From IMG/VR virus record IMGVR_UViG_3300038825_001787: DNA of 64,000 nucleotides; one strand, 5' to 3'. The translations under genes were made by a program, and so were the position numbers. This stretch comes from an uncultured virus (IMG/VR IMGVR_UViG_3300038825_001787) (Duplodnaviria; Heunggongvirae; Uroviricota; Caudoviricetes). The notes below the pieces were generated by a model. That model saw only the letters and a program-made list of their open reading frames with translations. It was not told the origin of the DNA and ran no database searches. The stretch's first letter is position 1. Each line of letters opens with the position of its first letter. Positions 1-64,000 of the stretch are shown in pieces.

Positions 1-43
1 GGGCTCAGCAGAAATCATCTTAGCACATGGTGTATGGAGAATC

Positions 44-718
44 ATGGCTGGTGTTTTGACATTAGTTCCTTATGAGATAAGTGTTATTGGCGCAAGTAAA
101 AGTGGTAAGACGACACTTGATGGCCAACTAACCACTAGAGGAGAAATAAGAAAACTATACGAAAAAGATAGAACTCATCATAAAAAGGACTGGTTAGGTA
201 GGTACAAGTTACCTGACGCAACTAAGAAGCGAATACGTTCAGATGGATTAGCAAGAACAGTTGTTTCTAGAGACTTGGGTGGACATATAGAGTACCATTC
301 AACATGGTTGAGAGATATGATTAACCGTAACTGTAGTAGTGTAGTACTAGTAATAGATAATAGACACCTAATAGATACTAATAATATAGATAATCAAACT
401 GCTCTAGGATACTTAGTAAGAGCATTAAGCGATAAGAATAACACTCCTAGAGGACTCACTTGGAGGGGATGGTGGCGAGCAAAGAAATACTATCCTAAGA
501 GAGTCGTCGTACTTGCTAACAAAGCAGACGAGTGGATGACTGATGCTGACCACGCTACATGGGAGAAGGGTTTTATTGCCCGTCACCAAGTATTCGACGT
601 ATTTAGAGAAGACTTTTACCGCTTGCAATCCATGAATGTTCCTGTATATATGGATGCAATCAGTGCAAAATATGGGTGGAACGTACAGGACGCTTTAATC
701 AAGGGGTTATCAATATGA
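44..718 (+). CDS. Ras-superfamily-like small GTPase (frame is open to the window edge, so possibly 5'-partial)
   Basis: G1 GASKSGKTT, G3 DLGG, G4 NKAD and G5 SAK occur in the canonical order. Confidence 0.8.
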   Translation: MAGVLTLVPYEISVIGASKSGKTTLDGQLTTRGEIRKLYEKDRTHHKKDWLGRYKLPDATKKRIRSDGLARTVVSRDLGGHIEYHSTWLRDMINRNCSSVVLVIDNRHLIDTNNIDNQTALGYLVRALSDKNNTPRGLTWRGWWRAKKYYPKRVVVLANKADEWMTDADHATWEKGFIARHQVFDVFREDFYRLQSMNVPVYMDAISAKYGWNVQDALIKGLSI

Positions 719-1458
719 CAAACAGAGAAATATTAGACATGATGCAAAATCCTGCGCTCGACGCAGGTGGATATAACGACGTAGTAGCGCAAGTAGACTT
801 TAGGATGTCGGCACATCCTGACCCCAGAAAGGCAAGAAGAGCAAACATCAAAGCAGCGATTAAGGCATTGAAGCCAAATAAGAGAAGTATGTTCTCACCA
901 AAAAGACTTTTTAGAGGAAGGCATAGACATGTTAAACCACACGAATGTGTTTGTGACGGTATAGATTGCATAAAAGCAGACTATGGTGATTTGTTTGACC
1001 AATACTTTAGAGATCCAATCACATTAGAAATAGAAGCATTTAGACCAAATACGGGTGTGTTACCTGGAAGGGGTAGAAAAATGACTGGAACCTATTGCCC
1101 GCAACATATGATGCTGTATCATAATTTAATGGAGTGGATACAACAAGAAGAGAAAGAATCAGATCCTGGGTTCTTTGCTTCGATGGCAAAGAAAGGAATT
1201 GCATTCGTACCTATTGTCAGACAACCCGAAGAACCAGAGCATCCTTTAATCGTTAAATGGACACCTATTATACAAGAAGCAATGAAAGATGGTATACAAA
1301 TAGTGCATTATAAAAACCCAATCACAAAAGAAAACGACATTACTATGCTAGTGTTTGATAATAGGGTATTGCAGAACACTGCACCTAGACACAATACCAT
1401 GAAAACAATGGATATGGCAGAATATTACAAGGTCTTAGAAGAAATGCAGAGGCGATGA
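715..1458 (+). CDS. hypothetical protein
   Basis: Long ORF; ATG at 715 overlaps the GTPase stop (ATGA). Confidence 0.7.
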   Translation: MTNREILDMMQNPALDAGGYNDVVAQVDFRMSAHPDPRKARRANIKAAIKALKPNKRSMFSPKRLFRGRHRHVKPHECVCDGIDCIKADYGDLFDQYFRDPITLEIEAFRPNTGVLPGRGRKMTGTYCPQHMMLYHNLMEWIQQEEKESDPGFFASMAKKGIAFVPIVRQPEEPEHPLIVKWTPIIQEAMKDGIQIVHYKNPITKENDITMLVFDNRVLQNTAPRHNTMKTMDMAEYYKVLEEMQRR

Positions 1459-1500
1459 TTATGAGAAACGTTCAATACAAAGGACTAGGGTGGCTCTAAC

Positions 1501-2253
1501 ATGGGATTGTTTGGAAGAAGCAGCACGACCTCCCCTGCGGCGCTAATACCGCCAGGTGTAGGAGGTGGTATATCACAAGATCAAATGAACATGTTCGCTC
1601 AAGCAGCGAATGACTCGGGACTGACTGGATTAGGCATGGGAATGCTAGATCAGGTAACTGGTGGTGGAATAAACACAGATGAAGTAGAACTAATGTATCA
1701 TCTGATGGCTCGCCATCCTAACGAAGTAGACTTATTCTTCGTAGGAAATCCAGACTTCTTATCCGGTTTAGCAGAACTAATATCTACAATTATGAAAAGA
1801 GAATTGTATATATGGTTCAATTCGGAAGCAATAGCGGCAACAGTAAACGCTGCTACGGCAGCAGAATTAGGCTACTCAACTATTACACAAGAGAATATAG
1901 ACAATATCTTAAGCAAAATGTATTCAGCAGATGCTGGACAACAAAGAATCAACGCAGCAGATGCCGAAGCAATAAACCTAATTAATCAACACAAATATGG
2001 TATGCAAATGGGTGGTATGCAGGCTGGAATGATGAATCAACAACAACAATTCCAGCAACAAATGTATCAACAACAAATGATGCAGAACCAACAACCACAA
2101 GGAATTAGTGGTGCGTTAGGTAGTTTCGGTTCGACTCTACTAAGGGGTTCACTAGGTTTACCACCTGCACCAAACTATAACCAATATGCACAGCAACAAG
2201 GTATGTACCCACAGCAACAAGGTATGTATCAACAACCTAATGCAATGCAGTGA
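1501..2253 (+). CDS. Gln/Met/Gly-rich hypothetical protein
   Basis: 250-aa ORF with a low-complexity Q-rich C-terminus. Confidence 0.7.
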   Translation: MGLFGRSSTTSPAALIPPGVGGGISQDQMNMFAQAANDSGLTGLGMGMLDQVTGGGINTDEVELMYHLMARHPNEVDLFFVGNPDFLSGLAELISTIMKRELYIWFNSEAIAATVNAATAAELGYSTITQENIDNILSKMYSADAGQQRINAADAEAINLINQHKYGMQMGGMQAGMMNQQQQFQQQMYQQQMMQNQQPQGISGALGSFGSTLLRGSLGLPPAPNYNQYAQQQGMYPQQQGMYQQPNAMQ

Positions 2254-2296
2254 GTAAGCGAACCGCTTAAGTTATAGTCCCCCTTGGGATAGTTAG

Positions 2297-2662
2297 ATGA
2301 TGGGTAGTCGTACTCAGTTTGGTATGGTCGCGAGAGAGTTTGGAAATACACCAAACGGCTCTTTACCAGCGTATGCACCTATGGGAGAAATGGCACAGTA
2401 TCATAACCCTAGAGCACATCTAAAATACAAGAAAACCACCGCATTAGGCGAAAAACAAGGATTGGGAGCAATACTTCCAGTGGATGCATTAGGCGGTGCA
2501 GGGTTAATTGCACTAGGTATGATATACGTTGGGCTAAATTTCCCTTACTCGAAAGAAACTTTTGAATTTGTCAAAAGAAGAATAGACCAACCGAAAGAAA
2601 CGACACAAGCACTTTTGCTTGGTGCAGGTACACTCATATTAGTAAACAGAGCAAATAGGTGA
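2297..2662 (+). CDS. putative membrane protein
   Basis: Hydrophobic Gly-rich segments. Confidence 0.6.
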   Translation: MMGSRTQFGMVAREFGNTPNGSLPAYAPMGEMAQYHNPRAHLKYKKTTALGEKQGLGAILPVDALGGAGLIALGMIYVGLNFPYSKETFEFVKRRIDQPKETTQALLLGAGTLILVNRANR

Positions 2663-2666
2663 TTAT

Positions 2667-3269
2667 ATGAGTGGGTTTCACAGGTCAAATCTGTATCAAG
2701 ATGAAGAAGATGAAAAAGGTATGATAGATTTCTCTGGATTTTTAGGTGGAATGCCGGACGAGGCAAACCCTAGAATGAGAGAAGCAAGAGAAGAACCACC
2801 AAAAGTAACCACAAGACCTAGAGGACAAGCACCTCCTTCAAGTAACGCATCAGGGGTAAGTTCTCCAAATGTAGGTTACGTTTATACAAGACCTGTACTA
2901 GTTGACGAACCAGAAGATCCTAAGTTTTATCATGCTCTAAGCCCATTTTGGGCAGACGATGATTCTCTAGGTACGCCTAAACTACCAGCAATCAGTAAAG
3001 TAGCAGGGGTTACAATGTTTACTCTGGCTAGTATGTACCAACTAGGAACAAGGAAAACTGGTGGCTCTCCGGCTGCCAAAGCAGCAATGCTGTTGGGGAC
3101 AGCAATGTATGTACACCCAGTTTTGGGTGTAAATCACGGTGTTCTGAAAGTAATACCAGGAGAAGATCATTGGATAGCCAAGTATCCACGCTATGGTGGA
3201 ATAGGCATGATACACTTAGGTGGAGCATATGTATTCGGTAAAGGCATTAAGAAACAGGTGTTCCCATGA
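2667..3269 (+). CDS. putative membrane protein
   Basis: Several hydrophobic segments in the C-terminal half. Confidence 0.6.
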   Translation: MSGFHRSNLYQDEEDEKGMIDFSGFLGGMPDEANPRMREAREEPPKVTTRPRGQAPPSSNASGVSSPNVGYVYTRPVLVDEPEDPKFYHALSPFWADDDSLGTPKLPAISKVAGVTMFTLASMYQLGTRKTGGSPAAKAAMLLGTAMYVHPVLGVNHGVLKVIPGEDHWIAKYPRYGGIGMIHLGGAYVFGKGIKKQVFP

Positions 3270-5383
3270 GTGGATGGTTTGGAACGTCGAATAGAGAAAC
3301 AAATAATCCGCTAGATGGTATCAAAGCCGGTCATAGACGCAGAAGAAATCATCAGAAACAGAGATACAAGTCAATGGGCAGAATGACAATAGACCAAATG
3401 GCACAGCAAAATCCGCCTATGACACCGACTGGAGATATACAACAATACAGAGGATTCAAACTAGAGTCTACTTTCAACGCTTTCCTAAACAAATGGGTTA
3501 CTAAGGGAAGCAAGGGCTTGAACTTTTTTAATGCAGCAGGTCGCTCAAAAGGCGAATCAGTTAATGCAGTAAAGAGTAAAATAGACAATAGTCTCGGTAT
3601 AGTAGAGCCACAAATGACAATTTTCACCGATGCATCGTCTGCATCAACTACGGATGCAACCGTACCTGTGACAGACCCTGGAGAAGTAGCACGATTTAAC
3701 AGACTAAAAGCCCAAGAGGAGGCTAGAAAAATGTTCACTCCAGTTACTCTACCAATAGATTTCACTACTGGAAGGTACACAGTCCGTGCAGCATACAATA
3801 GTATGAGCAGAAAATACACTGTTAGCGTCTTTGAAGGAACGGTTGTTAAAGAAGTTGCAACTTTTAATCAAGATCAAGGCCCAGCGGCAGTGGCAAAACA
3901 CGCACAGTTCAAGAGTTTAGCCACAAAAAAGACAGTTTACGAAGGGAAAAAGCCACTTTCTGTCGCTAAAACCAACTACGATGTCAAACTACAAGTCACA
4001 ACAGCAGCAGCAGGACTCAGTGGATTCTTTAACGGCATAATGAATATCTTTGGACTAGGCTTGACTGTTGACCAAATGGTAGAGCAAAGTAAAGTTGGCC
4101 CTAAACCAGATTTCCACGCAGCAAGTAGCGCATCAGTTACTACTGACTATACTAGTGCTTCAAATAGACCGGAAGTATCAGCAAAATGGTCAGAAATGCC
4201 AGCAAAATCATTCAAAGTTATCACATCTAGAAAAGATGGTACGGTAGTGAAAGAATCTGGGTCAACCAGTGACTACCTAAAAGCAGTCGATATGTTCCAA
4301 GCAGAGGTTGCTACAATAGAAAACACACCCGATTTCTACGACCAAGACGCACCATTAGTACCAGAAGTACCTACAAATGACGGTAACGGTGGTGATATAA
4401 CCAGTTCACCAGACAAGAGACCATCTGAGCCGACAGTCTTGAGTTCTGGAGTCGTACAATTCCCAGCAGGTAGGAGATTCCAATTCATTAATACTAGTAT
4501 GATTGAAACAACTCAAGAGGTGGATTACAGGGGATACGTTCTTCGTGGTTTGTATTATGGCTACAAGAACAAGTCACATTCAGCGATAGTAATAGAAGTT
4601 CGTACCAAAAACTTGCCTTCTCATAAAGCAGCATTCCAAACCTTCTTTGCGGATTTGGAAAAGGGTGTAAAAGTGAACGCGGCTGCAGACGCTGCCAGAG
4701 CATGGGTTGATGCAAATCCTTTGGTGCAAAACGATGGCCCCGGTAACACAGGCTATCGAGATCCAATAATGATCGCAGCAGACGAAAAGAAAAGGAAAGA
4801 CGCAGCAAATGCAAAATTAGCAGAAGCAGCCAGATTTGAGCGAAGGAAAGAGCAAGAAGCAAGAAAGGCAGCGCAGGCAAAAGCAGCAGCAGCAAAAGCA
4901 AGAGCAGATAGAGAGGCTGCGCAAGACTATCTAAGACAAGAATCAGCACGAGCAGAAGAAGAAAAAGCAGCAGCCGATGCAAGGGCTGCAGAACAAAAAG
5001 CATCTGAAGCGGCAGCAGCAGAAGCCCAAGCAAAAGCAGACGCATTGAAATTCTTACAGCAAGACGCATCAGTAGTGACGACTGATACTACAACAGTCTA
5101 TCAAGACCCAATAATTACACAGGCTCAAACTGGTTCAGAAAACTACAATGAACTAGTAAACGCTGGAGAAGATACTACGACATTCTACCAAGACCCAATA
5201 ATCACACAGGCTCAAAACAGACCGGCGTATGTAACACAGAATTACGAAAACAATCCCTACATTGTTCAACAAGCAACAGCAGATAACGCTACTTTCAAAC
5301 AACCAGGAATGACATCAAACCAGACAATGGGATTAGCATTAGTTGGTCTTGCTGGATTAGTTTACGCATCAAACAGGAAGTGA
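3266..5383 (+). CDS. large protein with Ala-rich coiled coil and C-terminal membrane anchor (possible virion/surface protein)
   Basis: 705 aa; A/E/K/R-rich helix; duplicated TTTxYQDPIITQAQ peptide; C-terminal GLALVGLAGLVY. Confidence 0.7.
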   Translation: MSGWFGTSNRETNNPLDGIKAGHRRRRNHQKQRYKSMGRMTIDQMAQQNPPMTPTGDIQQYRGFKLESTFNAFLNKWVTKGSKGLNFFNAAGRSKGESVNAVKSKIDNSLGIVEPQMTIFTDASSASTTDATVPVTDPGEVARFNRLKAQEEARKMFTPVTLPIDFTTGRYTVRAAYNSMSRKYTVSVFEGTVVKEVATFNQDQGPAAVAKHAQFKSLATKKTVYEGKKPLSVAKTNYDVKLQVTTAAAGLSGFFNGIMNIFGLGLTVDQMVEQSKVGPKPDFHAASSASVTTDYTSASNRPEVSAKWSEMPAKSFKVITSRKDGTVVKESGSTSDYLKAVDMFQAEVATIENTPDFYDQDAPLVPEVPTNDGNGGDITSSPDKRPSEPTVLSSGVVQFPAGRRFQFINTSMIETTQEVDYRGYVLRGLYYGYKNKSHSAIVIEVRTKNLPSHKAAFQTFFADLEKGVKVNAAADAARAWVDANPLVQNDGPGNTGYRDPIMIAADEKKRKDAANAKLAEAARFERRKEQEARKAAQAKAAAAKARADREAAQDYLRQESARAEEEKAAADARAAEQKASEAAAAEAQAKADALKFLQQDASVVTTDTTTVYQDPIITQAQTGSENYNELVNAGEDTTTFYQDPIITQAQNRPAYVTQNYENNPYIVQQATADNATFKQPGMTSNQTMGLALVGLAGLVYASNRK

Positions 5384-5387
5384 TTAA

Positions 5388-5918
5388 GTGGCTAATAATT
5401 ATTGGAGATTACATACTTCTAAAGAAAAAGAAGCAGTTTGGGACAGGACATCCCCTGTAAGTAGCGTAGATGCGCGTATTCTTCAACAAAATATACAAGT
5501 TCTAGAAAGAGTTTCTATGCGATTACCTCAAGTAAACGCAGATATAGCGTCTTTAGAGGGTGAAATTGAGACAATTAACCGAGAAATAGTTTCTACTACT
5601 GACACAAGTGAAATAGTTTCATTAGCAAATCAAAGAAACTCGAAGTCCCGAATGTTAGAAACAGCAAAAACCGAACAGTCTGTACTAAAGGGAGAGGAGC
5701 GGGCTGCATTACAAATCATCAATAAAAACAGAGATGAAATGGCAAAGTTCTACAAAGATGGACCGTACATGACCGAAAACATGGGTGTTTTTTATACAGT
5801 TGTTGGATGGGGTGCTATATTAGCAGGTGCGTATTATTTAGTCAATACTCAACAAAGTTCTGGTGTTAAGTTTCGCAGCCTAATTCGTAGATCACCGCTT
5901 TCTGCGTCGTTTAGATAG
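5388..5918 (+). CDS. coiled-coil protein with C-terminal TM helix
   Basis: Heptad-like region followed by VFYTVVGWGAILAGAYYLV. Confidence 0.65.
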   Translation: MANNYWRLHTSKEKEAVWDRTSPVSSVDARILQQNIQVLERVSMRLPQVNADIASLEGEIETINREIVSTTDTSEIVSLANQRNSKSRMLETAKTEQSVLKGEERAALQIINKNRDEMAKFYKDGPYMTENMGVFYTVVGWGAILAGAYYLVNTQQSSGVKFRSLIRRSPLSASFR

Positions 5919-5949
5919 ATTTAAGTAAATAATAATACGAGGAACTAAT

Positions 5950-6246
5950 ATGGTCAGAGCAGTAGACATCAAATACAAACCACACGGAGTCCTTAAAGAC
6001 ATCATTGGTGGTAGACAAATGACACGCGGTAAAATAATGGCTGCATTGTGGAAAAAAATCGACAAAGCCGATTTGAAGGGTGTCGAAGGTGATACTGTCA
6101 AGTACAAAGGTAAGACCTACAAAGGTGGGCAAGTTATTCATGTTGGTGACGACCCAGATTTCAAAAAACTATGTGGTGGAAAGAAAAAGATAGCAATGTT
6201 TCAACTTTCTACATGCATAGGTAACTACATGGATCGAGTCAACTGA
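5950..6246 (+). CDS. SWIB/MDM2-domain protein
   Basis: LKDIIG..MTRGKIMAALWKKI...DPDFKKLCGG...MFQL resembles standalone SWIB proteins. Confidence 0.7.
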   Translation: MVRAVDIKYKPHGVLKDIIGGRQMTRGKIMAALWKKIDKADLKGVEGDTVKYKGKTYKGGQVIHVGDDPDFKKLCGGKKKIAMFQLSTCIGNYMDRVN

Positions 6247-6249
6247 GAA

Positions 6250-6432
6250 GTGATTGAAAGTAACATGAAAAAACAGTTAGGCATCTGTGAGTCTTGCAAG
6301 GGCCCAGTCACTAGACAAAGCAAAGACAAAATCTGCGGAAAGTGTTATTTGCAGAAAAGAAAAAAAATTAGAGACAAAATCAACAAAAAAGCCGAAAAAA
6401 GACAATATTTTGAAGAAAAATTTTGGTTTTAG
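6250..6432 (+). CDS. small Zn-finger protein
   Basis: CxxC...CxxC. Confidence 0.5.
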   Translation: MIESNMKKQLGICESCKGPVTRQSKDKICGKCYLQKRKKIRDKINKKAEKRQYFEEKFWF

Positions 6433-6575
6433 CAAAAATACCTGTTTAAACGCTGTTTAAGCGCATCAAAGGGGTTTCGGTCACTCTGATACCTTTTATG
6501 TTGTTTACTTGCCACAGGAGCGACGCACAAGGGTATGTTTTTTCACAAAGTCTAGAAAAATTGCAGTTTTGTCAT

Positions 6576-6812
6576 TTATGGATAAAATCTACCAATGACA
6601 CTTAATATCACACCCGCAGCCATGATAACTTGAACGATTCTCCAATTTCTTAGCATATCTTTCTTGGTTTCTTCTAATTTCTCAAGCAAGATTTCTTTGT
6701 CTTCATCTTGCATCTTGATTGTCAACTCTAGGTTGCTGGGTATCAGACTAGACAAAAATGAATCCGATTTAGAAACTGTTTTATCGTTAGACTTTCTTTT
6801 CCTTTCTTTTAC
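6576..6812 (-). CDS. small membrane protein
   Basis: C-terminal hydrophobic helix; probable start near MVKERK (start coordinate approximate). Confidence 0.45.
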   Translation of the reverse strand, partial: VKERKRKSNDKTVSKSDSFLSSLIPSNLELTIKMQDEDKEILLEKLEETKKDMLRNWRIVQVIMAAGVILSVIGRFYP

Positions 6813-6831
6813 CATTGCAAGGGCCCCCTTG

Positions 6832-7212
6832 TTACAGGACGTCTTCCGGTGCAAACTCACCGTTAGCGTCTATTAGTAGAAAGTCTTTTTTAGAAAAGCC
6901 AAAACTTTCGTACTTGTGAAATTTATTTTGTAGGAAGTCTTCTGGACTCTCTGTACCGAGTACTTCTATGAATCTGACAACGTGGGTTGGTGCTACTATA
7001 TCAGGAATACAGCCGTTCTTTAGTCTAACCTCTGTCCAGAAAGGTATTTTCTTGTCTATCAAGACATTACATATGTCAAATATTCTAACCCTGTGGTCAT
7101 TTGTATGATCTACATTCAATCTAACAGAGTTCATAGGATTCTTATATGCCCTGTCAACGTGCTCCCTAAAGAAGTCATTGACTATCTTTTGGTCGCTAGA
7201 AGGTAACTTCAT
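6832..7212 (-). CDS. PD-(D/E)xK-like nuclease-fold protein
   Basis: TEVRL..G.IPDIV.....FIEV pattern. Confidence 0.5.
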   Translation of the reverse strand: MKLPSSDQKIVNDFFREHVDRAYKNPMNSVRLNVDHTNDHRVRIFDICNVLIDKKIPFWTEVRLKNGCIPDIVAPTHVVRFIEVLGTESPEDFLQNKFHKYESFGFSKKDFLLIDANGEFAPEDVL

Positions 7213-7790
7213 TTCTTATTTCTCCAGTAGTTAAGAATACTGTAGATTTTCCATGTGTCTAAACCAGTTTTAACAGATATTTCTGACACCGACATACCAG
7301 TTTTCTTCCAATTTAGCACGTTATCGAGGATTGGCTTCTCGACAGGAGACTCAATTAAGATACCGTTATCGAACATAAATCCATATGGTGCAGACCCAGA
7401 TTGCTTAGAAGAGGCTTTTATTCCCATACGTATGTTAAGTGAACGCATAGTTTTGTAATACTCTCCTGCAGTTTGTACACTACCTAGTTGTTCTGCTGCT
7501 TTAGCACCCTTAATCCACGGTGTAGTTATACAATATATTGATTTTTTACTTAGTAGTTTAATCTGTTCTTTAGTTAGACCCTCTAGAGAGTATAGTAGTA
7601 TACCATTATAGTTATTTATATCAGATAGTAGTTCATCAACCCCATTAGGAATGTCATCCCAACCATCTGCGTAAAACTCATCTATTACGACATCTACGTC
7701 TTTTGCCTTTAGTTCCGTATACTTTACCATCTCAGTAAAGTCATATTGTTTACCTGCCGGTTTGTATAAATACGCTGCTACTTTTGTCAT
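7209..7790 (-). CDS. degenerate serine-recombinase-like protein with C-terminal HTH
   Basis: Resolvase-like layout with GSAPYGF and HTH, but no YxRxS catalytic motif. Confidence 0.5.
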   Translation of the reverse strand: MTKVAAYLYKPAGKQYDFTEMVKYTELKAKDVDVVIDEFYADGWDDIPNGVDELLSDINNYNGILLYSLEGLTKEQIKLLSKKSIYCITTPWIKGAKAAEQLGSVQTAGEYYKTMRSLNIRMGIKASSKQSGSAPYGFMFDNGILIESPVEKPILDNVLNWKKTGMSVSEISVKTGLDTWKIYSILNYWRNKK

Positions 7791-8248
7791 GTTAATTGCC
7801 TTCTGTTTTTTCCATATGATTTAGGAACTGTTGTTCTAACCTATTTAGCGGGAGAGATACTAAAGGTTCGAAGTATCTTAGGAACTGTTGCTCTGTGTAT
7901 CCTAATCTTATTGCTGCTCCCCAAGCCCAAGAATAAGAGGGTTTTACACCCAGATCTGCATACTCATCAAGTATGGTTTGTCTGCTATTTTCAATAGTTA
8001 AAGTAGTCAAAAATATCCACCCCTGAACTGTTCATACCACCAGTACGCCATGATTATTACCATAAATGATGCTATTGTTATTGTAGAATGGGTAATTGCA
8101 AAGTCGATTATTAACTCATAAGGATAATACCAATTTTCACCTTCACTAATAGACCCTAACATAGCAAAAATAGAGATTATACCTACTATTGTGCCTATTC
8201 TAATTACGGCATCTGGCTCGATATCACCAGTAAAGGGGTCTCTCAGCA

Positions 8249-8881
8249 TTAGTCTTCCTCCTCTGATGGTTGAACTAGGTTATTCCTATAGTTATAATAA
8301 TCTCGGTTGTGAAATACATTTGGAGGGTCTGTTGGGTAATACGGTCTTTCGTTTACCACCTGTGGATAAGGTGGTTGTCCTTGATGTCTTTGTGCTCTGA
8401 TTGCATTAACATAATCATCACCAGTCAAATCATTTATGTTTGGTCTTGGTGAGTATGGTTGGGTACGATTATGTGGGTATTTTCTTGGTAATCTATTTCT
8501 TTTCAGTTTCGGTTTAGATGCCTTGTACAAAATTCTATATTTATACATTTCTTCCCAATCTATATTCAATGAAGGTAATTCCCCTGAAAACCAAGTTGGA
8601 CTAACATAACGGGTCATTTTGTATTGTTTTCCAGGATAAAGATAGCCAGTTGTGGTAGAGTATCTTTTAAATTTACAAAAAGAACGCCTAACAGTATTAC
8701 AGTCAGAATGTCCACAACGAGTCTTCTGAATTAACTTGTTTTTAGCGATAATTTTGAATTTTTGGCCGAATACAGCACAAGAATGAGTCTTTGTTTTGCA
8801 ATTTATACAATGTACAATATCTTCCGTACGAACCGCTAAGAACGCAGAAGGTACTTTGTAAAGGTGCACTCTTTTAATCAT
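8249..8881 (-). CDS. hypothetical protein, Cys-containing
   Basis: 210-aa ORF in the minus-strand operon. Confidence 0.55.
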   Translation of the reverse strand: MIKRVHLYKVPSAFLAVRTEDIVHCINCKTKTHSCAVFGQKFKIIAKNKLIQKTRCGHSDCNTVRRSFCKFKRYSTTTGYLYPGKQYKMTRYVSPTWFSGELPSLNIDWEEMYKYRILYKASKPKLKRNRLPRKYPHNRTQPYSPRPNINDLTGDDYVNAIRAQRHQGQPPYPQVVNERPYYPTDPPNVFHNRDYYNYRNNLVQPSEEED

Positions 8882-10224
8882 TCTCCACGCTTCCTCTTTT
8901 CATAGTATAATTCGACAATTCCTTCACCAGCCAACGCTGCCCCACAGAGTGCCCAGAACAAATCTCCGCTAAAATTAGTATAGCCCAACTCATTAGTCAT
9001 TGCTAAAGCAAATAACACAAACCCAGTTAGAACTATCCATTCATATCTAAATACGAGTCTATTTGGTAATTCATACATTTCGTACTGCATTCTGTTCAGA
9101 ACGTCATTAAGTTTGTACTGTTCGAGCCATTCATTAGGTTTTTTCTTCATCGAATCACTTCCTATTAAGTCGATTTTCAACTGCCTCTACGCCTTTATCA
9201 AAGTTCCTTTTCATCTCTAACAAGCGATCTGCATGTGCTTTCAATGCAGTATATATCGCAACTGCACATAAAAGTAATAGACCAATGAAAAAGATTAGTA
9301 TTATCAGTAGAGTTTCTAATATCGCCACCGTCACTCCTCCTCATATGCATCTAAAATAACAGTAATAAGCGACATATACGTCTTCTTTTCTTCGTCTGTT
9401 TCTGCCGTTTGCAATTGTTTGAATCTCAATTTGAGACATTTTACAGTGTCTTTATGATATCGACACCACCATAGCGGGTCTTTTTCTTCATATTTTTCTA
9501 ATTTAATTGGGCCTTTCTGCATTATTCTTCCTCCTGTAATACCCATGTTTTCGCATCTTCCGGTGACTGACCGGGAAAGTATAGTTTGATTTTCTTTGAT
9601 GTAATCCACCCTATAATTGGTCTATTGTTCGTACTTCGGGCCATCACTCTTCCTCCATTTTAAATCCACCAGGGTACATTGCGTCGAATTCATGTGCCAC
9701 GATAGACAATGAATAAAGTATTTTATCGTATGATTCTTGGTATTTTAGGCTATTTGGCTTAACATTTAGTACGTGTCTGGCTGCTGCAACCAACGTCATA
9801 AACGAATGCCCAACCTTTGCTTTCCAGAAATCTTCGTTACTTTTCATCATTATCCCTCTTGTTAACCACTAAAAAAGACTTTCCAGGCAAATATTTCATG
9901 TCTATTGCAGTGTAGATCACCAGAACTACAAAATAAATTAGACATGCACCGGCACAGATACTACCAATAGCATCTAAAATCGACATATTACATCACCCGT
10001 TCCTGACATATCCAACATAACCCTGCTTTCAATTCGTGAAAAGGAACGTGCCTTTCACACTTATCACAAGGCCATATCGCACCTAAACTCATATTAACCT
10101 CTCCAACCTACTACATCTAGTACGTATCTGACGACATCTCTGCATACAAAGAAGTACGATATGCCCCAATATAGGAATAAAGGCAAGAATGCCGTCAACA
10201 TCAACAACATCAATCCATCAAACA

Positions 10225-10809
10225 TTAGTCTTCCTCCTCAAAGAACTCATTATAGACGTAAGGCCATGTTCTACCATATATTATATCAGATACAGTACCT
10301 CTCTTAATTCCTACATCTTCATATAACTTTACTATATCTCCTATAGATAGAGGCTCATATATAGGTTCTATACCATCATAGTATAGAGATAGGATATCCC
10401 ACACCTCGTCTTCTGTTAATTTGCTTCTAGGATTGTTCTCTCCAGCAATTCTTTTAGACTCGTGTAAATCATCCATATTGTCTATATGGTCGCCTAGTTT
10501 GTGATGTGATGGATTACAACAGAGACGGTTATGACACTGATGTAGTATCAATTCATCGGGTGTAATATATCCTCTATTAATCATATAAGACATCCTGTGT
10601 GCAAAGAAGTTTCTACCTGTTCCGGTTTCGTGGTGTTTCTTAACATGAAAGCGACCATAGCCGCCTTTATCTAGTCCACCTTGCCACTCTAAACAGCCTT
10701 TATGTTCTCCAGATTTGACCCTTTTCAACTTAGAATTGAAAGATTTGACCCAATCTTTATCAGCACATAGTGCCTCTATATGAGTTCTAATCTCCTCTTC
10801 GGTGGCCAT
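10225..10809 (-). CDS. HNH endonuclease with C-terminal helical DNA-binding region
   Basis: CLEWQG..GYGRF..AHRMSY..LHQCHNRLCCNPSH..N. Confidence 0.85.
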   Translation of the reverse strand: MATEEEIRTHIEALCADKDWVKSFNSKLKRVKSGEHKGCLEWQGGLDKGGYGRFHVKKHHETGTGRNFFAHRMSYMINRGYITPDELILHQCHNRLCCNPSHHKLGDHIDNMDDLHESKRIAGENNPRSKLTEDEVWDILSLYYDGIEPIYEPLSIGDIVKLYEDVGIKRGTVSDIIYGRTWPYVYNEFFEEED

Positions 10810-10811
10810 TC

Positions 10812-11120
10812 CTACTCCTCTTCTGACGTAACCACCGTTGCACTTGCTATCTGAGTCTGGTTGAACTCAGCAATGTTTGTCATTTGCTGCAACGCACCTC
10901 TATTAGCCTCTTTCATACCATGTAACCAATCATCGTCAACAACAAGATCCGGTACAGGTATCACAGATTCTTCACCAAAGTGATTGGATAGGATTATTTC
11001 TAACACGTGGGCTTGCTTGAAACTAACCTCTTGGTTGTCCATAAGCAATCCTCTGTATAACTCTAATTCCTTCTTTGCTGCTGTCAATTGTTTTTCTAAT
11101 GCACTCTTCTTAAATCCCAT
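10812..11120 (-). CDS. hypothetical protein
   Basis: ORF tightly packed in the operon. Confidence 0.6.
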   Translation of the reverse strand: MGFKKSALEKQLTAAKKELELYRGLLMDNQEVSFKQAHVLEIILSNHFGEESVIPVPDLVVDDDWLHGMKEANRGALQQMTNIAEFNQTQIASATVVTSEEE

Positions 11121-11125
11121 AATAT

Positions 11126-12121
11126 CTACTCCATGTCATCTGGTGTATCTTCTGACCTAAACGTGCCACCAAAACACTCCTTAAAACAAACGTCTTTGAA
11201 ATCACACAGTTTTCTGCAGAAATTAACCTGCGGTAAACTGTATTCGTTAAACTTCTTTTTAGAAGGTTCAGCACCAAATGCTGTTTCGTCTCCTTTGTAT
11301 TGTGGCTTTGGAGGGAATACACCGTCTAAATGGTCGTTTAGGAAGTCTGTTGTACGAACAAAAGATGTTACCAAATCCTTGAAATTGTCCACATCTTGCG
11401 GATATACATCAACATTGAATGTCCTAACTGTTGGTTGGTCTGCTTTACGCTTATCTTTCCAACCAGACTTGTGTTTATCTGTAACAATGTACCTAAACTT
11501 GTTAGTATTTAGTGCCTGTGAATAAGGAACCCACTGCAATTCTGACATTATACGGCCAGATGTCCAGCGAGAAGACTTCCAATAAGAAGCCATCTTCAAA
11601 TCAGTAACAGAACCATCTGTATGTGTTATATCAGCAAATCCATTCAACCTAATAGTTTGTCCATCAATCTGTATAGGCCATATACATTGTACCTGTGTAT
11701 CTGCAATAGGAGGCATTTGGAACTTGTTACCCAAATGGTCTTTACCGTTTTGCCACGCTAGTAAGAAGCCTCTAGTCCATGTCCTAAAGTCCATTACTTC
11801 CTGTAAGGCTTGTTGCTCTGTTACAGGACTGCCGTCTAGATTTAACAAAGGCTTGTCTTCATCGTTTTGTGCTTCTTTTATTCTAATAAGTAAAATATCT
11901 CCAGCCAACTCAACGATTGGTTCTACGTCTTGGCTAGGGTCTGCTCTAAACTCTTCCATAGCGATTTCATCGAAAACGTTACCACTAAGGAAAAAGAGTC
12001 TGTTAGGTGTCTTTATCTTCTGAACGTACTGGTAAAAGTACTTTCTAGGACAATCTGAAAAGGTTTTCAACCTAGAGGGCGATATATCGTGCCTTCTCCA
12101 GTCTCCCCAATCTTTACCCAT
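11126..12121 (-). CDS. RecB/Cas4-like PD-(D/E)xK exonuclease with Fe-S-type cysteines
   Basis: SPSRL..F.DCPRKY, GFAD...DLK, Q..PY and C-terminal CxxxCxxxxxC. Confidence 0.8.
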   Translation of the reverse strand: MGKDWGDWRRHDISPSRLKTFSDCPRKYFYQYVQKIKTPNRLFFLSGNVFDEIAMEEFRADPSQDVEPIVELAGDILLIRIKEAQNDEDKPLLNLDGSPVTEQQALQEVMDFRTWTRGFLLAWQNGKDHLGNKFQMPPIADTQVQCIWPIQIDGQTIRLNGFADITHTDGSVTDLKMASYWKSSRWTSGRIMSELQWVPYSQALNTNKFRYIVTDKHKSGWKDKRKADQPTVRTFNVDVYPQDVDNFKDLVTSFVRTTDFLNDHLDGVFPPKPQYKGDETAFGAEPSKKKFNEYSLPQVNFCRKLCDFKDVCFKECFGGTFRSEDTPDDME

Positions 12122-12406
12122 TTACTCGTCCTCCTCTTTCAAAACTACCTCTCCTAAGATTAACTCTGCAGGATCGACAAATGGCATCAATTTACCGTTA
12201 AGCATTGCCCAGTGTTTGTATGCGCCCTTATCTTCGGGGTCGTCTACTGGTATTAGTCCTCTAGATACAGTCATTCCGTGATACATACAGTATCCGTCTT
12301 TGACCATATCGACCTGCCATATTGGACTATCTCTGTCTAGGGGGTGGGGAATTAGTATTCTTTGGCCGCAATCAGGATAGGTACATAGTATTCCTTCTTT
12401 TTCCAT
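12122..12406 (-). CDS. small Cys/His protein
   Basis: CxxxxC...CxxH. Confidence 0.5.
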   Translation of the reverse strand: MEKEGILCTYPDCGQRILIPHPLDRDSPIWQVDMVKDGYCMYHGMTVSRGLIPVDDPEDKGAYKHWAMLNGKLMPFVDPAELILGEVVLKEEDE

Positions 12407-12410
12407 TTAC

Positions 12411-13142
12411 TCACGACCTGTCCGGATGGGAAGTTATTCCCACTAATGCACAGTATCTCTTGCAGTGTTCAGTCCATTCTGGGCGATTTCCTGCCAAGAA
12501 TGCTACATAGTGTACGAAAGTCTTACCTTCATCACCAGACATATATGCTTGATGAACAGTCTCACCCTTTCTAGCACCTTTGTCAAAAGTAAAGTTTCCA
12601 GGGTGGTTTACATCAGATTCGTCTATTAACAATTCTGTAGTCTTTTCTACACCAATAGTATCTTCTTCTACTTCGGTGGCTGTTTCTACGTTTTCTTCTC
12701 CTTCTAGGATTTGACACCAAGATTTCTTGACGGAAATGGTCTCTCCTGCTTTCTTGACATTGTTACCTGTTTCGACAGATACCGTCAGCCACGCATTGGC
12801 TTTGTCTACTATTGTGCCGACACAGCCATCATTTGGTCCATCAGAGCCAGTAATCAGCACTCTGACCCCTACTTCTAGGTCAGTAGTGAATACTGTTTCT
12901 CTTGCTTTAGGTAGGGTAGTAGCCTGAATTGCTTCTTTTTCTACTACTTCTACAGTTTCTTGCTTGCTTTCTTCTATTACAGATGCTACTGATATCTCAG
13001 AGAGTTGTTCGTTGGCTTCTATAGCCTTCTCCAATCTCTTCTCAACTGTCCTTAATGGTAATGGTCGATTAACCATCTCCTCAAGGGAGCCTGCGATTCT
13101 TTCAAGAGCATCTGCGATTCTCTCTTGATAATTATCAGACAT
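12411..13142 (-). CDS. hypothetical protein with KOW/SH3-like central region
   Basis: LEVGVRVLITGSDGPNDGCVGTIV; probable start MSDNY. Confidence 0.55.
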   Translation of the reverse strand: MSDNYQERIADALERIAGSLEEMVNRPLPLRTVEKRLEKAIEANEQLSEISVASVIEESKQETVEVVEKEAIQATTLPKARETVFTTDLEVGVRVLITGSDGPNDGCVGTIVDKANAWLTVSVETGNNVKKAGETISVKKSWCQILEGEENVETATEVEEDTIGVEKTTELLIDESDVNHPGNFTFDKGARKGETVHQAYMSGDEGKTFVHYVAFLAGNRPEWTEHCKRYCALVGITSHPDRS

Positions 13143-13598
13143 AGCCGTTGCTCGTAAGCGAAGGTAATTAAACATTGTCATTGTAACCTAGTATTCATAT
13201 AAACTATGTTTGACTGAGATGGGGTTATAATCACCTGCCTACTCGGTTATATTGCGGGGTTGGACAACCTCCTTTTGACAACAACTCCTATTGTGCTGCA
13301 ACCAATAATCTGTTTTTCCATGCCCAATTCCCGCAACCTATTATTATACCCTAGTGAAAACATCGAATAATAGCCTTTTACCCCTGATATGTACACTTAT
13401 CCGCCTATATGTAAAAGGGTATATGTATATGTGTAACGGACGTTATACATATGAGAACCAGGTGCCTACCCATTTGCTGTAAGTATAACCCCCCATTAAC
13501 TTATATACCGCCTGTAGGTGGGTATAGGCATAGCCGCACCCAAGGTATAGTTCAATGTAACTAGGATTGCAGCAAACATAGTTAAGGAGAAGACGCAA

Positions 13599-13742
13599 AT
13601 GATAGAAAGTAAATTGATGGAAGTATATTTAGAAAGATGCAAGAAGGAGCCGGAGTTCAGACAGGAGTTACTAGACGCTGTCTCGCAAATGGAAGGAATC
13701 CTAAAAGATATAAGAATAGCAATACATGAGGTGGAAGCATGA
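13599..13742 (+). CDS. small hypothetical protein (not in the ORF track)
   Basis: AGGAG RBS, 47 aa, stop overlaps the next ATG. Confidence 0.5.
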   Translation: MIESKLMEVYLERCKKEPEFRQELLDAVSQMEGILKDIRIAIHEVEA

Positions 13743-13993
13743 AAGAGTGCTCACATGATCTTAACGGTGGGAACCATATTTATGAATTAGGAGCCACAGA
13801 AGAGCAGTTAAGTACAGGCTCTCTTAGAATCCACAAGAAGAAGGTTCAGTGTATACTTTGTAAAGAAATGGTATTGCAGGAATATGTCAACGTCGATTGC
13901 TTACCGGAAGGACTCTATGAACAATTGATGAAAGAATGGTATTATGAGTTAGCAGAGAGGAAAGGTTGGTTAGAAGATGAGGTGGAAGCATGA
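13739..13993 (+). CDS. small hypothetical protein
   Basis: GAGGTGG RBS and ATGA coupling. Confidence 0.6.
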   Translation: MKECSHDLNGGNHIYELGATEEQLSTGSLRIHKKKVQCILCKEMVLQEYVNVDCLPEGLYEQLMKEWYYELAERKGWLEDEVEA

Positions 13994-14054
13994 TATCTGA
14001 CGCCATTGCACAATATATGCCTAAGTGGGTCTTATTCATAGGGAGGTTACTACA

Positions 14055-14615
14055 ATGAATATCTTTGTTCTTTCAACCGATCCTGTGGAAGCAGCAGTAA
14101 TGCAACTAGATCGCCATATCGTGAAAATGCCCTTAGAAACCGCACAAATGCTATGCGCTGCATATCCTGACGGTGTAGCACCGTACAAGAAAACACATTA
14201 CAATCATCCATCTACAGTATGGGCTAGAACTTGTAGAGAGAATCACGATTGGCTAATACGACATGGTCTTGCACTATGTATGGAATATACCAACCGCTAC
14301 GGGCGTAGGCATAAGTGTCAAGACGTTATTGAATGGGTCAGGGATAATCGCCCTAACCTACCCGTAAACGGAGAAATGACACCATTTGTAGCCGCTATAA
14401 GTGCTGACCAGAAGTGTAGGTCTTTCTATAACTTTGATAATCTACCTATAGTAACTAAGTATAGGTTATACTATCTATATGATAAGTCCTATATGGGTAT
14501 ATGGAATAAAGGTAAATCTAATCCTCCAGAATGGTACTCAGCATTGTTGCCTATAATACAAGACCCAGACGAATACGCTAGAAGTATCATGCAAACTGCT
14601 TGGTCGAGATGGTAA
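14055..14615 (+). CDS. pyrimidine-dimer DNA glycosylase-like protein (T4 endonuclease V family)
   Basis: MNIF..DP..AA....D.H.VKM.LE.AQML, H.NHP...W, Y..RY...H; GGAGG RBS. Confidence 0.8.
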   Translation: MNIFVLSTDPVEAAVMQLDRHIVKMPLETAQMLCAAYPDGVAPYKKTHYNHPSTVWARTCRENHDWLIRHGLALCMEYTNRYGRRHKCQDVIEWVRDNRPNLPVNGEMTPFVAAISADQKCRSFYNFDNLPIVTKYRLYYLYDKSYMGIWNKGKSNPPEWYSALLPIIQDPDEYARSIMQTAWSRW

Positions 14616-15084
14616 AGAATTAAGTAAATAAGTAAACAGAGTTAATGTTGGGAGAGATAGTTATGTATGAATTTGAAATATTGATAGTCCTTAATCTGAT
14701 TACCTTAATTGCGTTATACATTAACGCAGCAGTTATTGGTAAGGCGTTAGAGTTATTTAGTGAAATACATGATGTAATTTCGCATCTTATTGCTCATGCA
14801 GTATTAGTACAGGCAGTAGAAGATGGTGAGTTTGAGTTATTCGAAGAATTAACCCAAGATGCTGTTGCTAAAATAAACACCAAAAAAGAGTCCACGTTAT
14901 TTGAAGACATGGAGGAATGATTAGATGAAACACAATGGAAAGAAGTTTAGGAAACTAATGAGAGAATACAAGCGAACAAGAGTAGGTAACAGTAAACCTG
15001 TTGCCTCAGTAAAGCAAGGTAGAGGAAAGCGACATAAGCATCTTCGTAAAAGAGATGCTCTGAAAGCACGAAGGAGATGCTAGG

Positions 15085-15636
15085 ATGGATTTTATCCTAA
15101 AGAAAGACCTGACTAGAGCGAATGAGTTATATCATTCTATCAAAATAAGTCGTAGAAAGCGGAATTGGCAACACAAGTTGTTGAGAGCAGCGAAGAATGA
15201 TCGCATTCAGTTAAACACCCTGTCTAGAGAAACGGTTGCTAAAGTAAAAGATATAATTGTTCTTCGTAACAAATGTAACGAAGAAGCAAGTAAGTACAAA
15301 ACGCTACGTAATGAAGCGGTTAAAAAACTACAAGCGACAAGTGATGCTAAATTAAAGATGAAGTATAGCAAAGAGCAAGTTAAGTATCATGAGCAAATGA
15401 TGACTGCTGTCGAAGAAGCACAACGACACCATGTACACATAGATTCTCTTAATGTTACTATAATCGATTTGAACAAAAAACACGATAAGAAACACGAGGA
15501 AGTGTTGTTTTTGCGTGGTAAAAGCGAAGTCTTCCATGCGGATATCCAATCGGCAATTGACGAAATAGAAGCGATTAAAGCAAAGCATGACATAAAATAC
15601 CTAGATTATGAACTTACAGAGATGGAGGAAGAGTAA
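15085..15636 (+). CDS. coiled-coil protein
   Basis: Extended heptad pattern. Confidence 0.6.
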   Translation: MDFILKKDLTRANELYHSIKISRRKRNWQHKLLRAAKNDRIQLNTLSRETVAKVKDIIVLRNKCNEEASKYKTLRNEAVKKLQATSDAKLKMKYSKEQVKYHEQMMTAVEEAQRHHVHIDSLNVTIIDLNKKHDKKHEEVLFLRGKSEVFHADIQSAIDEIEAIKAKHDIKYLDYELTEMEEE

Positions 15637-15939
15637 GTGAGTTATCGAAAGTTATTCAATTACTTGATTGCTATGGGCATAGGAGGTCTAGGGCTGTTCA
15701 ACTCAAGTAAGTTAGAGATAAGATATGAGACAAATAGCAACTTAGAGTTACTCTGTCAAAATGGTATGATAATATCTAGCGTGATTATTGTTTATTTCTT
15801 CCTAGCCTTTTGGGTAGAGATACTAACTGTGCGCACTATTCGTAAGCGTAAAGCAATACGTAAGACTTTTGTGGATACGCAGCCTCTTTCTATCAGCGAT
15901 TTTGTAGAAATTTCGGCGGAAAAGACGGAGGAAGAGTAA
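15637..15939 (+). CDS. membrane protein
   Basis: Two hydrophobic segments. Confidence 0.5.
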   Translation: MSYRKLFNYLIAMGIGGLGLFNSSKLEIRYETNSNLELLCQNGMIISSVIIVYFFLAFWVEILTVRTIRKRKAIRKTFVDTQPLSISDFVEISAEKTEEE

Positions 15940-16024
15940 TGCTGTGTCCACATTGTCAGAAAGAACTTTCTGACTACATGTATTATGACGAAGAAGCACA
16001 AATTTGTAGAATAGTGGTGATGAG

Positions 16025-16771
16025 ATGAGAGCAGTCATCTATTCTAGAGTGTCTACTGACCATCAATCAGAAGGTTCTGTTGAACAGCAGATACGTAAGT
16101 GTAGAGAGTATTGTGCATTCAAAGACTACGAAGTCGTAGAAGTATACTCTGATGTGGGATCTGGTATGAAGACTCAGCGTGAAGGTTACGAAAAAATGAT
16201 GGATGACATAAACAACTGGGACATAGCAATTGCGTACAAACTAGATAGGTTTCACCGTAGCGCAGCAAACGCTGCTACATGGGCGGCGGATTTGAACGCT
16301 AGGAACAAAAACTTCGCAGCCATTGACATAGATATCGACACTGTTACACCTATGGGTAGATTTATTTTTCAGTTAATGAGTTCATTAGCGCAATTAGAAG
16401 TAGAAATGACCCGTGAAAGAACCAAAATGGGTCTAGATGCTGTTAAGCATCAAGGTAGAAAACTTGGCCCACCCCCATATGGATATGATTCTAAATACAA
16501 AATCACCGGAAAAGAAGATGATAAAGGTCTTTTAGTTGTTAATAGTGCAGAGGCAGAAATAGTGAAAATTATTTTCCAGTGCAAAGAAAAGGCTCTCAGT
16601 CTGTCTGAAATCTGTGAACATCTGATAGAAAGCGGAATAAAAACCAAGAAAGGTAAACTTAGTTGGTCGCCCGCTACTATTAGCGGTATACTAAAAAACG
16701 AACGCCTATACAAAGGCATATACGAATTAGATGGTGAAGAAAAAGAATTCTCTTGGGGAGGTATTTTATGA
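16025..16771 (+). CDS. serine recombinase (resolvase/invertase family)
   Basis: YSRVST catalytic motif, DVGSG, KLDRFHR, ERTKMGL, GPPPYGY. Confidence 0.92.
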   Translation: MRAVIYSRVSTDHQSEGSVEQQIRKCREYCAFKDYEVVEVYSDVGSGMKTQREGYEKMMDDINNWDIAIAYKLDRFHRSAANAATWAADLNARNKNFAAIDIDIDTVTPMGRFIFQLMSSLAQLEVEMTRERTKMGLDAVKHQGRKLGPPPYGYDSKYKITGKEDDKGLLVVNSAEAEIVKIIFQCKEKALSLSEICEHLIESGIKTKKGKLSWSPATISGILKNERLYKGIYELDGEEKEFSWGGIL

Positions 16772-16867
16772 ACAGTACATATATAGAAGGACAACAAACA
16801 ACAAACAGTATGATAGCGTTAGACAATAATGCGGCTGGATACGTCGCATATATCAGAGGTAATTTAG

Positions 16868-17215
16868 ATGAGTGATAATCTAAAAGCGGGTGATATACTA
16901 TGTTTCTACGAAGTCAAGAATCCACAAGGTAATATGGCAGGAATGATGGTTAAAGAAAGCCACGAACGTAGTATAGATAACTATGTTCAGTGGGCCAAAA
17001 ATCTGCAAAGAGACATGGAGATTGCTGGACATTCTTTCCATAGAGCAATGTGGGTAAAACTCAATGATATGAAGATAGAATCACCGTTTGTTCCTGAAAA
17101 AGTGCCATTTAAGGTATATCCTGACGGGGCTGTAGCACTAGGTGAAGCAAAGTGGTGGTTAAATCATATATTCACTCTTTACGGTGACACAGACAAGGCA
17201 GCAGAAGAAGAGTAA
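16868..17215 (+). CDS. hypothetical protein
   Basis: ORF with GAGGT RBS. Confidence 0.6.
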   Translation: MSDNLKAGDILCFYEVKNPQGNMAGMMVKESHERSIDNYVQWAKNLQRDMEIAGHSFHRAMWVKLNDMKIESPFVPEKVPFKVYPDGAVALGEAKWWLNHIFTLYGDTDKAAEEE

Positions 17216-17248
17216 AGTTAACTGTAACTATGTTTAAGAGGCTATATT

Positions 17249-17698
17249 ATGGGTGTGTTGCTATACACAAACACTAAATTAAACCTCTGCGAAAATGGTA
17301 TTTTGGTTTGCCCAATATGTACACAACTAAAAGATATGAGAAACTATCCTATAACTACATTTAGAAAAACTGATGTTATAGCCTATGGACACCTACTAGG
17401 TTTTGTAGAAGAGAATGGTATAGAAAAAGGGCAACTAGTATTTTCAGACTCAAATACAACAGAGCCTATTCTATGGTTTCCTATGCATAAACTGTACAAT
17501 ACCAAATATAGATTGGATTGGATAGAAAGTGGTTTACAGACCTTGGCGAGTTATCGCTTGCATGATAAACATAGAATCTATTTTCCAGCGATAGGATATT
17601 ATGAAGAAGATGGTTTGGTGCAAGAAGATGTGCTAGAACTTGTTCAAAAGTACCTGTCAGATGGTAAAAAAGATGTATATTTTGTTACACACTATTAA
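17249..17698 (+). CDS. macrodomain-like protein (divergent)
   Basis: ILWFP.....RLDWIESGL.....IYFPAIG resembles phage macrodomain proteins. Confidence 0.5.
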   Translation: MGVLLYTNTKLNLCENGILVCPICTQLKDMRNYPITTFRKTDVIAYGHLLGFVEENGIEKGQLVFSDSNTTEPILWFPMHKLYNTKYRLDWIESGLQTLASYRLHDKHRIYFPAIGYYEEDGLVQEDVLELVQKYLSDGKKDVYFVTHY

Positions 17699-18717
17699 AG
17701 GAAAGACTAATTACCACTGACATCCCCCGACATCATGTGGAACCTCCACCGAGAAAACTAATCGAATCCGAATTGGATGCAATGTATAACATTGTAAAAC
17801 ATCTTATTAGTAGAAAAACAGTCAAAACTTTCGGATTTACCGAAGTTAATGTAGAAAATGGTGATAGTTATTCTATATCTGATATACAGTATAATAATAA
17901 TACTTATTTTGTAGTACTAGTAGAAGAGAGTGATAAAGAAACTGGTGTCTATATTCGTTCTGGTTTGGTGCATGATCTAGAAATTATATTACCTTTGCCC
18001 CATGTGTTTAGAATGTCTAATAAACCAAGTGAAGTCTCAGATGACTTGTGCTAGGAGGAGACATTGAGCCATCTTCTGATGAGGCAGTCTCGACTATCCC
18101 TACATTACTTGCACCAAAACTAGTGGATGCAGAATTGGAAATAGGGGTAGACGTACACATCGATGATTGCCTTTGTATGTACTGCGAAGAAAGCAGAGGG
18201 ATTATTGGAATAGGTACAACTATACTAGTGGAAGTTAGTAATGAATTTGACACAATGGTGCTTCGATTGTTGCCTGCAGAGGCCATGCAACTAGCAAAGG
18301 CAATAATTAAGCACACTAGTAACTTAGAAGATCTACAGGACCAAGGGGCGTGGGATGATCTCTAACAACAAAGATTTTCACTTGAAGAGTGAATGGATCA
18401 GGTTCCTAGAAGACTCTTCCATTGAATCTGTAAACTATTTTGGTACGGATGACATACGAAGTGACGTCTGGGAAGTATACAAAAAGCAACGTCCTGTAAC
18501 GGCACATATTCTAGAAGAACTATTTGGTAAAGCAAAGGCCATTGATTATGCAATGAATGTTTCTGAGCAATTCACAGAGGCAAAGGCAGTATCAATGGTA
18601 GCGTATACATGGAAACCGCAAATCGGAAAAACTAGTAAGAAAAAAAGTCGTATCAGTAATATAGTACACCCCAATATCGAAGATTGACTTATATATCAGT
18701 GGAAACGACGATGTATC

Positions 18718-19239
18718 ATGGGTAAATATTACGCGTATAATGGAAAACAGGTCGGATTCGTCCGAAAAGCGATTGATGATGTAGTACTAGTTGAGGAAGG
18801 ATGGGTCTCAGAAGTACAGAATCATTTTGGTAAAAGAAGCCACGATAAACTTCTTCAAATACCAGCACAGATACTAAAGGATGGAGGATTTCCTGAGGTA
18901 TCAAGAGCACAAGCATGGATTATTCTGTTAGAAATTCTTAACAAAGGTGTGCCAGAAGCACTACAAGATGCTAGTAGCGATGAATCAATTGGTAAAGGGT
19001 CTTTGCTAAAAGACATGATTAAGGCACCGGCTAGAGTGGCGGCAACAGTGGTTGATAAAAGCGTTAGTACTACAGTAGCGGCAGGGACTGCTGTAGCAAA
19101 TGCTGGGAAATCAGTCGTTACTAAAACAACAGAAGTAGCAGAAGACACAGTTGATGCGACAGTAGATGCAGCAGATGCAGTCGCAGATGTAGTCACAGAT
19201 GCAGTACTTGGTGAGGATGATGGCTCAGGCTCAGAGTGA
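18718..19239 (+). CDS. hypothetical protein with Ala/Thr/Val/Asp-rich tail
   Basis: 173-aa ORF. Confidence 0.6.
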   Translation: MGKYYAYNGKQVGFVRKAIDDVVLVEEGWVSEVQNHFGKRSHDKLLQIPAQILKDGGFPEVSRAQAWIILLEILNKGVPEALQDASSDESIGKGSLLKDMIKAPARVAATVVDKSVSTTVAAGTAVANAGKSVVTKTTEVAEDTVDATVDAADAVADVVTDAVLGEDDGSGSE

Positions 19240-19469
19240 GCGCGACCATCATATTCTCAGTATATTACTACAACATCCATACCTGCATGATGGTTTAACT
19301 GCAGAATCTGGTTATCACTACTTGCTAGGGAGAACACACAAAGACAGACGTAACGAACAGTGGCGTAAATCGCCCCGTACATTTGCCTATTGGCTAAAAA
19401 GATCTGGTTTTTCGGCTATTAGAATGGGAGATGTCAACCGATATTTTTGGCCAGAGGAAGAAGAATAAA

Positions 19470-19499
19470 TAACTCAAACTAGGTTATCATTATAAACCG
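19470..19499 (+). repeat. 30-bp direct repeat, copy 1 (promoter-like, TTATAAA)
   Basis: TAACTCAAACTAGGTTATCATTATAAACCG is identical at 20605-20634. Confidence 0.9.
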
Positions 19500-19522
19500 C
19501 AGCAACTTCTGACTAAGTCGGG

Positions 19523-20617
19523 ATGGGAATGGTTACTGAGCAGCAGAAAAGAATCGCCATCGCTCTTGACCGTATTGCAGATTCTTTACAAACGGAAGAA
19601 AAACCTGTAAAAAGGGGTAAAAAATACACTATTACTCACAAAGGAAAAACTCTTAACACCAATCATTGGTATCCGTTAACTGATGCTGAGTGCCTTGCTT
19701 TGAAAAAAGCATATTATACAAAACCCAGTAGTGAACTAGTTGTTCGTAATCTAAAAAAGATTGCTAATGGCGGTACACAGGTTGCACATATTACCAATTA
19801 TTTTGTCAAAGACTTGATGGCTAAAGTTAAGTTGCTGTCTCCACGATGGTCGATAGAAGAGATATTTGAAAGCAACGACTTGATTAGGTACTTTTGGAGT
19901 AGAGTACTGAGTAGCGAAAAGGTATATCCACCTCATAAAACTGACATCAATAATTTTGAGACTGCGCTTCGACTGTCGGGTGGTGGCGTTGCAATGAAAC
20001 CATCTAATTTTCCTATGAAAAGTATTGACCAAATACTAGAACAATACAATGTTAATGGCAAATACTACGATTTTTCTTGTGGTTGGGGAGTCAGAATGCT
20101 TTCTGCTATGAAAAACAATGTAGAATATTTCGGAACCGACCCAAATCATCTGTTAGTTGGTAGGCTTAATTCACTACATGAATCCTACAATAACGTTAAT
20201 GATACTAAAAATAAGGTAAATATCAAGTGTAGTGGTTCAGAAGTTTTCCATGCCGAATGGGAAAACACCATTGGTGTTGCATTTAGTAGCCCGCCGTATT
20301 TTTCTCTAGAAGATTACAAAATAGGAAACCAGTCATATACAGAAGGTACTACTTACGAACAGTGGTTAGAGGGCTATTTGACACGGACAATACAAAATAT
20401 TCACAAATATTTGGTATCTGACGGGTATTTTTTAATCAATGTAAAAAACTTTTCAGAGTACAAATTAGTCCAAGATACGCAACGCATCGCCAAAGCGAAC
20501 GGATTCGATCGCATTGATTCGATTCTTTTGAAAAACACAACTAGACCAAGTGCAAAAGATGATTTGAATACTAACGAAATAGTAATGGTTTTCAAGAAAA
20601 CTATTAACTCAAACTAG
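19523..20617 (+). CDS. amino-DNA methyltransferase (N4-C/N6-A class)
   Basis: SAM-binding DFSCGWG followed by catalytic SPPYF. Confidence 0.85.
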   Translation: MGMVTEQQKRIAIALDRIADSLQTEEKPVKRGKKYTITHKGKTLNTNHWYPLTDAECLALKKAYYTKPSSELVVRNLKKIANGGTQVAHITNYFVKDLMAKVKLLSPRWSIEEIFESNDLIRYFWSRVLSSEKVYPPHKTDINNFETALRLSGGGVAMKPSNFPMKSIDQILEQYNVNGKYYDFSCGWGVRMLSAMKNNVEYFGTDPNHLLVGRLNSLHESYNNVNDTKNKVNIKCSGSEVFHAEWENTIGVAFSSPPYFSLEDYKIGNQSYTEGTTYEQWLEGYLTRTIQNIHKYLVSDGYFLINVKNFSEYKLVQDTQRIAKANGFDRIDSILLKNTTRPSAKDDLNTNEIVMVFKKTINSN

Positions 20618-20634
20618 GTTATCATTATAAACCG
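20605..20634 (+). repeat. 30-bp direct repeat, copy 2
   Basis: Identical to 19470-19499. Confidence 0.9.
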
Positions 20635-20655
20635 ACTGGCTTTGGTAAGTAATCC

Positions 20656-21108
20656 ATGACGATGAAAGTACCGAAAATGGTAGTTGCAGACTACCTTAAA
20701 TTGCTGCGTAATACAAAAGTCACGGCATCAAAGGAACACGCACTAGTGAACCAAGACGTTCGTGACGGTTTTGTCTATTTTAGGACGTCTGGAGCCATCC
20801 TAGCCTTCAAGAATCTCCTAAGAGCCTCTGAACTAGGAACACAGCCAGAAACAGAGGTGTATCGCCAGAAAACAATAGATTACGAATGGGACAAAGAGAC
20901 TGATGGACTGACTGTTGGTTTAGTTTTAGAGAGAATAGAGAACATTCGTGGGCCAGATGGTGGCGGATATTATACTGGTCGCTGTCCTTCTTGTGCTAAA
21001 AGAGGTAAAGATTCCGATTCCAACCATTTTAGATTCAATCCAGAGCAATCAGTAATATACTGCTTTTCACAGTGTTCTAGGTTCGATATAGTAGGTGCAT
21101 TAAAATGA
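20656..21108 (+). CDS. primase-type Zn-binding domain protein
   Basis: RCPSC...D..NHF.F....YCFSQC; coupled to PolB. Confidence 0.55.
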   Translation: MTMKVPKMVVADYLKLLRNTKVTASKEHALVNQDVRDGFVYFRTSGAILAFKNLLRASELGTQPETEVYRQKTIDYEWDKETDGLTVGLVLERIENIRGPDGGGYYTGRCPSCAKRGKDSDSNHFRFNPEQSVIYCFSQCSRFDIVGALK

Positions 21109-23831
21109 TTATTAGTACAGGAATTAACGACGGTTGGCCATCAAATGAACTTAACCTACGGTGGAGAGAACAGAACGAAGTTGGACAGTGGATGCGTAAA
21201 GAAAAGGTAGTTACCGATTTTAAGCCGTATTTATTTGTTCATCCAAATCATACTAAGGTCAGAGCAGACAGAAACAAAGGTCTGAAAGAACGAAGACTTG
21301 ACAGGCACTCATTAGATACTTTCTTGACAGATAGGTATGACGTACAGTCTTTTGAGAAGGTCACAGATGCAGTTGCTGCAAACGGCGACCCACTATGGAA
21401 GGTTACTTTTGATTCTCCATCACGATTGAAGAAATTTGCACGAGAGGTTAGTGGTACTTACGAAGCAGATGTTCCATACGAAGATAGGTATCTCATAGAT
21501 ACCATGAATGAGTTACCCGAATATGAGCCTAGAAAAGTGTTTATAGATTTAGAGGCTTTACAATATAATCGTAAAAGTGGTGGGCCAAAAGAAATGAGAC
21601 AGAAAGGCGCGATATGGGCTGACAACCAAAGTATCAATGTAATAGGTTGTTATGATAACTATACTAACATATACACGATATGGACGCAGCACCCATTAGC
21701 ACATGAGCACTTACATAGTTTCTCACAAATAACACCTGTAAAAATGATGAAGTTTGACGGTATAGACGTAGAGATACGTCATTTCGCTAATGAGTATACT
21801 ATGATGCAAGACTTCGTAAAGTGGTTAGAGTTAATAGACCCAGATATGCTATTAGCATGGGGTATGGGGTTTTATGACTTACCTACACTGTATGCGCGAT
21901 TAGAGTCATTAGGTATCGGCGCTGACAAACTGTCGCCATCTTCACTAGGTAAGAACAGGCATGTTGATGAGCCGTCGAGGTGGGCTAAGGATAGATACAA
22001 CTGGACGAAGCAACCTATTAGAGGTCGCACGGTTATATCTTTAGACAGGTTATTCGAGCGCGTCTATCGTGATTCTAAGTCAACGAACCTCCCATCTAAC
22101 AAGTTAGACATAGTTGGGCAGAAATTATTTGGTAGAGGTAAAACTGATTTCAGACCAGATTTCTATGATAGTGATTACCACCTATTCCTAGAGGACTATC
22201 TATACTATAACTTTAGAGATGTATTACTAATGGTAGAGATAGAAGATAAGTATAACCTAGTTAATGGACAAATGGCATTGCAGCAATTGGCTAAGTGTCA
22301 GTTTAGTAGTACCTTCTATGGTTCTTCTTACGCTAGAGTATATTTCATGCGAAAGGCCAGTTTCAAACAGAGAAGCGGTTATTATGCGTCAAAGACCGAC
22401 AAGGGAACAGACGACATGGCATTGCAAGGTGCTATTGTTTTAGACCCCGAAGATTTGGATTCCGTTGGTTTGCATAAGAACGTAGCAATCCTAGATTTCG
22501 CAGGTCTATATCCATCGTGCATGATTGCCGCTAATTGTTCATTTGAGACAAAAGTAGCGAAAGGAGAAGAACAGGAAGATGATATCATTGGTGACGGTTG
22601 TAGGTTTAGACGTAGCCCAATTGGTATTCTACCCGCTTCTGTGTTGGAGTTAGACGAGTTAAGAGACGAATACAAGGCTAAGAGAGATGAAGCCGGTGCA
22701 GAGCATGGTAAGACCTCTAATGAGTTTAGGAAGTGGGATGACGCACAAAAGACTGTCAAGAGGCTCAGAGCCACATTTTACGGTTTGATGGCCTTCAAAG
22801 GCTACTCTTGGGGCGATATAGATATTGCAAGAACAATCACTAAGTTTGGTAGGGATTCTTTGAACGCCATTATGGTTGAGTCTAACAAACTAGGTTATCC
22901 TGTGATTTATGGTCATACTGATTCTATCTTCGTAAAGATGGGTGATGACCTATCAACCGAAGAGTGTGTACAAAAGGCACAGGAACTTGGTACACATTTG
23001 ACAGAGATGATGCAAACTAAGTTACAGTCAAAGGCTATGATTGTTGATTGTGAGATGCTGATGGATAGATTCTACTTACCGAGGCGGAATCGCTACGGTG
23101 GAAGGGTAGTTTGGATGCCAGAGGTCGGTTTTAGTATCTCTAACGAGGCTGTAGAGGACAGAATGAAGATACAGGGGTTGGAGGCCAAGCACGCAAATAC
23201 GTCGCCTGTAGGACGTGGTATTCAACTAAAAGCACTACATATGCTATGGGATGACCATACACCTGAGGAAGTTAAGGCATCTTTGTTAGAATATATTGCA
23301 AACATACGAGACGGTAATGTCAAAACCACGGATTTGATATCTAGGGCTAGGTTGGGTAAATGGTTACCAAACCGAAAAGCCATGCGACAAGTAGCGAACA
23401 GTAAAGATACCGAAGAAAAGATACAACTTGCTCTCAAAAATGTGTCATGGCATTATGCTGATGGTGCTACTAATGACAATACTTCTGTTGACTCTGATGG
23501 AGACGATGCTTGCTATGCTAATTTGTCTGGAGATGCTCGTGGTGCTGCTTGGCATAACATAGTTTTGGCTAATGAAGAATACGATACACTCGACAAAGGT
23601 GATTCATTTTATACTACGTTTGTGAAGGATGGGCCTACTTGGATTCCAGAAGGTGGCTACGTTTCATTCCATGACCTTGAGCAAATATCTGACTACGAAA
23701 TTGATGTGGAGTTAATTATCGAGAAGTTTGTTGTTGGTAAATTAGACCACATAATGTATGGTATGGGAATGTCGTTAGATGACCTTCGTGTTCCTGACCG
23801 TAAGTTTACGGTGGATGAGTTTTTTGACTGA
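21105..23831 (+). CDS. polB: family B DNA polymerase
   Basis: Exo I DLE, Exo II FYDLP, DFAGLYPS, KRLRATFYG, YGHTDS. Confidence 0.97.
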   Translation: MIISTGINDGWPSNELNLRWREQNEVGQWMRKEKVVTDFKPYLFVHPNHTKVRADRNKGLKERRLDRHSLDTFLTDRYDVQSFEKVTDAVAANGDPLWKVTFDSPSRLKKFAREVSGTYEADVPYEDRYLIDTMNELPEYEPRKVFIDLEALQYNRKSGGPKEMRQKGAIWADNQSINVIGCYDNYTNIYTIWTQHPLAHEHLHSFSQITPVKMMKFDGIDVEIRHFANEYTMMQDFVKWLELIDPDMLLAWGMGFYDLPTLYARLESLGIGADKLSPSSLGKNRHVDEPSRWAKDRYNWTKQPIRGRTVISLDRLFERVYRDSKSTNLPSNKLDIVGQKLFGRGKTDFRPDFYDSDYHLFLEDYLYYNFRDVLLMVEIEDKYNLVNGQMALQQLAKCQFSSTFYGSSYARVYFMRKASFKQRSGYYASKTDKGTDDMALQGAIVLDPEDLDSVGLHKNVAILDFAGLYPSCMIAANCSFETKVAKGEEQEDDIIGDGCRFRRSPIGILPASVLELDELRDEYKAKRDEAGAEHGKTSNEFRKWDDAQKTVKRLRATFYGLMAFKGYSWGDIDIARTITKFGRDSLNAIMVESNKLGYPVIYGHTDSIFVKMGDDLSTEECVQKAQELGTHLTEMMQTKLQSKAMIVDCEMLMDRFYLPRRNRYGGRVVWMPEVGFSISNEAVEDRMKIQGLEAKHANTSPVGRGIQLKALHMLWDDHTPEEVKASLLEYIANIRDGNVKTTDLISRARLGKWLPNRKAMRQVANSKDTEEKIQLALKNVSWHYADGATNDNTSVDSDGDDACYANLSGDARGAAWHNIVLANEEYDTLDKGDSFYTTFVKDGPTWIPEGGYVSFHDLEQISDYEIDVELIIEKFVVGKLDHIMYGMGMSLDDLRVPDRKFTVDEFFD

Positions 23832-24121
23832 AAATGCTATATTTTGGAAGCATTGCTGTCTTTGCGGAAACCACTATAAAGTCGTCAAAGACTTAGATCG
23901 ACAAAGTATCTACAGATACTCTTCAACCCGAGGCTGCCTTGTTTGTACTTACCGTGATAGAAAAGAAATTTACTACAGAACGCTGGTAAAGACATTCGAA
24001 ATAGATGACGAAAAACGTTTTCTAGAATCTTTGAAAACTACTATGTGGTATATGTACCGTGAATTGGGTCCAATAGCATCGGAAGACGTTTTCTATCGTG
24101 CGGCTGCTAAGTATTGGCAGT

Positions 24122-27100
24122 CTACTCAGGAGCAAAATCACCGATTTTAGGTGTGGCACCTACGACAATTGATTCAGTAACGCCTCTAATCGGGTCTTCG
24201 TTACCCATTATGGCACCACCAAGTATTTGCTCTTTAATACGTTGGATTGAAACTCCACCCATTACACTAGGGTTGTCGCTCCCTCCCATTCCGGTAGGTG
24301 ACAGTGATTTGATATATCCATATTCTCCCATACAATCTACTATAGTACGTATATATCTATTATCATAATCCCCTATACCTTTAGTAGTAAGATTCATTTG
24401 GAAATCTAATTCTTCATACAAATTATATATTGCTGCTTCCAACCCAAAATTCTTTTCTATCCATTGGTGATTATTCGTTTCTAATAATGATAAGTCCAAC
24501 ATTCCAGAAAATTCTTTTACTGTGTTGAGAAGAGAATTGCTTGCTGCTTTGATAATCAATTTCCATCTTTCTTTTTCTTCATCTCTTTCCAAGACAATAT
24601 TGTCCAAGCCTGCTATGCCGTTAAAGTTGGAATTAACAATCAGTTCTTTAGCATACAGAAGTGCTGCATCACTAACGTAGTTTGGTAACCCCTCTTCTAT
24701 TTTGTAGCCTACAGGCATAATTTGTATGACAAATGGTAATTCTGGTGCTATTCTACCCTTTATTATCTGAAACTTAAACAAATTACCATTACTTCCTTTA
24801 CTTAACGCTGTTTTTATCTGATTTAGTGCTATGTCTGGAGGTATTTGATACGTTCCCATTGCATCAAAATCAAACTTAACTTGGACCAATTTGTTTTCTA
24901 GGTCATAAGAAACCAATTTTATTATCTGCTTGCCTTTGACTTCTGCTAGTAAAGTTTGTACTCTCTTTGCATCTGATTCCGTTGCATTTTCTGGAAGGTA
25001 TAATTTAGTCAAAGGCCCTTTTATCTTTCCTTCGCTGTATTCTAATATCTGACTCAATCTGGCAATATCCGCTTTGACCCCTGCTTTACCTGCGAAGTGG
25101 AAGGTTCTCAGAGCAGCCTGTGTTGCAGGCTCTCCTATGTCTGCCCCAGCAGTTGCACCGATTGCCTCACCTACACGACACAAACTATCTTCAAAGTAAT
25201 CAGTCAGCCTACTTCCTAGTTTCTTTAGATTCGGTTTAGTTACTTCTCTTATCATTAGTTTCTTTGTAACCAATGCCATTGTGTTTTGTGAGACTATTTT
25301 ACCGACACTTTTAGCCAAAGTAGCAATATCTGAGCCTTTGCTACAGTAAATGCAATCGTCTTCTAGGGTTAAACCATGTTTACAAGCATGGTCATAGAAG
25401 AATGGTTGTAGCGTGATTGTGTAACCACGCCTGTTGGTCTGATCGGTATTACCTCTAATGTGGTAAGGAGCCAACCCATCATCACCTACTACTGGAGAAA
25501 TCACTCTTTTGGTACGTAAGTTGACGACTTGTCTACGCTGATTGACTACACAGGACTCTAAAGCCTTAATCATTTTACGCTCTAAGTAGCCAGATTTAGC
25601 AATATTTCCTTGAGCAGACTCTACTGTCGAACGCCTTCCTGCGATAGAAGTCATAAAATACTCATCTGGCTCCATCCCTCTAGAATAGTTACCTCTAATG
25701 AAACCCCTGTGTCGCGGGTCTAAACTATTTTTTGGGTAGTGTGGAAGTACCCTTCTTGCTTGAATACCAGCAGTAACCCTCAACTCAGCCAATCTAACTT
25801 GCCCAAACGCACCAGCCATTTGTTGGATGTTCATTGGTTTTCCTCTTGCTTTAGACCTAACAGCGATTTGCATAGCGTTGCCGCTACCCTGATAGTCTTC
25901 TATTGCGTCTAACATCTCTTTTTCAAACTGGTCTGTGAAGCCTAGTATCTCATCTTCGATGAAAGACAATGGGTCTGCGAGTGCTTCTATTGCCTTTTCG
26001 GGTCTGTTGTTTGCTACATACTCTTTCAATCTACCATTGGCGAACGCAGTATCTATTTTTAGTATCTTATTAGCACAGTTTTCGTATAATCTATCAATCT
26101 TTGAACTTACTGGTACTGCGGAAACGTCTGCAGTTCCCATAGTATATCCTATTAGGTGGTGTGCTGCGAAACCAAGTCTGGTAGCCATTTCGATAAATTC
26201 TACTAACTTTTCTTGCCCTTTGTCGTACCCTTCGTGATAAATGAATGATGGAGCGATTGACGCACCACCTTCGCCAAATGCTGACTTTTCTAAAGTACCA
26301 GAAACTAGTTTACCGTTTCTTATAACTACCTTTTCTTTAATTGGTTTGCCGTTTTCGCGTTTTACTACAACAGACCCATCTTCTAGTATTTCAGTTTCTG
26401 GTGTTATTCCTGGGAAACTTGCAGAAACGTACTCTGCATCTAGTACCGTAAAAAGGTGATTAAACAAAGCCCTTCCACTATAACCCGGTCCATTGGGTGT
26501 CATTTCATCGGACTCAGGTAGCGAGTCTATTGTACGATACGTCTTACCTTCTTTCCCGTCTCTTATTTCGCTAAATACAGTAGAATAGCACTCGATGGCT
26601 GCCTTTTTAGACACATATGGTCTACCTTCGGCATTAAATCCTAGTCCAACAGACGCATCCCAAGTGTTAATCCTTTCTTTATCTGTATAAGTCAGCAAGT
26701 AAAGTCCGGAAGTCTGGTCTTGATCGGTAGCAACTGTCAACATTCCGTACCTAGAATGAATAATGTTCTTTGTCAAAGATAATAATTTAATGGCTTCTTT
26801 CTTCGCTGCCTCAGATTGTACGAAGTGTGCCTTCATCGCATCTCCATCGTAGTCAGCATTAAATGGAATACAAACCGTAGGGTTCATGCTGAGGCTTTTT
26901 GTTGGAACAATTCTTGACCTAAATGCCATTATTGACTGTCTGTGCAGAGACGGTGCGCGGTTAAATAAGCATATATCACCATCCATTATGTTCCTTTTGA
27001 TTACCTTGCCGGGTTGTAAGTTGTCCATCACTCTAGTTAGATGCTCAACTGGTTGTTTAGAATTTATTTTATCGGGCGCTGGGTGGTTGGGGTAGTCGTA

Positions 27101-28804
27101 TATGTATGTTATTTTAGGGTGTTTGTCGTCAATGACATTTTGTATGTAACTTTTAAGTCGAACTATGTTTTCGTTAGTTACTGTTTCAGGATAAGATATC
27201 TCTTGCGCCATAACTATTGGGACTCCGACTTCGTCTATTGCTAAATTTGGGTCTGGGCTAATTGCAGAATAACCAACGTTGTTTACGTACTTAGACTGCA
27301 GGTTGTTCCTAAACCTACCCTTTTTACCTTCTAATCTGTTTAATACACCTTTCAAAGATTCGTTTTGAACACCGCCGCCATAGGTGAATGTTTGGCGTGT
27401 GCCGCCCGAACCAATTGTTTGATTGGTATTGTCAATTAACCTAGATACCGAAAATAACAACATTTTTCTTGCGTAATTTCTACTTCCAGATCGCCTTCCA
27501 GCATTTATTCTCTCCCGTACTATGTTCGCATCGCTTACTATTGCTGAATATAATTTAGTTAAGTCATCAACATCAGTCCTACCATCGCTTCTTTGTCTCA
27601 ATGGTCTAGAAGCATTGGGTATAACAGGTAATGACTCGAAAAACATATGCTCTGGTCTAGAAGTAATTGGGTTTAATGCCATAAAATAGCAATCGCTATC
27701 TGGGATATCGGATAGTATATCTCTAACAGCGATAAAGTCCAGTTTTCTAACACCATCTGCTCTAGGTGTAACATAAGAAAACTCTGCAGAATTAAAGTAG
27801 AACTCAATTTTTGGTGTTACCTCATTGCAATGTGGACAAACTCTACCTGTCTTATTCATTTCATTAAAAAACGGACCCATCATGCTTCGTACTCTTCTTC
27901 TGGATGCAATATTCTTACCACCGATATCAAACTCTTGCATTACTCTTGGTCGCTGACTTTCTAACAAGTCATTACGCAACATAACCCTGCTGCAACTATG
28001 ACACGTCTTGTTTAACACGTCTAATAACGGTAAATCTGGCTTGCCTTTGTTCTTGGATGCACCTAAGAACAAGATGTTTGGTATAGGAATTGGCAGTCTA
28101 ATGTAACCAAAATGACCTGAACAAGATTTCGTAGCGTCGTTGACTTGTGGGTCGAAAGCCAGGTTGCAAGTTGGACAGTCTTCTTCCTTAGCCAAAGAGC
28201 CCATTCTCGGATCCATTGTTCCACCTATGACCGGTACGACCCCATTGGTGTCTTCTCTGATTGCTTCTCCAGTAATTATTTCAATCACAGCAAGTTTTTC
28301 GACCTCTTCTGGTGACATTAATTCCATGTTTACCGCAGCAACCTCCCCAGGTGTTCTTAGGTCAATTCTGTCATTTTTATAATTGGTATAAAATGCAATA
28401 GGTAAGTCTTCACTAGCCTTGCCTTTCATTATTTTTTCTTTAATTGGTACTTCTAAAACCATACCCTCTAGTCCATCAGGTATCATTTTAGGGTATTTTT
28501 CAGACTTGTCTGTTAGGTCGTAAGATGTTTCTATTTTCACAAGAAAGTAAATGTCAGATGCTGCTCTAAGTCCAGCAGCGTCTTCGTGTGTTAATAGGTA
28601 TCTTTTTGCCTCCCCTGCGTATCTTGGAACCCATTTATGCTTTAGCCTACCGTTATTTAAGTCAAAATCTATAAAATCTTTTGTTGCTGTAAAAGTCGTA
28701 CCCTCTTCTCTGGTAGAAGGTAGTTCAATCTCTTCTGAATAGATGTCTTCTGGTTTGACAAACCAAATAAAAGACCGTATCCCAACCGCTTCTGGTTCTT
28801 CCAT
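24122..28804 (-). CDS. DNA-directed RNA polymerase largest subunit, fused A'+A'' (Rpo1/Rpb1-like)
   Basis: DPRMG, CSGHFG, GKKGRFR, FNRAPSLH, NADYDGD, SGYLERKMIK, IGEPATQAALRTFHFAG, GVTESIVVG. Confidence 0.97.
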   Translation of the reverse strand: MEEPEAVGIRSFIWFVKPEDIYSEEIELPSTREEGTTFTATKDFIDFDLNNGRLKHKWVPRYAGEAKRYLLTHEDAAGLRAASDIYFLVKIETSYDLTDKSEKYPKMIPDGLEGMVLEVPIKEKIMKGKASEDLPIAFYTNYKNDRIDLRTPGEVAAVNMELMSPEEVEKLAVIEIITGEAIREDTNGVVPVIGGTMDPRMGSLAKEEDCPTCNLAFDPQVNDATKSCSGHFGYIRLPIPIPNILFLGASKNKGKPDLPLLDVLNKTCHSCSRVMLRNDLLESQRPRVMQEFDIGGKNIASRRRVRSMMGPFFNEMNKTGRVCPHCNEVTPKIEFYFNSAEFSYVTPRADGVRKLDFIAVRDILSDIPDSDCYFMALNPITSRPEHMFFESLPVIPNASRPLRQRSDGRTDVDDLTKLYSAIVSDANIVRERINAGRRSGSRNYARKMLLFSVSRLIDNTNQTIGSGGTRQTFTYGGGVQNESLKGVLNRLEGKKGRFRNNLQSKYVNNVGYSAISPDPNLAIDEVGVPIVMAQEISYPETVTNENIVRLKSYIQNVIDDKHPKITYIYDYPNHPAPDKINSKQPVEHLTRVMDNLQPGKVIKRNIMDGDICLFNRAPSLHRQSIMAFRSRIVPTKSLSMNPTVCIPFNADYDGDAMKAHFVQSEAAKKEAIKLLSLTKNIIHSRYGMLTVATDQDQTSGLYLLTYTDKERINTWDASVGLGFNAEGRPYVSKKAAIECYSTVFSEIRDGKEGKTYRTIDSLPESDEMTPNGPGYSGRALFNHLFTVLDAEYVSASFPGITPETEILEDGSVVVKRENGKPIKEKVVIRNGKLVSGTLEKSAFGEGGASIAPSFIYHEGYDKGQEKLVEFIEMATRLGFAAHHLIGYTMGTADVSAVPVSSKIDRLYENCANKILKIDTAFANGRLKEYVANNRPEKAIEALADPLSFIEDEILGFTDQFEKEMLDAIEDYQGSGNAMQIAVRSKARGKPMNIQQMAGAFGQVRLAELRVTAGIQARRVLPHYPKNSLDPRHRGFIRGNYSRGMEPDEYFMTSIAGRRSTVESAQGNIAKSGYLERKMIKALESCVVNQRRQVVNLRTKRVISPVVGDDGLAPYHIRGNTDQTNRRGYTITLQPFFYDHACKHGLTLEDDCIYCSKGSDIATLAKSVGKIVSQNTMALVTKKLMIREVTKPNLKKLGSRLTDYFEDSLCRVGEAIGATAGADIGEPATQAALRTFHFAGKAGVKADIARLSQILEYSEGKIKGPLTKLYLPENATESDAKRVQTLLAEVKGKQIIKLVSYDLENKLVQVKFDFDAMGTYQIPPDIALNQIKTALSKGSNGNLFKFQIIKGRIAPELPFVIQIMPVGYKIEEGLPNYVSDAALLYAKELIVNSNFNGIAGLDNIVLERDEEKERWKLIIKAASNSLLNTVKEFSGMLDLSLLETNNHQWIEKNFGLEAAIYNLYEELDFQMNLTTKGIGDYDNRYIRTIVDCMGEYGYIKSLSPTGMGGSDNPSVMGGVSIQRIKEQILGGAIMGNEDPIRGVTESIVVGATPKIGDFAPE

Positions 28805-28808
28805 GTTC

Positions 28809-29543
28809 TCACTTTCTAATTAACTTGATAGAAACTCTATCGGTAATCAGATACTGTGGGTGCATTGCCAATCCGGTTTGTGGATCTAACTCAGCAACGT
28901 CTGGGATCTTGACTAATGCTTGAGTCAATTCACCAAGATTAACAACCCCGTTGGCTCCGATATTGAATTCTTTAACAAATTCTGACTCATTTGTCATACT
29001 CTCTTTAATCAGTTTAGTTCTACCATACTTAGACTTAACTTTGAAGGCATTTGATGTCGAGTTACTACTAACATGATAAGACACCAATACCCTTAATGGA
29101 ACTGCAGAAAATATTTTACCGTGTTGTGTAAATGCCGAATCTAGTCCATAATACATTCCTGTTGCATTTGCTATACCTTCTTCATCTTTAGGCATGGTAA
29201 TTATTATTTCATCACCTCTGATTTGAATATTATTTAGTTGTGATACATCTAGTGTCTTAGGAAATGTATTATTTTGCTTGTAACCAATGTTTACCACTGC
29301 CATTGGTAGTTCACCTGCATCATTGACCATACACATTATGACGTTATGAGACGGCAAACCAACACCGTCAAAAGGTGCGCCAAATGACACACCTTTGCTT
29401 CCTAAAAGGAAATGATGTATCTTATTTGTACGGATATAATTCTGTCTAAAGTTAACTCTACTTGAGTTTAATGTGGCATTCTCTTGTATCCTTCGTGCCC
29501 TTTCATCTGCTCTATTGGCAAAGTTCACCATATTCAGAGCCAA
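28809..29543 (-). CDS. hypothetical protein in the RNAP operon
   Basis: 244-aa ORF ending 4 nt before the RNAP start. Confidence 0.65.
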   Translation of the reverse strand: MALNMVNFANRADERARRIQENATLNSSRVNFRQNYIRTNKIHHFLLGSKGVSFGAPFDGVGLPSHNVIMCMVNDAGELPMAVVNIGYKQNNTFPKTLDVSQLNNIQIRGDEIIITMPKDEEGIANATGMYYGLDSAFTQHGKIFSAVPLRVLVSYHVSSNSTSNAFKVKSKYGRTKLIKESMTNESEFVKEFNIGANGVVNLGELTQALVKIPDVAELDPQTGLAMHPQYLITDRVSIKLIRK

Positions 29544-29562
29544 GACGCATTAAGCCATAAGT

Positions 29563-29991
29563 CTAACCCTGTGCATGACGGTATGCAATATAATCAGCCA
29601 TGTCATTAATTGGATGTTCTGAATGTGAACGAACCCACTGTAACTCCACTCTACAAGGGAAATTGTCTATTCTTGACTTGATAGTTCTAGTTGTATTAAC
29701 CATGGTTTCGTTTCTTGGGTCTTCATCACTCTCTATCAACTCTATAGCAGATAGGCTGTCAGAGACTATTCTGACAAAATCGTTTTCATTGGCTACGGTT
29801 TTTGCTAAAACTAATCCTAGATTGATTGCAGATAACTCAGCGTGAGTACAGTTACCAATATCTTTAGTCTGTCCTATGGACTTCAATATCCTATTATCAG
29901 TTATATTTACTAGTATAGCAGATAGACCTGAACTATAGTCTATATCACTCTCTATAGTAGAGGCATCAGTATAACAATTATAGACTACCAT
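29563..29991 (-). CDS. ribonuclease HI
   Basis: YTDAS, AELSAI, SDS, WVRSH, N.MAD. Confidence 0.9.
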   Translation of the reverse strand: MVVYNCYTDASTIESDIDYSSGLSAILVNITDNRILKSIGQTKDIGNCTHAELSAINLGLVLAKTVANENDFVRIVSDSLSAIELIESDEDPRNETMVNTTRTIKSRIDNFPCRVELQWVRSHSEHPINDMADYIAYRHAQG

Positions 29992-29996
29992 ATTAA

Positions 29997-30236
29997 TCAG
30001 TAAATAACTCTTCTATAATAGGGTATCATTCCACCCACTTTAGAATTTCTAATTATTTTGATTACATCGTTAACTTGGATTTCCTCACCTTCTTCTATTA
30101 ACTTGGTGATGGCGGCATCGGAGTATTTGATTAATGGTAACTCTTCTAAAGAGACATTTATTGCTTTCAGTTCTTTTTTAGTTTGTGCTGGGGTCAATTT
30201 TATGTGCTTTGGTGCATATTTCCACTCAAAGCCCAT
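29997..30236 (-). CDS. rpoH: RNA polymerase subunit Rpo5/H (short archaeal form)
   Basis: PKH..L...LPLI..SD...DVIKIIRNS..G...YYRRV. Confidence 0.9.
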   Translation of the reverse strand: MGFEWKYAPKHIKLTPAQTKKELKAINVSLEELPLIKYSDAAITKLIEEGEEIQVNDVIKIIRNSKVGGMIPYYRRVIY

Positions 30237-30240
30237 TTAA

Positions 30241-30813
30241 TCAATCCTCCCAAGGAATGTCATCCCACTCGGTACTGTCTTCGTCGAAGAAGTCGTCATC
30301 CCAGTCGTCTGTATCGTCGGCCTCAATATCTGCAGGCTCTTCTGTGTCGGTTTCGGTAGAATCTCCCACGTCAGAATCGGTAGGTGTATCGGCATCGTCC
30401 TCAACTTCCTCGTCAGCCGGAAGGGGTTCTGGTACTTCTGCTTCACTATCATCTTCAACGTCATCTTCGGGTTCTTCCTCTTCAACCTCATCTTCTGGTT
30501 CTTCGTCTTCTGGTTCTTCATCTTCCGATTCTTCATCTTCATCTAATGAATCCCAATCTAAATCTTCCCAATCGTCTTCCCAGTCGTCTTCTTCGGGCAT
30601 TACTAAGTCTGGAGTTTTCTTCTTAGTAGCATTTTCTTTGGGTTCTTCTGGTTCGTCGTCAACAGAAACTAGTTCTCCTAACTCTACCAAGTCTATTTTA
30701 TCGTTCTTTTTCTGGTCTAATGCAGAAAGAAATGAGTCTAATTTGTTATCGGCGCTTTCTTCGTGCATTGCTTCTATTGATAGGGTCATCGTGACTTCGT
30801 ACAGTTTCATCAA
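30241..30813 (-). CDS. extremely acidic protein
   Basis: D/E-dominated C-terminal ~120 aa punctuated by Trp. Confidence 0.7.
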   Translation of the reverse strand: MMKLYEVTMTLSIEAMHEESADNKLDSFLSALDQKKNDKIDLVELGELVSVDDEPEEPKENATKKKTPDLVMPEEDDWEDDWEDLDWDSLDEDEESEDEEPEDEEPEDEVEEEEPEDDVEDDSEAEVPEPLPADEEVEDDADTPTDSDVGDSTETDTEEPADIEADDTDDWDDDFFDEDSTEWDDIPWED

Positions 30814-30918
30814 GCATACGATGACATGATAAGATACTTAAAAAATATGGTTATAGTAACATAACAACACGTAATCCATAGAGAATGGTTTAAATAACCT
30901 ATAGATAACCGAAGAGGC

Positions 30919-31086
30919 GTGGCAAAGGAGTCGACACGGGAGGATGATTTTACGACTATTCGTATTCGTAAGAAAGATAAAGCCGACTTAGAAAAGTTAG
31001 CCTTGCCAAGAGAAGCACTGTGGGAAACTGTGAAAAGAATGAAAGATTCTTTCACGGTCAAAAGAATGACTCAGAGGAAAAAGTGA
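30919..31086 (+). CDS. ribbon-helix-helix-like small regulator (not in the ORF track)
   Basis: GTG start; TTIRIRKKDKADLEKL...LWETVKRM. Confidence 0.45.
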   Translation: MAKESTREDDFTTIRIRKKDKADLEKLALPREALWETVKRMKDSFTVKRMTQRKK

Positions 31087-31530
31087 ATGACAAAGAAAAC
31101 CCTAGCCTGTCCATGTTGCAAAATCGGAACCCTAAGTAGCAAATCTGCTTGGAACTTACATATGAAAATAATGCATCCATCTTATAATTTGGCTGCAAAG
31201 CCAACTTTAGGAAGAAGATACCAACGTATCGTGAGTCATATAGAAAAATGTTTGATACACTATCGTCAAAAGAATATTGAAGTTGTTAGTCAGTCTGAGA
31301 TTTCAAACTGGCTCAAAGATAACACAAAAGGTGGAATGGCCAAAAAGCGTGTCTCTAGTCTGTTACAAAGACGCCCACAGTTTGTCCTTCATAAGAAGGC
31401 AAGAAGAATCAACTCTAATCAAATTGAATCTTGGTGGTCTTTGGGAGATGTGGATGCAACAGCAGACTTTCGTGGATATGAAAAATGGATAGATGTAGAG
31501 ACAAATCTGCCTTTAGTTAATAAAAAGTAA
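31087..31530 (+). CDS. C2H2-like Zn finger plus winged-helix-like protein
   Basis: CPCC...H....H followed by a helical basic domain. Confidence 0.55.
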   Translation: MTKKTLACPCCKIGTLSSKSAWNLHMKIMHPSYNLAAKPTLGRRYQRIVSHIEKCLIHYRQKNIEVVSQSEISNWLKDNTKGGMAKKRVSSLLQRRPQFVLHKKARRINSNQIESWWSLGDVDATADFRGYEKWIDVETNLPLVNKK

Positions 31531-31531
31531 G

Positions 31532-31570
31532 ATACCGGTATCGGTTCCGACGTTATAATAATGTAAGGAG
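31532..31570 (+). promoter_or_regulatory. repeated promoter-like element, copy 1
   Basis: Palindrome ATACCGGTAT plus ACGTTATAATAATGTAAGGAG; three copies in the window. Confidence 0.7.
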
Positions 31571-31609
31571 AGAACTCCTTCTTACACAACCAAAAGGAGA
31601 CTAAGATAA

Positions 31610-31777
31610 ATGACTCAACAAATTAAAATCGGACAACTATGGAAGAGAAACGACGAACCAACAACAATCGTAATAATACAGAAAGTAATGACACATTCTG
31701 TGTATTACCAAACAAGTACTGAAATGCGTGGTTGTAACAAAGTGTTCTTAGTTAACAACTTCACATTGTTGAATTAG
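31610..31777 (+). CDS. small hypothetical protein (not in the ORF track)
   Basis: AGGAG RBS, 55 aa. Confidence 0.5.
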   Translation: MTQQIKIGQLWKRNDEPTTIVIIQKVMTHSVYYQTSTEMRGCNKVFLVNNFTLLN

Positions 31778-31857
31778 GACGACCGCACCTACTAAAGCGG
31801 ACATAAAGCCACTAGGGGATTACTCCTAGATGGCTACCCGTAAGAGATTATTGTAAC

Positions 31858-31896
31858 ATACCGGTATCGGTTATGACGTTATAATAATGTAAGGAG
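31858..31896 (+). promoter_or_regulatory. repeated promoter-like element, copy 2
   Basis: Near-identical to copy 1; precedes the structured RNA. Confidence 0.7.
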
Positions 31897-31916
31897 GGAA
31901 AGCACCCTCTTTAACA

Positions 31917-32339
31917 GATAAAAGGCATTTTTTAGATGCCGCAGCCTTCACAGGCTGCAACTCACGTTCGCTGCTTCGGCGGCATTTACTTCGGGCTTCG
32001 GCCTGGTTCGTGAGATTCCGTAGTGGGTGTCAAAACCCACTACAAAAACTCTATCATCCCGTATGATTCGAGTTAAAATAAGGCCAAGAGCAGCAAAAGC
32101 CCGTAAGGGGGGATGGACGGTGCAGAAATGTACAGTTGAACTGCGATTAGCAATTTAAGTTTAAAAACAGAACTTCGAGTACCTTCCTTTTGGAAGTGAA
32201 CTTATACGCATTGTCATTAACGACCTGACCGCTTCAAGGCGAAGGACGGACTTTGTGAGGAACCTCGAGGAGTGTCTTATTTTAGCATTTGAGATGAATA
32301 CATTTGTAGGCTGACGCACCTAACCCAAACGCGTTAATA
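31917..32339 (+). ncRNA. structured RNA containing a circularly permuted RNase P-like catalytic domain (32074-32284)
   Basis: CR-V-like ACAGAA-CTTCGAGT precedes CR-I-like GAGGAACCTCGAGG, and the two pair as a P4-like helix; P1-, P2-, P5/7- and P15-like helices; upstream UUCG hairpins. Confidence 0.6.
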
Positions 32340-32347
32340 GAGATACT

Positions 32348-32638
32348 ATGAGTAATTTAAAATTAATTCGTAAAGTAAAAACAAGAGAAGAACTGATGAA
32401 CGCATTAGTGACAGGAGACAAAGTAATTATTGTTCCGAACTACCCTAACCAACAGATGACTGGAACTATCCAGTCAGTAGAAAGGGAAGACGGATCAGGC
32501 TACAGTTTCAATGTCGTAATATATGTAAGGAACAGGCAATTGGAAAAAACAGAATGGCAAGGAGTAACATATACTCCTAGCCATATATTAAAAACTGTTT
32601 ACATCAGATTCCCAAGTCGAACAAGACTTGGTGCATAA
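32348..32638 (+). CDS. hypothetical protein
   Basis: ORF following an AATAG junction. Confidence 0.6.
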   Translation: MSNLKLIRKVKTREELMNALVTGDKVIIVPNYPNQQMTGTIQSVEREDGSGYSFNVVIYVRNRQLEKTEWQGVTYTPSHILKTVYIRFPSRTRLGA

Positions 32639-32956
32639 ACTCCGGGTGAGACCGATAAAAACTCGATAGGGCCGTTACTAAGAAACAACGGATATTTCAA
32701 CACAAGCACACGCGCCGTCTCGATGAATTCGGTAGTTGTTAAGAGCGGTGTTGATAATAGATTAGGAAGGACTGAATTACCTAAGTGCGCAATAGGTATC
32801 GATCCTTCCGTTTGCGAAGTCGTAATAGACGAGGAGCAGATGAAACTGGATGCATATTATAACATCATAACCGATGAAATAAGCATTAGTACACCAACAT
32901 TCAGATAAGCGTGTATTAACGGTAACGGCGGGTAAAACCGTTCGTAATAGATTACC

Positions 32957-33235
32957 ATGTTTGATATTAACACTATTACATATGAAGACTACACGAGATT
33001 GCACGCTCGGTCAGATTTGACCGTGGACCAGGAGCGCCTTTTAGTTAAGGCATCACTCCTGCACGGAAAGAGATGGGCCGACGAAGAGGCTACCGAAACG
33101 TGGCTGAAGGCACACCCAAAATTGGGATTATCGTTGGATGAGAAGAAGACTCTAAACTTGACAAGAAAGTACGCTTCCGAGCAGAAATCTTGGAAAAGAT
33201 ATAGAGAAGACTTCGATGACGATTATCTCCTTTGA
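32957..33235 (+). CDS. hypothetical protein
   Basis: ORF following hairpin+AATAG. Confidence 0.6.
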   Translation: MFDINTITYEDYTRLHARSDLTVDQERLLVKASLLHGKRWADEEATETWLKAHPKLGLSLDEKKTLNLTRKYASEQKSWKRYREDFDDDYLL

Positions 33236-33301
33236 GGGTCTCCGCTTGGGCGCGATAAAAACCCAATAGGCTTTACACACCTAAACCATAAATGTGTTAA
33301 C

Positions 33302-33433
33302 AGATAGATTATCTTTCCTTTATTGGGAAGACGATTTATCCGGATATCTTTCCGGATAAACGCTTTGAGTCTCGAACTGGATTTATTCAGCGAAGGATTC
33401 ATTGAGATGGGACTACCAATCCTATCAGATAGA
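33302..33433 (+). ncRNA. duplicated structured non-coding element, copy 1
   Basis: ~132-nt near-identical copy at 36664-36795 with pairing-preserving changes. Confidence 0.6.
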
Positions 33434-33785
33434 TATTAGATGCTATTGTTATAGTATCATTTTGAGAGAGGAAAAACAAAAAACCGCTTTGGAGGTGCAA
33501 AACACCTACCCCGGCGGTTTCTCTATGACCGAATAGGACTTACAGATTTTGTCTCTGTAAGACTGACGATACCATAACATGACAGATGTTGGGACCAGCC
33601 GCATAAGATCGGCCCCCTGTTCCGGATAGGAATTACACATCTACATCTTAGGCGAGTGGGAAATTCAGCAATGCAAGTTGAATCTACTGCTCATGGAAGG
33701 GCTTGATTAATTTCAAGTTGGGAAGAAACAAAGAGAAAGGCGTCACGGTGTAACAACTGTGGCGTCTTTTTTTTAATAGATTCAC

Positions 33786-34001
33786 ATGACAGAAGAAATG
33801 ATGACACAAACAGATGAACAAGCAAGAGACACTCGTTGGCGTAAAGCAGTAGAAGATTTACTGGACGACGACGATGTTATTGTTAGTAATCCAACACCAC
33901 TGAACGAGGGCAAGATGTTCGCAAACCCTAACCTCGGCAGAATGAAAACGACTTGGAGACAAGTTAAAGCATTCGCAGAGCAGTGGAGTGAAGAAGAATA
34001 A
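33786..34001 (+). CDS. hypothetical protein
   Basis: ORF following hairpin, T-tract and AATAG. Confidence 0.55.
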   Translation: MTEEMMTQTDEQARDTRWRKAVEDLLDDDDVIVSNPTPLNEGKMFANPNLGRMKTTWRQVKAFAEQWSEEE

Positions 34002-34049
34002 ACCATAAGTCGTCCTACGGGGCGCATAATAGATAGGTAGTTTACAGAT

Positions 34050-34358
34050 ATGTCTGAAAAAAAACTAAACTATAAAATTGAATTTATCTGCTACGGGCCG
34101 GACTCTTATTTCTGCCCTGAGAAGGTGGCTGCCGCTGGTGGCCTCTTCTTTGAAGAAAGCGATGCAGTCGTTACCTTCTGTTCCGTTATTTACGGGACGA
34201 AGGAAGATGCTGAGAACGAAGCAGATGAGTTAGCATGGAAAGCCGACGCCTGGTGCGGGGGTCGTGGTGCGTTGCACTACGATCTCTATATCACGGTTAC
34301 TAAGGACTCTCCTGCAGAATGTTCGGTAACCAAAGGCCCCTTCTGGGGCGGTGACTGA
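34050..34358 (+). CDS. hypothetical protein flanked by 35-bp direct repeats
   Basis: Repeats at 34000-34034 and 34366-34400. Confidence 0.6.
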   Translation: MSEKKLNYKIEFICYGPDSYFCPEKVAAAGGLFFEESDAVVTFCSVIYGTKEDAENEADELAWKADAWCGGRGALHYDLYITVTKDSPAECSVTKGPFWGGD

Positions 34359-34405
34359 ATAGGAAAAACCAAAAGTCGTCCTACGGGGCGCATACTAGAT
34401 GGAAC

Positions 34406-34482
34406 GGGCCTATGGCTTAGTCAGGTAGAGCGTCCGGCTCTTAACCGGAATGTCGCAGGTTCGAACCCTGCTAGGCCCGCCA
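34406..34482 (+). tRNA. tRNA-Lys (CTT) with encoded CCA
   Basis: Acceptor GGGCCTA/TAGGCCC, anticodon arm TCCGG-CTCTTAA-CCGGA, T loop TTCGAAC. Confidence 0.95.
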
Positions 34483-34638
34483 CCATTAATAGATGAAAGT
34501 AGTTGACACTTGCGACCTATGTTCCCGAAGAGGAATTATATGGTCTAACAAAGATAACACACGCATTTGTAAGAAATGCAATAACAGAATAGAATTAGAT
34601 CTATTACTGGATCCTCCGGAAACGAAGGATGATACTAG

Positions 34639-35052
34639 ATGGACACATCAAACGAAAATAAATACTATATAAACGGAAAAGAAACTGGAGGTTATTTAGA
34701 AATAAATCATGAACTTTGTGAACAAGACAAAGTCTACGAAAATTACGAAATTACTTCAATAAGAAAAAATGGACTCGAACCCCGTTGTATTGGAGGAACT
34801 ATAACGACACAGTTGTATAAACTGATTATAGAAAAAGATGGAATAGAAAGTGAATTAGAATTAGGGTCGAGAGACTCTGAAAAACTTGCTTACTATACCA
34901 ATATGTACTATCATAATACACCCGATGACATTGACTTGCCAAAAGTGGTGTCTTTCACTTGGATAAGAATGAAGACCAAACGTGGAAACACCTACTTGGA
35001 CCTTAATATCCTGTGGAACTTAGTACCTGTAAAAAAGATTACAGAGTCTTGA
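34639..35052 (+). CDS. hypothetical protein
   Basis: Starts at TACTAG-ATG. Confidence 0.65.
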   Translation: MDTSNENKYYINGKETGGYLEINHELCEQDKVYENYEITSIRKNGLEPRCIGGTITTQLYKLIIEKDGIESELELGSRDSEKLAYYTNMYYHNTPDDIDLPKVVSFTWIRMKTKRGNTYLDLNILWNLVPVKKITES

Positions 35053-35084
35053 AACCGCTACAAGCGGATACTAGGAGAGATAAA

Positions 35085-35645
35085 ATGAATAATGTGAAAA
35101 TTATTGCCAATGGATTCGTCCTACGCCAAACCAAAGAAAGCCCGTTCAGTTACTATGCTGGACAACTTCCGGAGGTGGTGCGTTTGGTTGAAACCCATTG
35201 GGAAGAACAAACCCCAGGATATCGTGACGGCGTAATAACCGTCCGTGTTCCAAGTGAGGGATTTTACTCCGGCGTCGCCCAACTGAAAGAAGATGATGAA
35301 CTCTCGGGTTCATTTAAATCACGAAGGAAAGGCGAATTGCCAAGAAAGCAAATTGGTGCAAAAGGAGCCCAGAAAGTTCCTGCACAACAAACAGACATTG
35401 TACTATACCGAAAGGATGTACTAGCAGAGTCTAATGACAACACCCCTGATGTTCACGCTGATTGGGAAATTATTAGTATTAATGCTAGTCCAGTGGTAGG
35501 CGAGATGCCTATACATCCTGAGACATTATGTGCCAATTATTTTGGCGATGATGGAGGCACAGACACTAATATGTCGCCTGAAGAGTTTACAACGGCTCTT
35601 CGCACTTCGCGAGAATGGTGGAGTGACAAGGCTATGTGTGCATAA
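35085..35645 (+). CDS. DUF3228-like protein
   Basis: PGYRDGV, RR.GELP, DIVLY, WEIISI, P..P.T...N...GG; family recalled from memory. Confidence 0.5.
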   Translation: MNNVKIIANGFVLRQTKESPFSYYAGQLPEVVRLVETHWEEQTPGYRDGVITVRVPSEGFYSGVAQLKEDDELSGSFKSRRKGELPRKQIGAKGAQKVPAQQTDIVLYRKDVLAESNDNTPDVHADWEIISINASPVVGEMPIHPETLCANYFGDDGGTDTNMSPEEFTTALRTSREWWSDKAMCA

Positions 35646-35696
35646 CACCAAAAAGTTATGATGCGGCTTAGGGTATACTCTAAGTACGCTCATTAG

Positions 35697-36053
35697 ATGG
35701 ATCAAGAAATTGAAGAATCAATTAAGAAAGAATGCAATGATATAGTGTATTGGACTGACAAAGAAACGCAAGCAAAAAAGGCTTTAGACGAAGCCGAAGA
35801 CCGCTTGTTGGACTTTATCGAAGCGCACTACAAAGACAAACTTCCTACTGACGAGAAGTTTGCCGATATTAGAATCGGCAAGTACCGAATATGCGTTGCT
35901 AACCACCGCAACAAATACAATACTATACTATACGTTGAGGAAGAACTCAAGCCACCGACACCGGTGACTTTGGAAAGTGCAACCGCAGAAGATGCCCCAC
36001 ACTGGGCATTGTCTGCATTAGGTTCACTATTTCCAAGTAAGGAAGAAGAGTAA
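35697..36053 (+). CDS. hypothetical protein
   Basis: Starts at hairpin+ATTAG-ATG. Confidence 0.65.
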   Translation: MDQEIEESIKKECNDIVYWTDKETQAKKALDEAEDRLLDFIEAHYKDKLPTDEKFADIRIGKYRICVANHRNKYNTILYVEEELKPPTPVTLESATAEDAPHWALSALGSLFPSKEEE

Positions 36054-36070
36054 AATCTTTCCTTTACTAG

Positions 36071-36289
36071 ATGCCCCGAGATATTGAAGAATACCGAAAG
36101 GAAGTAGACGCACGAACTGAACAACCTGAGAGACCAGTATGTCTCCAGAATAATTCATGGTGGGATGTTAAAATGTCCCGCTATGAAGACATGAGTCGTC
36201 TACAAGAACACCGCAAGAACATTGCTAGAAATAACAGTACTTCCAGTAGACACGGAAGGAAACATGCTAGCAACGGAAGGATGCGCTGA
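36071..36289 (+). CDS. hypothetical protein
   Basis: Starts at TACTAG-ATG. Confidence 0.55.
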   Translation: MPRDIEEYRKEVDARTEQPERPVCLQNNSWWDVKMSRYEDMSRLQEHRKNIARNNSTSSRHGRKHASNGRMR

Positions 36290-36607
36290 AACCATAACGC
36301 TGCTTAGGGACATCTCTAAGTGAGCCGTTATTAGAATGTATATAGGAAATGAAAAAACATTAAGGGATATAAGAACGACTGATGGAACGACTGATATTGT
36401 ACTATCAGCAGTCACCGCATGGCAGATGATACCATATAACATCAATCCGAAGATTAAAAATTTACAAATCTTCCTGCAAGGTGATACCATATTTACAGTG
36501 GACGCAAGCCAATCATTGGCTGTACTTAATCATCTACGCACCCACATAGGATAAGCGATATCCCGCTACTAGACAGAGTTATACCGGTATTGAAGGCATA
36601 CTGCCAT

Positions 36608-36646
36608 ATACCGGTATAAAATGAAACGTTATAATAATGTAAGGAG
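36608..36646 (+). promoter_or_regulatory. repeated promoter-like element, copy 3 (extra ATACCGGTAT at 36581)
   Basis: Same palindrome and ACGTTATAATAATGTAAGGAG. Confidence 0.7.
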
Positions 36647-36663
36647 AAGATGCCTTACAGAAT

Positions 36664-36795
36664 AGATAGATTATCTTTCCTTTATTGGGAAGACGATTTA
36701 TCCGGATATCTTTCCGGATAGACGCTTTGGGTCTCGAACTGGATTTATTCAGTGAAGGATTTATTGAGATAAGACTACCAATCTTATCAGATAGA
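36664..36795 (+). ncRNA. duplicated structured non-coding element, copy 2
   Basis: Near-identical to 33302-33433. Confidence 0.6.
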
Positions 36796-37053
36796 ACGGC
36801 ATTGATTAGTAAAATAATTAATGTCATTTTTTTTAGATAGACGATGGCAATACCATTAAGAACGAGTATGGCTCAGAGCATCATTGCTCTGAAAGAAGTT
36901 TATGGAAATGAACCTGTAGAATTTGCAGGTGGAATTCGATTAAACTCAAGTGAGCCAGTACTCAATAAAATAAAGTACTAATGTATAAGTATATTATGAT
37001 ATAGACTAATACATAAGTAATCCTATACTATAGGATCCTAGGAAGAGACTATT

Positions 37054-37986
37054 ATGACTGATAAAGACTATAATAAAAATAAAAGCAACCATAAGCAAAA
37101 CAGAATTGGACCCATCACCATTACTAATAAAGGTAAACTCCCTAGGGGGAAAACCAAGAACAACAGAAATTTAAAGTTCGAATTAGTAGCAGAAGATGGG
37201 AAACAATCCTACTGGGCAACTCTACATGAGAAGCCTAACTGTAATGAAGTTGCAAGAACTCTTGCTTCTATGCCACATAAACTGACAGGAACATTTCTAG
37301 TTGATTGTTTCCAAAGTGACTGGTATAAAGCAAACCCAAACTTGGTAATCGATGTAATGGCTATTCTAATGCAGGATGGCTACATCGACCAAGATGACTG
37401 CGATATCGTATTCAGTAAAACATATCCATTTAGCGAGGCTGAGTGGGTTGAAGACACTGAGTGGAAAGCAGATGCAATAAAAGCATTCTATGTGATGACC
37501 GGGAAGAAAGTTTCCAGTTATCCTAAGAATAAAGAGGAAAGAACTGCCGAGCAAGCAGAGGACTGGTTTCGTAACCACGTTCCTGCAAAACTCGAAGTCT
37601 TAAAATGGAAAGGAGATTTGGTTAGAAACAATGGAAAACCAATCTCTATTCAGTTTGAATTAGAACGTGCGGCTGTAAAGCCGGACTCTAGTGGCAGAAC
37701 CAAGTATCATATTGGAAATCGCAACAAGGGAGACCAACCTGCGAGGACACAATTTATGAGGTTCCCTGCTTTCAAACATAAACCAATTAGACACATCAGA
37801 GGTCGCAGAAGCGAACTCAGAGCAAACTTCCTTTGGCTAAGTATGAGCAAGCGAGTGTGGAATGCACTCAGCAAATACAAAAAGCAGAAAGCAGTTGAAG
37901 AAAAGAATCGTGCCCCTACGTTGGGTGACTCGAATCCAGACTTCATGGCTACATTTTATGCCATGCATAATGACAGTGAAGAATGA
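37054..37986 (+). CDS. hypothetical protein
   Basis: 310-aa ORF. Confidence 0.7.
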   Translation: MTDKDYNKNKSNHKQNRIGPITITNKGKLPRGKTKNNRNLKFELVAEDGKQSYWATLHEKPNCNEVARTLASMPHKLTGTFLVDCFQSDWYKANPNLVIDVMAILMQDGYIDQDDCDIVFSKTYPFSEAEWVEDTEWKADAIKAFYVMTGKKVSSYPKNKEERTAEQAEDWFRNHVPAKLEVLKWKGDLVRNNGKPISIQFELERAAVKPDSSGRTKYHIGNRNKGDQPARTQFMRFPAFKHKPIRHIRGRRSELRANFLWLSMSKRVWNALSKYKKQKAVEEKNRAPTLGDSNPDFMATFYAMHNDSEE

Positions 37987-38165
37987 TATCACAGATACCG
38001 TAAAGAAGCGGGCGGAATATAATATTCTGCCCGCAACTGACGGTTACTAGACACAATTTAAAAGAAGGCTCTCAGCGTTTGCGATTAACCCCGTAAATGC
38101 TGAGGGCAATTTTTTTTTGTCCCGTGTTAATAGTCCCTCATAAGAGGGAGGAGAATGAAAAAAAT

Positions 38166-38627
38166 ATGTCACACAAAATGGAAGGCAAAACCAGCCTGAC
38201 TGTAGAAAACAATGATTGTATAGAAGAAGCGTTACAAGAGGCTATGCCTACTGCAACGATACTGAAGAACGAAATATGTAATGGAATCCGCGAAAGATGC
38301 GATTACGTTATTCGTCAAGCAGGTAAACATGATATTGGGCTTCAAGCAAAGCCAGACGGAACGTATGCTGTAAAGCAATACAACCCCGGCTATGGCGATG
38401 CCAAGAAGATCCAAAAGATCATGGAACCAGTCTATACATCGTATGTCAAGAGTGTTGTTAAGAAAGCACTCAAAGGCAACGCACAGTTGGCAGGCATGAC
38501 GATAAACGGCGACGTAAAAGATGCCGTTATCAAAAAGGATGGCAAAGAAAAGAAAGTAAAGCATATCCGCTTAACAGGTGGATTTACTGGCGGTAAGAAA
38601 GGCAAAACCTCTGGAGGTTGGGTCTGA
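38166..38627 (+). CDS. DUF1257/Ycf35-like protein
   Basis: MSH....T.......EAL...DIGL...PDGTY; adjacent to a DUF2997-like ORF. Confidence 0.65.
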   Translation: MSHKMEGKTSLTVENNDCIEEALQEAMPTATILKNEICNGIRERCDYVIRQAGKHDIGLQAKPDGTYAVKQYNPGYGDAKKIQKIMEPVYTSYVKSVVKKALKGNAQLAGMTINGDVKDAVIKKDGKEKKVKHIRLTGGFTGGKKGKTSGGWV

Positions 38628-38830
38628 TGACTAAGCAAGTAGATATTTACTTTGACCCAGAAACTGGGGAAATGACGGTAAAGATTGATGGTCTTCCAGA
38701 CCAACAATGTTTAGACCTAACCAAGTTCTTGAAAGGGGCTTTGGGAATGACCGATGCAAAGGTTACCCAAACTCACATCAAGTACGAAGGTGACGGTGCT
38801 ACCGGCGGCGAATCAATCCACAGAGGTTGA
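38627..38830 (+). CDS. DUF2997-like protein
   Basis: I.FD..G...V...G.....C...T......LG. Confidence 0.65.
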   Translation: MTKQVDIYFDPETGEMTVKIDGLPDQQCLDLTKFLKGALGMTDAKVTQTHIKYEGDGATGGESIHRG

Positions 38831-39073
38831 AACGCACATCCAATTGGGGATACTAACCGTATCGCCATTACTAGCAAGAGTATAACACAAACTTTTACAT
38901 CATGTAAAAGTAACTTGATCAGTTGCCCGAAGGATAAATTTGTCGGGAATTTGGAGCAGAATAAGCAGGGCCTCACATCCCTACTTTGGCTGGCTATCCT
39001 CGACTTGATGTAAAGGCATACACTTGCGCCAACGGTGCGGCATAAGCAATTGCAAAACTTATGTCGCCCAACA

Positions 39074-39510
39074 GATAGATTTATGGAATAAGAAGATCGT
39101 GATAATATACTGAGGTAAATTAGCCTATGACGTTACGTTACCATTTGGTACATTTCGCGAATTTTAAACACAACTAAACACACTATGTAGTGATTAAGTG
39201 AAACATGCGAACCAAGTTCGCACTTATGGGGCTCCATAAGTTAAAACACTAATCACTACAATAAACACGCAAGAAGACAGACTAATCGACGTCCAAAGGA
39301 CATCAAACGTCAAATTCCCTCATACACCAAATGGTAACGTGATGGGCATATGACAAGATTGGTTCTGGTCTGTATCTGGGAATGCCTTCTACTAAGAGGG
39401 TGCCCAACTGTACAAGTAAACCGATAATCAAAATCGGAGTAACTTGAATGAAGCACCGTACCGGTGGGCCCTACAGTGGTCCAAGATATGGGGCTCCATA
39501 CGTACTAATG
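39074..39510 (+). ncRNA. K-turn-headed structured RNA (3' end uncertain)
   Basis: CTGA-GGT/GCC-TAT-GACG at 39110-39132; 15-bp long-range stem ACGTTACCATTTGGT/ACCAAATGGTAACGT. Confidence 0.5.
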
Positions 39511-41039
39511 TGAATGGAAAATAGTTTATGTAAAAAGAAAACCACTAAACCACGCAGTCACTGTGTGGAATTCCCGGGTGACCCGGTCGTTACAGTGGAC
39601 CGCTCGTGTACTACTATAGTAGACAAGCAAGTACAGAAAGTAGTTTAAAGAATGCATATGTGGAAATTTGCTAAAATTTCCCACATTATGTGGAAGACAA
39701 TCACCAAACGATGACTCTGGGACCTCGCTCCTGGAGGAGCCCGCATGCATGCAATGCTACGGGACCAGTCACCTGCACTATCATCCGGATACAAATGTTG
39801 TAATCGGAAAAGAAGCAGGAGATGCAACAAATTCTGGATACTATAACATAGTAATCGGAGATTTTGTATGGGTGGAAAAAGGCGTATGAGACGTGGTATT
39901 GTATACCGCGGACGAGGTAATAACCTCATCAGGACTTCTCAAGACGACCTAAAATTGTTTTCAGTAAGAATACGCAATGCTACTTCTACAGGAAGAGCGC
40001 CGCCCGAATGGCCCCAAGGACATGCTTAGCGCACGCCTGCCAGGGAAATTCTACAACTTACAATCTAGAAAATACTTTATGACAAATGTAATACAAATAA
40101 CCAAGCCGAAGACATCGACTGTAGTCGACCTTAGGTGGTATACCCGTGGAACAATTTACGGGTCGTTACAACAAAAAAATACATGAAAAATTTACTCGCT
40201 AGCGATAGCGAATACAAACATAAAAAGTGGCTATAAACCTTTTTAGGAAGGATTATGGACAACTTACACACGCGTACGTACATGATGCGCATTGGACAGT
40301 TAACTGAACAAACAACCCAGAGTACCTTTGGGTTAAACGAACGTTCAGGGTCCATCGCAAAAGAAAGAAGAAAGGTTATCAAACAACGAGAAATCCTCAT
40401 GGATGCCTTGTTGGGCTACACCATGAATTCATACAGTAATACAGTAACACTCAACTTTAAGACACGTGAAGAATTGTTTTGACTAATTATGGGACTGCAG
40501 TTTGCAAAACCCAAGTGCTCCATCGCTCACCTGAGTGATGGAAAATAGTTTAAAATCAAAGAAATTGTAAAAGATTTACATTGCCAGACAAAACTCCTCC
40601 CCCTACCGGGGTTAGGACACCAAAAGGTGTTTGGCCAAAAGGGAGAATACGGCGAGGGCACATTCCGTGCCGACCAATTCATCATCTTAGGAACCTAAGG
40701 TGTGTGGCGAGACCAAGATATCTAGAACCAAAGAAAATTCTTCTCAGGTTCTACGACTAGTGGCTCCTCATACCAAACAAAGTACTCTGCGGAGACGCAG
40801 GAACTAGGAACTAATTTGTAGACAAACTCTAAGAAAATTAGGTCACCTATTTACTGATGTAGATATGGTGGTCCTATTTAGAAACCCTAAGTTGTAAACA
40901 AAACAGAACTACCTAAATGTAATCACTGTTTAACAATATCACTGGCGATTGGTAATATGCAACCCGACTATATGTGGGGAAGAATGCTACCAAAATTCCC
41001 GCTTCCCATAAACCTATCACCAGAAGGAGTATTAATAAT

Positions 41040-42776
41040 ATGACAGACAAAAATGAACTGAATAATGAATTAAGAATAGCAATAGGTGCGCACATGCCGT
41101 GTCTGGCGATACAATCGCCAGAGACAGATGAGATCATATTTGATGTGGTCCAGCATGCTTGCGTAACGCATGACGTAACACCATTAGTAATGGTGTGGCG
41201 AGTATCAGCAGGCTTTGAAGAGTACGCTGGATACATACAAAACGATGACGAAGAAGAAGTAGTAATAACATCAAAAGTCAGCCCTCTTGTTAGAGGGATT
41301 GACATACGAAAAACCGGAAGAGTTGAGGCTAGTGAAGAAGACTTCCCTGGCTGTCAAGTTCCGTTTGCTGTTAACTACATGACAAATTATGACCCAACAA
41401 CAGAAGGAAGGATGGCTATTTTCATCCTCCGTGATTGGCATAATTACATCGATAGTAATGCAGAATTTATTGACCAACAATTAAATTTGTTTGAAAATAT
41501 ACTACATGGGGATGACAAAACCATCCTCATGCTCAACCCTTCAAGATGGAATGGCGATACAGTTCCTAAGGAACTAAGTGAATTTATACGCGTAGTTGAT
41601 TTTCCTTTGCCGGATAAAGAAACACGAATCGATATAATTGAAACTAATCGCACAAGAATGGCTACAGACGGTGCTTTAGCACCGGAAGCCAACGCCCTTT
41701 TCAGAAATTATTCTGATGATGAATTGGAAACCTTCGCAGACGCCTGCGCGGGTTTGACAAGACAAGCCATTGAAGACGTACTCACTATGTGTGTAGTCGA
41801 AAAAGGCAAATGGGAAGTTGGTTTCATCCTCGATGAAAAAATAAAGAACGTAGAGCGAGCGGGTTTCACCCTGATTCGCCCTACTTCTGGCTTCGAAAAT
41901 ATTGGTGGTTTAACTCCTTTGAAAGAATGGGTTACACTAATATCGAAGCGGTTTACAAATGCTGCGAGAGAGTACGGTTTTATCCGTAACGTTCGCGGAC
42001 TTTTGATGGCTGGTGTCCCTGGTTGTGGTAAAACTGCAATCGCTAAGGCAACAGCCAAAGAAATGAATATGAATTTACTGATGGTAGATGCAACAGACCT
42101 GAAAGGTTCACTTGTTGGTGAATCCGAAGCGAAGGTGCATAGACTATTGGAAATTGCCAAGGCAGCCGCTCCGCTAATCGTCTTCGTTGACGAGGCAGAA
42201 AAGTTACTTGGTAAGGCAGAAGGAATCCACGACGGAGGCGCACACGATGCTGTTCTCGGTCAATTCCTAACGTTCATGCAGGAAGATGACTCAGGAGTGT
42301 TTTTCGTTTTCACAGCGAATAACATGAATAAGTTTGCTCCAGAATTGATAGACCGATTTGAAGGAAGATTCTTTATTGATCTTCCAGAACCCGAAGAAAG
42401 AGAAGAGATTATTAAAATCCACCTGGGATTAAGAAGGCAAGAATTACCTGAGTCTGATACAAAGGACTTAGTTAAACTTACTGCTAACTTTTCAGGTCGA
42501 AACATCGAAGATGGTATTGAAGAAGCCATGACTCGTTCTTTTGACGAAGACCGACCACTTGAAATGAAAGACTTGACTTCTGTATTTGACGTGCTGGTTC
42601 CTACCAGCAAGACAAAGAAAGAAGAAATAGAAATCATGCGATCCTTTGTTGACAATGGATCTATGAGACGAGCAAATGATGTGCAAAAAGCAGCACCCGC
42701 TAGAAGCCGAAAGGGTTCAAGCAGGATCACCACTGTTAGCACACCTGATAGTATAGAGCAAACTGAGTTTGCTTAA
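41040..42776 (+). CDS. AAA+ ATPase, Ycf46/SpoVK-like
   Basis: IGGL..LKEW, Walker A GVPGCGKT, Walker B FVDEAEK, TANN, degenerate N-terminal AAA domain. Confidence 0.9.
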   Translation: MTDKNELNNELRIAIGAHMPCLAIQSPETDEIIFDVVQHACVTHDVTPLVMVWRVSAGFEEYAGYIQNDDEEEVVITSKVSPLVRGIDIRKTGRVEASEEDFPGCQVPFAVNYMTNYDPTTEGRMAIFILRDWHNYIDSNAEFIDQQLNLFENILHGDDKTILMLNPSRWNGDTVPKELSEFIRVVDFPLPDKETRIDIIETNRTRMATDGALAPEANALFRNYSDDELETFADACAGLTRQAIEDVLTMCVVEKGKWEVGFILDEKIKNVERAGFTLIRPTSGFENIGGLTPLKEWVTLISKRFTNAAREYGFIRNVRGLLMAGVPGCGKTAIAKATAKEMNMNLLMVDATDLKGSLVGESEAKVHRLLEIAKAAAPLIVFVDEAEKLLGKAEGIHDGGAHDAVLGQFLTFMQEDDSGVFFVFTANNMNKFAPELIDRFEGRFFIDLPEPEEREEIIKIHLGLRRQELPESDTKDLVKLTANFSGRNIEDGIEEAMTRSFDEDRPLEMKDLTSVFDVLVPTSKTKKEEIEIMRSFVDNGSMRRANDVQKAAPARSRKGSSRITTVSTPDSIEQTEFA

Positions 42777-42818
42777 AAACAAACAAGCCTTTAACTGACC
42801 ACTTAGTGGTCATACTAG

Positions 42819-43502
42819 ATGACAAAGAAAGGATTTGTAAAAGAAGGACTGGAAGCAAAAGTGAACGCAAAGGAGTTATTTACTCCGGCAGACTATTTTT
42901 CCGTTGTCCTATATTATAAAATGATGAAAGAAAAGTTAGAATTGCCAAAAATTCTGTCCAAACGGACAGACTTTAGTGATGCGCCACTAGAACTTGCAGA
43001 AGGTCTAGATGACATCATTCACGCAATGATGAATGAATTTGAAAAGAATAATATTGACCCAAGAGAAGAACAAGTAAATCTTGGAGAATTGAATATCTTT
43101 TCTTTTATTATGCACGACCCTTTGCTGAAACAAGCAATAGGTAATGTAGCAAAGCAGGTTTTTATGCGAGACGAAAGAATCGACCAAGAAACTGCAATTA
43201 AAAAAGCACAGGATGCTCTACCAGATTTGATGGGAGACTTCCAAGAAATTTTTTTACCAAACATGATTTCACGCACTTTACCGCAGATATTCCGCAGAAT
43301 GGATATGCATGGTATTGAGCAGAAGGATGCACTGGAAATGCTAGAGCCACAAGTAGCCACTATTGGCTACGAGGCCATAAGAAAGCACGGGTTTAAAATT
43401 GGTGAAGAACTATCAATAGGACTTTACTTTAAACAACCAGTCATCGACACGACTATGAGTGATGAATCGCGTAAAAGCGATGCAGACTCTATGTTTGGTT
43501 AA
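42819..43502 (+). CDS. hypothetical protein
   Basis: Starts at hairpin+TACTAG-ATG. Confidence 0.7.
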   Translation: MTKKGFVKEGLEAKVNAKELFTPADYFSVVLYYKMMKEKLELPKILSKRTDFSDAPLELAEGLDDIIHAMMNEFEKNNIDPREEQVNLGELNIFSFIMHDPLLKQAIGNVAKQVFMRDERIDQETAIKKAQDALPDLMGDFQEIFLPNMISRTLPQIFRRMDMHGIEQKDALEMLEPQVATIGYEAIRKHGFKIGEELSIGLYFKQPVIDTTMSDESRKSDADSMFG

Positions 43503-43532
43503 TTTGGCCTTTGGCCATACTAGAGGAATAAA

Positions 43533-44264
43533 ATGACAATTGAATTAACAATTAAAATTACCCCAGATGAATTACAAGAACTTGAAAAGAATAAGAGCGC
43601 ACTAATCGCTTTTATTTTGAAGCAAAAAAACACTACCACAATAGTGCAAGGTAATGAAGCAGGCAAGGTGATTGCAGATATGCAAAAGACAAAGGACAAA
43701 CAGGCTGTGGAAGAAGCCAGAAGAACTGCCCTTGAAACAAACCACCAAGTACTCGCTGAAATTATCAGAAACGCCAGAGATTTGAAGACAGTTAAACAGC
43801 AAGCAAAATCCAAGACCTCTCTTAAGAGGCACGAAATTGCTCAGTTGTCTACTGATAAGAAATGGCTTAGAAAACACAAGTTACCTTCTTTACCGGAGGA
43901 TGATGATGTGTTTAGAATGAATGCTAAAGACTTCGAGACTGAAGTAATTAATCATTTCAAGCAACGCTTAACAGGTAATGCTGAAAATGGAGAATATCTC
44001 GAAATTTACTTTTATGAACAGAATGCCAGTGGCGTAGAGTACCGTAATTGGTGCGCTAATATCTTGAAGGATATTGCTAATGGCAAGAAATATGAAGTAT
44101 CTGAAGACAGATTATTTAACACAATAAATGGTATCTTGATGACTTATGTACAGAACCTTCAAAGTACTTTACAGGAAGAAAATGCTTGGACCATTATTGT
44201 AGACTCCGAATACGCTATGATCGTTATTGCACCAGATGGTGCAAAACACATCTTAGCAAACTAA
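43533..44264 (+). CDS. hypothetical protein
   Basis: After hairpin+TACTAG and GAGGA RBS. Confidence 0.7.
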   Translation: MTIELTIKITPDELQELEKNKSALIAFILKQKNTTTIVQGNEAGKVIADMQKTKDKQAVEEARRTALETNHQVLAEIIRNARDLKTVKQQAKSKTSLKRHEIAQLSTDKKWLRKHKLPSLPEDDDVFRMNAKDFETEVINHFKQRLTGNAENGEYLEIYFYEQNASGVEYRNWCANILKDIANGKKYEVSEDRLFNTINGILMTYVQNLQSTLQEENAWTIIVDSEYAMIVIAPDGAKHILAN

Positions 44265-44281
44265 GCCCACGGGCTTTACTA

Positions 44282-44737
44282 GAAAGAAAGAAAGAACTGA
44301 GGCAGTTAATGCCAATGACGTTTTTTTCCAAGAGTTTACAACTAAACAGACAAAGTACAGAACACATTTCACAATTACGTGCTGAGAAACGTATTTTCAG
44401 AACTTCTAAAAATACAATTAGAAGTGCGGCAATATGTAAAATTGTGTCCTCGGTCTTTTCCGCTTAGTTGTAACTCTGGAAAAAATTCTGCTTATGCACG
44501 GCAAAAACGTCTAGCAACTTTTCACGAGGAACGTATTAATAAAATAACCGAGATCTGGCAATAGTAAAGCCAAGACTCTACAGCGCAGACGCGCAAAGAC
44601 AACAAAGTTGGGTTATTTTTGATTAATACGAATCTCGAGCAAAACTTGTCTAGGAAATTTTTGTCCCTCCCCGATAAGTCGGGATGTGCTATTTGGAATA
44701 AATCCAAAACCGCAGAATAATATAGTTTCTTTCACTA
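44282..44737 (+). ncRNA. K-turn-headed RNA with terminal stem
   Basis: K-turn at 44297-44320; ends GAAAGAAA/TTTCTTTC-ACTA. Confidence 0.6.
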
Positions 44738-44750
44738 GGAGAGACAGAAA

Positions 44751-45608
44751 ATGAATAAAAAAATATTTTCAATCGCACCCAGTTTCAACTGCCAACTCAG
44801 TTGCGAAGGGTGCTACTTAACAACAGATGTTACAAAAGAGATGAGAAATGCAACCAAGTCAGAAGCATACTATTTACGAGCAATTGAAACTGCTGCGGAA
44901 AATGGTTACACTGACTTTGCAATAACATGGAACCCATTTCCTGGGTCCTTTGAGATGACTAAAAAATATATACTGTACGCCAAAAGTTTGGGTTTCAACA
45001 CAAGTGTAACAACTGTGATGAGCACACTCGATGAAGTGGACGATGAAGATTTTTACAACAACTTAGATGTTCTAACTATCTCAGTAGACGATATGCGATT
45101 TGCAAGCATACGGAACTTTATTACCGAAAATCCGAACCGATTTGATTTGACAAAGAATCCTGCTCTTGTAATTAATTACAATTTACTTTGGACCCCAACG
45201 GTCTTTGAATGGCTTTATGAAAATGAAGACGAATTTGGAGAAATGTTGGAGTCTATTAATTACCCGAACACTGTACAACACCTAATTTACAAACCACTCT
45301 CGATTTACGAGCAGCAAGGTTTTAACTTTTGGGAAAACTACCAACGAGTATTCACAGAATATCCGTGGGTAAACATTACCGGAGACGGTAAAAAATACAT
45401 TGGAGATATTGCTCTAAACAACCTACTTGGAATTAACAACTGCCCTGGAGAAGATTTCCAGATGGTAGACGTTGACCCAATGGGCCAAGTTAGACGATGT
45501 CCAGAAAACCCCATCTCATATGATGGTGGTGATATTTACAAATTGTCCCAACTGCTTGCAGGTGGTACTAATTGTAAATCAGAAAAATGTAATTGTATCA
45601 CTGGTTGA
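44751..45608 (+). CDS. radical SAM protein
   Basis: CQLSCEGC (CxxxCxxC) and C-terminal SPASM/twitch-like cysteines. Confidence 0.8.
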   Translation: MNKKIFSIAPSFNCQLSCEGCYLTTDVTKEMRNATKSEAYYLRAIETAAENGYTDFAITWNPFPGSFEMTKKYILYAKSLGFNTSVTTVMSTLDEVDDEDFYNNLDVLTISVDDMRFASIRNFITENPNRFDLTKNPALVINYNLLWTPTVFEWLYENEDEFGEMLESINYPNTVQHLIYKPLSIYEQQGFNFWENYQRVFTEYPWVNITGDGKKYIGDIALNNLLGINNCPGEDFQMVDVDPMGQVRRCPENPISYDGGDIYKLSQLLAGGTNCKSEKCNCITG

Positions 45609-45616
45609 TACTACTA

Positions 45617-45738
45617 GGAGGAGTGAGCATAATTTTACAAGTTATGGTTCTTGTTTTATTGTCTCTTTTTTTAAATAGAGGTAGCAGTTGCTTGTGATGA
45701 GCAAACTACCTTTTTCATCAATGCTCACTTCTCCAACA
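45617..45738 (+). ncRNA. small RNA closed by a 14-bp terminal stem
   Basis: GGAGGAGTGAGCAT/ATGCTCACTTCTCC-AACA. Confidence 0.55.
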
Positions 45739-45768
45739 GATGAGTAAGAGACAAAAAACCAACAACTA

Positions 45769-46058
45769 GGAAGAGTAAAATCTGAGATCTAAAATCAATG
45801 ACGAAACGCCTCAACACCGGCGACTATAGATACGTGCCGATTTCTTATCCCGCCGATAAGAACCGTCGGAGTAGAGTATGCACTCTACACCTGCACCGTG
45901 AAAATAAATTTCACGTCAATAGTCGGAAACCCGGATTATGAGACGTCTCAGAACAACCAGACCACAAACGTGTCTGCCATAACCTGCCCTTTGGGGTCAG
46001 ACTATGGTGCCTGACATGCGTCAGTCAGTTGCCCTGAGAATATAGAAACTTCCAACTA
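45769..46058 (+). ncRNA. K-turn-headed RNA with terminal stem
   Basis: K-turn at 45782-45803; GGAAG/CTTCC-AACTA. Confidence 0.55.
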
Positions 46059-46346
46059 GAATGAGTAAAACACACTGAAGCCGAGAGGCTAATGACGTAT
46101 GGCGTCAGAGCCTGAACGGGGATAAACCCCTTGTCAGTCTACACTGGCAAAGCCTCAACAATACGTGAAGATACATTACATCCGCAAAACGATGTTTTTC
46201 GGTCTTCATCGACTGTTGAACGTTCTGACACCAGTGATAATATTACACTATCAAGATAAACTTGACGTGGTTCAAAGGCTCAATGAACTATCGTCACTCG
46301 AACTCGTGACTCATAATATTATCACATTAGGACTTACCATTCACTA
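46059..46346 (+). ncRNA. K-turn-headed RNA with terminal stem
   Basis: CTGA-AGCC-GAGA-GGCT-AAT-GACG at 46075-46097; GAATG/CATTC-ACTA. Confidence 0.6.
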
Positions 46347-46902
46347 GAAGAGTTAGATTAAACTACTGAGGCCGCAAGGCCGATGACGTAGTGTTAACCA
46401 TCGTTACAAAAGTGCACAATTCATGTAAGAGTAAAACCTTAGACCTGGTCTTATTCTTCGTGACACTTATGTAACGATAGTTAACACTGCACACCTGAAG
46501 GCGGCAAACAACAACACCCTTTGATAACGGGTAAACAAAAATTGTTTCTGCGATTTTGGCCTAAAAACCAACATTAACATTTGTGTAAGTTTTTTTGAGA
46601 AAGATTGAGGTTAGAAACAGCACTCTGAAGCGTGCAGTTCTAGCCTAGGGAAGACATCGTTACTTTAGACCCTGTTAAGGTCACCCCTAGTATTTCTAGA
46701 GGTGCAGTCCTCATACTTTGCATCCGCAAAGCACAAGGTGGTCGCGGAACATTCCGCTCAACACTATAAAAGGGATAATCCTCAACACGGTACTAAATTA
46801 AGCGATTCTTACCTAAAAGACAAGACACAGACCAATGGCGAATGCTAATGCATATCACGGATTGGACTTTCTCAAAAAAACAATATAGTTTACTCTTCAC
46901 CA
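46347..46902 (+). ncRNA. K-turn-headed RNA with terminal stem
   Basis: ACTACTGA-GGCC-GCAA-GGCC-GAT-GACGTAGT; GAAGAGT/ACTCTTC-ACCA. Confidence 0.65.
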
Positions 46903-46914
46903 GAAGGAGATAAT

Positions 46915-47190
46915 ATGTCAGATAATACATCAATATTTGTACGATACACCAGAAAACGCCATGAGTTCGAAGTTGCTCACCTAGAAATGGGTGAACAATT
47001 TGACGAACCATGTTGGATTGACTGTGCGACATTTCGCACAGAAAGCACTGCACTAAAATCTGCAGTAAACCTTTATGTTAATTTATTACACGATGACCGA
47101 GCACCAGAATATGGTATAACGCCATTATACGATGCCGACAACCTAATACCAAAGGAACAAAAAACTTTGAAATCATGGGTGGAGGCTTAA
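46915..47190 (+). CDS. hypothetical protein
   Basis: AGGAG RBS after the junction. Confidence 0.6.
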   Translation: MSDNTSIFVRYTRKRHEFEVAHLEMGEQFDEPCWIDCATFRTESTALKSAVNLYVNLLHDDRAPEYGITPLYDADNLIPKEQKTLKSWVEA

Positions 47191-47364
47191 GTATGGAAGA
47201 AAAACTTGATCAACTAATTAACTTACAAAAAGCAAACAATACTTTGCTTAACGAGATTAAAAAATCTATTGAAGTTTTCAGCGACTTCGTGCTAGAGGTC
47301 AAGCCTCAAGATGCACGAGAAGAAATTGAAAAACTTAAATAAATACAGTCTCTACTAGATTATT

Positions 47365-48933
47365 ATGGAAACACGAACATTAATTAATATTGGACACGAA
47401 GAAACTGGAACTGGCCTAACTACACCACTAACTCTATTTGAGGAGGGTGTTGAAGACTGGGAATTCAGAAGACGAGCGTACCAAGATTTTATGGCGGTGT
47501 TTCTAAAACAAGATCACAATATCGAAAAAGCATACATACAAGTAAAAGATGACAACATATCTATTACTTTACATGGCTTTAGCGGTAATGTGTTTTTTGT
47601 TAAATTTAACAAACCGCCTCGAACACAAGTTCCCGTTATGGGTGACTTTTTGTTAGAGGGAACTGCAAATGCAGCATGGATGCGCGCGTTTTACGCGGCA
47701 TGTGATCGATGGAACCTAGAGAATAACAATCCTCATAACAGATATTCCGTAGAATCAAGAATGACTGGATTAAGGGTACCGATTAGCCCCTCTCGTAGTA
47801 TGAACTACCAGCAAGGCGAGGTATATGATCTAAGTAGAGTCAGAGAAAATTTCCAACTTAATATGGGACTCTCTGGCTTTTCGATTCCTATATCATGGAG
47901 TCCAATAACTGGTGCGAATGGTGTTTTCAAAGACCTTTCTACCACAACGGGCACCCAATTGCAAACTGGCTTTGGCCGCACTGATGGCGGTGCAGAAACC
48001 AGTTACATCGAACATCTTCGGACATTCGGTGAAAACACAAACCAACGGCGAATGCTAAATTTAACACTGATCCCACACGTATCATGGATGCATGTGGGAC
48101 AAGGAGGATACCGCCAATCTGCTATGAGGCCAGTTTCAATAAATCTGGTCTTTGCTAGGAAAACAGAAAGCATTGTTAAAGATGCACTACCAAATGATTA
48201 CGATACTGCTACGTTGGCTTTCCTATGTGAAATGCCACTAGGCACAATACGTAGAGGGATGACTAAAATAAAGAAAACTAAACCCTTCGGTAGAATGACA
48301 CTCCATTACGATACTGATAGTGAAAAAATACTATCAAGAATAACAAATGGAGAGAATGAAGTCCAAAGAACTTCTATAGGTAATAATATAATATACAGTA
48401 CCCCTAATATTACAGGTACTAGTAGTATAACTTACCCAACGTGGTTTGATTTCATAGAGACAAACAAAACTTCAGTACCCTCTGTAAAAAGTCTTCTAAA
48501 CCTTCGCGGATTAGGTAGACTATCAGAAAGCAATCAGGATGACCATCCTGTTACTGAATTAATTGGTGCCACCACAAATGGTGCACTTGTTTATGGCTTA
48601 AAAAACAATGATTTTACTATCATGACCACACTGACTACTTTAGGTCACGCGGAAGAACACACCGCAGATGTCCTAAGTTCAGTTGGCGTGAATAAAAAAT
48701 CGGTTCGCCAGCCGGCTCAAGCAAATGCTGAGTCTGTCGAAAAGGAAATTGAAACACCAAAGGAATATGAAACTGAACCATTTTACATTAAGTGGAAAGA
48801 AGTTTCCGATGAATACAGAACCCAACGAGGAGAGATTCCCGTTAGAAACATACAAAAGGTATTCCTCGATTATTGCTTAACGTCACCAAGCGTGACAGAT
48901 GAAGACAAGGAAGAATTTAAGCGACTCAAGTAA
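47365..48933 (+). CDS. hypothetical protein
   Basis: 522-aa ORF after TACTAG. Confidence 0.75.
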   Translation: METRTLINIGHEETGTGLTTPLTLFEEGVEDWEFRRRAYQDFMAVFLKQDHNIEKAYIQVKDDNISITLHGFSGNVFFVKFNKPPRTQVPVMGDFLLEGTANAAWMRAFYAACDRWNLENNNPHNRYSVESRMTGLRVPISPSRSMNYQQGEVYDLSRVRENFQLNMGLSGFSIPISWSPITGANGVFKDLSTTTGTQLQTGFGRTDGGAETSYIEHLRTFGENTNQRRMLNLTLIPHVSWMHVGQGGYRQSAMRPVSINLVFARKTESIVKDALPNDYDTATLAFLCEMPLGTIRRGMTKIKKTKPFGRMTLHYDTDSEKILSRITNGENEVQRTSIGNNIIYSTPNITGTSSITYPTWFDFIETNKTSVPSVKSLLNLRGLGRLSESNQDDHPVTELIGATTNGALVYGLKNNDFTIMTTLTTLGHAEEHTADVLSSVGVNKKSVRQPAQANAESVEKEIETPKEYETEPFYIKWKEVSDEYRTQRGEIPVRNIQKVFLDYCLTSPSVTDEDKEEFKRLK

Positions 48934-48955
48934 TTGAGTTGTTTTACTAGATAAC

Positions 48956-49552
48956 ATGGGAACAAGAAATTTAACCATAGTGAAGCACAATGAAGAGATA
49001 AAAGTAGCACAATACTGCCAATGGGACGGATATCCGGACTCAGCAGGTTTGTACATACTGAATTTCTTACAACGGCTCGTTAGACCAGACTTCATAGATA
49101 AATTAGAGCAATGCTCTTGGGCTACTACAGAAGACCTGGTAAAAATGGACGAAATTATTGGAAGTATTGAAGAAAATAATTTAACAATACACGCCGATAC
49201 TTGGCATGCAGTATTTCCTGCATTCCATAGAAACACTGGTTGTCGTATACTCGAATTAATTTGTCCACCATATGGTGGGCCTAAGAGAGTGCTATTACAA
49301 AATAGTTTTAAATTTGGAGGAGACAAAATCTTTTGCGAATGGGCATGGGTAATTGACCTGGACTCGAATCAACTAGAAGTGTATTCTTCTAGCGACGGTT
49401 CCAAGGGCATATTCGAAGACCTAGACGATCCGGTTAGATTAACCGTTTCATGGGACTTAGACAACCTACCAACCCCAGAAGACTTTATTACTTACTTCGA
49501 TAAACTAGCAGCCGAACAAGAACGACTTTGGCGTGCAAACAACAACCAATAA
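48956..49552 (+). CDS. conserved phage-type hypothetical protein
   Basis: MGTR.L....QY.QWDGYP and CEWAWVIDLD motifs. Confidence 0.7.
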   Translation: MGTRNLTIVKHNEEIKVAQYCQWDGYPDSAGLYILNFLQRLVRPDFIDKLEQCSWATTEDLVKMDEIIGSIEENNLTIHADTWHAVFPAFHRNTGCRILELICPPYGGPKRVLLQNSFKFGGDKIFCEWAWVIDLDSNQLEVYSSSDGSKGIFEDLDDPVRLTVSWDLDNLPTPEDFITYFDKLAAEQERLWRANNNQ

Positions 49553-49584
49553 AGAACACAAGTTCTTTTACTAGAGAGATTATT

Positions 49585-50367
49585 ATGTACGAGAATAACA
49601 ATAATGATGAAGAAAAACAGAAACTTGCCGACAAAATAGACAAAATTGTCAATGGCGAGGTAGATGCCAGGATTGGAGACTGGGACTTAACTGATGAGCG
49701 CATACTAAGCGTTTGTGACGGTTTAGTCAGCGAATATACTATTAACAAATTTATTTGCAGTCCAAGTAGCACTTTGGTTAAATCCAATAAGCACATATCC
49801 GAAGCATACTCTAATGTCGATTGTCGGTTTATTATGACCGCAGTCGCAGAAAAATACCTCAACGTAAACCCTGCTGATGTAGATTTGCGTTTGGAGGAGA
49901 TGAAGGAATTTTATGTAAAAAGAAACCTGAAAGAATACAAATTCAGGAATTGTCTGTCTAACGGTGCTATTGACAAGCACTGGGGAAACAGACCGCATGA
50001 ATTAGCAATCATGGAATGGAGATGGGACAATGGTTTGGCGTTCATGGACTACAAGGAACGGGTGATAACATACCTAACCAACGTAGCCGGACTGATAGCC
50101 GACGCAGAAGCAGAAAATGCAATTAAGAGAGTGTTTCATATACACTCCGCAACTGCTTTACTGCAGAAAGATTTCAAAACCCTATCAAACCATGACATAA
50201 TGAAGAGTGGGCTGATAAGTCGCTCTACAAAGAAAGCAATTGGTGATTTTGCCAATGGTAGGCTTTCTCTTGATAAAATTGCGAAAGACCAAATATATCG
50301 AAACTGGCTCGAATCACGAAGTGAAAAAGAGTTAGATGATGAATGGGAGAACAGAGATTCCAATTAA
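49585..50367 (+). CDS. hypothetical protein
   Basis: Start reassigned to the ATG after the junction. Confidence 0.7.
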   Translation: MYENNNNDEEKQKLADKIDKIVNGEVDARIGDWDLTDERILSVCDGLVSEYTINKFICSPSSTLVKSNKHISEAYSNVDCRFIMTAVAEKYLNVNPADVDLRLEEMKEFYVKRNLKEYKFRNCLSNGAIDKHWGNRPHELAIMEWRWDNGLAFMDYKERVITYLTNVAGLIADAEAENAIKRVFHIHSATALLQKDFKTLSNHDIMKSGLISRSTKKAIGDFANGRLSLDKIAKDQIYRNWLESRSEKELDDEWENRDSN

Positions 50368-50386
50368 TGGGCGAAAGCCTTACTAG

Positions 50387-50755
50387 ATGCTTAACAGAAA
50401 TACGCAATTAACAAATGCTGCGCGCATAGAACTGCATAAAGAAACACTTGATGAACTACACACCGATTTCAAAATTGGTAAAAAGTTCTTAGAAATAAAT
50501 CAATACTTTATCAGACGTAATGCACAAAATACCACAGACTCACCTGAGTCGGTAGCGCACTTTAAAAGAATGATAAAAGCAAAAACATCCAATGTTTTTG
50601 CAGATTCTTACGCGAGTTACTATGGTGGGTTAACACCTCACGTTGTAATGAGTTCAGTCGAGTTCTTGTCAGAACAAGACCCAGACTGGATGGAAGCAAA
50701 TTTCAGTGGCTTAATGATGTTTTATAGACATCAGCAAGCAGAAATGACGGAGTGA
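50387..50755 (+). CDS. hypothetical protein
   Basis: Hairpin+TACTAG-ATG. Confidence 0.65.
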   Translation: MLNRNTQLTNAARIELHKETLDELHTDFKIGKKFLEINQYFIRRNAQNTTDSPESVAHFKRMIKAKTSNVFADSYASYYGGLTPHVVMSSVEFLSEQDPDWMEANFSGLMMFYRHQQAEMTE

Positions 50756-50761
50756 TAAAAC

Positions 50762-51259
50762 ATGGCAGGAAAAAAGTCTAGACTCGACAGTTCCGTAAAT
50801 CCCTATTCTTCCTTAAAGAAGACAAAGGCTATGCGCACGCTTGACGAATTTATTGACATAAAAAATGTGAGTCCTGCTCAAATCAAAGGCTCAAACCCAC
50901 CTAATTTCAAATACATTGATAAAAATGGTGCAGTTTATACCTTTGAAGTAAGAAATACCGATAAATATTGTACTACTTATTTGTGTACAAGAAAATCTAG
51001 ACCCGATAGATTGGTCGAACAAATAGAAATTTTGAATTATTGGAAACAATTCAACCTAGAAGTTGAATGTATAAATTACACACACTTAATCCCAGTTAGA
51101 GCAAAATGGATGGACACTATTGTGGCCTCTAGATTGCCCAGAGGAATCACCGACCACTTAAGTAGGACAGAATATGTCGTGCCAAATTGGATACGCAGTA
51201 AACTGCTTATGATAACTGATTCTAACGGCTTAACACTGAATTTAGAGGAGGAGTTTTAA
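50762..51259 (+). CDS. hypothetical protein
   Basis: 165-aa ORF. Confidence 0.65.
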   Translation: MAGKKSRLDSSVNPYSSLKKTKAMRTLDEFIDIKNVSPAQIKGSNPPNFKYIDKNGAVYTFEVRNTDKYCTTYLCTRKSRPDRLVEQIEILNYWKQFNLEVECINYTHLIPVRAKWMDTIVASRLPRGITDHLSRTEYVVPNWIRSKLLMITDSNGLTLNLEEEF

Positions 51260-51282
51260 CTACCTCTTCTTACTAGAGTACC

Positions 51283-51498
51283 ATGAGTAAAAAAGGAATT
51301 TTTGAAAATATAACAGGCATGTGGAAAAGACGCAAGAGCATAGGAGGAGTTACAGAAACCCACTTCTATGGTCAAATTAGGGATACTATTACCCTGAGTC
51401 CAGGCGATAAAATCCATATGTATGAAACAAGGGCCAAAGATAGAAATGCGAAATCACCGCAGTTTCACTTAAAGGTTCTACGCAAAGATAATGAATGA
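51283..51498 (+). CDS. small beta-rich basic protein (possible ssDNA-binding)
   Basis: GMWK...FYGQI...KSPQFHL pattern. Confidence 0.45.
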   Translation: MSKKGIFENITGMWKRRKSIGGVTETHFYGQIRDTITLSPGDKIHMYETRAKDRNAKSPQFHLKVLRKDNE

Positions 51499-51520
51499 TC
51501 TATTTATTACTTGCTACTAG

Positions 51521-53134
51521 ATGAACGATAGAAGAACTATTGAAGAGATGCTCGCACGCGACGATTTTAGCACCAAAGAACTAAACAACAGTTTGTTTTT
51601 GACTAAAAGAAATGCTTGCGGCAAAATACCATATGCCGATGGAACAGAAGCATATGACATCATAGAGTTACTACACTTGGAAAAATTCAAAGACCGAGTC
51701 CACTACAATTTACCGGTGGAACGTTTCGATGAATTTATACCCATGTATGAATCTTTTTTCTTAACGAAAACAGAGTCACCATGGGTAAGAACACGACAAA
51801 GCCCAGAAATGGGGTATGAAGGCCGTTGCACCATTGGTGCCGGCATTTATTACTGTCGTACCAATTATGAAATACACGAAGATGAAAACTACAATTACAT
51901 CGTATCAACGTTTGACATATACACAAATAATTTATTTGACAATGCTGTTGAACTATACAATGGTGTAACACCTGCTTATTATTATAGGGGCACAGAGCCT
52001 CGACATATAGAAGCAGATACTGGACTATCCAGATTTTACGAGTTGTTAAAAACAGCGCCACAGAATACAGGCTCAACAGGCTCAACCCGCCAAGTAGTCA
52101 GGCACAACCTAACCAACTTGGAACGGTTGTGGCAATGGAAAAGTGAACATCGCCTACCAGAAGTGAGGCGACATGCTATGGATACAAGTCGAGATAACAT
52201 ATCAGTTACCAGAAATGGACTGACTGCTTGTGTTGCGATTCGTAAGGGGTTCAACCCCGCCCCAGGAGATCCAACGGCAGAAGCCGATAGGTCTTTGGGG
52301 GACTACGAGTTGACTAAAAGGTGGTTTGGCAAGTCGACGGCAACTGAAAGGTTGCTATCAATGCGAAAGCGTCCCGTGTATTTAAATGAAACAAGAATAG
52401 TAACTACTACTAATTCTTTAACTAAGAAAAAAAGTGACAAAATGTTTCAAGGCATTTTGGCACGGCAGCCCTCTGCTAATGGGATTGCCGACAACCCTTT
52501 TGCTTTTGCTCAGATCTTTACTACAAACAGTAATGAACAGAGCGGGCAAGAACTACTTCGTTTGTTGAAAAACAGACTAAGTCCAAAGAATTACCCTGAA
52601 ACCCAAAAAAAGGTCCTGTTGAAAGCCGGGGCCTTTGTAGGCAACAATCCGCCTGGTACGGATATAATAAGGATAGACCATGTTTTAACAAGCGCCATTT
52701 CTCTAGTAAGAAAAGGTGACTGTAATGAAAGAATTGGTGGACGCAACTTATATGACTTTTGTCGATTGAACGATGCAGAAGGAGTGTTTGAATTAACTCT
52801 CCCAAACAATGCAACACTACGACTAGACAAGAAAGTGGCTACACTAGACAATGGTATATACAAAGTTTGTGTCACAGAAGACGTGACCGATATTATACAA
52901 TATCTATCTACAATAAGGACTGCATTCGGCAGCGTAACTGTCGAAATAAAAAAGGGAAGACTAAACCTAGAAACAGGCTCAGTGAACGAAGTCCGTCGAA
53001 AAAGACGCGCTAGAATCATGAGTCCTTCTACTAACACAACTCCTACTTCGAGAAGAACAAGGTATGGAAGATTTAGACTAGGAAGTGCTTTTGGACTTTT
53101 AGGAAAAGAAAATAAAACGGATGAAAATGAATAA
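51521..53134 (+). CDS. hypothetical protein
   Basis: 537 aa, TACTAG-ATG. Confidence 0.75.
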   Translation: MNDRRTIEEMLARDDFSTKELNNSLFLTKRNACGKIPYADGTEAYDIIELLHLEKFKDRVHYNLPVERFDEFIPMYESFFLTKTESPWVRTRQSPEMGYEGRCTIGAGIYYCRTNYEIHEDENYNYIVSTFDIYTNNLFDNAVELYNGVTPAYYYRGTEPRHIEADTGLSRFYELLKTAPQNTGSTGSTRQVVRHNLTNLERLWQWKSEHRLPEVRRHAMDTSRDNISVTRNGLTACVAIRKGFNPAPGDPTAEADRSLGDYELTKRWFGKSTATERLLSMRKRPVYLNETRIVTTTNSLTKKKSDKMFQGILARQPSANGIADNPFAFAQIFTTNSNEQSGQELLRLLKNRLSPKNYPETQKKVLLKAGAFVGNNPPGTDIIRIDHVLTSAISLVRKGDCNERIGGRNLYDFCRLNDAEGVFELTLPNNATLRLDKKVATLDNGIYKVCVTEDVTDIIQYLSTIRTAFGSVTVEIKKGRLNLETGSVNEVRRKRRARIMSPSTNTTPTSRRTRYGRFRLGSAFGLLGKENKTDENE

Positions 53135-53146
53135 TCCGTTTACTAG

Positions 53147-53665
53147 ATGAAATATATTTGTAAAATATGTGATTTGGAATTCACGACAGAGGCAGCAGAA
53201 AAACTGCATAACTCTGTTTTTCACAAAAAGAAAGCCAAAGTAAAGACACCGAAAAAACCACCAAAGAAGGATAAACTCCTGGCAACTGATGCTAGGAAAG
53301 GATACCTTTCTCGTGGCGGTGAAAATACCAAAGTATTCTTGCCCGATGGAAAGTCTACTAAATATAAAGACTACATCAAAGGAATGCGAGACGGCTTTCC
53401 TGACTTCAAAGTCGGCGATAAAATCGCTGCGAAAGAAGTTAGAAATTTGTTTAAGCACGATATATATAATACAAAAGATATCAAAGGTGCTAAACTGGAA
53501 GTTAAAAGAATTGTCAAAAATAAGAATGGTATTAGAAGATACTATTTGGAGAACAGCAAAGTGCGATTGACGTGGTCCGAAGGGGTCGCTTTCAAGAGTC
53601 ATGCTGAAAGAAAAATGCGTGACAAGCATATTATACTTCCAATTAATTTGTTTCACAAAAAGTGA
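53147..53665 (+). CDS. C2H2 Zn-finger basic protein
   Basis: CKIC...F.......H....H. Confidence 0.65.
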   Translation: MKYICKICDLEFTTEAAEKLHNSVFHKKKAKVKTPKKPPKKDKLLATDARKGYLSRGGENTKVFLPDGKSTKYKDYIKGMRDGFPDFKVGDKIAAKEVRNLFKHDIYNTKDIKGAKLEVKRIVKNKNGIRRYYLENSKVRLTWSEGVAFKSHAERKMRDKHIILPINLFHKK

Positions 53666-53772
53666 AACTACTAGATGAGTTCGGAAGATAACCCCATGCG
53701 GGCCTTCCCATTAAGTAAGAACAATGATATCAGGAATTTTGAGTGTGGTTAGAATATAACCACATTCATCAG

Positions 53773-53967
53773 ATGAGTAAAATAGAAGATGACGTATGTC
53801 AACAAATACAAGACCGTGCCAAAGTGGGGCTAAACAAATATGGAACCACTATGGAGCGTACTGACCTTTCTACAATAGACTGGTTGGAACACGCCAAACA
53901 AGAAGCAATGGATCTTGTCATATACTTAGAGCGTATCATACAAGATATGCGTGAGAAGGAAGAATGA
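53773..53967 (+). CDS. small all-alpha phage protein (MazG/dNTP-pyrophosphohydrolase-like)
   Basis: R..VG..KYGTT..R.DL...WL.H..QE.MD...YL. Confidence 0.55.
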   Translation: MSKIEDDVCQQIQDRAKVGLNKYGTTMERTDLSTIDWLEHAKQEAMDLVIYLERIIQDMREKEE

Positions 53968-53982
53968 ATCTTCCATTACTAG

Positions 53983-54264
53983 ATGGAAATCAAAATTAAA
54001 ATGGAACCCGAAGACATACCAAAAATATTGAAGGGGATTGGAAACGTCGAACAACCGGCAGAGTCTGTTGTTGAGAAACGTGCCAAAAGGGCCGACATTG
54101 GACAAAACAGAGTCCCCTGGTCGAAAAGAGAGAAGGCTTGGCTGAAAAAGCAGGCAAGACCAACCATTGATAACGGTCATCATCGGCAAGAATTGAAAGA
54201 AATGTTTGGCAATATCCGAACAGCGAAGTCAATAGATGCTTGTTGGAGAAGACTTACCAATTGA
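53983..54264 (+). CDS. Myb/HTH-like small protein
   Basis: WSKREKAWL...FG..RT.KSI...W.RL. Confidence 0.45.
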   Translation: MEIKIKMEPEDIPKILKGIGNVEQPAESVVEKRAKRADIGQNRVPWSKREKAWLKKQARPTIDNGHHRQELKEMFGNIRTAKSIDACWRRLTN

Positions 54265-54317
54265 TTGAGCATAACATAGTAAGATTAATTACTAACTATG
54301 TTTCCTCAATTTACTAG

Positions 54318-54518
54318 ATGACACTGATGCCAAAGCAAAGTGAGAACCTGGGACTAGAAATCTCAGAGCCTATATACAGGCTGGCAACAAGCATATACGA
54401 AAAGCACAATTCCAAGGTCTTAGCAGGCAGTGGAAAATGGATGCCCACAAACGTAGCGGTTGACTTGGCAAAAAAAATGCTAAGTGAAACGAATGCTAGT
54501 CGGTCTAATACTAGATGA
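54318..54518 (+). CDS. hypothetical protein
   Basis: Hairpin+TACTAG-ATG. Confidence 0.5.
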   Translation: MTLMPKQSENLGLEISEPIYRLATSIYEKHNSKVLAGSGKWMPTNVAVDLAKKMLSETNASRSNTR

Positions 54519-55747
54519 GTAATATAAACGAAAATCAAGGATACGCAGTTGAAGGAAGATTGAAAGAAACAGCCAAAGGGTATTTAGCCCTCTGGTCAAT
54601 TAATGCAGGTAGGATGAGATATTCCGACCTTGTTACTGTTGCTAAGCGCAATGGTTTAACACAGGGTCAGATACCGAAACTACGAACCGCAAAGAATGCT
54701 TTTGCAGTTGCAAAGGATACTATACTTAACTCCGCATTACCAACACTCTTAGAATTAGATGGTTGGGATGGAGCGGTCAAACAAAGTTTAGATGTTAAAC
54801 ATCTAAAAAGAGGAAATGAATACCAAGTCTCGGTTAGACGAGAAGGTAGAATGCATGGGAAGTTGCACAAGGAAAGTTCTCCAGTCTTTAGACTGGAATT
54901 CTCTCCTCCAGATGCCTTTGACCATGTTGCATGGGTACAAAACTACATGCGCTCTTTTTGGGATGCTGAATACATCAAAGAAATTGAAGCAGGTACTAAA
55001 CAAAGACCTGTACCTAGTCAAACTAGGGTTTGTATACGTATAGAAGGCTATTGGGATGACAGCGATATTGACGTCGAGTTGATGTTGAGAGTCAGAGACC
55101 GAATAAGCCAAGCATTTGAAGATACTATTGTTAGTATTGACGAAACGCTTTTGCGACAACACATTAAAGAGACATTGAAATCTTTAAACGGTATTAGTTT
55201 CCTTGCAGGCAAGGGGGCTACATATATTCCCATTACAGACGAGGACAGAGATTCAAAATCTGCGTCTTTGGAGTCTATGGCTAATATTATCACCTCTTTT
55301 TCTAGAGGATACCAAACAACCGCAAACGATGAAAACTACTATGACGAGAATGGCAAACCCATCAATCGTTATGGAACATCAAGTAATTTTAGATATCTAG
55401 GATACCTAGATAGCGAAAGAGAGATGCAGTACATAAGAGAAGATTTGGGTTCCAGTATTTCGAGAGAAATAGCGGAGTTCCAAGCAGAAGTCGTTAAGAC
55501 TGCTGCCTCTTTTGATACAACTAAAGTCGAACTTTTCGAGAAGCAACTTACCAAATTGCAGAGAAAGAAAACTAATATTACTAAAAGAATCGGCAATATG
55601 CGCACAACATTGGGCGGAGAGATTCCTATTCGTAGGAGACTCCATTCTGATGTTCAGCAAAGATTTGGTAGCCGAATCTCAAACATAACTCAGACCCACA
55701 ATGCAGTTAGTACTACATTGATGAAGTTAACTGAGTTTGACAATTGA
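54515..55747 (+). CDS. hypothetical protein
   Basis: 410 aa, TACTAG-ATG. Confidence 0.75.
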   Translation: MSNINENQGYAVEGRLKETAKGYLALWSINAGRMRYSDLVTVAKRNGLTQGQIPKLRTAKNAFAVAKDTILNSALPTLLELDGWDGAVKQSLDVKHLKRGNEYQVSVRREGRMHGKLHKESSPVFRLEFSPPDAFDHVAWVQNYMRSFWDAEYIKEIEAGTKQRPVPSQTRVCIRIEGYWDDSDIDVELMLRVRDRISQAFEDTIVSIDETLLRQHIKETLKSLNGISFLAGKGATYIPITDEDRDSKSASLESMANIITSFSRGYQTTANDENYYDENGKPINRYGTSSNFRYLGYLDSEREMQYIREDLGSSISREIAEFQAEVVKTAASFDTTKVELFEKQLTKLQRKKTNITKRIGNMRTTLGGEIPIRRRLHSDVQQRFGSRISNITQTHNAVSTTLMKLTEFDN

Positions 55748-55765
55748 GGCTAATGCCTCTTACTA

Positions 55766-56481
55766 GAAAGTAAATACAACTGATGCCCTTCGGGGCAAAT
55801 GACGTATCGCCGAAAATTCCGGTAGAGCACGCTCTACAGGAACGGCTCATCCTCCGGAACTGCTTCAGGCTGCTGCGCAGACTACTGCGTATCTGAAGCC
55901 TTTACCCTAACATCCCTATCACCTTGCGGCTCCGCTGCGGTGAAACGGAATGTAAACGGGCACGCCTAAACTACAGTTTCCTCGAGCGAGTAAACTGGTT
56001 TAACGGCTAATCCTACGGAATAACAATCAGGATTTAGTCCTGATAGTATGAGCCTATTTACCGCCTCTACCCTCATTGGGGTAACCCAATTAACCTTCTA
56101 AAGAAGGGAGGGCGAGAGGCTTCGGCTCCTCGGAACTACTACGGCACGAACCAAGATTGAGTTAATCAGTCAAGAGAAATATAAGTACCCGCGTACTGAC
56201 ATTTCACATGACTTACTCAATTTTCATGACTTACCCTATGTAGAAACATAGATTTGAACAACTTGAGGCGGCTCTGCGCTGCCCTAAAGGGACATCAAAT
56301 CTCTGCGTCTACCCCTAGTAAGTCACGAAAGTTCATACCTTGAGCCACGGTGGAATCCAGAAACAAGTCTTCTGGATTCTGCCCTGCAACTGTATGCTCT
56401 GCGGAACCCCGCATACAACGTTGCGGCTTGGCTCAACCGGTTCATCGCCAAGTTCCTCGGAAAATAGTTTTACTTTCACTA
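55766..56481 (+). ncRNA. large K-turn-headed RNA with terminal stem
   Basis: CTGA-TGCCC-TTCG-GGGCA-AAT-GACG at 55780-55804; GAAAGTAAA/TTTACTTTC-ACTA; many internal hairpins. Confidence 0.65.
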
Positions 56482-56510
56482 GAGCCTCGAAAGAGGAAGA
56501 GTTGATTGAC

Positions 56511-56903
56511 ATGATTGAAGAAAGAAACAACATAGTTGACCAAGCAATTACTGATGTAGCACCCGCTACACCAATTGCTGAGCAACCCAAGAAAACAAAA
56601 ATGGCGCCCATAACGAATGAAATATTTATTCGTATGTGGAACCAATCTGAATATGTCAATGATGCAGCAGAGGCGATGGGTATGAACCCCGCTTCTGCAA
56701 GAGCAAGGGCCGCAAAACTGAGGGCTATATTTGCGAAAGCAGGTGTAGAAATACAGTTGAAGAAACACCCTAAAGCACCAAGAAAGCAAAAGAAGTCGTT
56801 GGTCAATGACCTAGACGAACTTGAAAGACTTGCTGCGATTGCTAAAGCATCATTACCATCAGAGCCAGCAACACAAAGTGCACCATCAGAGCAATCTGAA
56901 TGA
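56511..56903 (+). CDS. HTH-like protein
   Basis: VNDAAEAMGMNPASARARAAKLR; start after the junction and RBS. Confidence 0.55.
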   Translation: MIEERNNIVDQAITDVAPATPIAEQPKKTKMAPITNEIFIRMWNQSEYVNDAAEAMGMNPASARARAAKLRAIFAKAGVEIQLKKHPKAPRKQKKSLVNDLDELERLAAIAKASLPSEPATQSAPSEQSE

Positions 56904-56921
56904 AACACTTGTGTTCTACTA

Positions 56922-57476
56922 GAGAGAACTAAAACACCGATGCCGAACAAGCATGTGACGTAAATTAGTAAATTAGAGATTACACATAGCAAGGAAGTCA
57001 AACTGATTTTCTGCTAAATCTAAATCTGCATGGTGATCCAAGCAAGTAATCACGAATGGAATAAATCCACTCGCTGATTTGTATAGGGCAGTTGCCCTAC
57101 TCAAATCTTACCTGCCCAGGGTCACCAGCACAATTAGAATAAAGAATTCACATTCGTGAATTAAACTACCACCACATTAGAACGGTAGTCTGCCTTAGAA
57201 TTAATTTTTTAACATCCGCAACTGGAAACGTTCCGCGTGTCTTCACATTCACCTTTACAAAGTAAAGGCCGCACAATACTGTGCCACCAACAGTGAGGTA
57301 AAATCCTCACAACATTGGTTGAATGTTCCAAACACAGCGTCCGAGTTCCAATGCGGAACACCAAAAATCAATAAAAGTTAAACACTAAAACTAGGCAGCA
57401 TTAAACTGCCAAAGTAAAGCGGCTTATATAAGCCCAATAGTAAAACTTGAAACACTAAAAACTAGAACTCTCACTA
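56922..57476 (+). ncRNA. K-turn-variant-headed RNA with terminal stem
   Basis: CCGA-TGC/GCA-TGT-GACG at 56937-56960; GAGAG/CTCTC-ACTA. Confidence 0.5.
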
Positions 57477-57808
57477 GATAGACCACCATATTTTATATTC
57501 ATCACCATGAAAAAATAATGGTTTATATGACAATCGGGAAAGACCGGTACCAGATGAACAAAACTAAACCACTACAACAACTCAATGCTGATTTCCTAAA
57601 AAAAGATTGGACGTATGAAAAATGACGCTTTTAATTTATGGACGCATGGATTAAAAATGAAAGTATACTTGTTGGAAAAGGCGACAGGGGTAAAACCCGG
57701 CTCTGTGGTCACAAGTTTTGCGTCGGACACCATGAAAGAATGGAACACTATGCTGTGGGCCCGAGCGGTGACAGTCATATTGTTAAAAGGGGTGAGATTC
57801 CCCACTAG

Positions 57809-59041
57809 ATGAATATCAAATGGAAGACAGAAGAGACGCGTTGTATCCATAAAGACCCACGGGACTTTAGCAGATGCAAAATTAAAGACGTTAAACCTGG
57901 AGAATACTTATGTGAACACCATAAGTACGATCTCGCATCATTTGTAAATGACCCAACAGCCTGTATTGATATTATGGCTGAAAGGTTTCCAAAAAGACAT
58001 CATCCTGCCTGTGACCGCAAAGGAGAAAATGACTGCGAATGTCATGACTACTCTAGAGGCGCAAGTATGATGATTACCATGAAGGCTGCTTTCAAAGAAA
58101 GCAAACTTCAGAGTAAACTATACCAAAAACACTTGAAAGTAACGATGGCTGATAAAGTCCGTCGAATCAAGAACTATTATAGGAATATAACAGAGGATGA
58201 TATATATCTACCTCCCTATAGTAATTTTAGACAGTATAGATTTTTCACATGGGAACCAAAGAGTCAGAGAATCGTTGTCAAAGTATTGAAAGATAATGTA
58301 AGGACAAAGAAAATTCTGCTCAGTCATCTACGAAGACTGGCACCTATACACGTGTATTACACAACAGGTCAATGGCTAAATCCGCAAGGAATTGGTCCTG
58401 ACCCTGAATCACGTAAAGGTTTAGCCAAGATGCGAAAGAAAGGTTGGTGCGCTAAAAAAAGTAAGAAAGTTACTTTGAAGCGATACCATAACACCATGTT
58501 GAAACGAGATTTATATTTCGATATAGATTACGACAACAAAGACTATCATCAAGGAATAAGGATGGCCGACGAACTAATACATGCAATAAATAAACACATT
58601 CATTGTTATCAGTTCAACGGCGTAAAACAACAAATCGTATTTAGTGGAGGCAAAGGCTTCCACTTGATAATAAACGGATACTATGACGAAGCGTTTACTA
58701 GACCTAGTAAGCGTAAATTGTACGACCTATTGAGAAGAGAGGCTATAAAAAAAGGCGAAGATAAAAACGCCGCTTTCTTACGCTACTCTGTCAACCACGA
58801 AAACAAAAATGCAGCGATTGAAAACCACTACAAAGACATAGTGGATATTCTGCAATACGAAACAGACCTTTTGTTAGATTGGATGGTTACATATGATAAC
58901 CGTAGAATAATACGATTGCCTGGAAGCGTGCATGGAAAGTCCATGCGTGTTTGTAAGGAAATTAATTTTAGTGACGATAATGTTATTAAAAACCGTGCTG
59001 GAAAACCCGTTGGGTATGTTCCAGCAGACCCCATTCCTTGA
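57809..59041 (+). CDS. archaeo-eukaryotic primase catalytic subunit (PriS-like) with N-terminal Cys/His extension
   Basis: HVYYT, DLYFDID, FSGGKGFH, D..VT.D..RIIRLPGSVHGK. Confidence 0.9.
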   Translation: MNIKWKTEETRCIHKDPRDFSRCKIKDVKPGEYLCEHHKYDLASFVNDPTACIDIMAERFPKRHHPACDRKGENDCECHDYSRGASMMITMKAAFKESKLQSKLYQKHLKVTMADKVRRIKNYYRNITEDDIYLPPYSNFRQYRFFTWEPKSQRIVVKVLKDNVRTKKILLSHLRRLAPIHVYYTTGQWLNPQGIGPDPESRKGLAKMRKKGWCAKKSKKVTLKRYHNTMLKRDLYFDIDYDNKDYHQGIRMADELIHAINKHIHCYQFNGVKQQIVFSGGKGFHLIINGYYDEAFTRPSKRKLYDLLRREAIKKGEDKNAAFLRYSVNHENKNAAIENHYKDIVDILQYETDLLLDWMVTYDNRRIIRLPGSVHGKSMRVCKEINFSDDNVIKNRAGKPVGYVPADPIP

Positions 59042-59050
59042 GGTTACTAG

Positions 59051-59587
59051 ATGACAAATGAAATTGAATTTTATGTTGATGGCTCTGCCATCAATAATGA
59101 GAATCCAAATGTACGAACTCTTGGAGGTATAGGTGTTTACAGACGCACTAACTCAGAGAACGGTATTAATATTTTAACTGCCCGACCAGATCAAGAATGG
59201 GCAATAAATGTTGATGACGGTGGCGTAGCGTTGAGGCGTGAAATCCCATTAGATTTGGGAAAAGTAACAAACAATACTACCGAACTGGCTGCAATATACT
59301 ATGTTCTTCTGATAATAAAACTGAACCATAAATATGACAATTGCATAATATACGGAGACTCGCAATACGCGGGTAACTTAGTATTTGGAAACTGGAAAGC
59401 AAAACAAAACAAGGAACTAGTTGCTAAGGTTAAAGCCCTGGCAAAAACAGTTCCTAATGTCACATGGGAATATGTGAAAGCACACGATGGCAATGTCTAC
59501 AATGAATATGCAGACTACCTTGCCAAATCTGGTGCATACAACAGAACCCCACTACCATTCGATGAATGGAAAGAAACGGAATTTTAA
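59051..59587 (+). CDS. ribonuclease HI (second copy)
   Basis: YVDGS, TNNTTELAAI, DSQY, VKAH, NEYADYLA. Confidence 0.92.
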   Translation: MTNEIEFYVDGSAINNENPNVRTLGGIGVYRRTNSENGINILTARPDQEWAINVDDGGVALRREIPLDLGKVTNNTTELAAIYYVLLIIKLNHKYDNCIIYGDSQYAGNLVFGNWKAKQNKELVAKVKALAKTVPNVTWEYVKAHDGNVYNEYADYLAKSGAYNRTPLPFDEWKETEF

Positions 59588-59597
59588 TTCCTACTAG

Positions 59598-60389
59598 ATG
59601 AGTACTAAAAGAGAAAATCAAAAAATACCCACACGAGAAATCAATGGTGTCGACATACCATTAACAAAGATGGTCGACGCACAAAAGATGCTGACATCTC
59701 AAAGAGATGCTGTTTCTAAACTATTAGCCACCATAAAAGGTGCTTGTGAAGAATACTCAGGTTGGACAAGAGAATTTAGCGATAGTGATTTAACCCCACT
59801 TCGCACGACGAACTTTGTCAAACTAGTAAAGCAATCTGAAACAGACTTGAATGTACTTCAAGTATGGGATGGACAAAAGTGGATAAATGTACAACTTACT
59901 AAAATTGTACTGGAACCGAAGGTAGACAAAGATGTCAAACCTTCATCGAAACAAATAAGCAAGAAATCGCCAATAGAGGTTCACAGGACCCAGATGGCTA
60001 AGAAAAAATACAAAGACCTCGGAGACGGACTAGACTTCAAAACAAAGTACGGTGTCGAGATAATGTTACTTGCAATTAATTGCTTCAAAGAGGCATACCA
60101 AATGGAACGACAAAAAGGAGGAGACTTAGGGTCTTTGACTTTGTTCTGGGAAGACTGCACCAAATATGTTAGAAACCATCAGAGCGTTAGTTCCGTCCTT
60201 ACACCTGGATGGAAAAATGCTTTGCTAAAGTCGTTAATTGACGACGGATGGATTCTTGGCAGAAAAGACAAGGCTTTGACCGTAAAACCTTTTTCAAAAG
60301 GTATCGAAGGTTGGCCTAGTGGTGGAAAGTTACATCCTACTGTACTTGGAGAAGCACCAATTCGTATTACAAAATATATGAAAAAATGA
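59598..60389 (+). CDS. hypothetical protein
   Basis: Hairpin+TACTAG-ATG. Confidence 0.7.
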   Translation: MSTKRENQKIPTREINGVDIPLTKMVDAQKMLTSQRDAVSKLLATIKGACEEYSGWTREFSDSDLTPLRTTNFVKLVKQSETDLNVLQVWDGQKWINVQLTKIVLEPKVDKDVKPSSKQISKKSPIEVHRTQMAKKKYKDLGDGLDFKTKYGVEIMLLAINCFKEAYQMERQKGGDLGSLTLFWEDCTKYVRNHQSVSSVLTPGWKNALLKSLIDDGWILGRKDKALTVKPFSKGIEGWPSGGKLHPTVLGEAPIRITKYMKK

Positions 60390-60407
60390 AACATTTGTTT
60401 CTACTAG

Positions 60408-60575
60408 ATGAGTTATAGAAAAAGACAAAAAATACATAACATAGTCGAATGTCCTAATGTATGTTGTAAACATAATACACACATGAATGTAGATGAATTC
60501 AGGTGTGTCGATTGTGTCACAAGAATATACAATATCAAACAAATGCTACAAGATTTGATGGATAACTTGGACTAA
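60408..60575 (+). CDS. small Cys-rich protein (not in the ORF track)
   Basis: Hairpin+TACTAG-ATG; CxxxC...CxxC. Confidence 0.5.
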   Translation: MSYRKRQKIHNIVECPNVCCKHNTHMNVDEFRCVDCVTRIYNIKQMLQDLMDNLD

Positions 60576-60632
60576 AGACAACAACTATAAACCCCCAATT
60601 TAGGGTTCATATTGTTACTAGGAGAACTTAAA

Positions 60633-61067
60633 ATGACAAAGCAAACCAAATTAAGCGACTTCCTCAAGGGAGTTGCAGAAGAAGACGAAAAGCACCGCAC
60701 ACCGAATGCCGAAATTGAAGATAGGGAAGACTTTAAGGCTGAATTTGACACAGTATATGAGAACTATATTGTGGAAAGTTACACCTCAGATATCCCTAGC
60801 AATTTCGATGATAAAACAAACACAGTTGTGAAATTGACAAGCCCCGCTGGAGACAAACTCCAAATGTGGGTTGGAAGTTACGAACAAGACCACTTTCACC
60901 AGAAAGTTGCTGCTTGGGAAAAACAAGGTCATGAACTACCAGTGAAAATATCATTTGCACGAATCAAGGTGCCGTCAAAGAAAGACCCAAGTAGGTCATA
61001 CAACAGACTGAAGATTCAGACTGTTGCTCTTGGCCCAGATGTGGCTCAAGAATTACTTACACTTTGA
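60633..61067 (+). CDS. hypothetical protein (possible OB-fold)
   Basis: GGAGA RBS after the junction. Confidence 0.6.
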   Translation: MTKQTKLSDFLKGVAEEDEKHRTPNAEIEDREDFKAEFDTVYENYIVESYTSDIPSNFDDKTNTVVKLTSPAGDKLQMWVGSYEQDHFHQKVAAWEKQGHELPVKISFARIKVPSKKDPSRSYNRLKIQTVALGPDVAQELLTL

Positions 61068-61087
61068 GGTTAACGACCTCTTACTAG

Positions 61088-61336
61088 ATGGATAAGAAAA
61101 ACCAAAAGCAATGTTGCTATGAATGCAACAAAGAACTAACCGAAGCAGAATCATACCGAGTCCCTACCGACTCAGGAAGTGTGAGAGGGCGACAGGTTAA
61201 ACCAAGAGGAAGAGATCGATTTGAAATCATAGCAGATTACCATGTTTGGAACAATCTATGCTATGGTTGCTTTATCGCTTATTCCGGCTTCGACAATGAA
61301 GGTAGACCAGCAGTGGTCCAACTTTCAGAAGCGTGA
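61088..61336 (+). CDS. small Zn-finger protein
   Basis: CxxC...CxxC; TACTAG-ATG. Confidence 0.6.
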   Translation: MDKKNQKQCCYECNKELTEAESYRVPTDSGSVRGRQVKPRGRDRFEIIADYHVWNNLCYGCFIAYSGFDNEGRPAVVQLSEA

Positions 61337-61356
61337 GGCTTTGAGCCTCTTACTAG

Positions 61357-62226
61357 ATGAGTAACTTTGAAAGTGAAAATGAAATGGAGGAAAGAATGAC
61401 AAGAAGATCCTGCTCGGATTGCGGATGCAAAATGAGTAGGGTACCTAAGAAAGGAAGGCCAAACAGAATCGGTTTGAGAACAAATGGTGTAAATATGCAC
61501 TATATGTTAAAAACTGCTTTGTGGTTTGAAATAAACCAAGCATACCGAGGATTGTTGTGCCTAACATGTGCACAAATAAGACTTGGTAGAAAGTTTGTTC
61601 CAACCGATTTTAAGCCCGTACCAATTAATTTTGCGAAGGGTGGAGCATTGGCTACACTGTTCCCAGGTGAATTTACAGCCCACATGGTTGCATTCGTTGG
61701 GGAAGAAACCGTAGAAGAGCAAGATGAAGCGAGAAGGCTTGTAGATGCTCACTATAAATCACTTGAATCAAAAAACACGACCCCTTCGAAAGAGGAAGTT
61801 GCTGTTGATTTAACTCCAGAAGAAAATAATTCTGAAACTGAAACTGAAACTAAACCTAAAAGTAAAGGTAAGTCCAAGAAAAAAACTACGACATCGAAGA
61901 AAACCAAGAAAGCAATGGATGACCTCAAGAAAAATAAGAGAGTCTTTACTAATGCCATCTATGGTTGGGATGTCAAAGACAGAAAGTTGTACCCAAACTG
62001 GGATGAACAAAACAATATTGATTGGATGAAAAAACAATTAGGCTTTGGAATACCTGCTGCAGAAATAGCAAAGACACTGAATATAAACGACTGTCGCGGA
62101 AAGCGTGGCGGTAAGTGGAATAGTTCTGGTGTATTGCGTACAGTCAAATACGACATCCATGCAGATAGGGATGAGTCTGAAGCACCAAGGTGGTTCAGAA
62201 AGCGTTCCGGTAACAGAATAAGATAG
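61357..62226 (+). CDS. Zn-finger protein with recombinase-type DNA-binding C-terminus
   Basis: CxxC..CxxC; YGW...IA..LN.....KRGGKW....V. Confidence 0.6.
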   Translation: MSNFESENEMEERMTRRSCSDCGCKMSRVPKKGRPNRIGLRTNGVNMHYMLKTALWFEINQAYRGLLCLTCAQIRLGRKFVPTDFKPVPINFAKGGALATLFPGEFTAHMVAFVGEETVEEQDEARRLVDAHYKSLESKNTTPSKEEVAVDLTPEENNSETETETKPKSKGKSKKKTTTSKKTKKAMDDLKKNKRVFTNAIYGWDVKDRKLYPNWDEQNNIDWMKKQLGFGIPAAEIAKTLNINDCRGKRGGKWNSSGVLRTVKYDIHADRDESEAPRWFRKRSGNRIR

Positions 62227-62244
62227 GCAATACTGCCTTACTAG

Positions 62245-63318
62245 ATGACAAAAAAAACAGACAAGAGGCGCAAGAGATTCAAATCTAGTGCGTCTAAAAA
62301 GAAAACATCAACAAAAACAACAACAAAAAAACCAAAGTCAGATCCGATATGGGATCGACTATGGACTCGAGAGGCAATTTTGGCCCATGCGTGGGTTGTC
62401 GCTGATCATATATTTGACAGCGATGACGCACAATTGATTGATATCGGTATAACTTCTAGTTATACAGAATCAAATGACAACAGAAAGGTCTATCGATTAA
62501 AGAACAAGGAAAAGAAAAATCTATCTTTGGAAAAACATATTACAGTTCCAGCAGGTGGTATATCGCTCGAAAGTGCATTATATACCGGACACTGGAAGGA
62601 CTTTGTGAATATTGTTGTTAAGATGATTACTGGCTATTCCCCCATCACTGATGAGTGGGATAGTAGGTATGATTCTAAGGCACCGGACTTAAGAAGTGTT
62701 GCAACTAAGCGATATTTTAGAGTCAAACGACTTTTGGAAGAATCCATAGAATCAATAATTTACTTGAGATACTATGACGCAAAGAAGGAATTCTCTGCAA
62801 AATTTCCAGAGTTTAAAACCAGATACTTAGATAAAATAAGTTTTGGTGACAAGGTGATAGATAAAACTACACTACCTTACAAAACACTACACAGATGCAG
62901 GAAAAAACAATGCCATGGATTGTGTTTTAAATCGACCCTAAAGAAATTAAAGAACAGGGATGAAGACGGTAGTACCGGAGCACAAGCATACCTCATTGCA
63001 AGGGCACATGAACTTGCCCTGCACAGTAGAATGACAAAAGACATATACAATTATGCACTATACGGCGACAGAACTATATTCCGTAACGAGGATTCTAGAT
63101 TCTGGGATCTTTTTGACAAAGATCATCTTATAGATGCCTCATTTAGTGAAAGCGTAATTGCCACATATGTAATTATTTTTCTAACCAATGACAAAGGTAC
63201 TGTACCACCTGGATATCCAGTTGGTAAGGAAGCAGACCGTATCCGTAAAATGTTTAATAAAATTTTATCGGACGCAAAAGACTCCTACCCTAAATTAAAG
63301 GGTAAGGTGCGTAGGTAA
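62245..63318 (+). CDS. hypothetical protein
   Basis: 357 aa, hairpin+TACTAG-ATG. Confidence 0.7.
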   Translation: MTKKTDKRRKRFKSSASKKKTSTKTTTKKPKSDPIWDRLWTREAILAHAWVVADHIFDSDDAQLIDIGITSSYTESNDNRKVYRLKNKEKKNLSLEKHITVPAGGISLESALYTGHWKDFVNIVVKMITGYSPITDEWDSRYDSKAPDLRSVATKRYFRVKRLLEESIESIIYLRYYDAKKEFSAKFPEFKTRYLDKISFGDKVIDKTTLPYKTLHRCRKKQCHGLCFKSTLKKLKNRDEDGSTGAQAYLIARAHELALHSRMTKDIYNYALYGDRTIFRNEDSRFWDLFDKDHLIDASFSESVIATYVIIFLTNDKGTVPPGYPVGKEADRIRKMFNKILSDAKDSYPKLKGKVRR

Positions 63319-63333
63319 TCTTGATGCTTAACT

Positions 63334-63364
63334 CACCAACCTAGAAATAGGTTGGTGTTTTTTT
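63334..63364 (+). terminator. hairpin followed by T-tract
   Basis: CACCAACCTA-GAAA-TAGGTTGGTG-TTTTTTT. Confidence 0.5.
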
Positions 63365-63374
63365 ATCTTACTAG

Positions 63375-63593
63375 ATGAGAGGAATAAAGACCCGAACCAG
63401 AGCACTTGATGCCTGCGCGAACATACTAAAGCAAACTGCTAGACCTATGTCTTCGTCAGAACTGATTGGTGCTATGATAAGTAAAAACCCTAGAAGTACA
63501 AGATGGGCGCCACAGGCGCAAGCATTGAGTAATTGGCTAAGGGGAGATCAAAGGTTTCAATCCTTTGGTAGAAAGCAGTGGAAACTAAAATAA
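63375..63593 (+). CDS. winged-helix-like small protein
   Basis: IL....RPMSSSEL......L...L..D.RF...G...W.L. Confidence 0.55.
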   Translation: MRGIKTRTRALDACANILKQTARPMSSSELIGAMISKNPRSTRWAPQAQALSNWLRGDQRFQSFGRKQWKLK

Positions 63594-63604
63594 CCACTTA
63601 CTAG

Positions 63605-63736
63605 ATGAAGAAAATATACGGAGACACTTACCTTAGTGTTGAAGAAGAATTCGCCGCTATAAACAAATTAGCAGAAATAAATGCTAAAGAGTTTTTAGTT
63701 GAAATAATACACTTATTTCCAAACAGTGGAAACTAA
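63605..63736 (+). CDS. small ORF between 34-bp direct repeats
   Basis: TACTAG-ATG, 43 aa. Confidence 0.45.
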   Translation: MKKIYGDTYLSVEEEFAAINKLAEINAKEFLVEIIHLFPNSGN

Positions 63737-63752
63737 AATAACCACTTACTAG

Positions 63753-64000
63753 ATGAAAAGGAGATACAGTCCTAACAGGAACAGAAGAAAAGGTACAACA
63801 CTAAAGAAGAGCCGAGAATGGCTCAAGAAAAAAGTGCATTGTAATTATTGTGGTGACGAGATAGAAACACTCGTTGATAAAAAGGCCAAAGGGCCATTTT
63901 ACCATAATGACTTATGTGAGCAGGCTTGGGAATCAGAGCAATCTGGTGGACCCGTGCTTGCTTCTTCTAAAAACTATCACGACATAGAAGATGATACTTT
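63753..64000 (+). CDS. Cys-containing protein, 3'-partial
   Basis: TACTAG-ATG; CNYC; open to the window end. Confidence 0.5.
   Translation, partial: MKRRYSPNRNRRKGTTLKKSREWLKKKVHCNYCGDEIETLVDKKAKGPFYHNDLCEQAWESEQSGGPVLASSKNYHDIEDDT

Follow-up and report, generated by a model that had tools for sequence, protein, structure and literature searches.

What sets the ends of the non-coding units that are bounded by ACTAG in a viral genome, and do these ends imitate those of tRNA? The window analysed here, a stretch of 64,000 nt, is part of an uncultured marine virus encoding its own archaeal-type RNA polymerase. A sequence-only reading had proposed that seven units between positions 44,282 and 57,476 carry tRNA-like termini that fix the boundary at ACTA|G, and that these termini link the array to RNA-level processing and to an RNase P-like RNA.

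The motif YYT-ACTAG-A is missing from the genes at 0–30 kb, polymerase subunits included, which overlap and carry Shine-Dalgarno leaders; judged by these leaders and overlapping genes, the host looks prokaryotic. At 34–64 kb, all on one strand, the motif stands at nearly every unit start, before protein genes, tRNA and non-coding RNAs, most commonly with ACTAG directly before ATG:

34394..63752, + strand: block with YYT-ACTAG-A at nearly every unit start, mostly as ACTAG-ATG (leaderless type) or ACTAG-GGAGA...ATG

This layout fits early genes transcribed by the host and later genes transcribed by the virus. A TATA-like 22-mer is repeated at the head of the block (31549 and 31875) and occurs again at 36625.

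Terminal stems of the seven units

All seven end-to-end stems described in the sequence-only reading were found: in 7/7 units the G after ACTA starts a helix (P1) whose other strand lies immediately ahead of the next junction, and in every unit the unconstrained minimum-energy fold joins nucleotide 1 and the bases after it to the 3′ end. These folds leave a tail of 4 nt (5 nt in 45769–46058), and the closing G1–C pair is combined with a 4-nt tail in six of the seven. Fold energies were compared with those of shuffled sequences for two units, both of which fold far better than the shuffles (46059–46346, z = −6.06; 55766–56481, z = −11.9). The units and their neighbours are as follows, where K-turn denotes the kink-turn module and R1 the covariance model described below.

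44282..44737, + strand: K-turn RNA unit 1, 456 nt; P1 GAAAGAAA/TTTCTTTC, tail ACTA (R1 46.2 bits, fold)
44297..44320, + strand: K-turn module of unit 1, CTGA-GGCAGTTAATGCC-AAT-GA-CG
45617..45738, + strand: 122-nt RNA with a 14-bp terminal stem including one G-U, tail AACA (no R1 match)
45739..45768, + strand: spacer of 30 nt that opens with G-ATG, a frame of 9 codons running to the TAG within the following ACTAG (sequence)
45769..46058, + strand: K-turn RNA unit, 290 nt; P1 GGAAG/CTTCC, 5-nt tail AACTA, K-turn 45782–45803 (R1, fold)
46059..46346, + strand: K-turn RNA unit, 288 nt; P1 GAATG/CATTC, tail ACTA, K-turn 46075–46097 (R1, fold)
46347..46902, + strand: K-turn RNA unit, 556 nt; P1 GAAGAGT/ACTCTTC, tail ACCA, K-turn 46366–46388 (R1, fold)
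55766..56481, + strand: large conserved K-turn RNA, 716 nt; P1 GAAAGTAAA/TTTACTTTC, tail ACTA, K-turn 55780–55804 (orthologs, fold)
56922..57476, + strand: K-turn RNA unit, 555 nt; P1 GAGAG/CTCTC, tail ACTA, K-turn with CCGA 56937–56960 (R1, fold)
57477..57808, + strand: further non-coding unit before primase; hairpin GGGG..CCCC flush with ACTAG 57804

The open frame in 57477–57808 is not kept in relatives. By these computed folds the non-coding units are real, strongly folded structured RNAs whose ends are paired from boundary to boundary, and their proposed status as structured RNA units is borne out both by the folds and by the complementarity kept in homologs. The boundary proposed at ACTA|G holds for the structural domain, which extends exactly from the G behind AYYA as far as 4 nt short of the following G; the precise RNA termini are predicted.

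A common module of predicted kink-turn type

Six of the seven units share a 5′ module that is composed of the purine strand of P1, an A-rich linker and CUGA-hairpin-NAU-GA-CG. The module, which is new here, also ties a weaker site to the family:

39094..39140, + strand: seventh K-turn module, a weaker one (R1 20.5 bits, E 0.011; junction AACAG at 39070)

For this site a P1 of GATAG/CTATC-ACCAG ending at 41018, giving a unit of ~1.95 kb, is possible, and a 5-bp match of this kind can arise by chance. The RNA at 45617–45738 was rejected as a family member; it is a different RNA, lacking the K-turn module and any R1 match.

The covariance model R1 gave 159 matches at E ≤ 0.01 in 82 related loci, 159 on the + strand and 0 on the − strand, so that without exception they lie on the coding strand. 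P1 closes a multi-helix junction, the first arm of which is the hairpin flanked by CUGA and NAU-GA-CG. Within the module, CUGA/CCGA, TGACG and the C-G pair (76/76 sequences) are invariant, as are the tandem GA on both strands and the U of the N-A-U bulge; in the hairpin 97.7% of cells are paired, and all 4 pairs show changes on both sides, i.e. covariation. A search with the K-turn sequence pattern alone returned 78 distinct + strand matches against 2 on the opposite strand; of the 78, 47 have a stem, compared with 5% of shuffles. At the sequence level the module has the regular helix, the 3-nt bulge, the tandem G·A/A·G and the further pair of a kink-turn, and we infer that it is of the box C/D type. 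The six units belong to one RNA family, apparently undescribed so far, whose members start with this hairpin; the covariance models of Rfam 15 yielded no family match for the units.

Box C/D and C′/D′ kink-turns, with the consensus RUGAUGA / CUGA, are bound by L7Ae, 15.5K or Snu13. The viral module resembles them in having CUGA on one strand and, on the other, a 3-nt bulge ending in U, followed by GA and by the G partner of the C in CUGA, with a regular helix on the 3′ side of CUGA. It differs in that both boxes lie in one 5′ hairpin, D-like then C-like, and in that position 3b is C and not U; the viral RNAs also have no evident second C/D pair or guide regions, and measure 100–1400 nt and not 50–70 nt. 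Their 3′ region carries RAAUAG, not CUGA, and the Rfam C/D families gave a single match, at chance level and outside the units. A box C/D guide RNA was rejected as an identity for them, as both boxes sit in one hairpin 15–40 nt from the 5′ end. If the hairpin is a box C/D-type kink-turn, the K-turn RNAs probably work as ribonucleoprotein particles with a host protein of L7Ae type; a scan of window proteins showed no L7Ae-like domain.

The largest member, 55766–56481, contains long-range helices and conserved core blocks with variable hairpins between them. It lies upstream of primase in relatives too, among loci whose primase identity ranges from 51 to 90%, and the K-turn RNA beside primase measures 520–970 nt. 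GOLLD and ROOL (PMC12286853), large, ornate phage-associated RNAs with Rfam families, are likewise virus-borne, non-coding and highly structured, with conserved cores and variable arms; unlike them, the RNAs described here have no Rfam match, occur as a family of many copies that share the K-turn handle, and have exact unit boundaries.

Conservation of P1 in relatives

Loss of terminal complementarity in homologs had been named as a refutation of the sequence-only proposal; in 106 distinct K-turn units, drawn from the window and from 80 related metagenome loci, the complementarity is kept. A P1 of at least 5 bp, counting Watson-Crick pairs only and running from the G to flush at the junction motif, is present in 77/106 distinct units, whereas controls with the 5′ strand reversed or shuffled reach 4%. 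P1 comes in 13 or more different sequences in abutting arrays, each with its own matching 3′ strand (for example GACGAA/TTCGTC, GGAGAA/TTCTCC, GAGGAA/TTCCTC and GACAGA/TCTGTC), and the closing G-C pair is present throughout the surveyed units. For 97 units, P1 measures 5 bp in 26, 6 in 41, 7 in 22, 8 in 1 and 9 in 7, and the tails, counted over loci that were not de-duplicated, are ACTA (47), ACCA (35), AACA (9) and others (6). Among 20 orthologs of 55766–56481, pairs 1–5 of P1 are formed in 20/20 and RNAalifold recovers P1 unaided; one compensatory change, GAAAG/CTTTC to GAGAG/CTCTC, is seen in 3 of the 20 and is probably a single event.

The junction motif at gene starts

The junction precedes 28 window genes; position −1 is T in 93% of these, and the base behind the G is A in 89%, whereas T at −1 is found in 25% of 16 ACTAG copies within genes. 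Inside block genes ACTAG is weakly depleted (14 observed, 19.2 expected, z −1.25), which discriminates poorly between initiation and cleavage models. The statement that mRNA units lack an end-to-end stem proved correct for the ~28 protein genes behind the motif. A hairpin of at least 4 bp lies within 4 nt of 15/27 gene-start junctions and none is nearby in 12/27; a hairpin is therefore not required. Two junctions are as follows:

54510..54514, + strand: junction ACTAG inside the last codons (ACT AGA TGA) of a 66-aa gene; no hairpin upstream
34394..34398, + strand: junction, hairpin-AT-ACTAG-ATGGAAC, 8 nt before tRNA-Lys 34406–34482

The 66-aa gene (54318–54518) is conserved. In the window, as in 5 loci, it reads through 54510 and shares an ATGA overlap with the start of the gene behind it (54515–55747); obligatory cutting there would remove its stop codon. 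As tRNA-Lys begins 8 nt past its junction, that junction is not the tRNA 5′ end. Assembled contigs from four RNA-library runs span at least 8 junctions (42818, 43523, 44282, 44738, 45617, 46902, 57477 and 57808); they would fit long precursors, the alternatives being DNA carry-over or read-through.

Initiation, cleavage and tRNA mimicry

We favour, with moderate confidence, the reading that the junction is a start signal of the viral polymerase and that the stems form and protect 3′ ends. YYT-ACTA|G-A would serve as initiator or core promoter, and initiation there would yield leaderless mRNAs and RNAs beginning with (A)GAGAG. The small hairpins behind genes, and P1 in the RNAs, would generate the 3′ end immediately ahead of the following start and shield it. 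With its many pyrimidines, the 3′ strand of P1 would also supply the pyrimidine tract for the start signal that follows; this would account for a P1 that is without exception purine/pyrimidine and abuts the junction, and the acceptor-stem look (G1–C pair, 4-nt AYYA tail) would then be a by-product of packing and not tRNA mimicry. The 66-aa gene through 54510, the lack of a hairpin at that junction and near 12 of the 27 gene starts, the 8-nt tRNA leader and the motif-free Shine-Dalgarno genes at 0–30 kb argue for initiation over cutting. Poxvirus late promoters read TAAATG, and mimivirus transcripts follow a hairpin rule for their 3′ ends. The virus resembles both in its own polymerase of archaeal/eukaryal type, a short initiator abutting or overlapping ATG (the start site here being predicted) and hairpins at gene ends, and differs in its prokaryotic-looking host, in its other motif and in sharing the signal with non-coding RNAs.

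Several observations speak against initiation, the bridging contigs among them. As a promoter, the motif is short, with ~8–10 informative positions and no upstream element; the units abut without spacer, so a further element would have to sit inside the preceding RNA. A at −1 and G at +1 make an unusual start, and a start at A would fit better. The rule that P1 is flush with the junction is equally expected from a nuclease cutting at AYYA|G.

Cleavage of this kind is a tentative alternative that we consider unlikely: one sequence- and context-specific endonuclease, viral or host, would cut long precursors from 34–64 kb at YYU-ACUA|GA, giving leaderless mRNAs with a 3′ hairpin and RNAs with P1 and a 4-nt tail. 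It accounts for units that abut without spacer, with P1 or a hairpin ending 0–4 nt before the motif, for a long-range P1 that is possible in RNA only, and for a block confined to one strand, of which the TATA-like 22-mer could be the primary promoter; the bridging contigs lend it weak support. But cutting at 54510 would strip the conserved 66-aa gene of its stop codon, the 12 hairpin-less gene junctions and the barely depleted intragenic ACTAG copies count against it, and no nuclease was recognised among the window's proteins, most of which have no family. Mitochondrial transcripts are punctuated by tRNAs, and in phage T7 RNase III sites lie between early genes; here too structured elements stand exactly where cistrons meet, and the upstream 3′ end retains a stem. 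The conserved linear motif, the stemless junctions and the one gene overlapping a junction are points of difference. In a highly improbable variant, 55766–56481 would be the RNA subunit of a virus-encoded ribonucleoprotein enzyme that cuts long viral transcripts at YYU-ACUA|GA and releases leaderless mRNAs and K-turn RNAs with acceptor-like ends (helix plus A-Y-Y-A), which a CCA-adding enzyme could repair or extend; if true, a virus would here have its own equivalent of tRNA punctuation, with a ribozyme of its own to carry it out.

RNase P substrates with paired 5′ and 3′ ends include the tRNA acceptor end, the 4.5S RNA precursor and viral tRNA-like structures. The RNAs could accordingly mimic tRNA ends, with host RNase P or a viral RNase P-like RNA cutting 5′ of G1 by reading P1 and the 3′ N-Y-Y-A tail, and in arrays a single cut would yield the ACCA-like 3′ end of one unit together with the 5′ end of the unit behind it. 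In favour of this, the first-base G pairs with C, the ends form a closing helix (77/106 distinct units) and the 4-nt single-stranded tail, seen with G1–C in six of the seven window units, has mostly pyrimidines in its middle that could pair with the GG of the RNase P L15 loop; it is ACCA in about a third of units and ACTA in 47/97 (loci not de-duplicated), and abutting arrays need one cut per junction only. We nevertheless consider this reading improbable, and the proposed tRNA-end mimicry is not upheld, the likeness being superficial: the units have no cloverleaf, P1 varies from 5 to 9 bp where an acceptor stem has 7 and leads into a K-turn arm and not a T arm, and the tails vary, being mostly ACUA. 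The motif also bounds the ~28 mRNAs with its G outside any helix, for which the same sequence would need a second mechanism. ARAGORN finds tRNA-Lys at 34406 as the sole tRNA, and the Rfam tRNA, tmRNA and tRNA-like families have no match in 43500–58500 at E ≤ 5. The suggested link to RNase P is likewise not supported, given the true tRNA lying 8 nt past its junction and the 66-aa gene reading through 54510: the 716-nt RNA has no match to the Rfam RNase P models at gathering score or at E ≤ 5, and in our reading the consensus helices of its orthologs suggest no P4-type core. Exceedingly improbable, finally, is a DNA-level reading in which the units would be small mobile elements, P1 forming their terminal inverted repeats and ACTAG the target-site duplication. 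The same 5-mer does flank inverted ends, but ACTAG stands before ordinary genes too, all R1 copies lie on the transcribed strand (159 to 0), the internal helices covary as in RNA, and the 716-nt unit stays upstream of primase across the whole range of primase identity. In one relative precisely the gene that lies between ACTAG 48946 and ACTAG 49570 is missing, an indel that is explained by the 10-nt microhomology TTTTACTAGA.

Paired ends and folding of the non-coding units

Each of the seven non-coding units runs from the G of one ACTA|G junction to the next junction. The sequence-only reading had assigned to each a terminal stem (P1), formed by the unit's first bases and the bases just before the next junction, and all seven stems are borne out, in 44282–44737, 45617–45738, 45769–46058, 46059–46346, 46347–46902, 55766–56481 and 56922–57476. 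Unconstrained minimum-energy folds recover the same paired ends, with base 1 onward pairing with the 3′ end in 7/7 units and leaving a tail of 4 nt (5 nt in 45769–46058). The two units tested against shuffled sequences fold with z = −6.1 (46059–46346) and z = −11.9 (55766–56481). Reading frames within the units are short, and Rfam searches at the gathering score over the whole window and at E ≤ 5 over 43500–58500 returned only the tRNA and two chance-level matches.

A 65-codon frame at 57615–57812 was rejected as a gene because its indels in relatives are not multiples of 3 and the frame is not conserved. The units were also rejected as mobile elements, and excision at an archaeal bulge-helix-bulge was dismissed by inspection, since the opening tetranucleotides of one unit and its successor show no complementarity. 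Among the assembled contigs of four RNA-library runs, no back-joined (circular) form is listed at unit ends; the sole joint that goes back, from 55942 to 55849, falls inside a unit.

A kink-turn-like module marks an RNA family absent from Rfam

Six of the seven have a 5′ module in common, in which the purine-rich strand of P1 and an A-rich linker lead into C(U/C)GA, a hairpin, N-A-U, GA and CG. The module is absent from 45617–45738, a separate small RNA. Box C/D kink-turns have CUGA opposite RUGAUGA, and from this consensus we read the module as a putative kink-turn, its regular helix capped by the hairpin.

An alignment of primase homologs yielded 80 metagenome loci (primase identity 43–97%), most of which contain the module, invariably on the same strand as the primase. 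With a strict module pattern there are 147 matches on + and 12 on −, and with a sequence-only pattern 78 distinct matches on + and 2 on −. In an alignment of 76 modules, preselected for a stem of at least 3 bp, CUGA/CCGA, UGACG and the C–G pair are invariant, 97.7% of hairpin cells are paired, all four pairs change on both sides, and the covariation score is matched by 0/500 shuffles. Because these members were chosen by stem, we take as the unbiased stem figure the count among sequence-only matches, 47/78 vs 5% of shuffled inner segments.

The covariance model built on this alignment detects the six units and a weaker seventh copy of the module at 39094–39140, all on +; over 82 loci it returns 159 matches at E ≤ 0.01, training sequences included, again all on +. 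It has no match in L083 and L001, two viruses at a greater distance, nor in the MAG of L083 or 151 genomes of the same order; with no positive control, the cellular negative carries little weight. The modules belong to a structured RNA family with no Rfam counterpart, reaching about ten copies per 10 kb in these viruses. Exact unit boundaries and the covariance model now make this family searchable and testable. The putative kink-turn handle suggests that the host is archaeal and that the virus may make RNA–protein particles.

Conservation of terminal complementarity in homologs, which the earlier reading had named as a test of its proposal, could be followed through the modules with a 5′ junction, 97/127 of which show a P1 of at least 5 bp flush with a junction motif within 1600 nt. 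Strain content overlaps between loci, so that counts without de-duplication are not independent; after de-duplication, complementarity is kept in 77/106 distinct units (Watson–Crick-only P1 of at least 5 bp), vs 4% when the 5′ strands are reversed or shuffled. In one related locus (L079), abutting units at 180–341, 342–1147, 1148–1586 and 1587–2004 each have their own complementary pair (GAGAGT/ACTCTC, GACGAA/TTCGTC, GAGAGA/TCTCTC and GAAGAG/CTCTTC). A flush P1 is missing in about a quarter of cases, some being offset by 1 nt as in the window unit starting at 45769. The purine/pyrimidine bias of P1 would follow, under initiation and cleavage alike, from a double role of its 3′ strand, which also provides the next junction with its pyrimidine tract.

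The 716-nt unit (55766–56481) has 20 distinct orthologs of 522–973 nt, all upstream of the primase wherever the locus extends that far, some with short units or small genes in between. Variable hairpins lie between blocks of identical sequence, and the RNA core surpasses the neighbouring proteins in conservation: the blocks are the same even where two genomes have primases of only 51% identity. RNAalifold, unaided, predicts P1, the K-turn hairpin, three long-range helices and a 3′ hairpin, several of which covary; P1 pairs 1–5 form in 20/20 sequences, with one compensatory change common to 3 of them. The hairpin preceding the unit shows a compensatory change from GAGGC..GCCTC to GAGGT..ACCTC. 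No Rfam family matches this unit (gathering score; E ≤ 5). Single-stranded words recur in the conserved core of the ortholog alignment, among them CCUACGGA (two copies), CUCCUCGGAA / UUCCUCGGAA and, several times over, CGGCUC; they may be docking sites for protein or RNA. The smallest family members, of 102–104 nt (L067, 961–1062; L068, 8615–8718), consist of P1, the K-turn hairpin, one more hairpin and a conserved UAAGAGGAGGACAU stretch of Shine-Dalgarno look.

Gene content, relatives and host

The following genes of the window were recognised, together with two RNase H genes, one serine recombinase and one tRNA-Lys:

21105–23831, family B DNA polymerase
24122–28804, minus strand, RNA polymerase largest subunit (1560 aa), all five Rpb1 domains present
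29997–30236 (−), RpoH-type / Rpb5 C-terminal domain protein (79 aa), adjoining the polymerase gene
57809–59041, archaeo-eukaryotic primase

Among solved structures, the RNA polymerase subunit comes closest to archaeal Rpo1N and to eukaryotic subunits of Pol III and Pol II, with bacterial beta′ far behind, and 1745 scored relatives were found in metagenomes, part of them binned as archaeal or bacterial. A search of viral contigs with the polymerase gave two loci at 33% identity, both without ACTAG bias and without K-turn units; a 410-aa protein has no relative among the viral contigs searched. Megablast of 44000–58000 against phage records returned no match, and the 10-kb stretch searched in DNA runs, 44000–53999, was found complete in 14 marine or seawater runs from several studies. 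No nuclease, RNA ligase or L7Ae-like protein was recognised among the window proteins. In the search listings and the passages of PMC11706807 covered, we found no account of the polymerase, motif or RNAs of these viruses.

The host is probably a prokaryote, with an archaeon likely; we take it as a prokaryote because the genes of 0–30 kb show Shine-Dalgarno-like leaders and stops overlapping starts. Further proteins include a SWIB/MDM2-domain protein (5950–6246, +) and a T4 endonuclease V-like pyrimidine-dimer glycosylase (14055–14615, +). The gene at 44751–45608, between the first K-turn unit and the 122-nt RNA, has a CX3CX2C motif and matches Radical_SAM weakly, at E 0.014 and below cut-off. 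In both the window (56514–56903) and L031 (9082–9381), K-turn RNA array and primase are accompanied by a small basic protein of helix-turn-helix appearance; by eye and unaligned, the two versions share a stretch ...NSARARAAKLR...

The junction motif

ACTAG occurs 105 times on + and 58 times on − in the window, clustered at 34.4–64 kb, where it stands ahead of nearly all genes. At 28 gene-start junctions, pyrimidines at −4 to −2 and T at −1 (93%) precede ACTAG, which is followed by A (89%) and mostly runs directly into ATG; T stands at −1 in 25% of 16 ACTAG lying inside genes. An AATAGA variant is in use at 31.5–34.5 kb, and junctions in relatives are a mixture of ACTAG, ACCAG, ATTAG, AACAG and CATAG. 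A hairpin of at least 4 bp ends within 4 nt upstream of 15/27 gene-start junctions vs 6/25 other ACTAG sites, some of which are probably true junctions. Inside genes, ACTAG is slightly rarer than expected from codon shuffles (14 observed vs 19.2), and A[CT][CT]AG was observed 66 times vs 84 expected (z = −2.2). The 66-aa gene at 54318–54518 (47–82% identity, 5 loci) always ends ACT AGA TGA across junction 54510, which has no hairpin, and overlaps the next ATG.

At 48951–49594, an RNA-library contig from a related strain has 18 diverged letters in place of exactly the 198-aa gene that two ACTAG junctions enclose; by this precise loss, genes behave as motif-bounded cassettes.

Initiation or cleavage at the junctions

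The genome has two parts, (i) a motif-free, operon-like part with the polymerase genes and (ii) a motif-rich part with one gene per unit, an arrangement that we counted toward initiation by the viral polymerase. We favour the junction as the initiation site of this polymerase, a reading with about an even chance of being right. Initiation would provide a single mechanism for mRNAs, tRNA and non-coding RNAs, and would account for the gene reading through junction 54510. Other viruses with this polymerase type have short late initiators abutting ATG, and YYT-ACTAG-A is likewise short and ATG-abutting. Cleavage of RNA at the junctions is a serious rival, if a rather doubtful one: no spacer separates the units, the long-range P1 is able to act only as RNA, and RNA-library contigs span at least 8 junctions, although such contigs are no proof of single transcripts.

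A more specific form of cleavage, in which the units mimic tRNA ends and are processed by RNase P, had been proposed from the sequence. The acceptor-like geometry stands as described, with tails of ACTA in 47/97 units and ACCA in 35/97, and a single cut per junction would be enough in an array. Against it, neither tRNA-like nor RNase P models match the units; P1 varies in length and opens into the K-turn arm, the true tRNA begins 8 nt past a junction, and mRNAs bounded by the same motif have an unpaired first G. The 66-aa gene, moreover, reads across junction 54510, and an obligatory cut there would leave its message without a stop codon. We consider RNase P processing improbable. With its mostly leaderless mRNAs, the motif-bounded gene block is a clean system for transcript-end definition, and could reveal how such ends are set, whether by the archaeal-type polymerase of a virus or by a matching nuclease.

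Other elements near junctions

The + strand carries three copies of a 22-mer, GACGTTATAATAATGTAAGGAG, where chance would give none: 31549–31570 and 31875–31896, both with 0 mismatches, and 36625–36646, with 1 mismatch. All three copies are followed by a hairpin, and two then reach an A(A/C)(T/A)AG junction, 32–34 nt from a TATA-like core. The 22-mer may be a primary promoter. Archaeal promoters have a spacing of −26, which 32–34 nt exceeds, and the TATA-like 22-mer was set aside as evidence on promoters, counting neither way.

In the 34406–34490 region, the CCA end of tRNA-Lys(CUU) is gene-encoded, and an AATAGA junction lies 7 nt downstream. The 2.1 kb at 38870–41040, without a convincing gene, contain the weak 39094–39140 K-turn and an AACAG junction at 39070. 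RAAAATAGTTT motifs also lie there, near 39517 and near 40540, and GATAG/CTATC-ACCAG may form a closing pair at 41018. A repeat of ~140 nt, present in two copies (33296–33440 and 36660–36800), begins A(A/C)AGATAGATTATCTTTCC and ends ATCAGATAGA by eye, and looks like a second non-coding family within the block.
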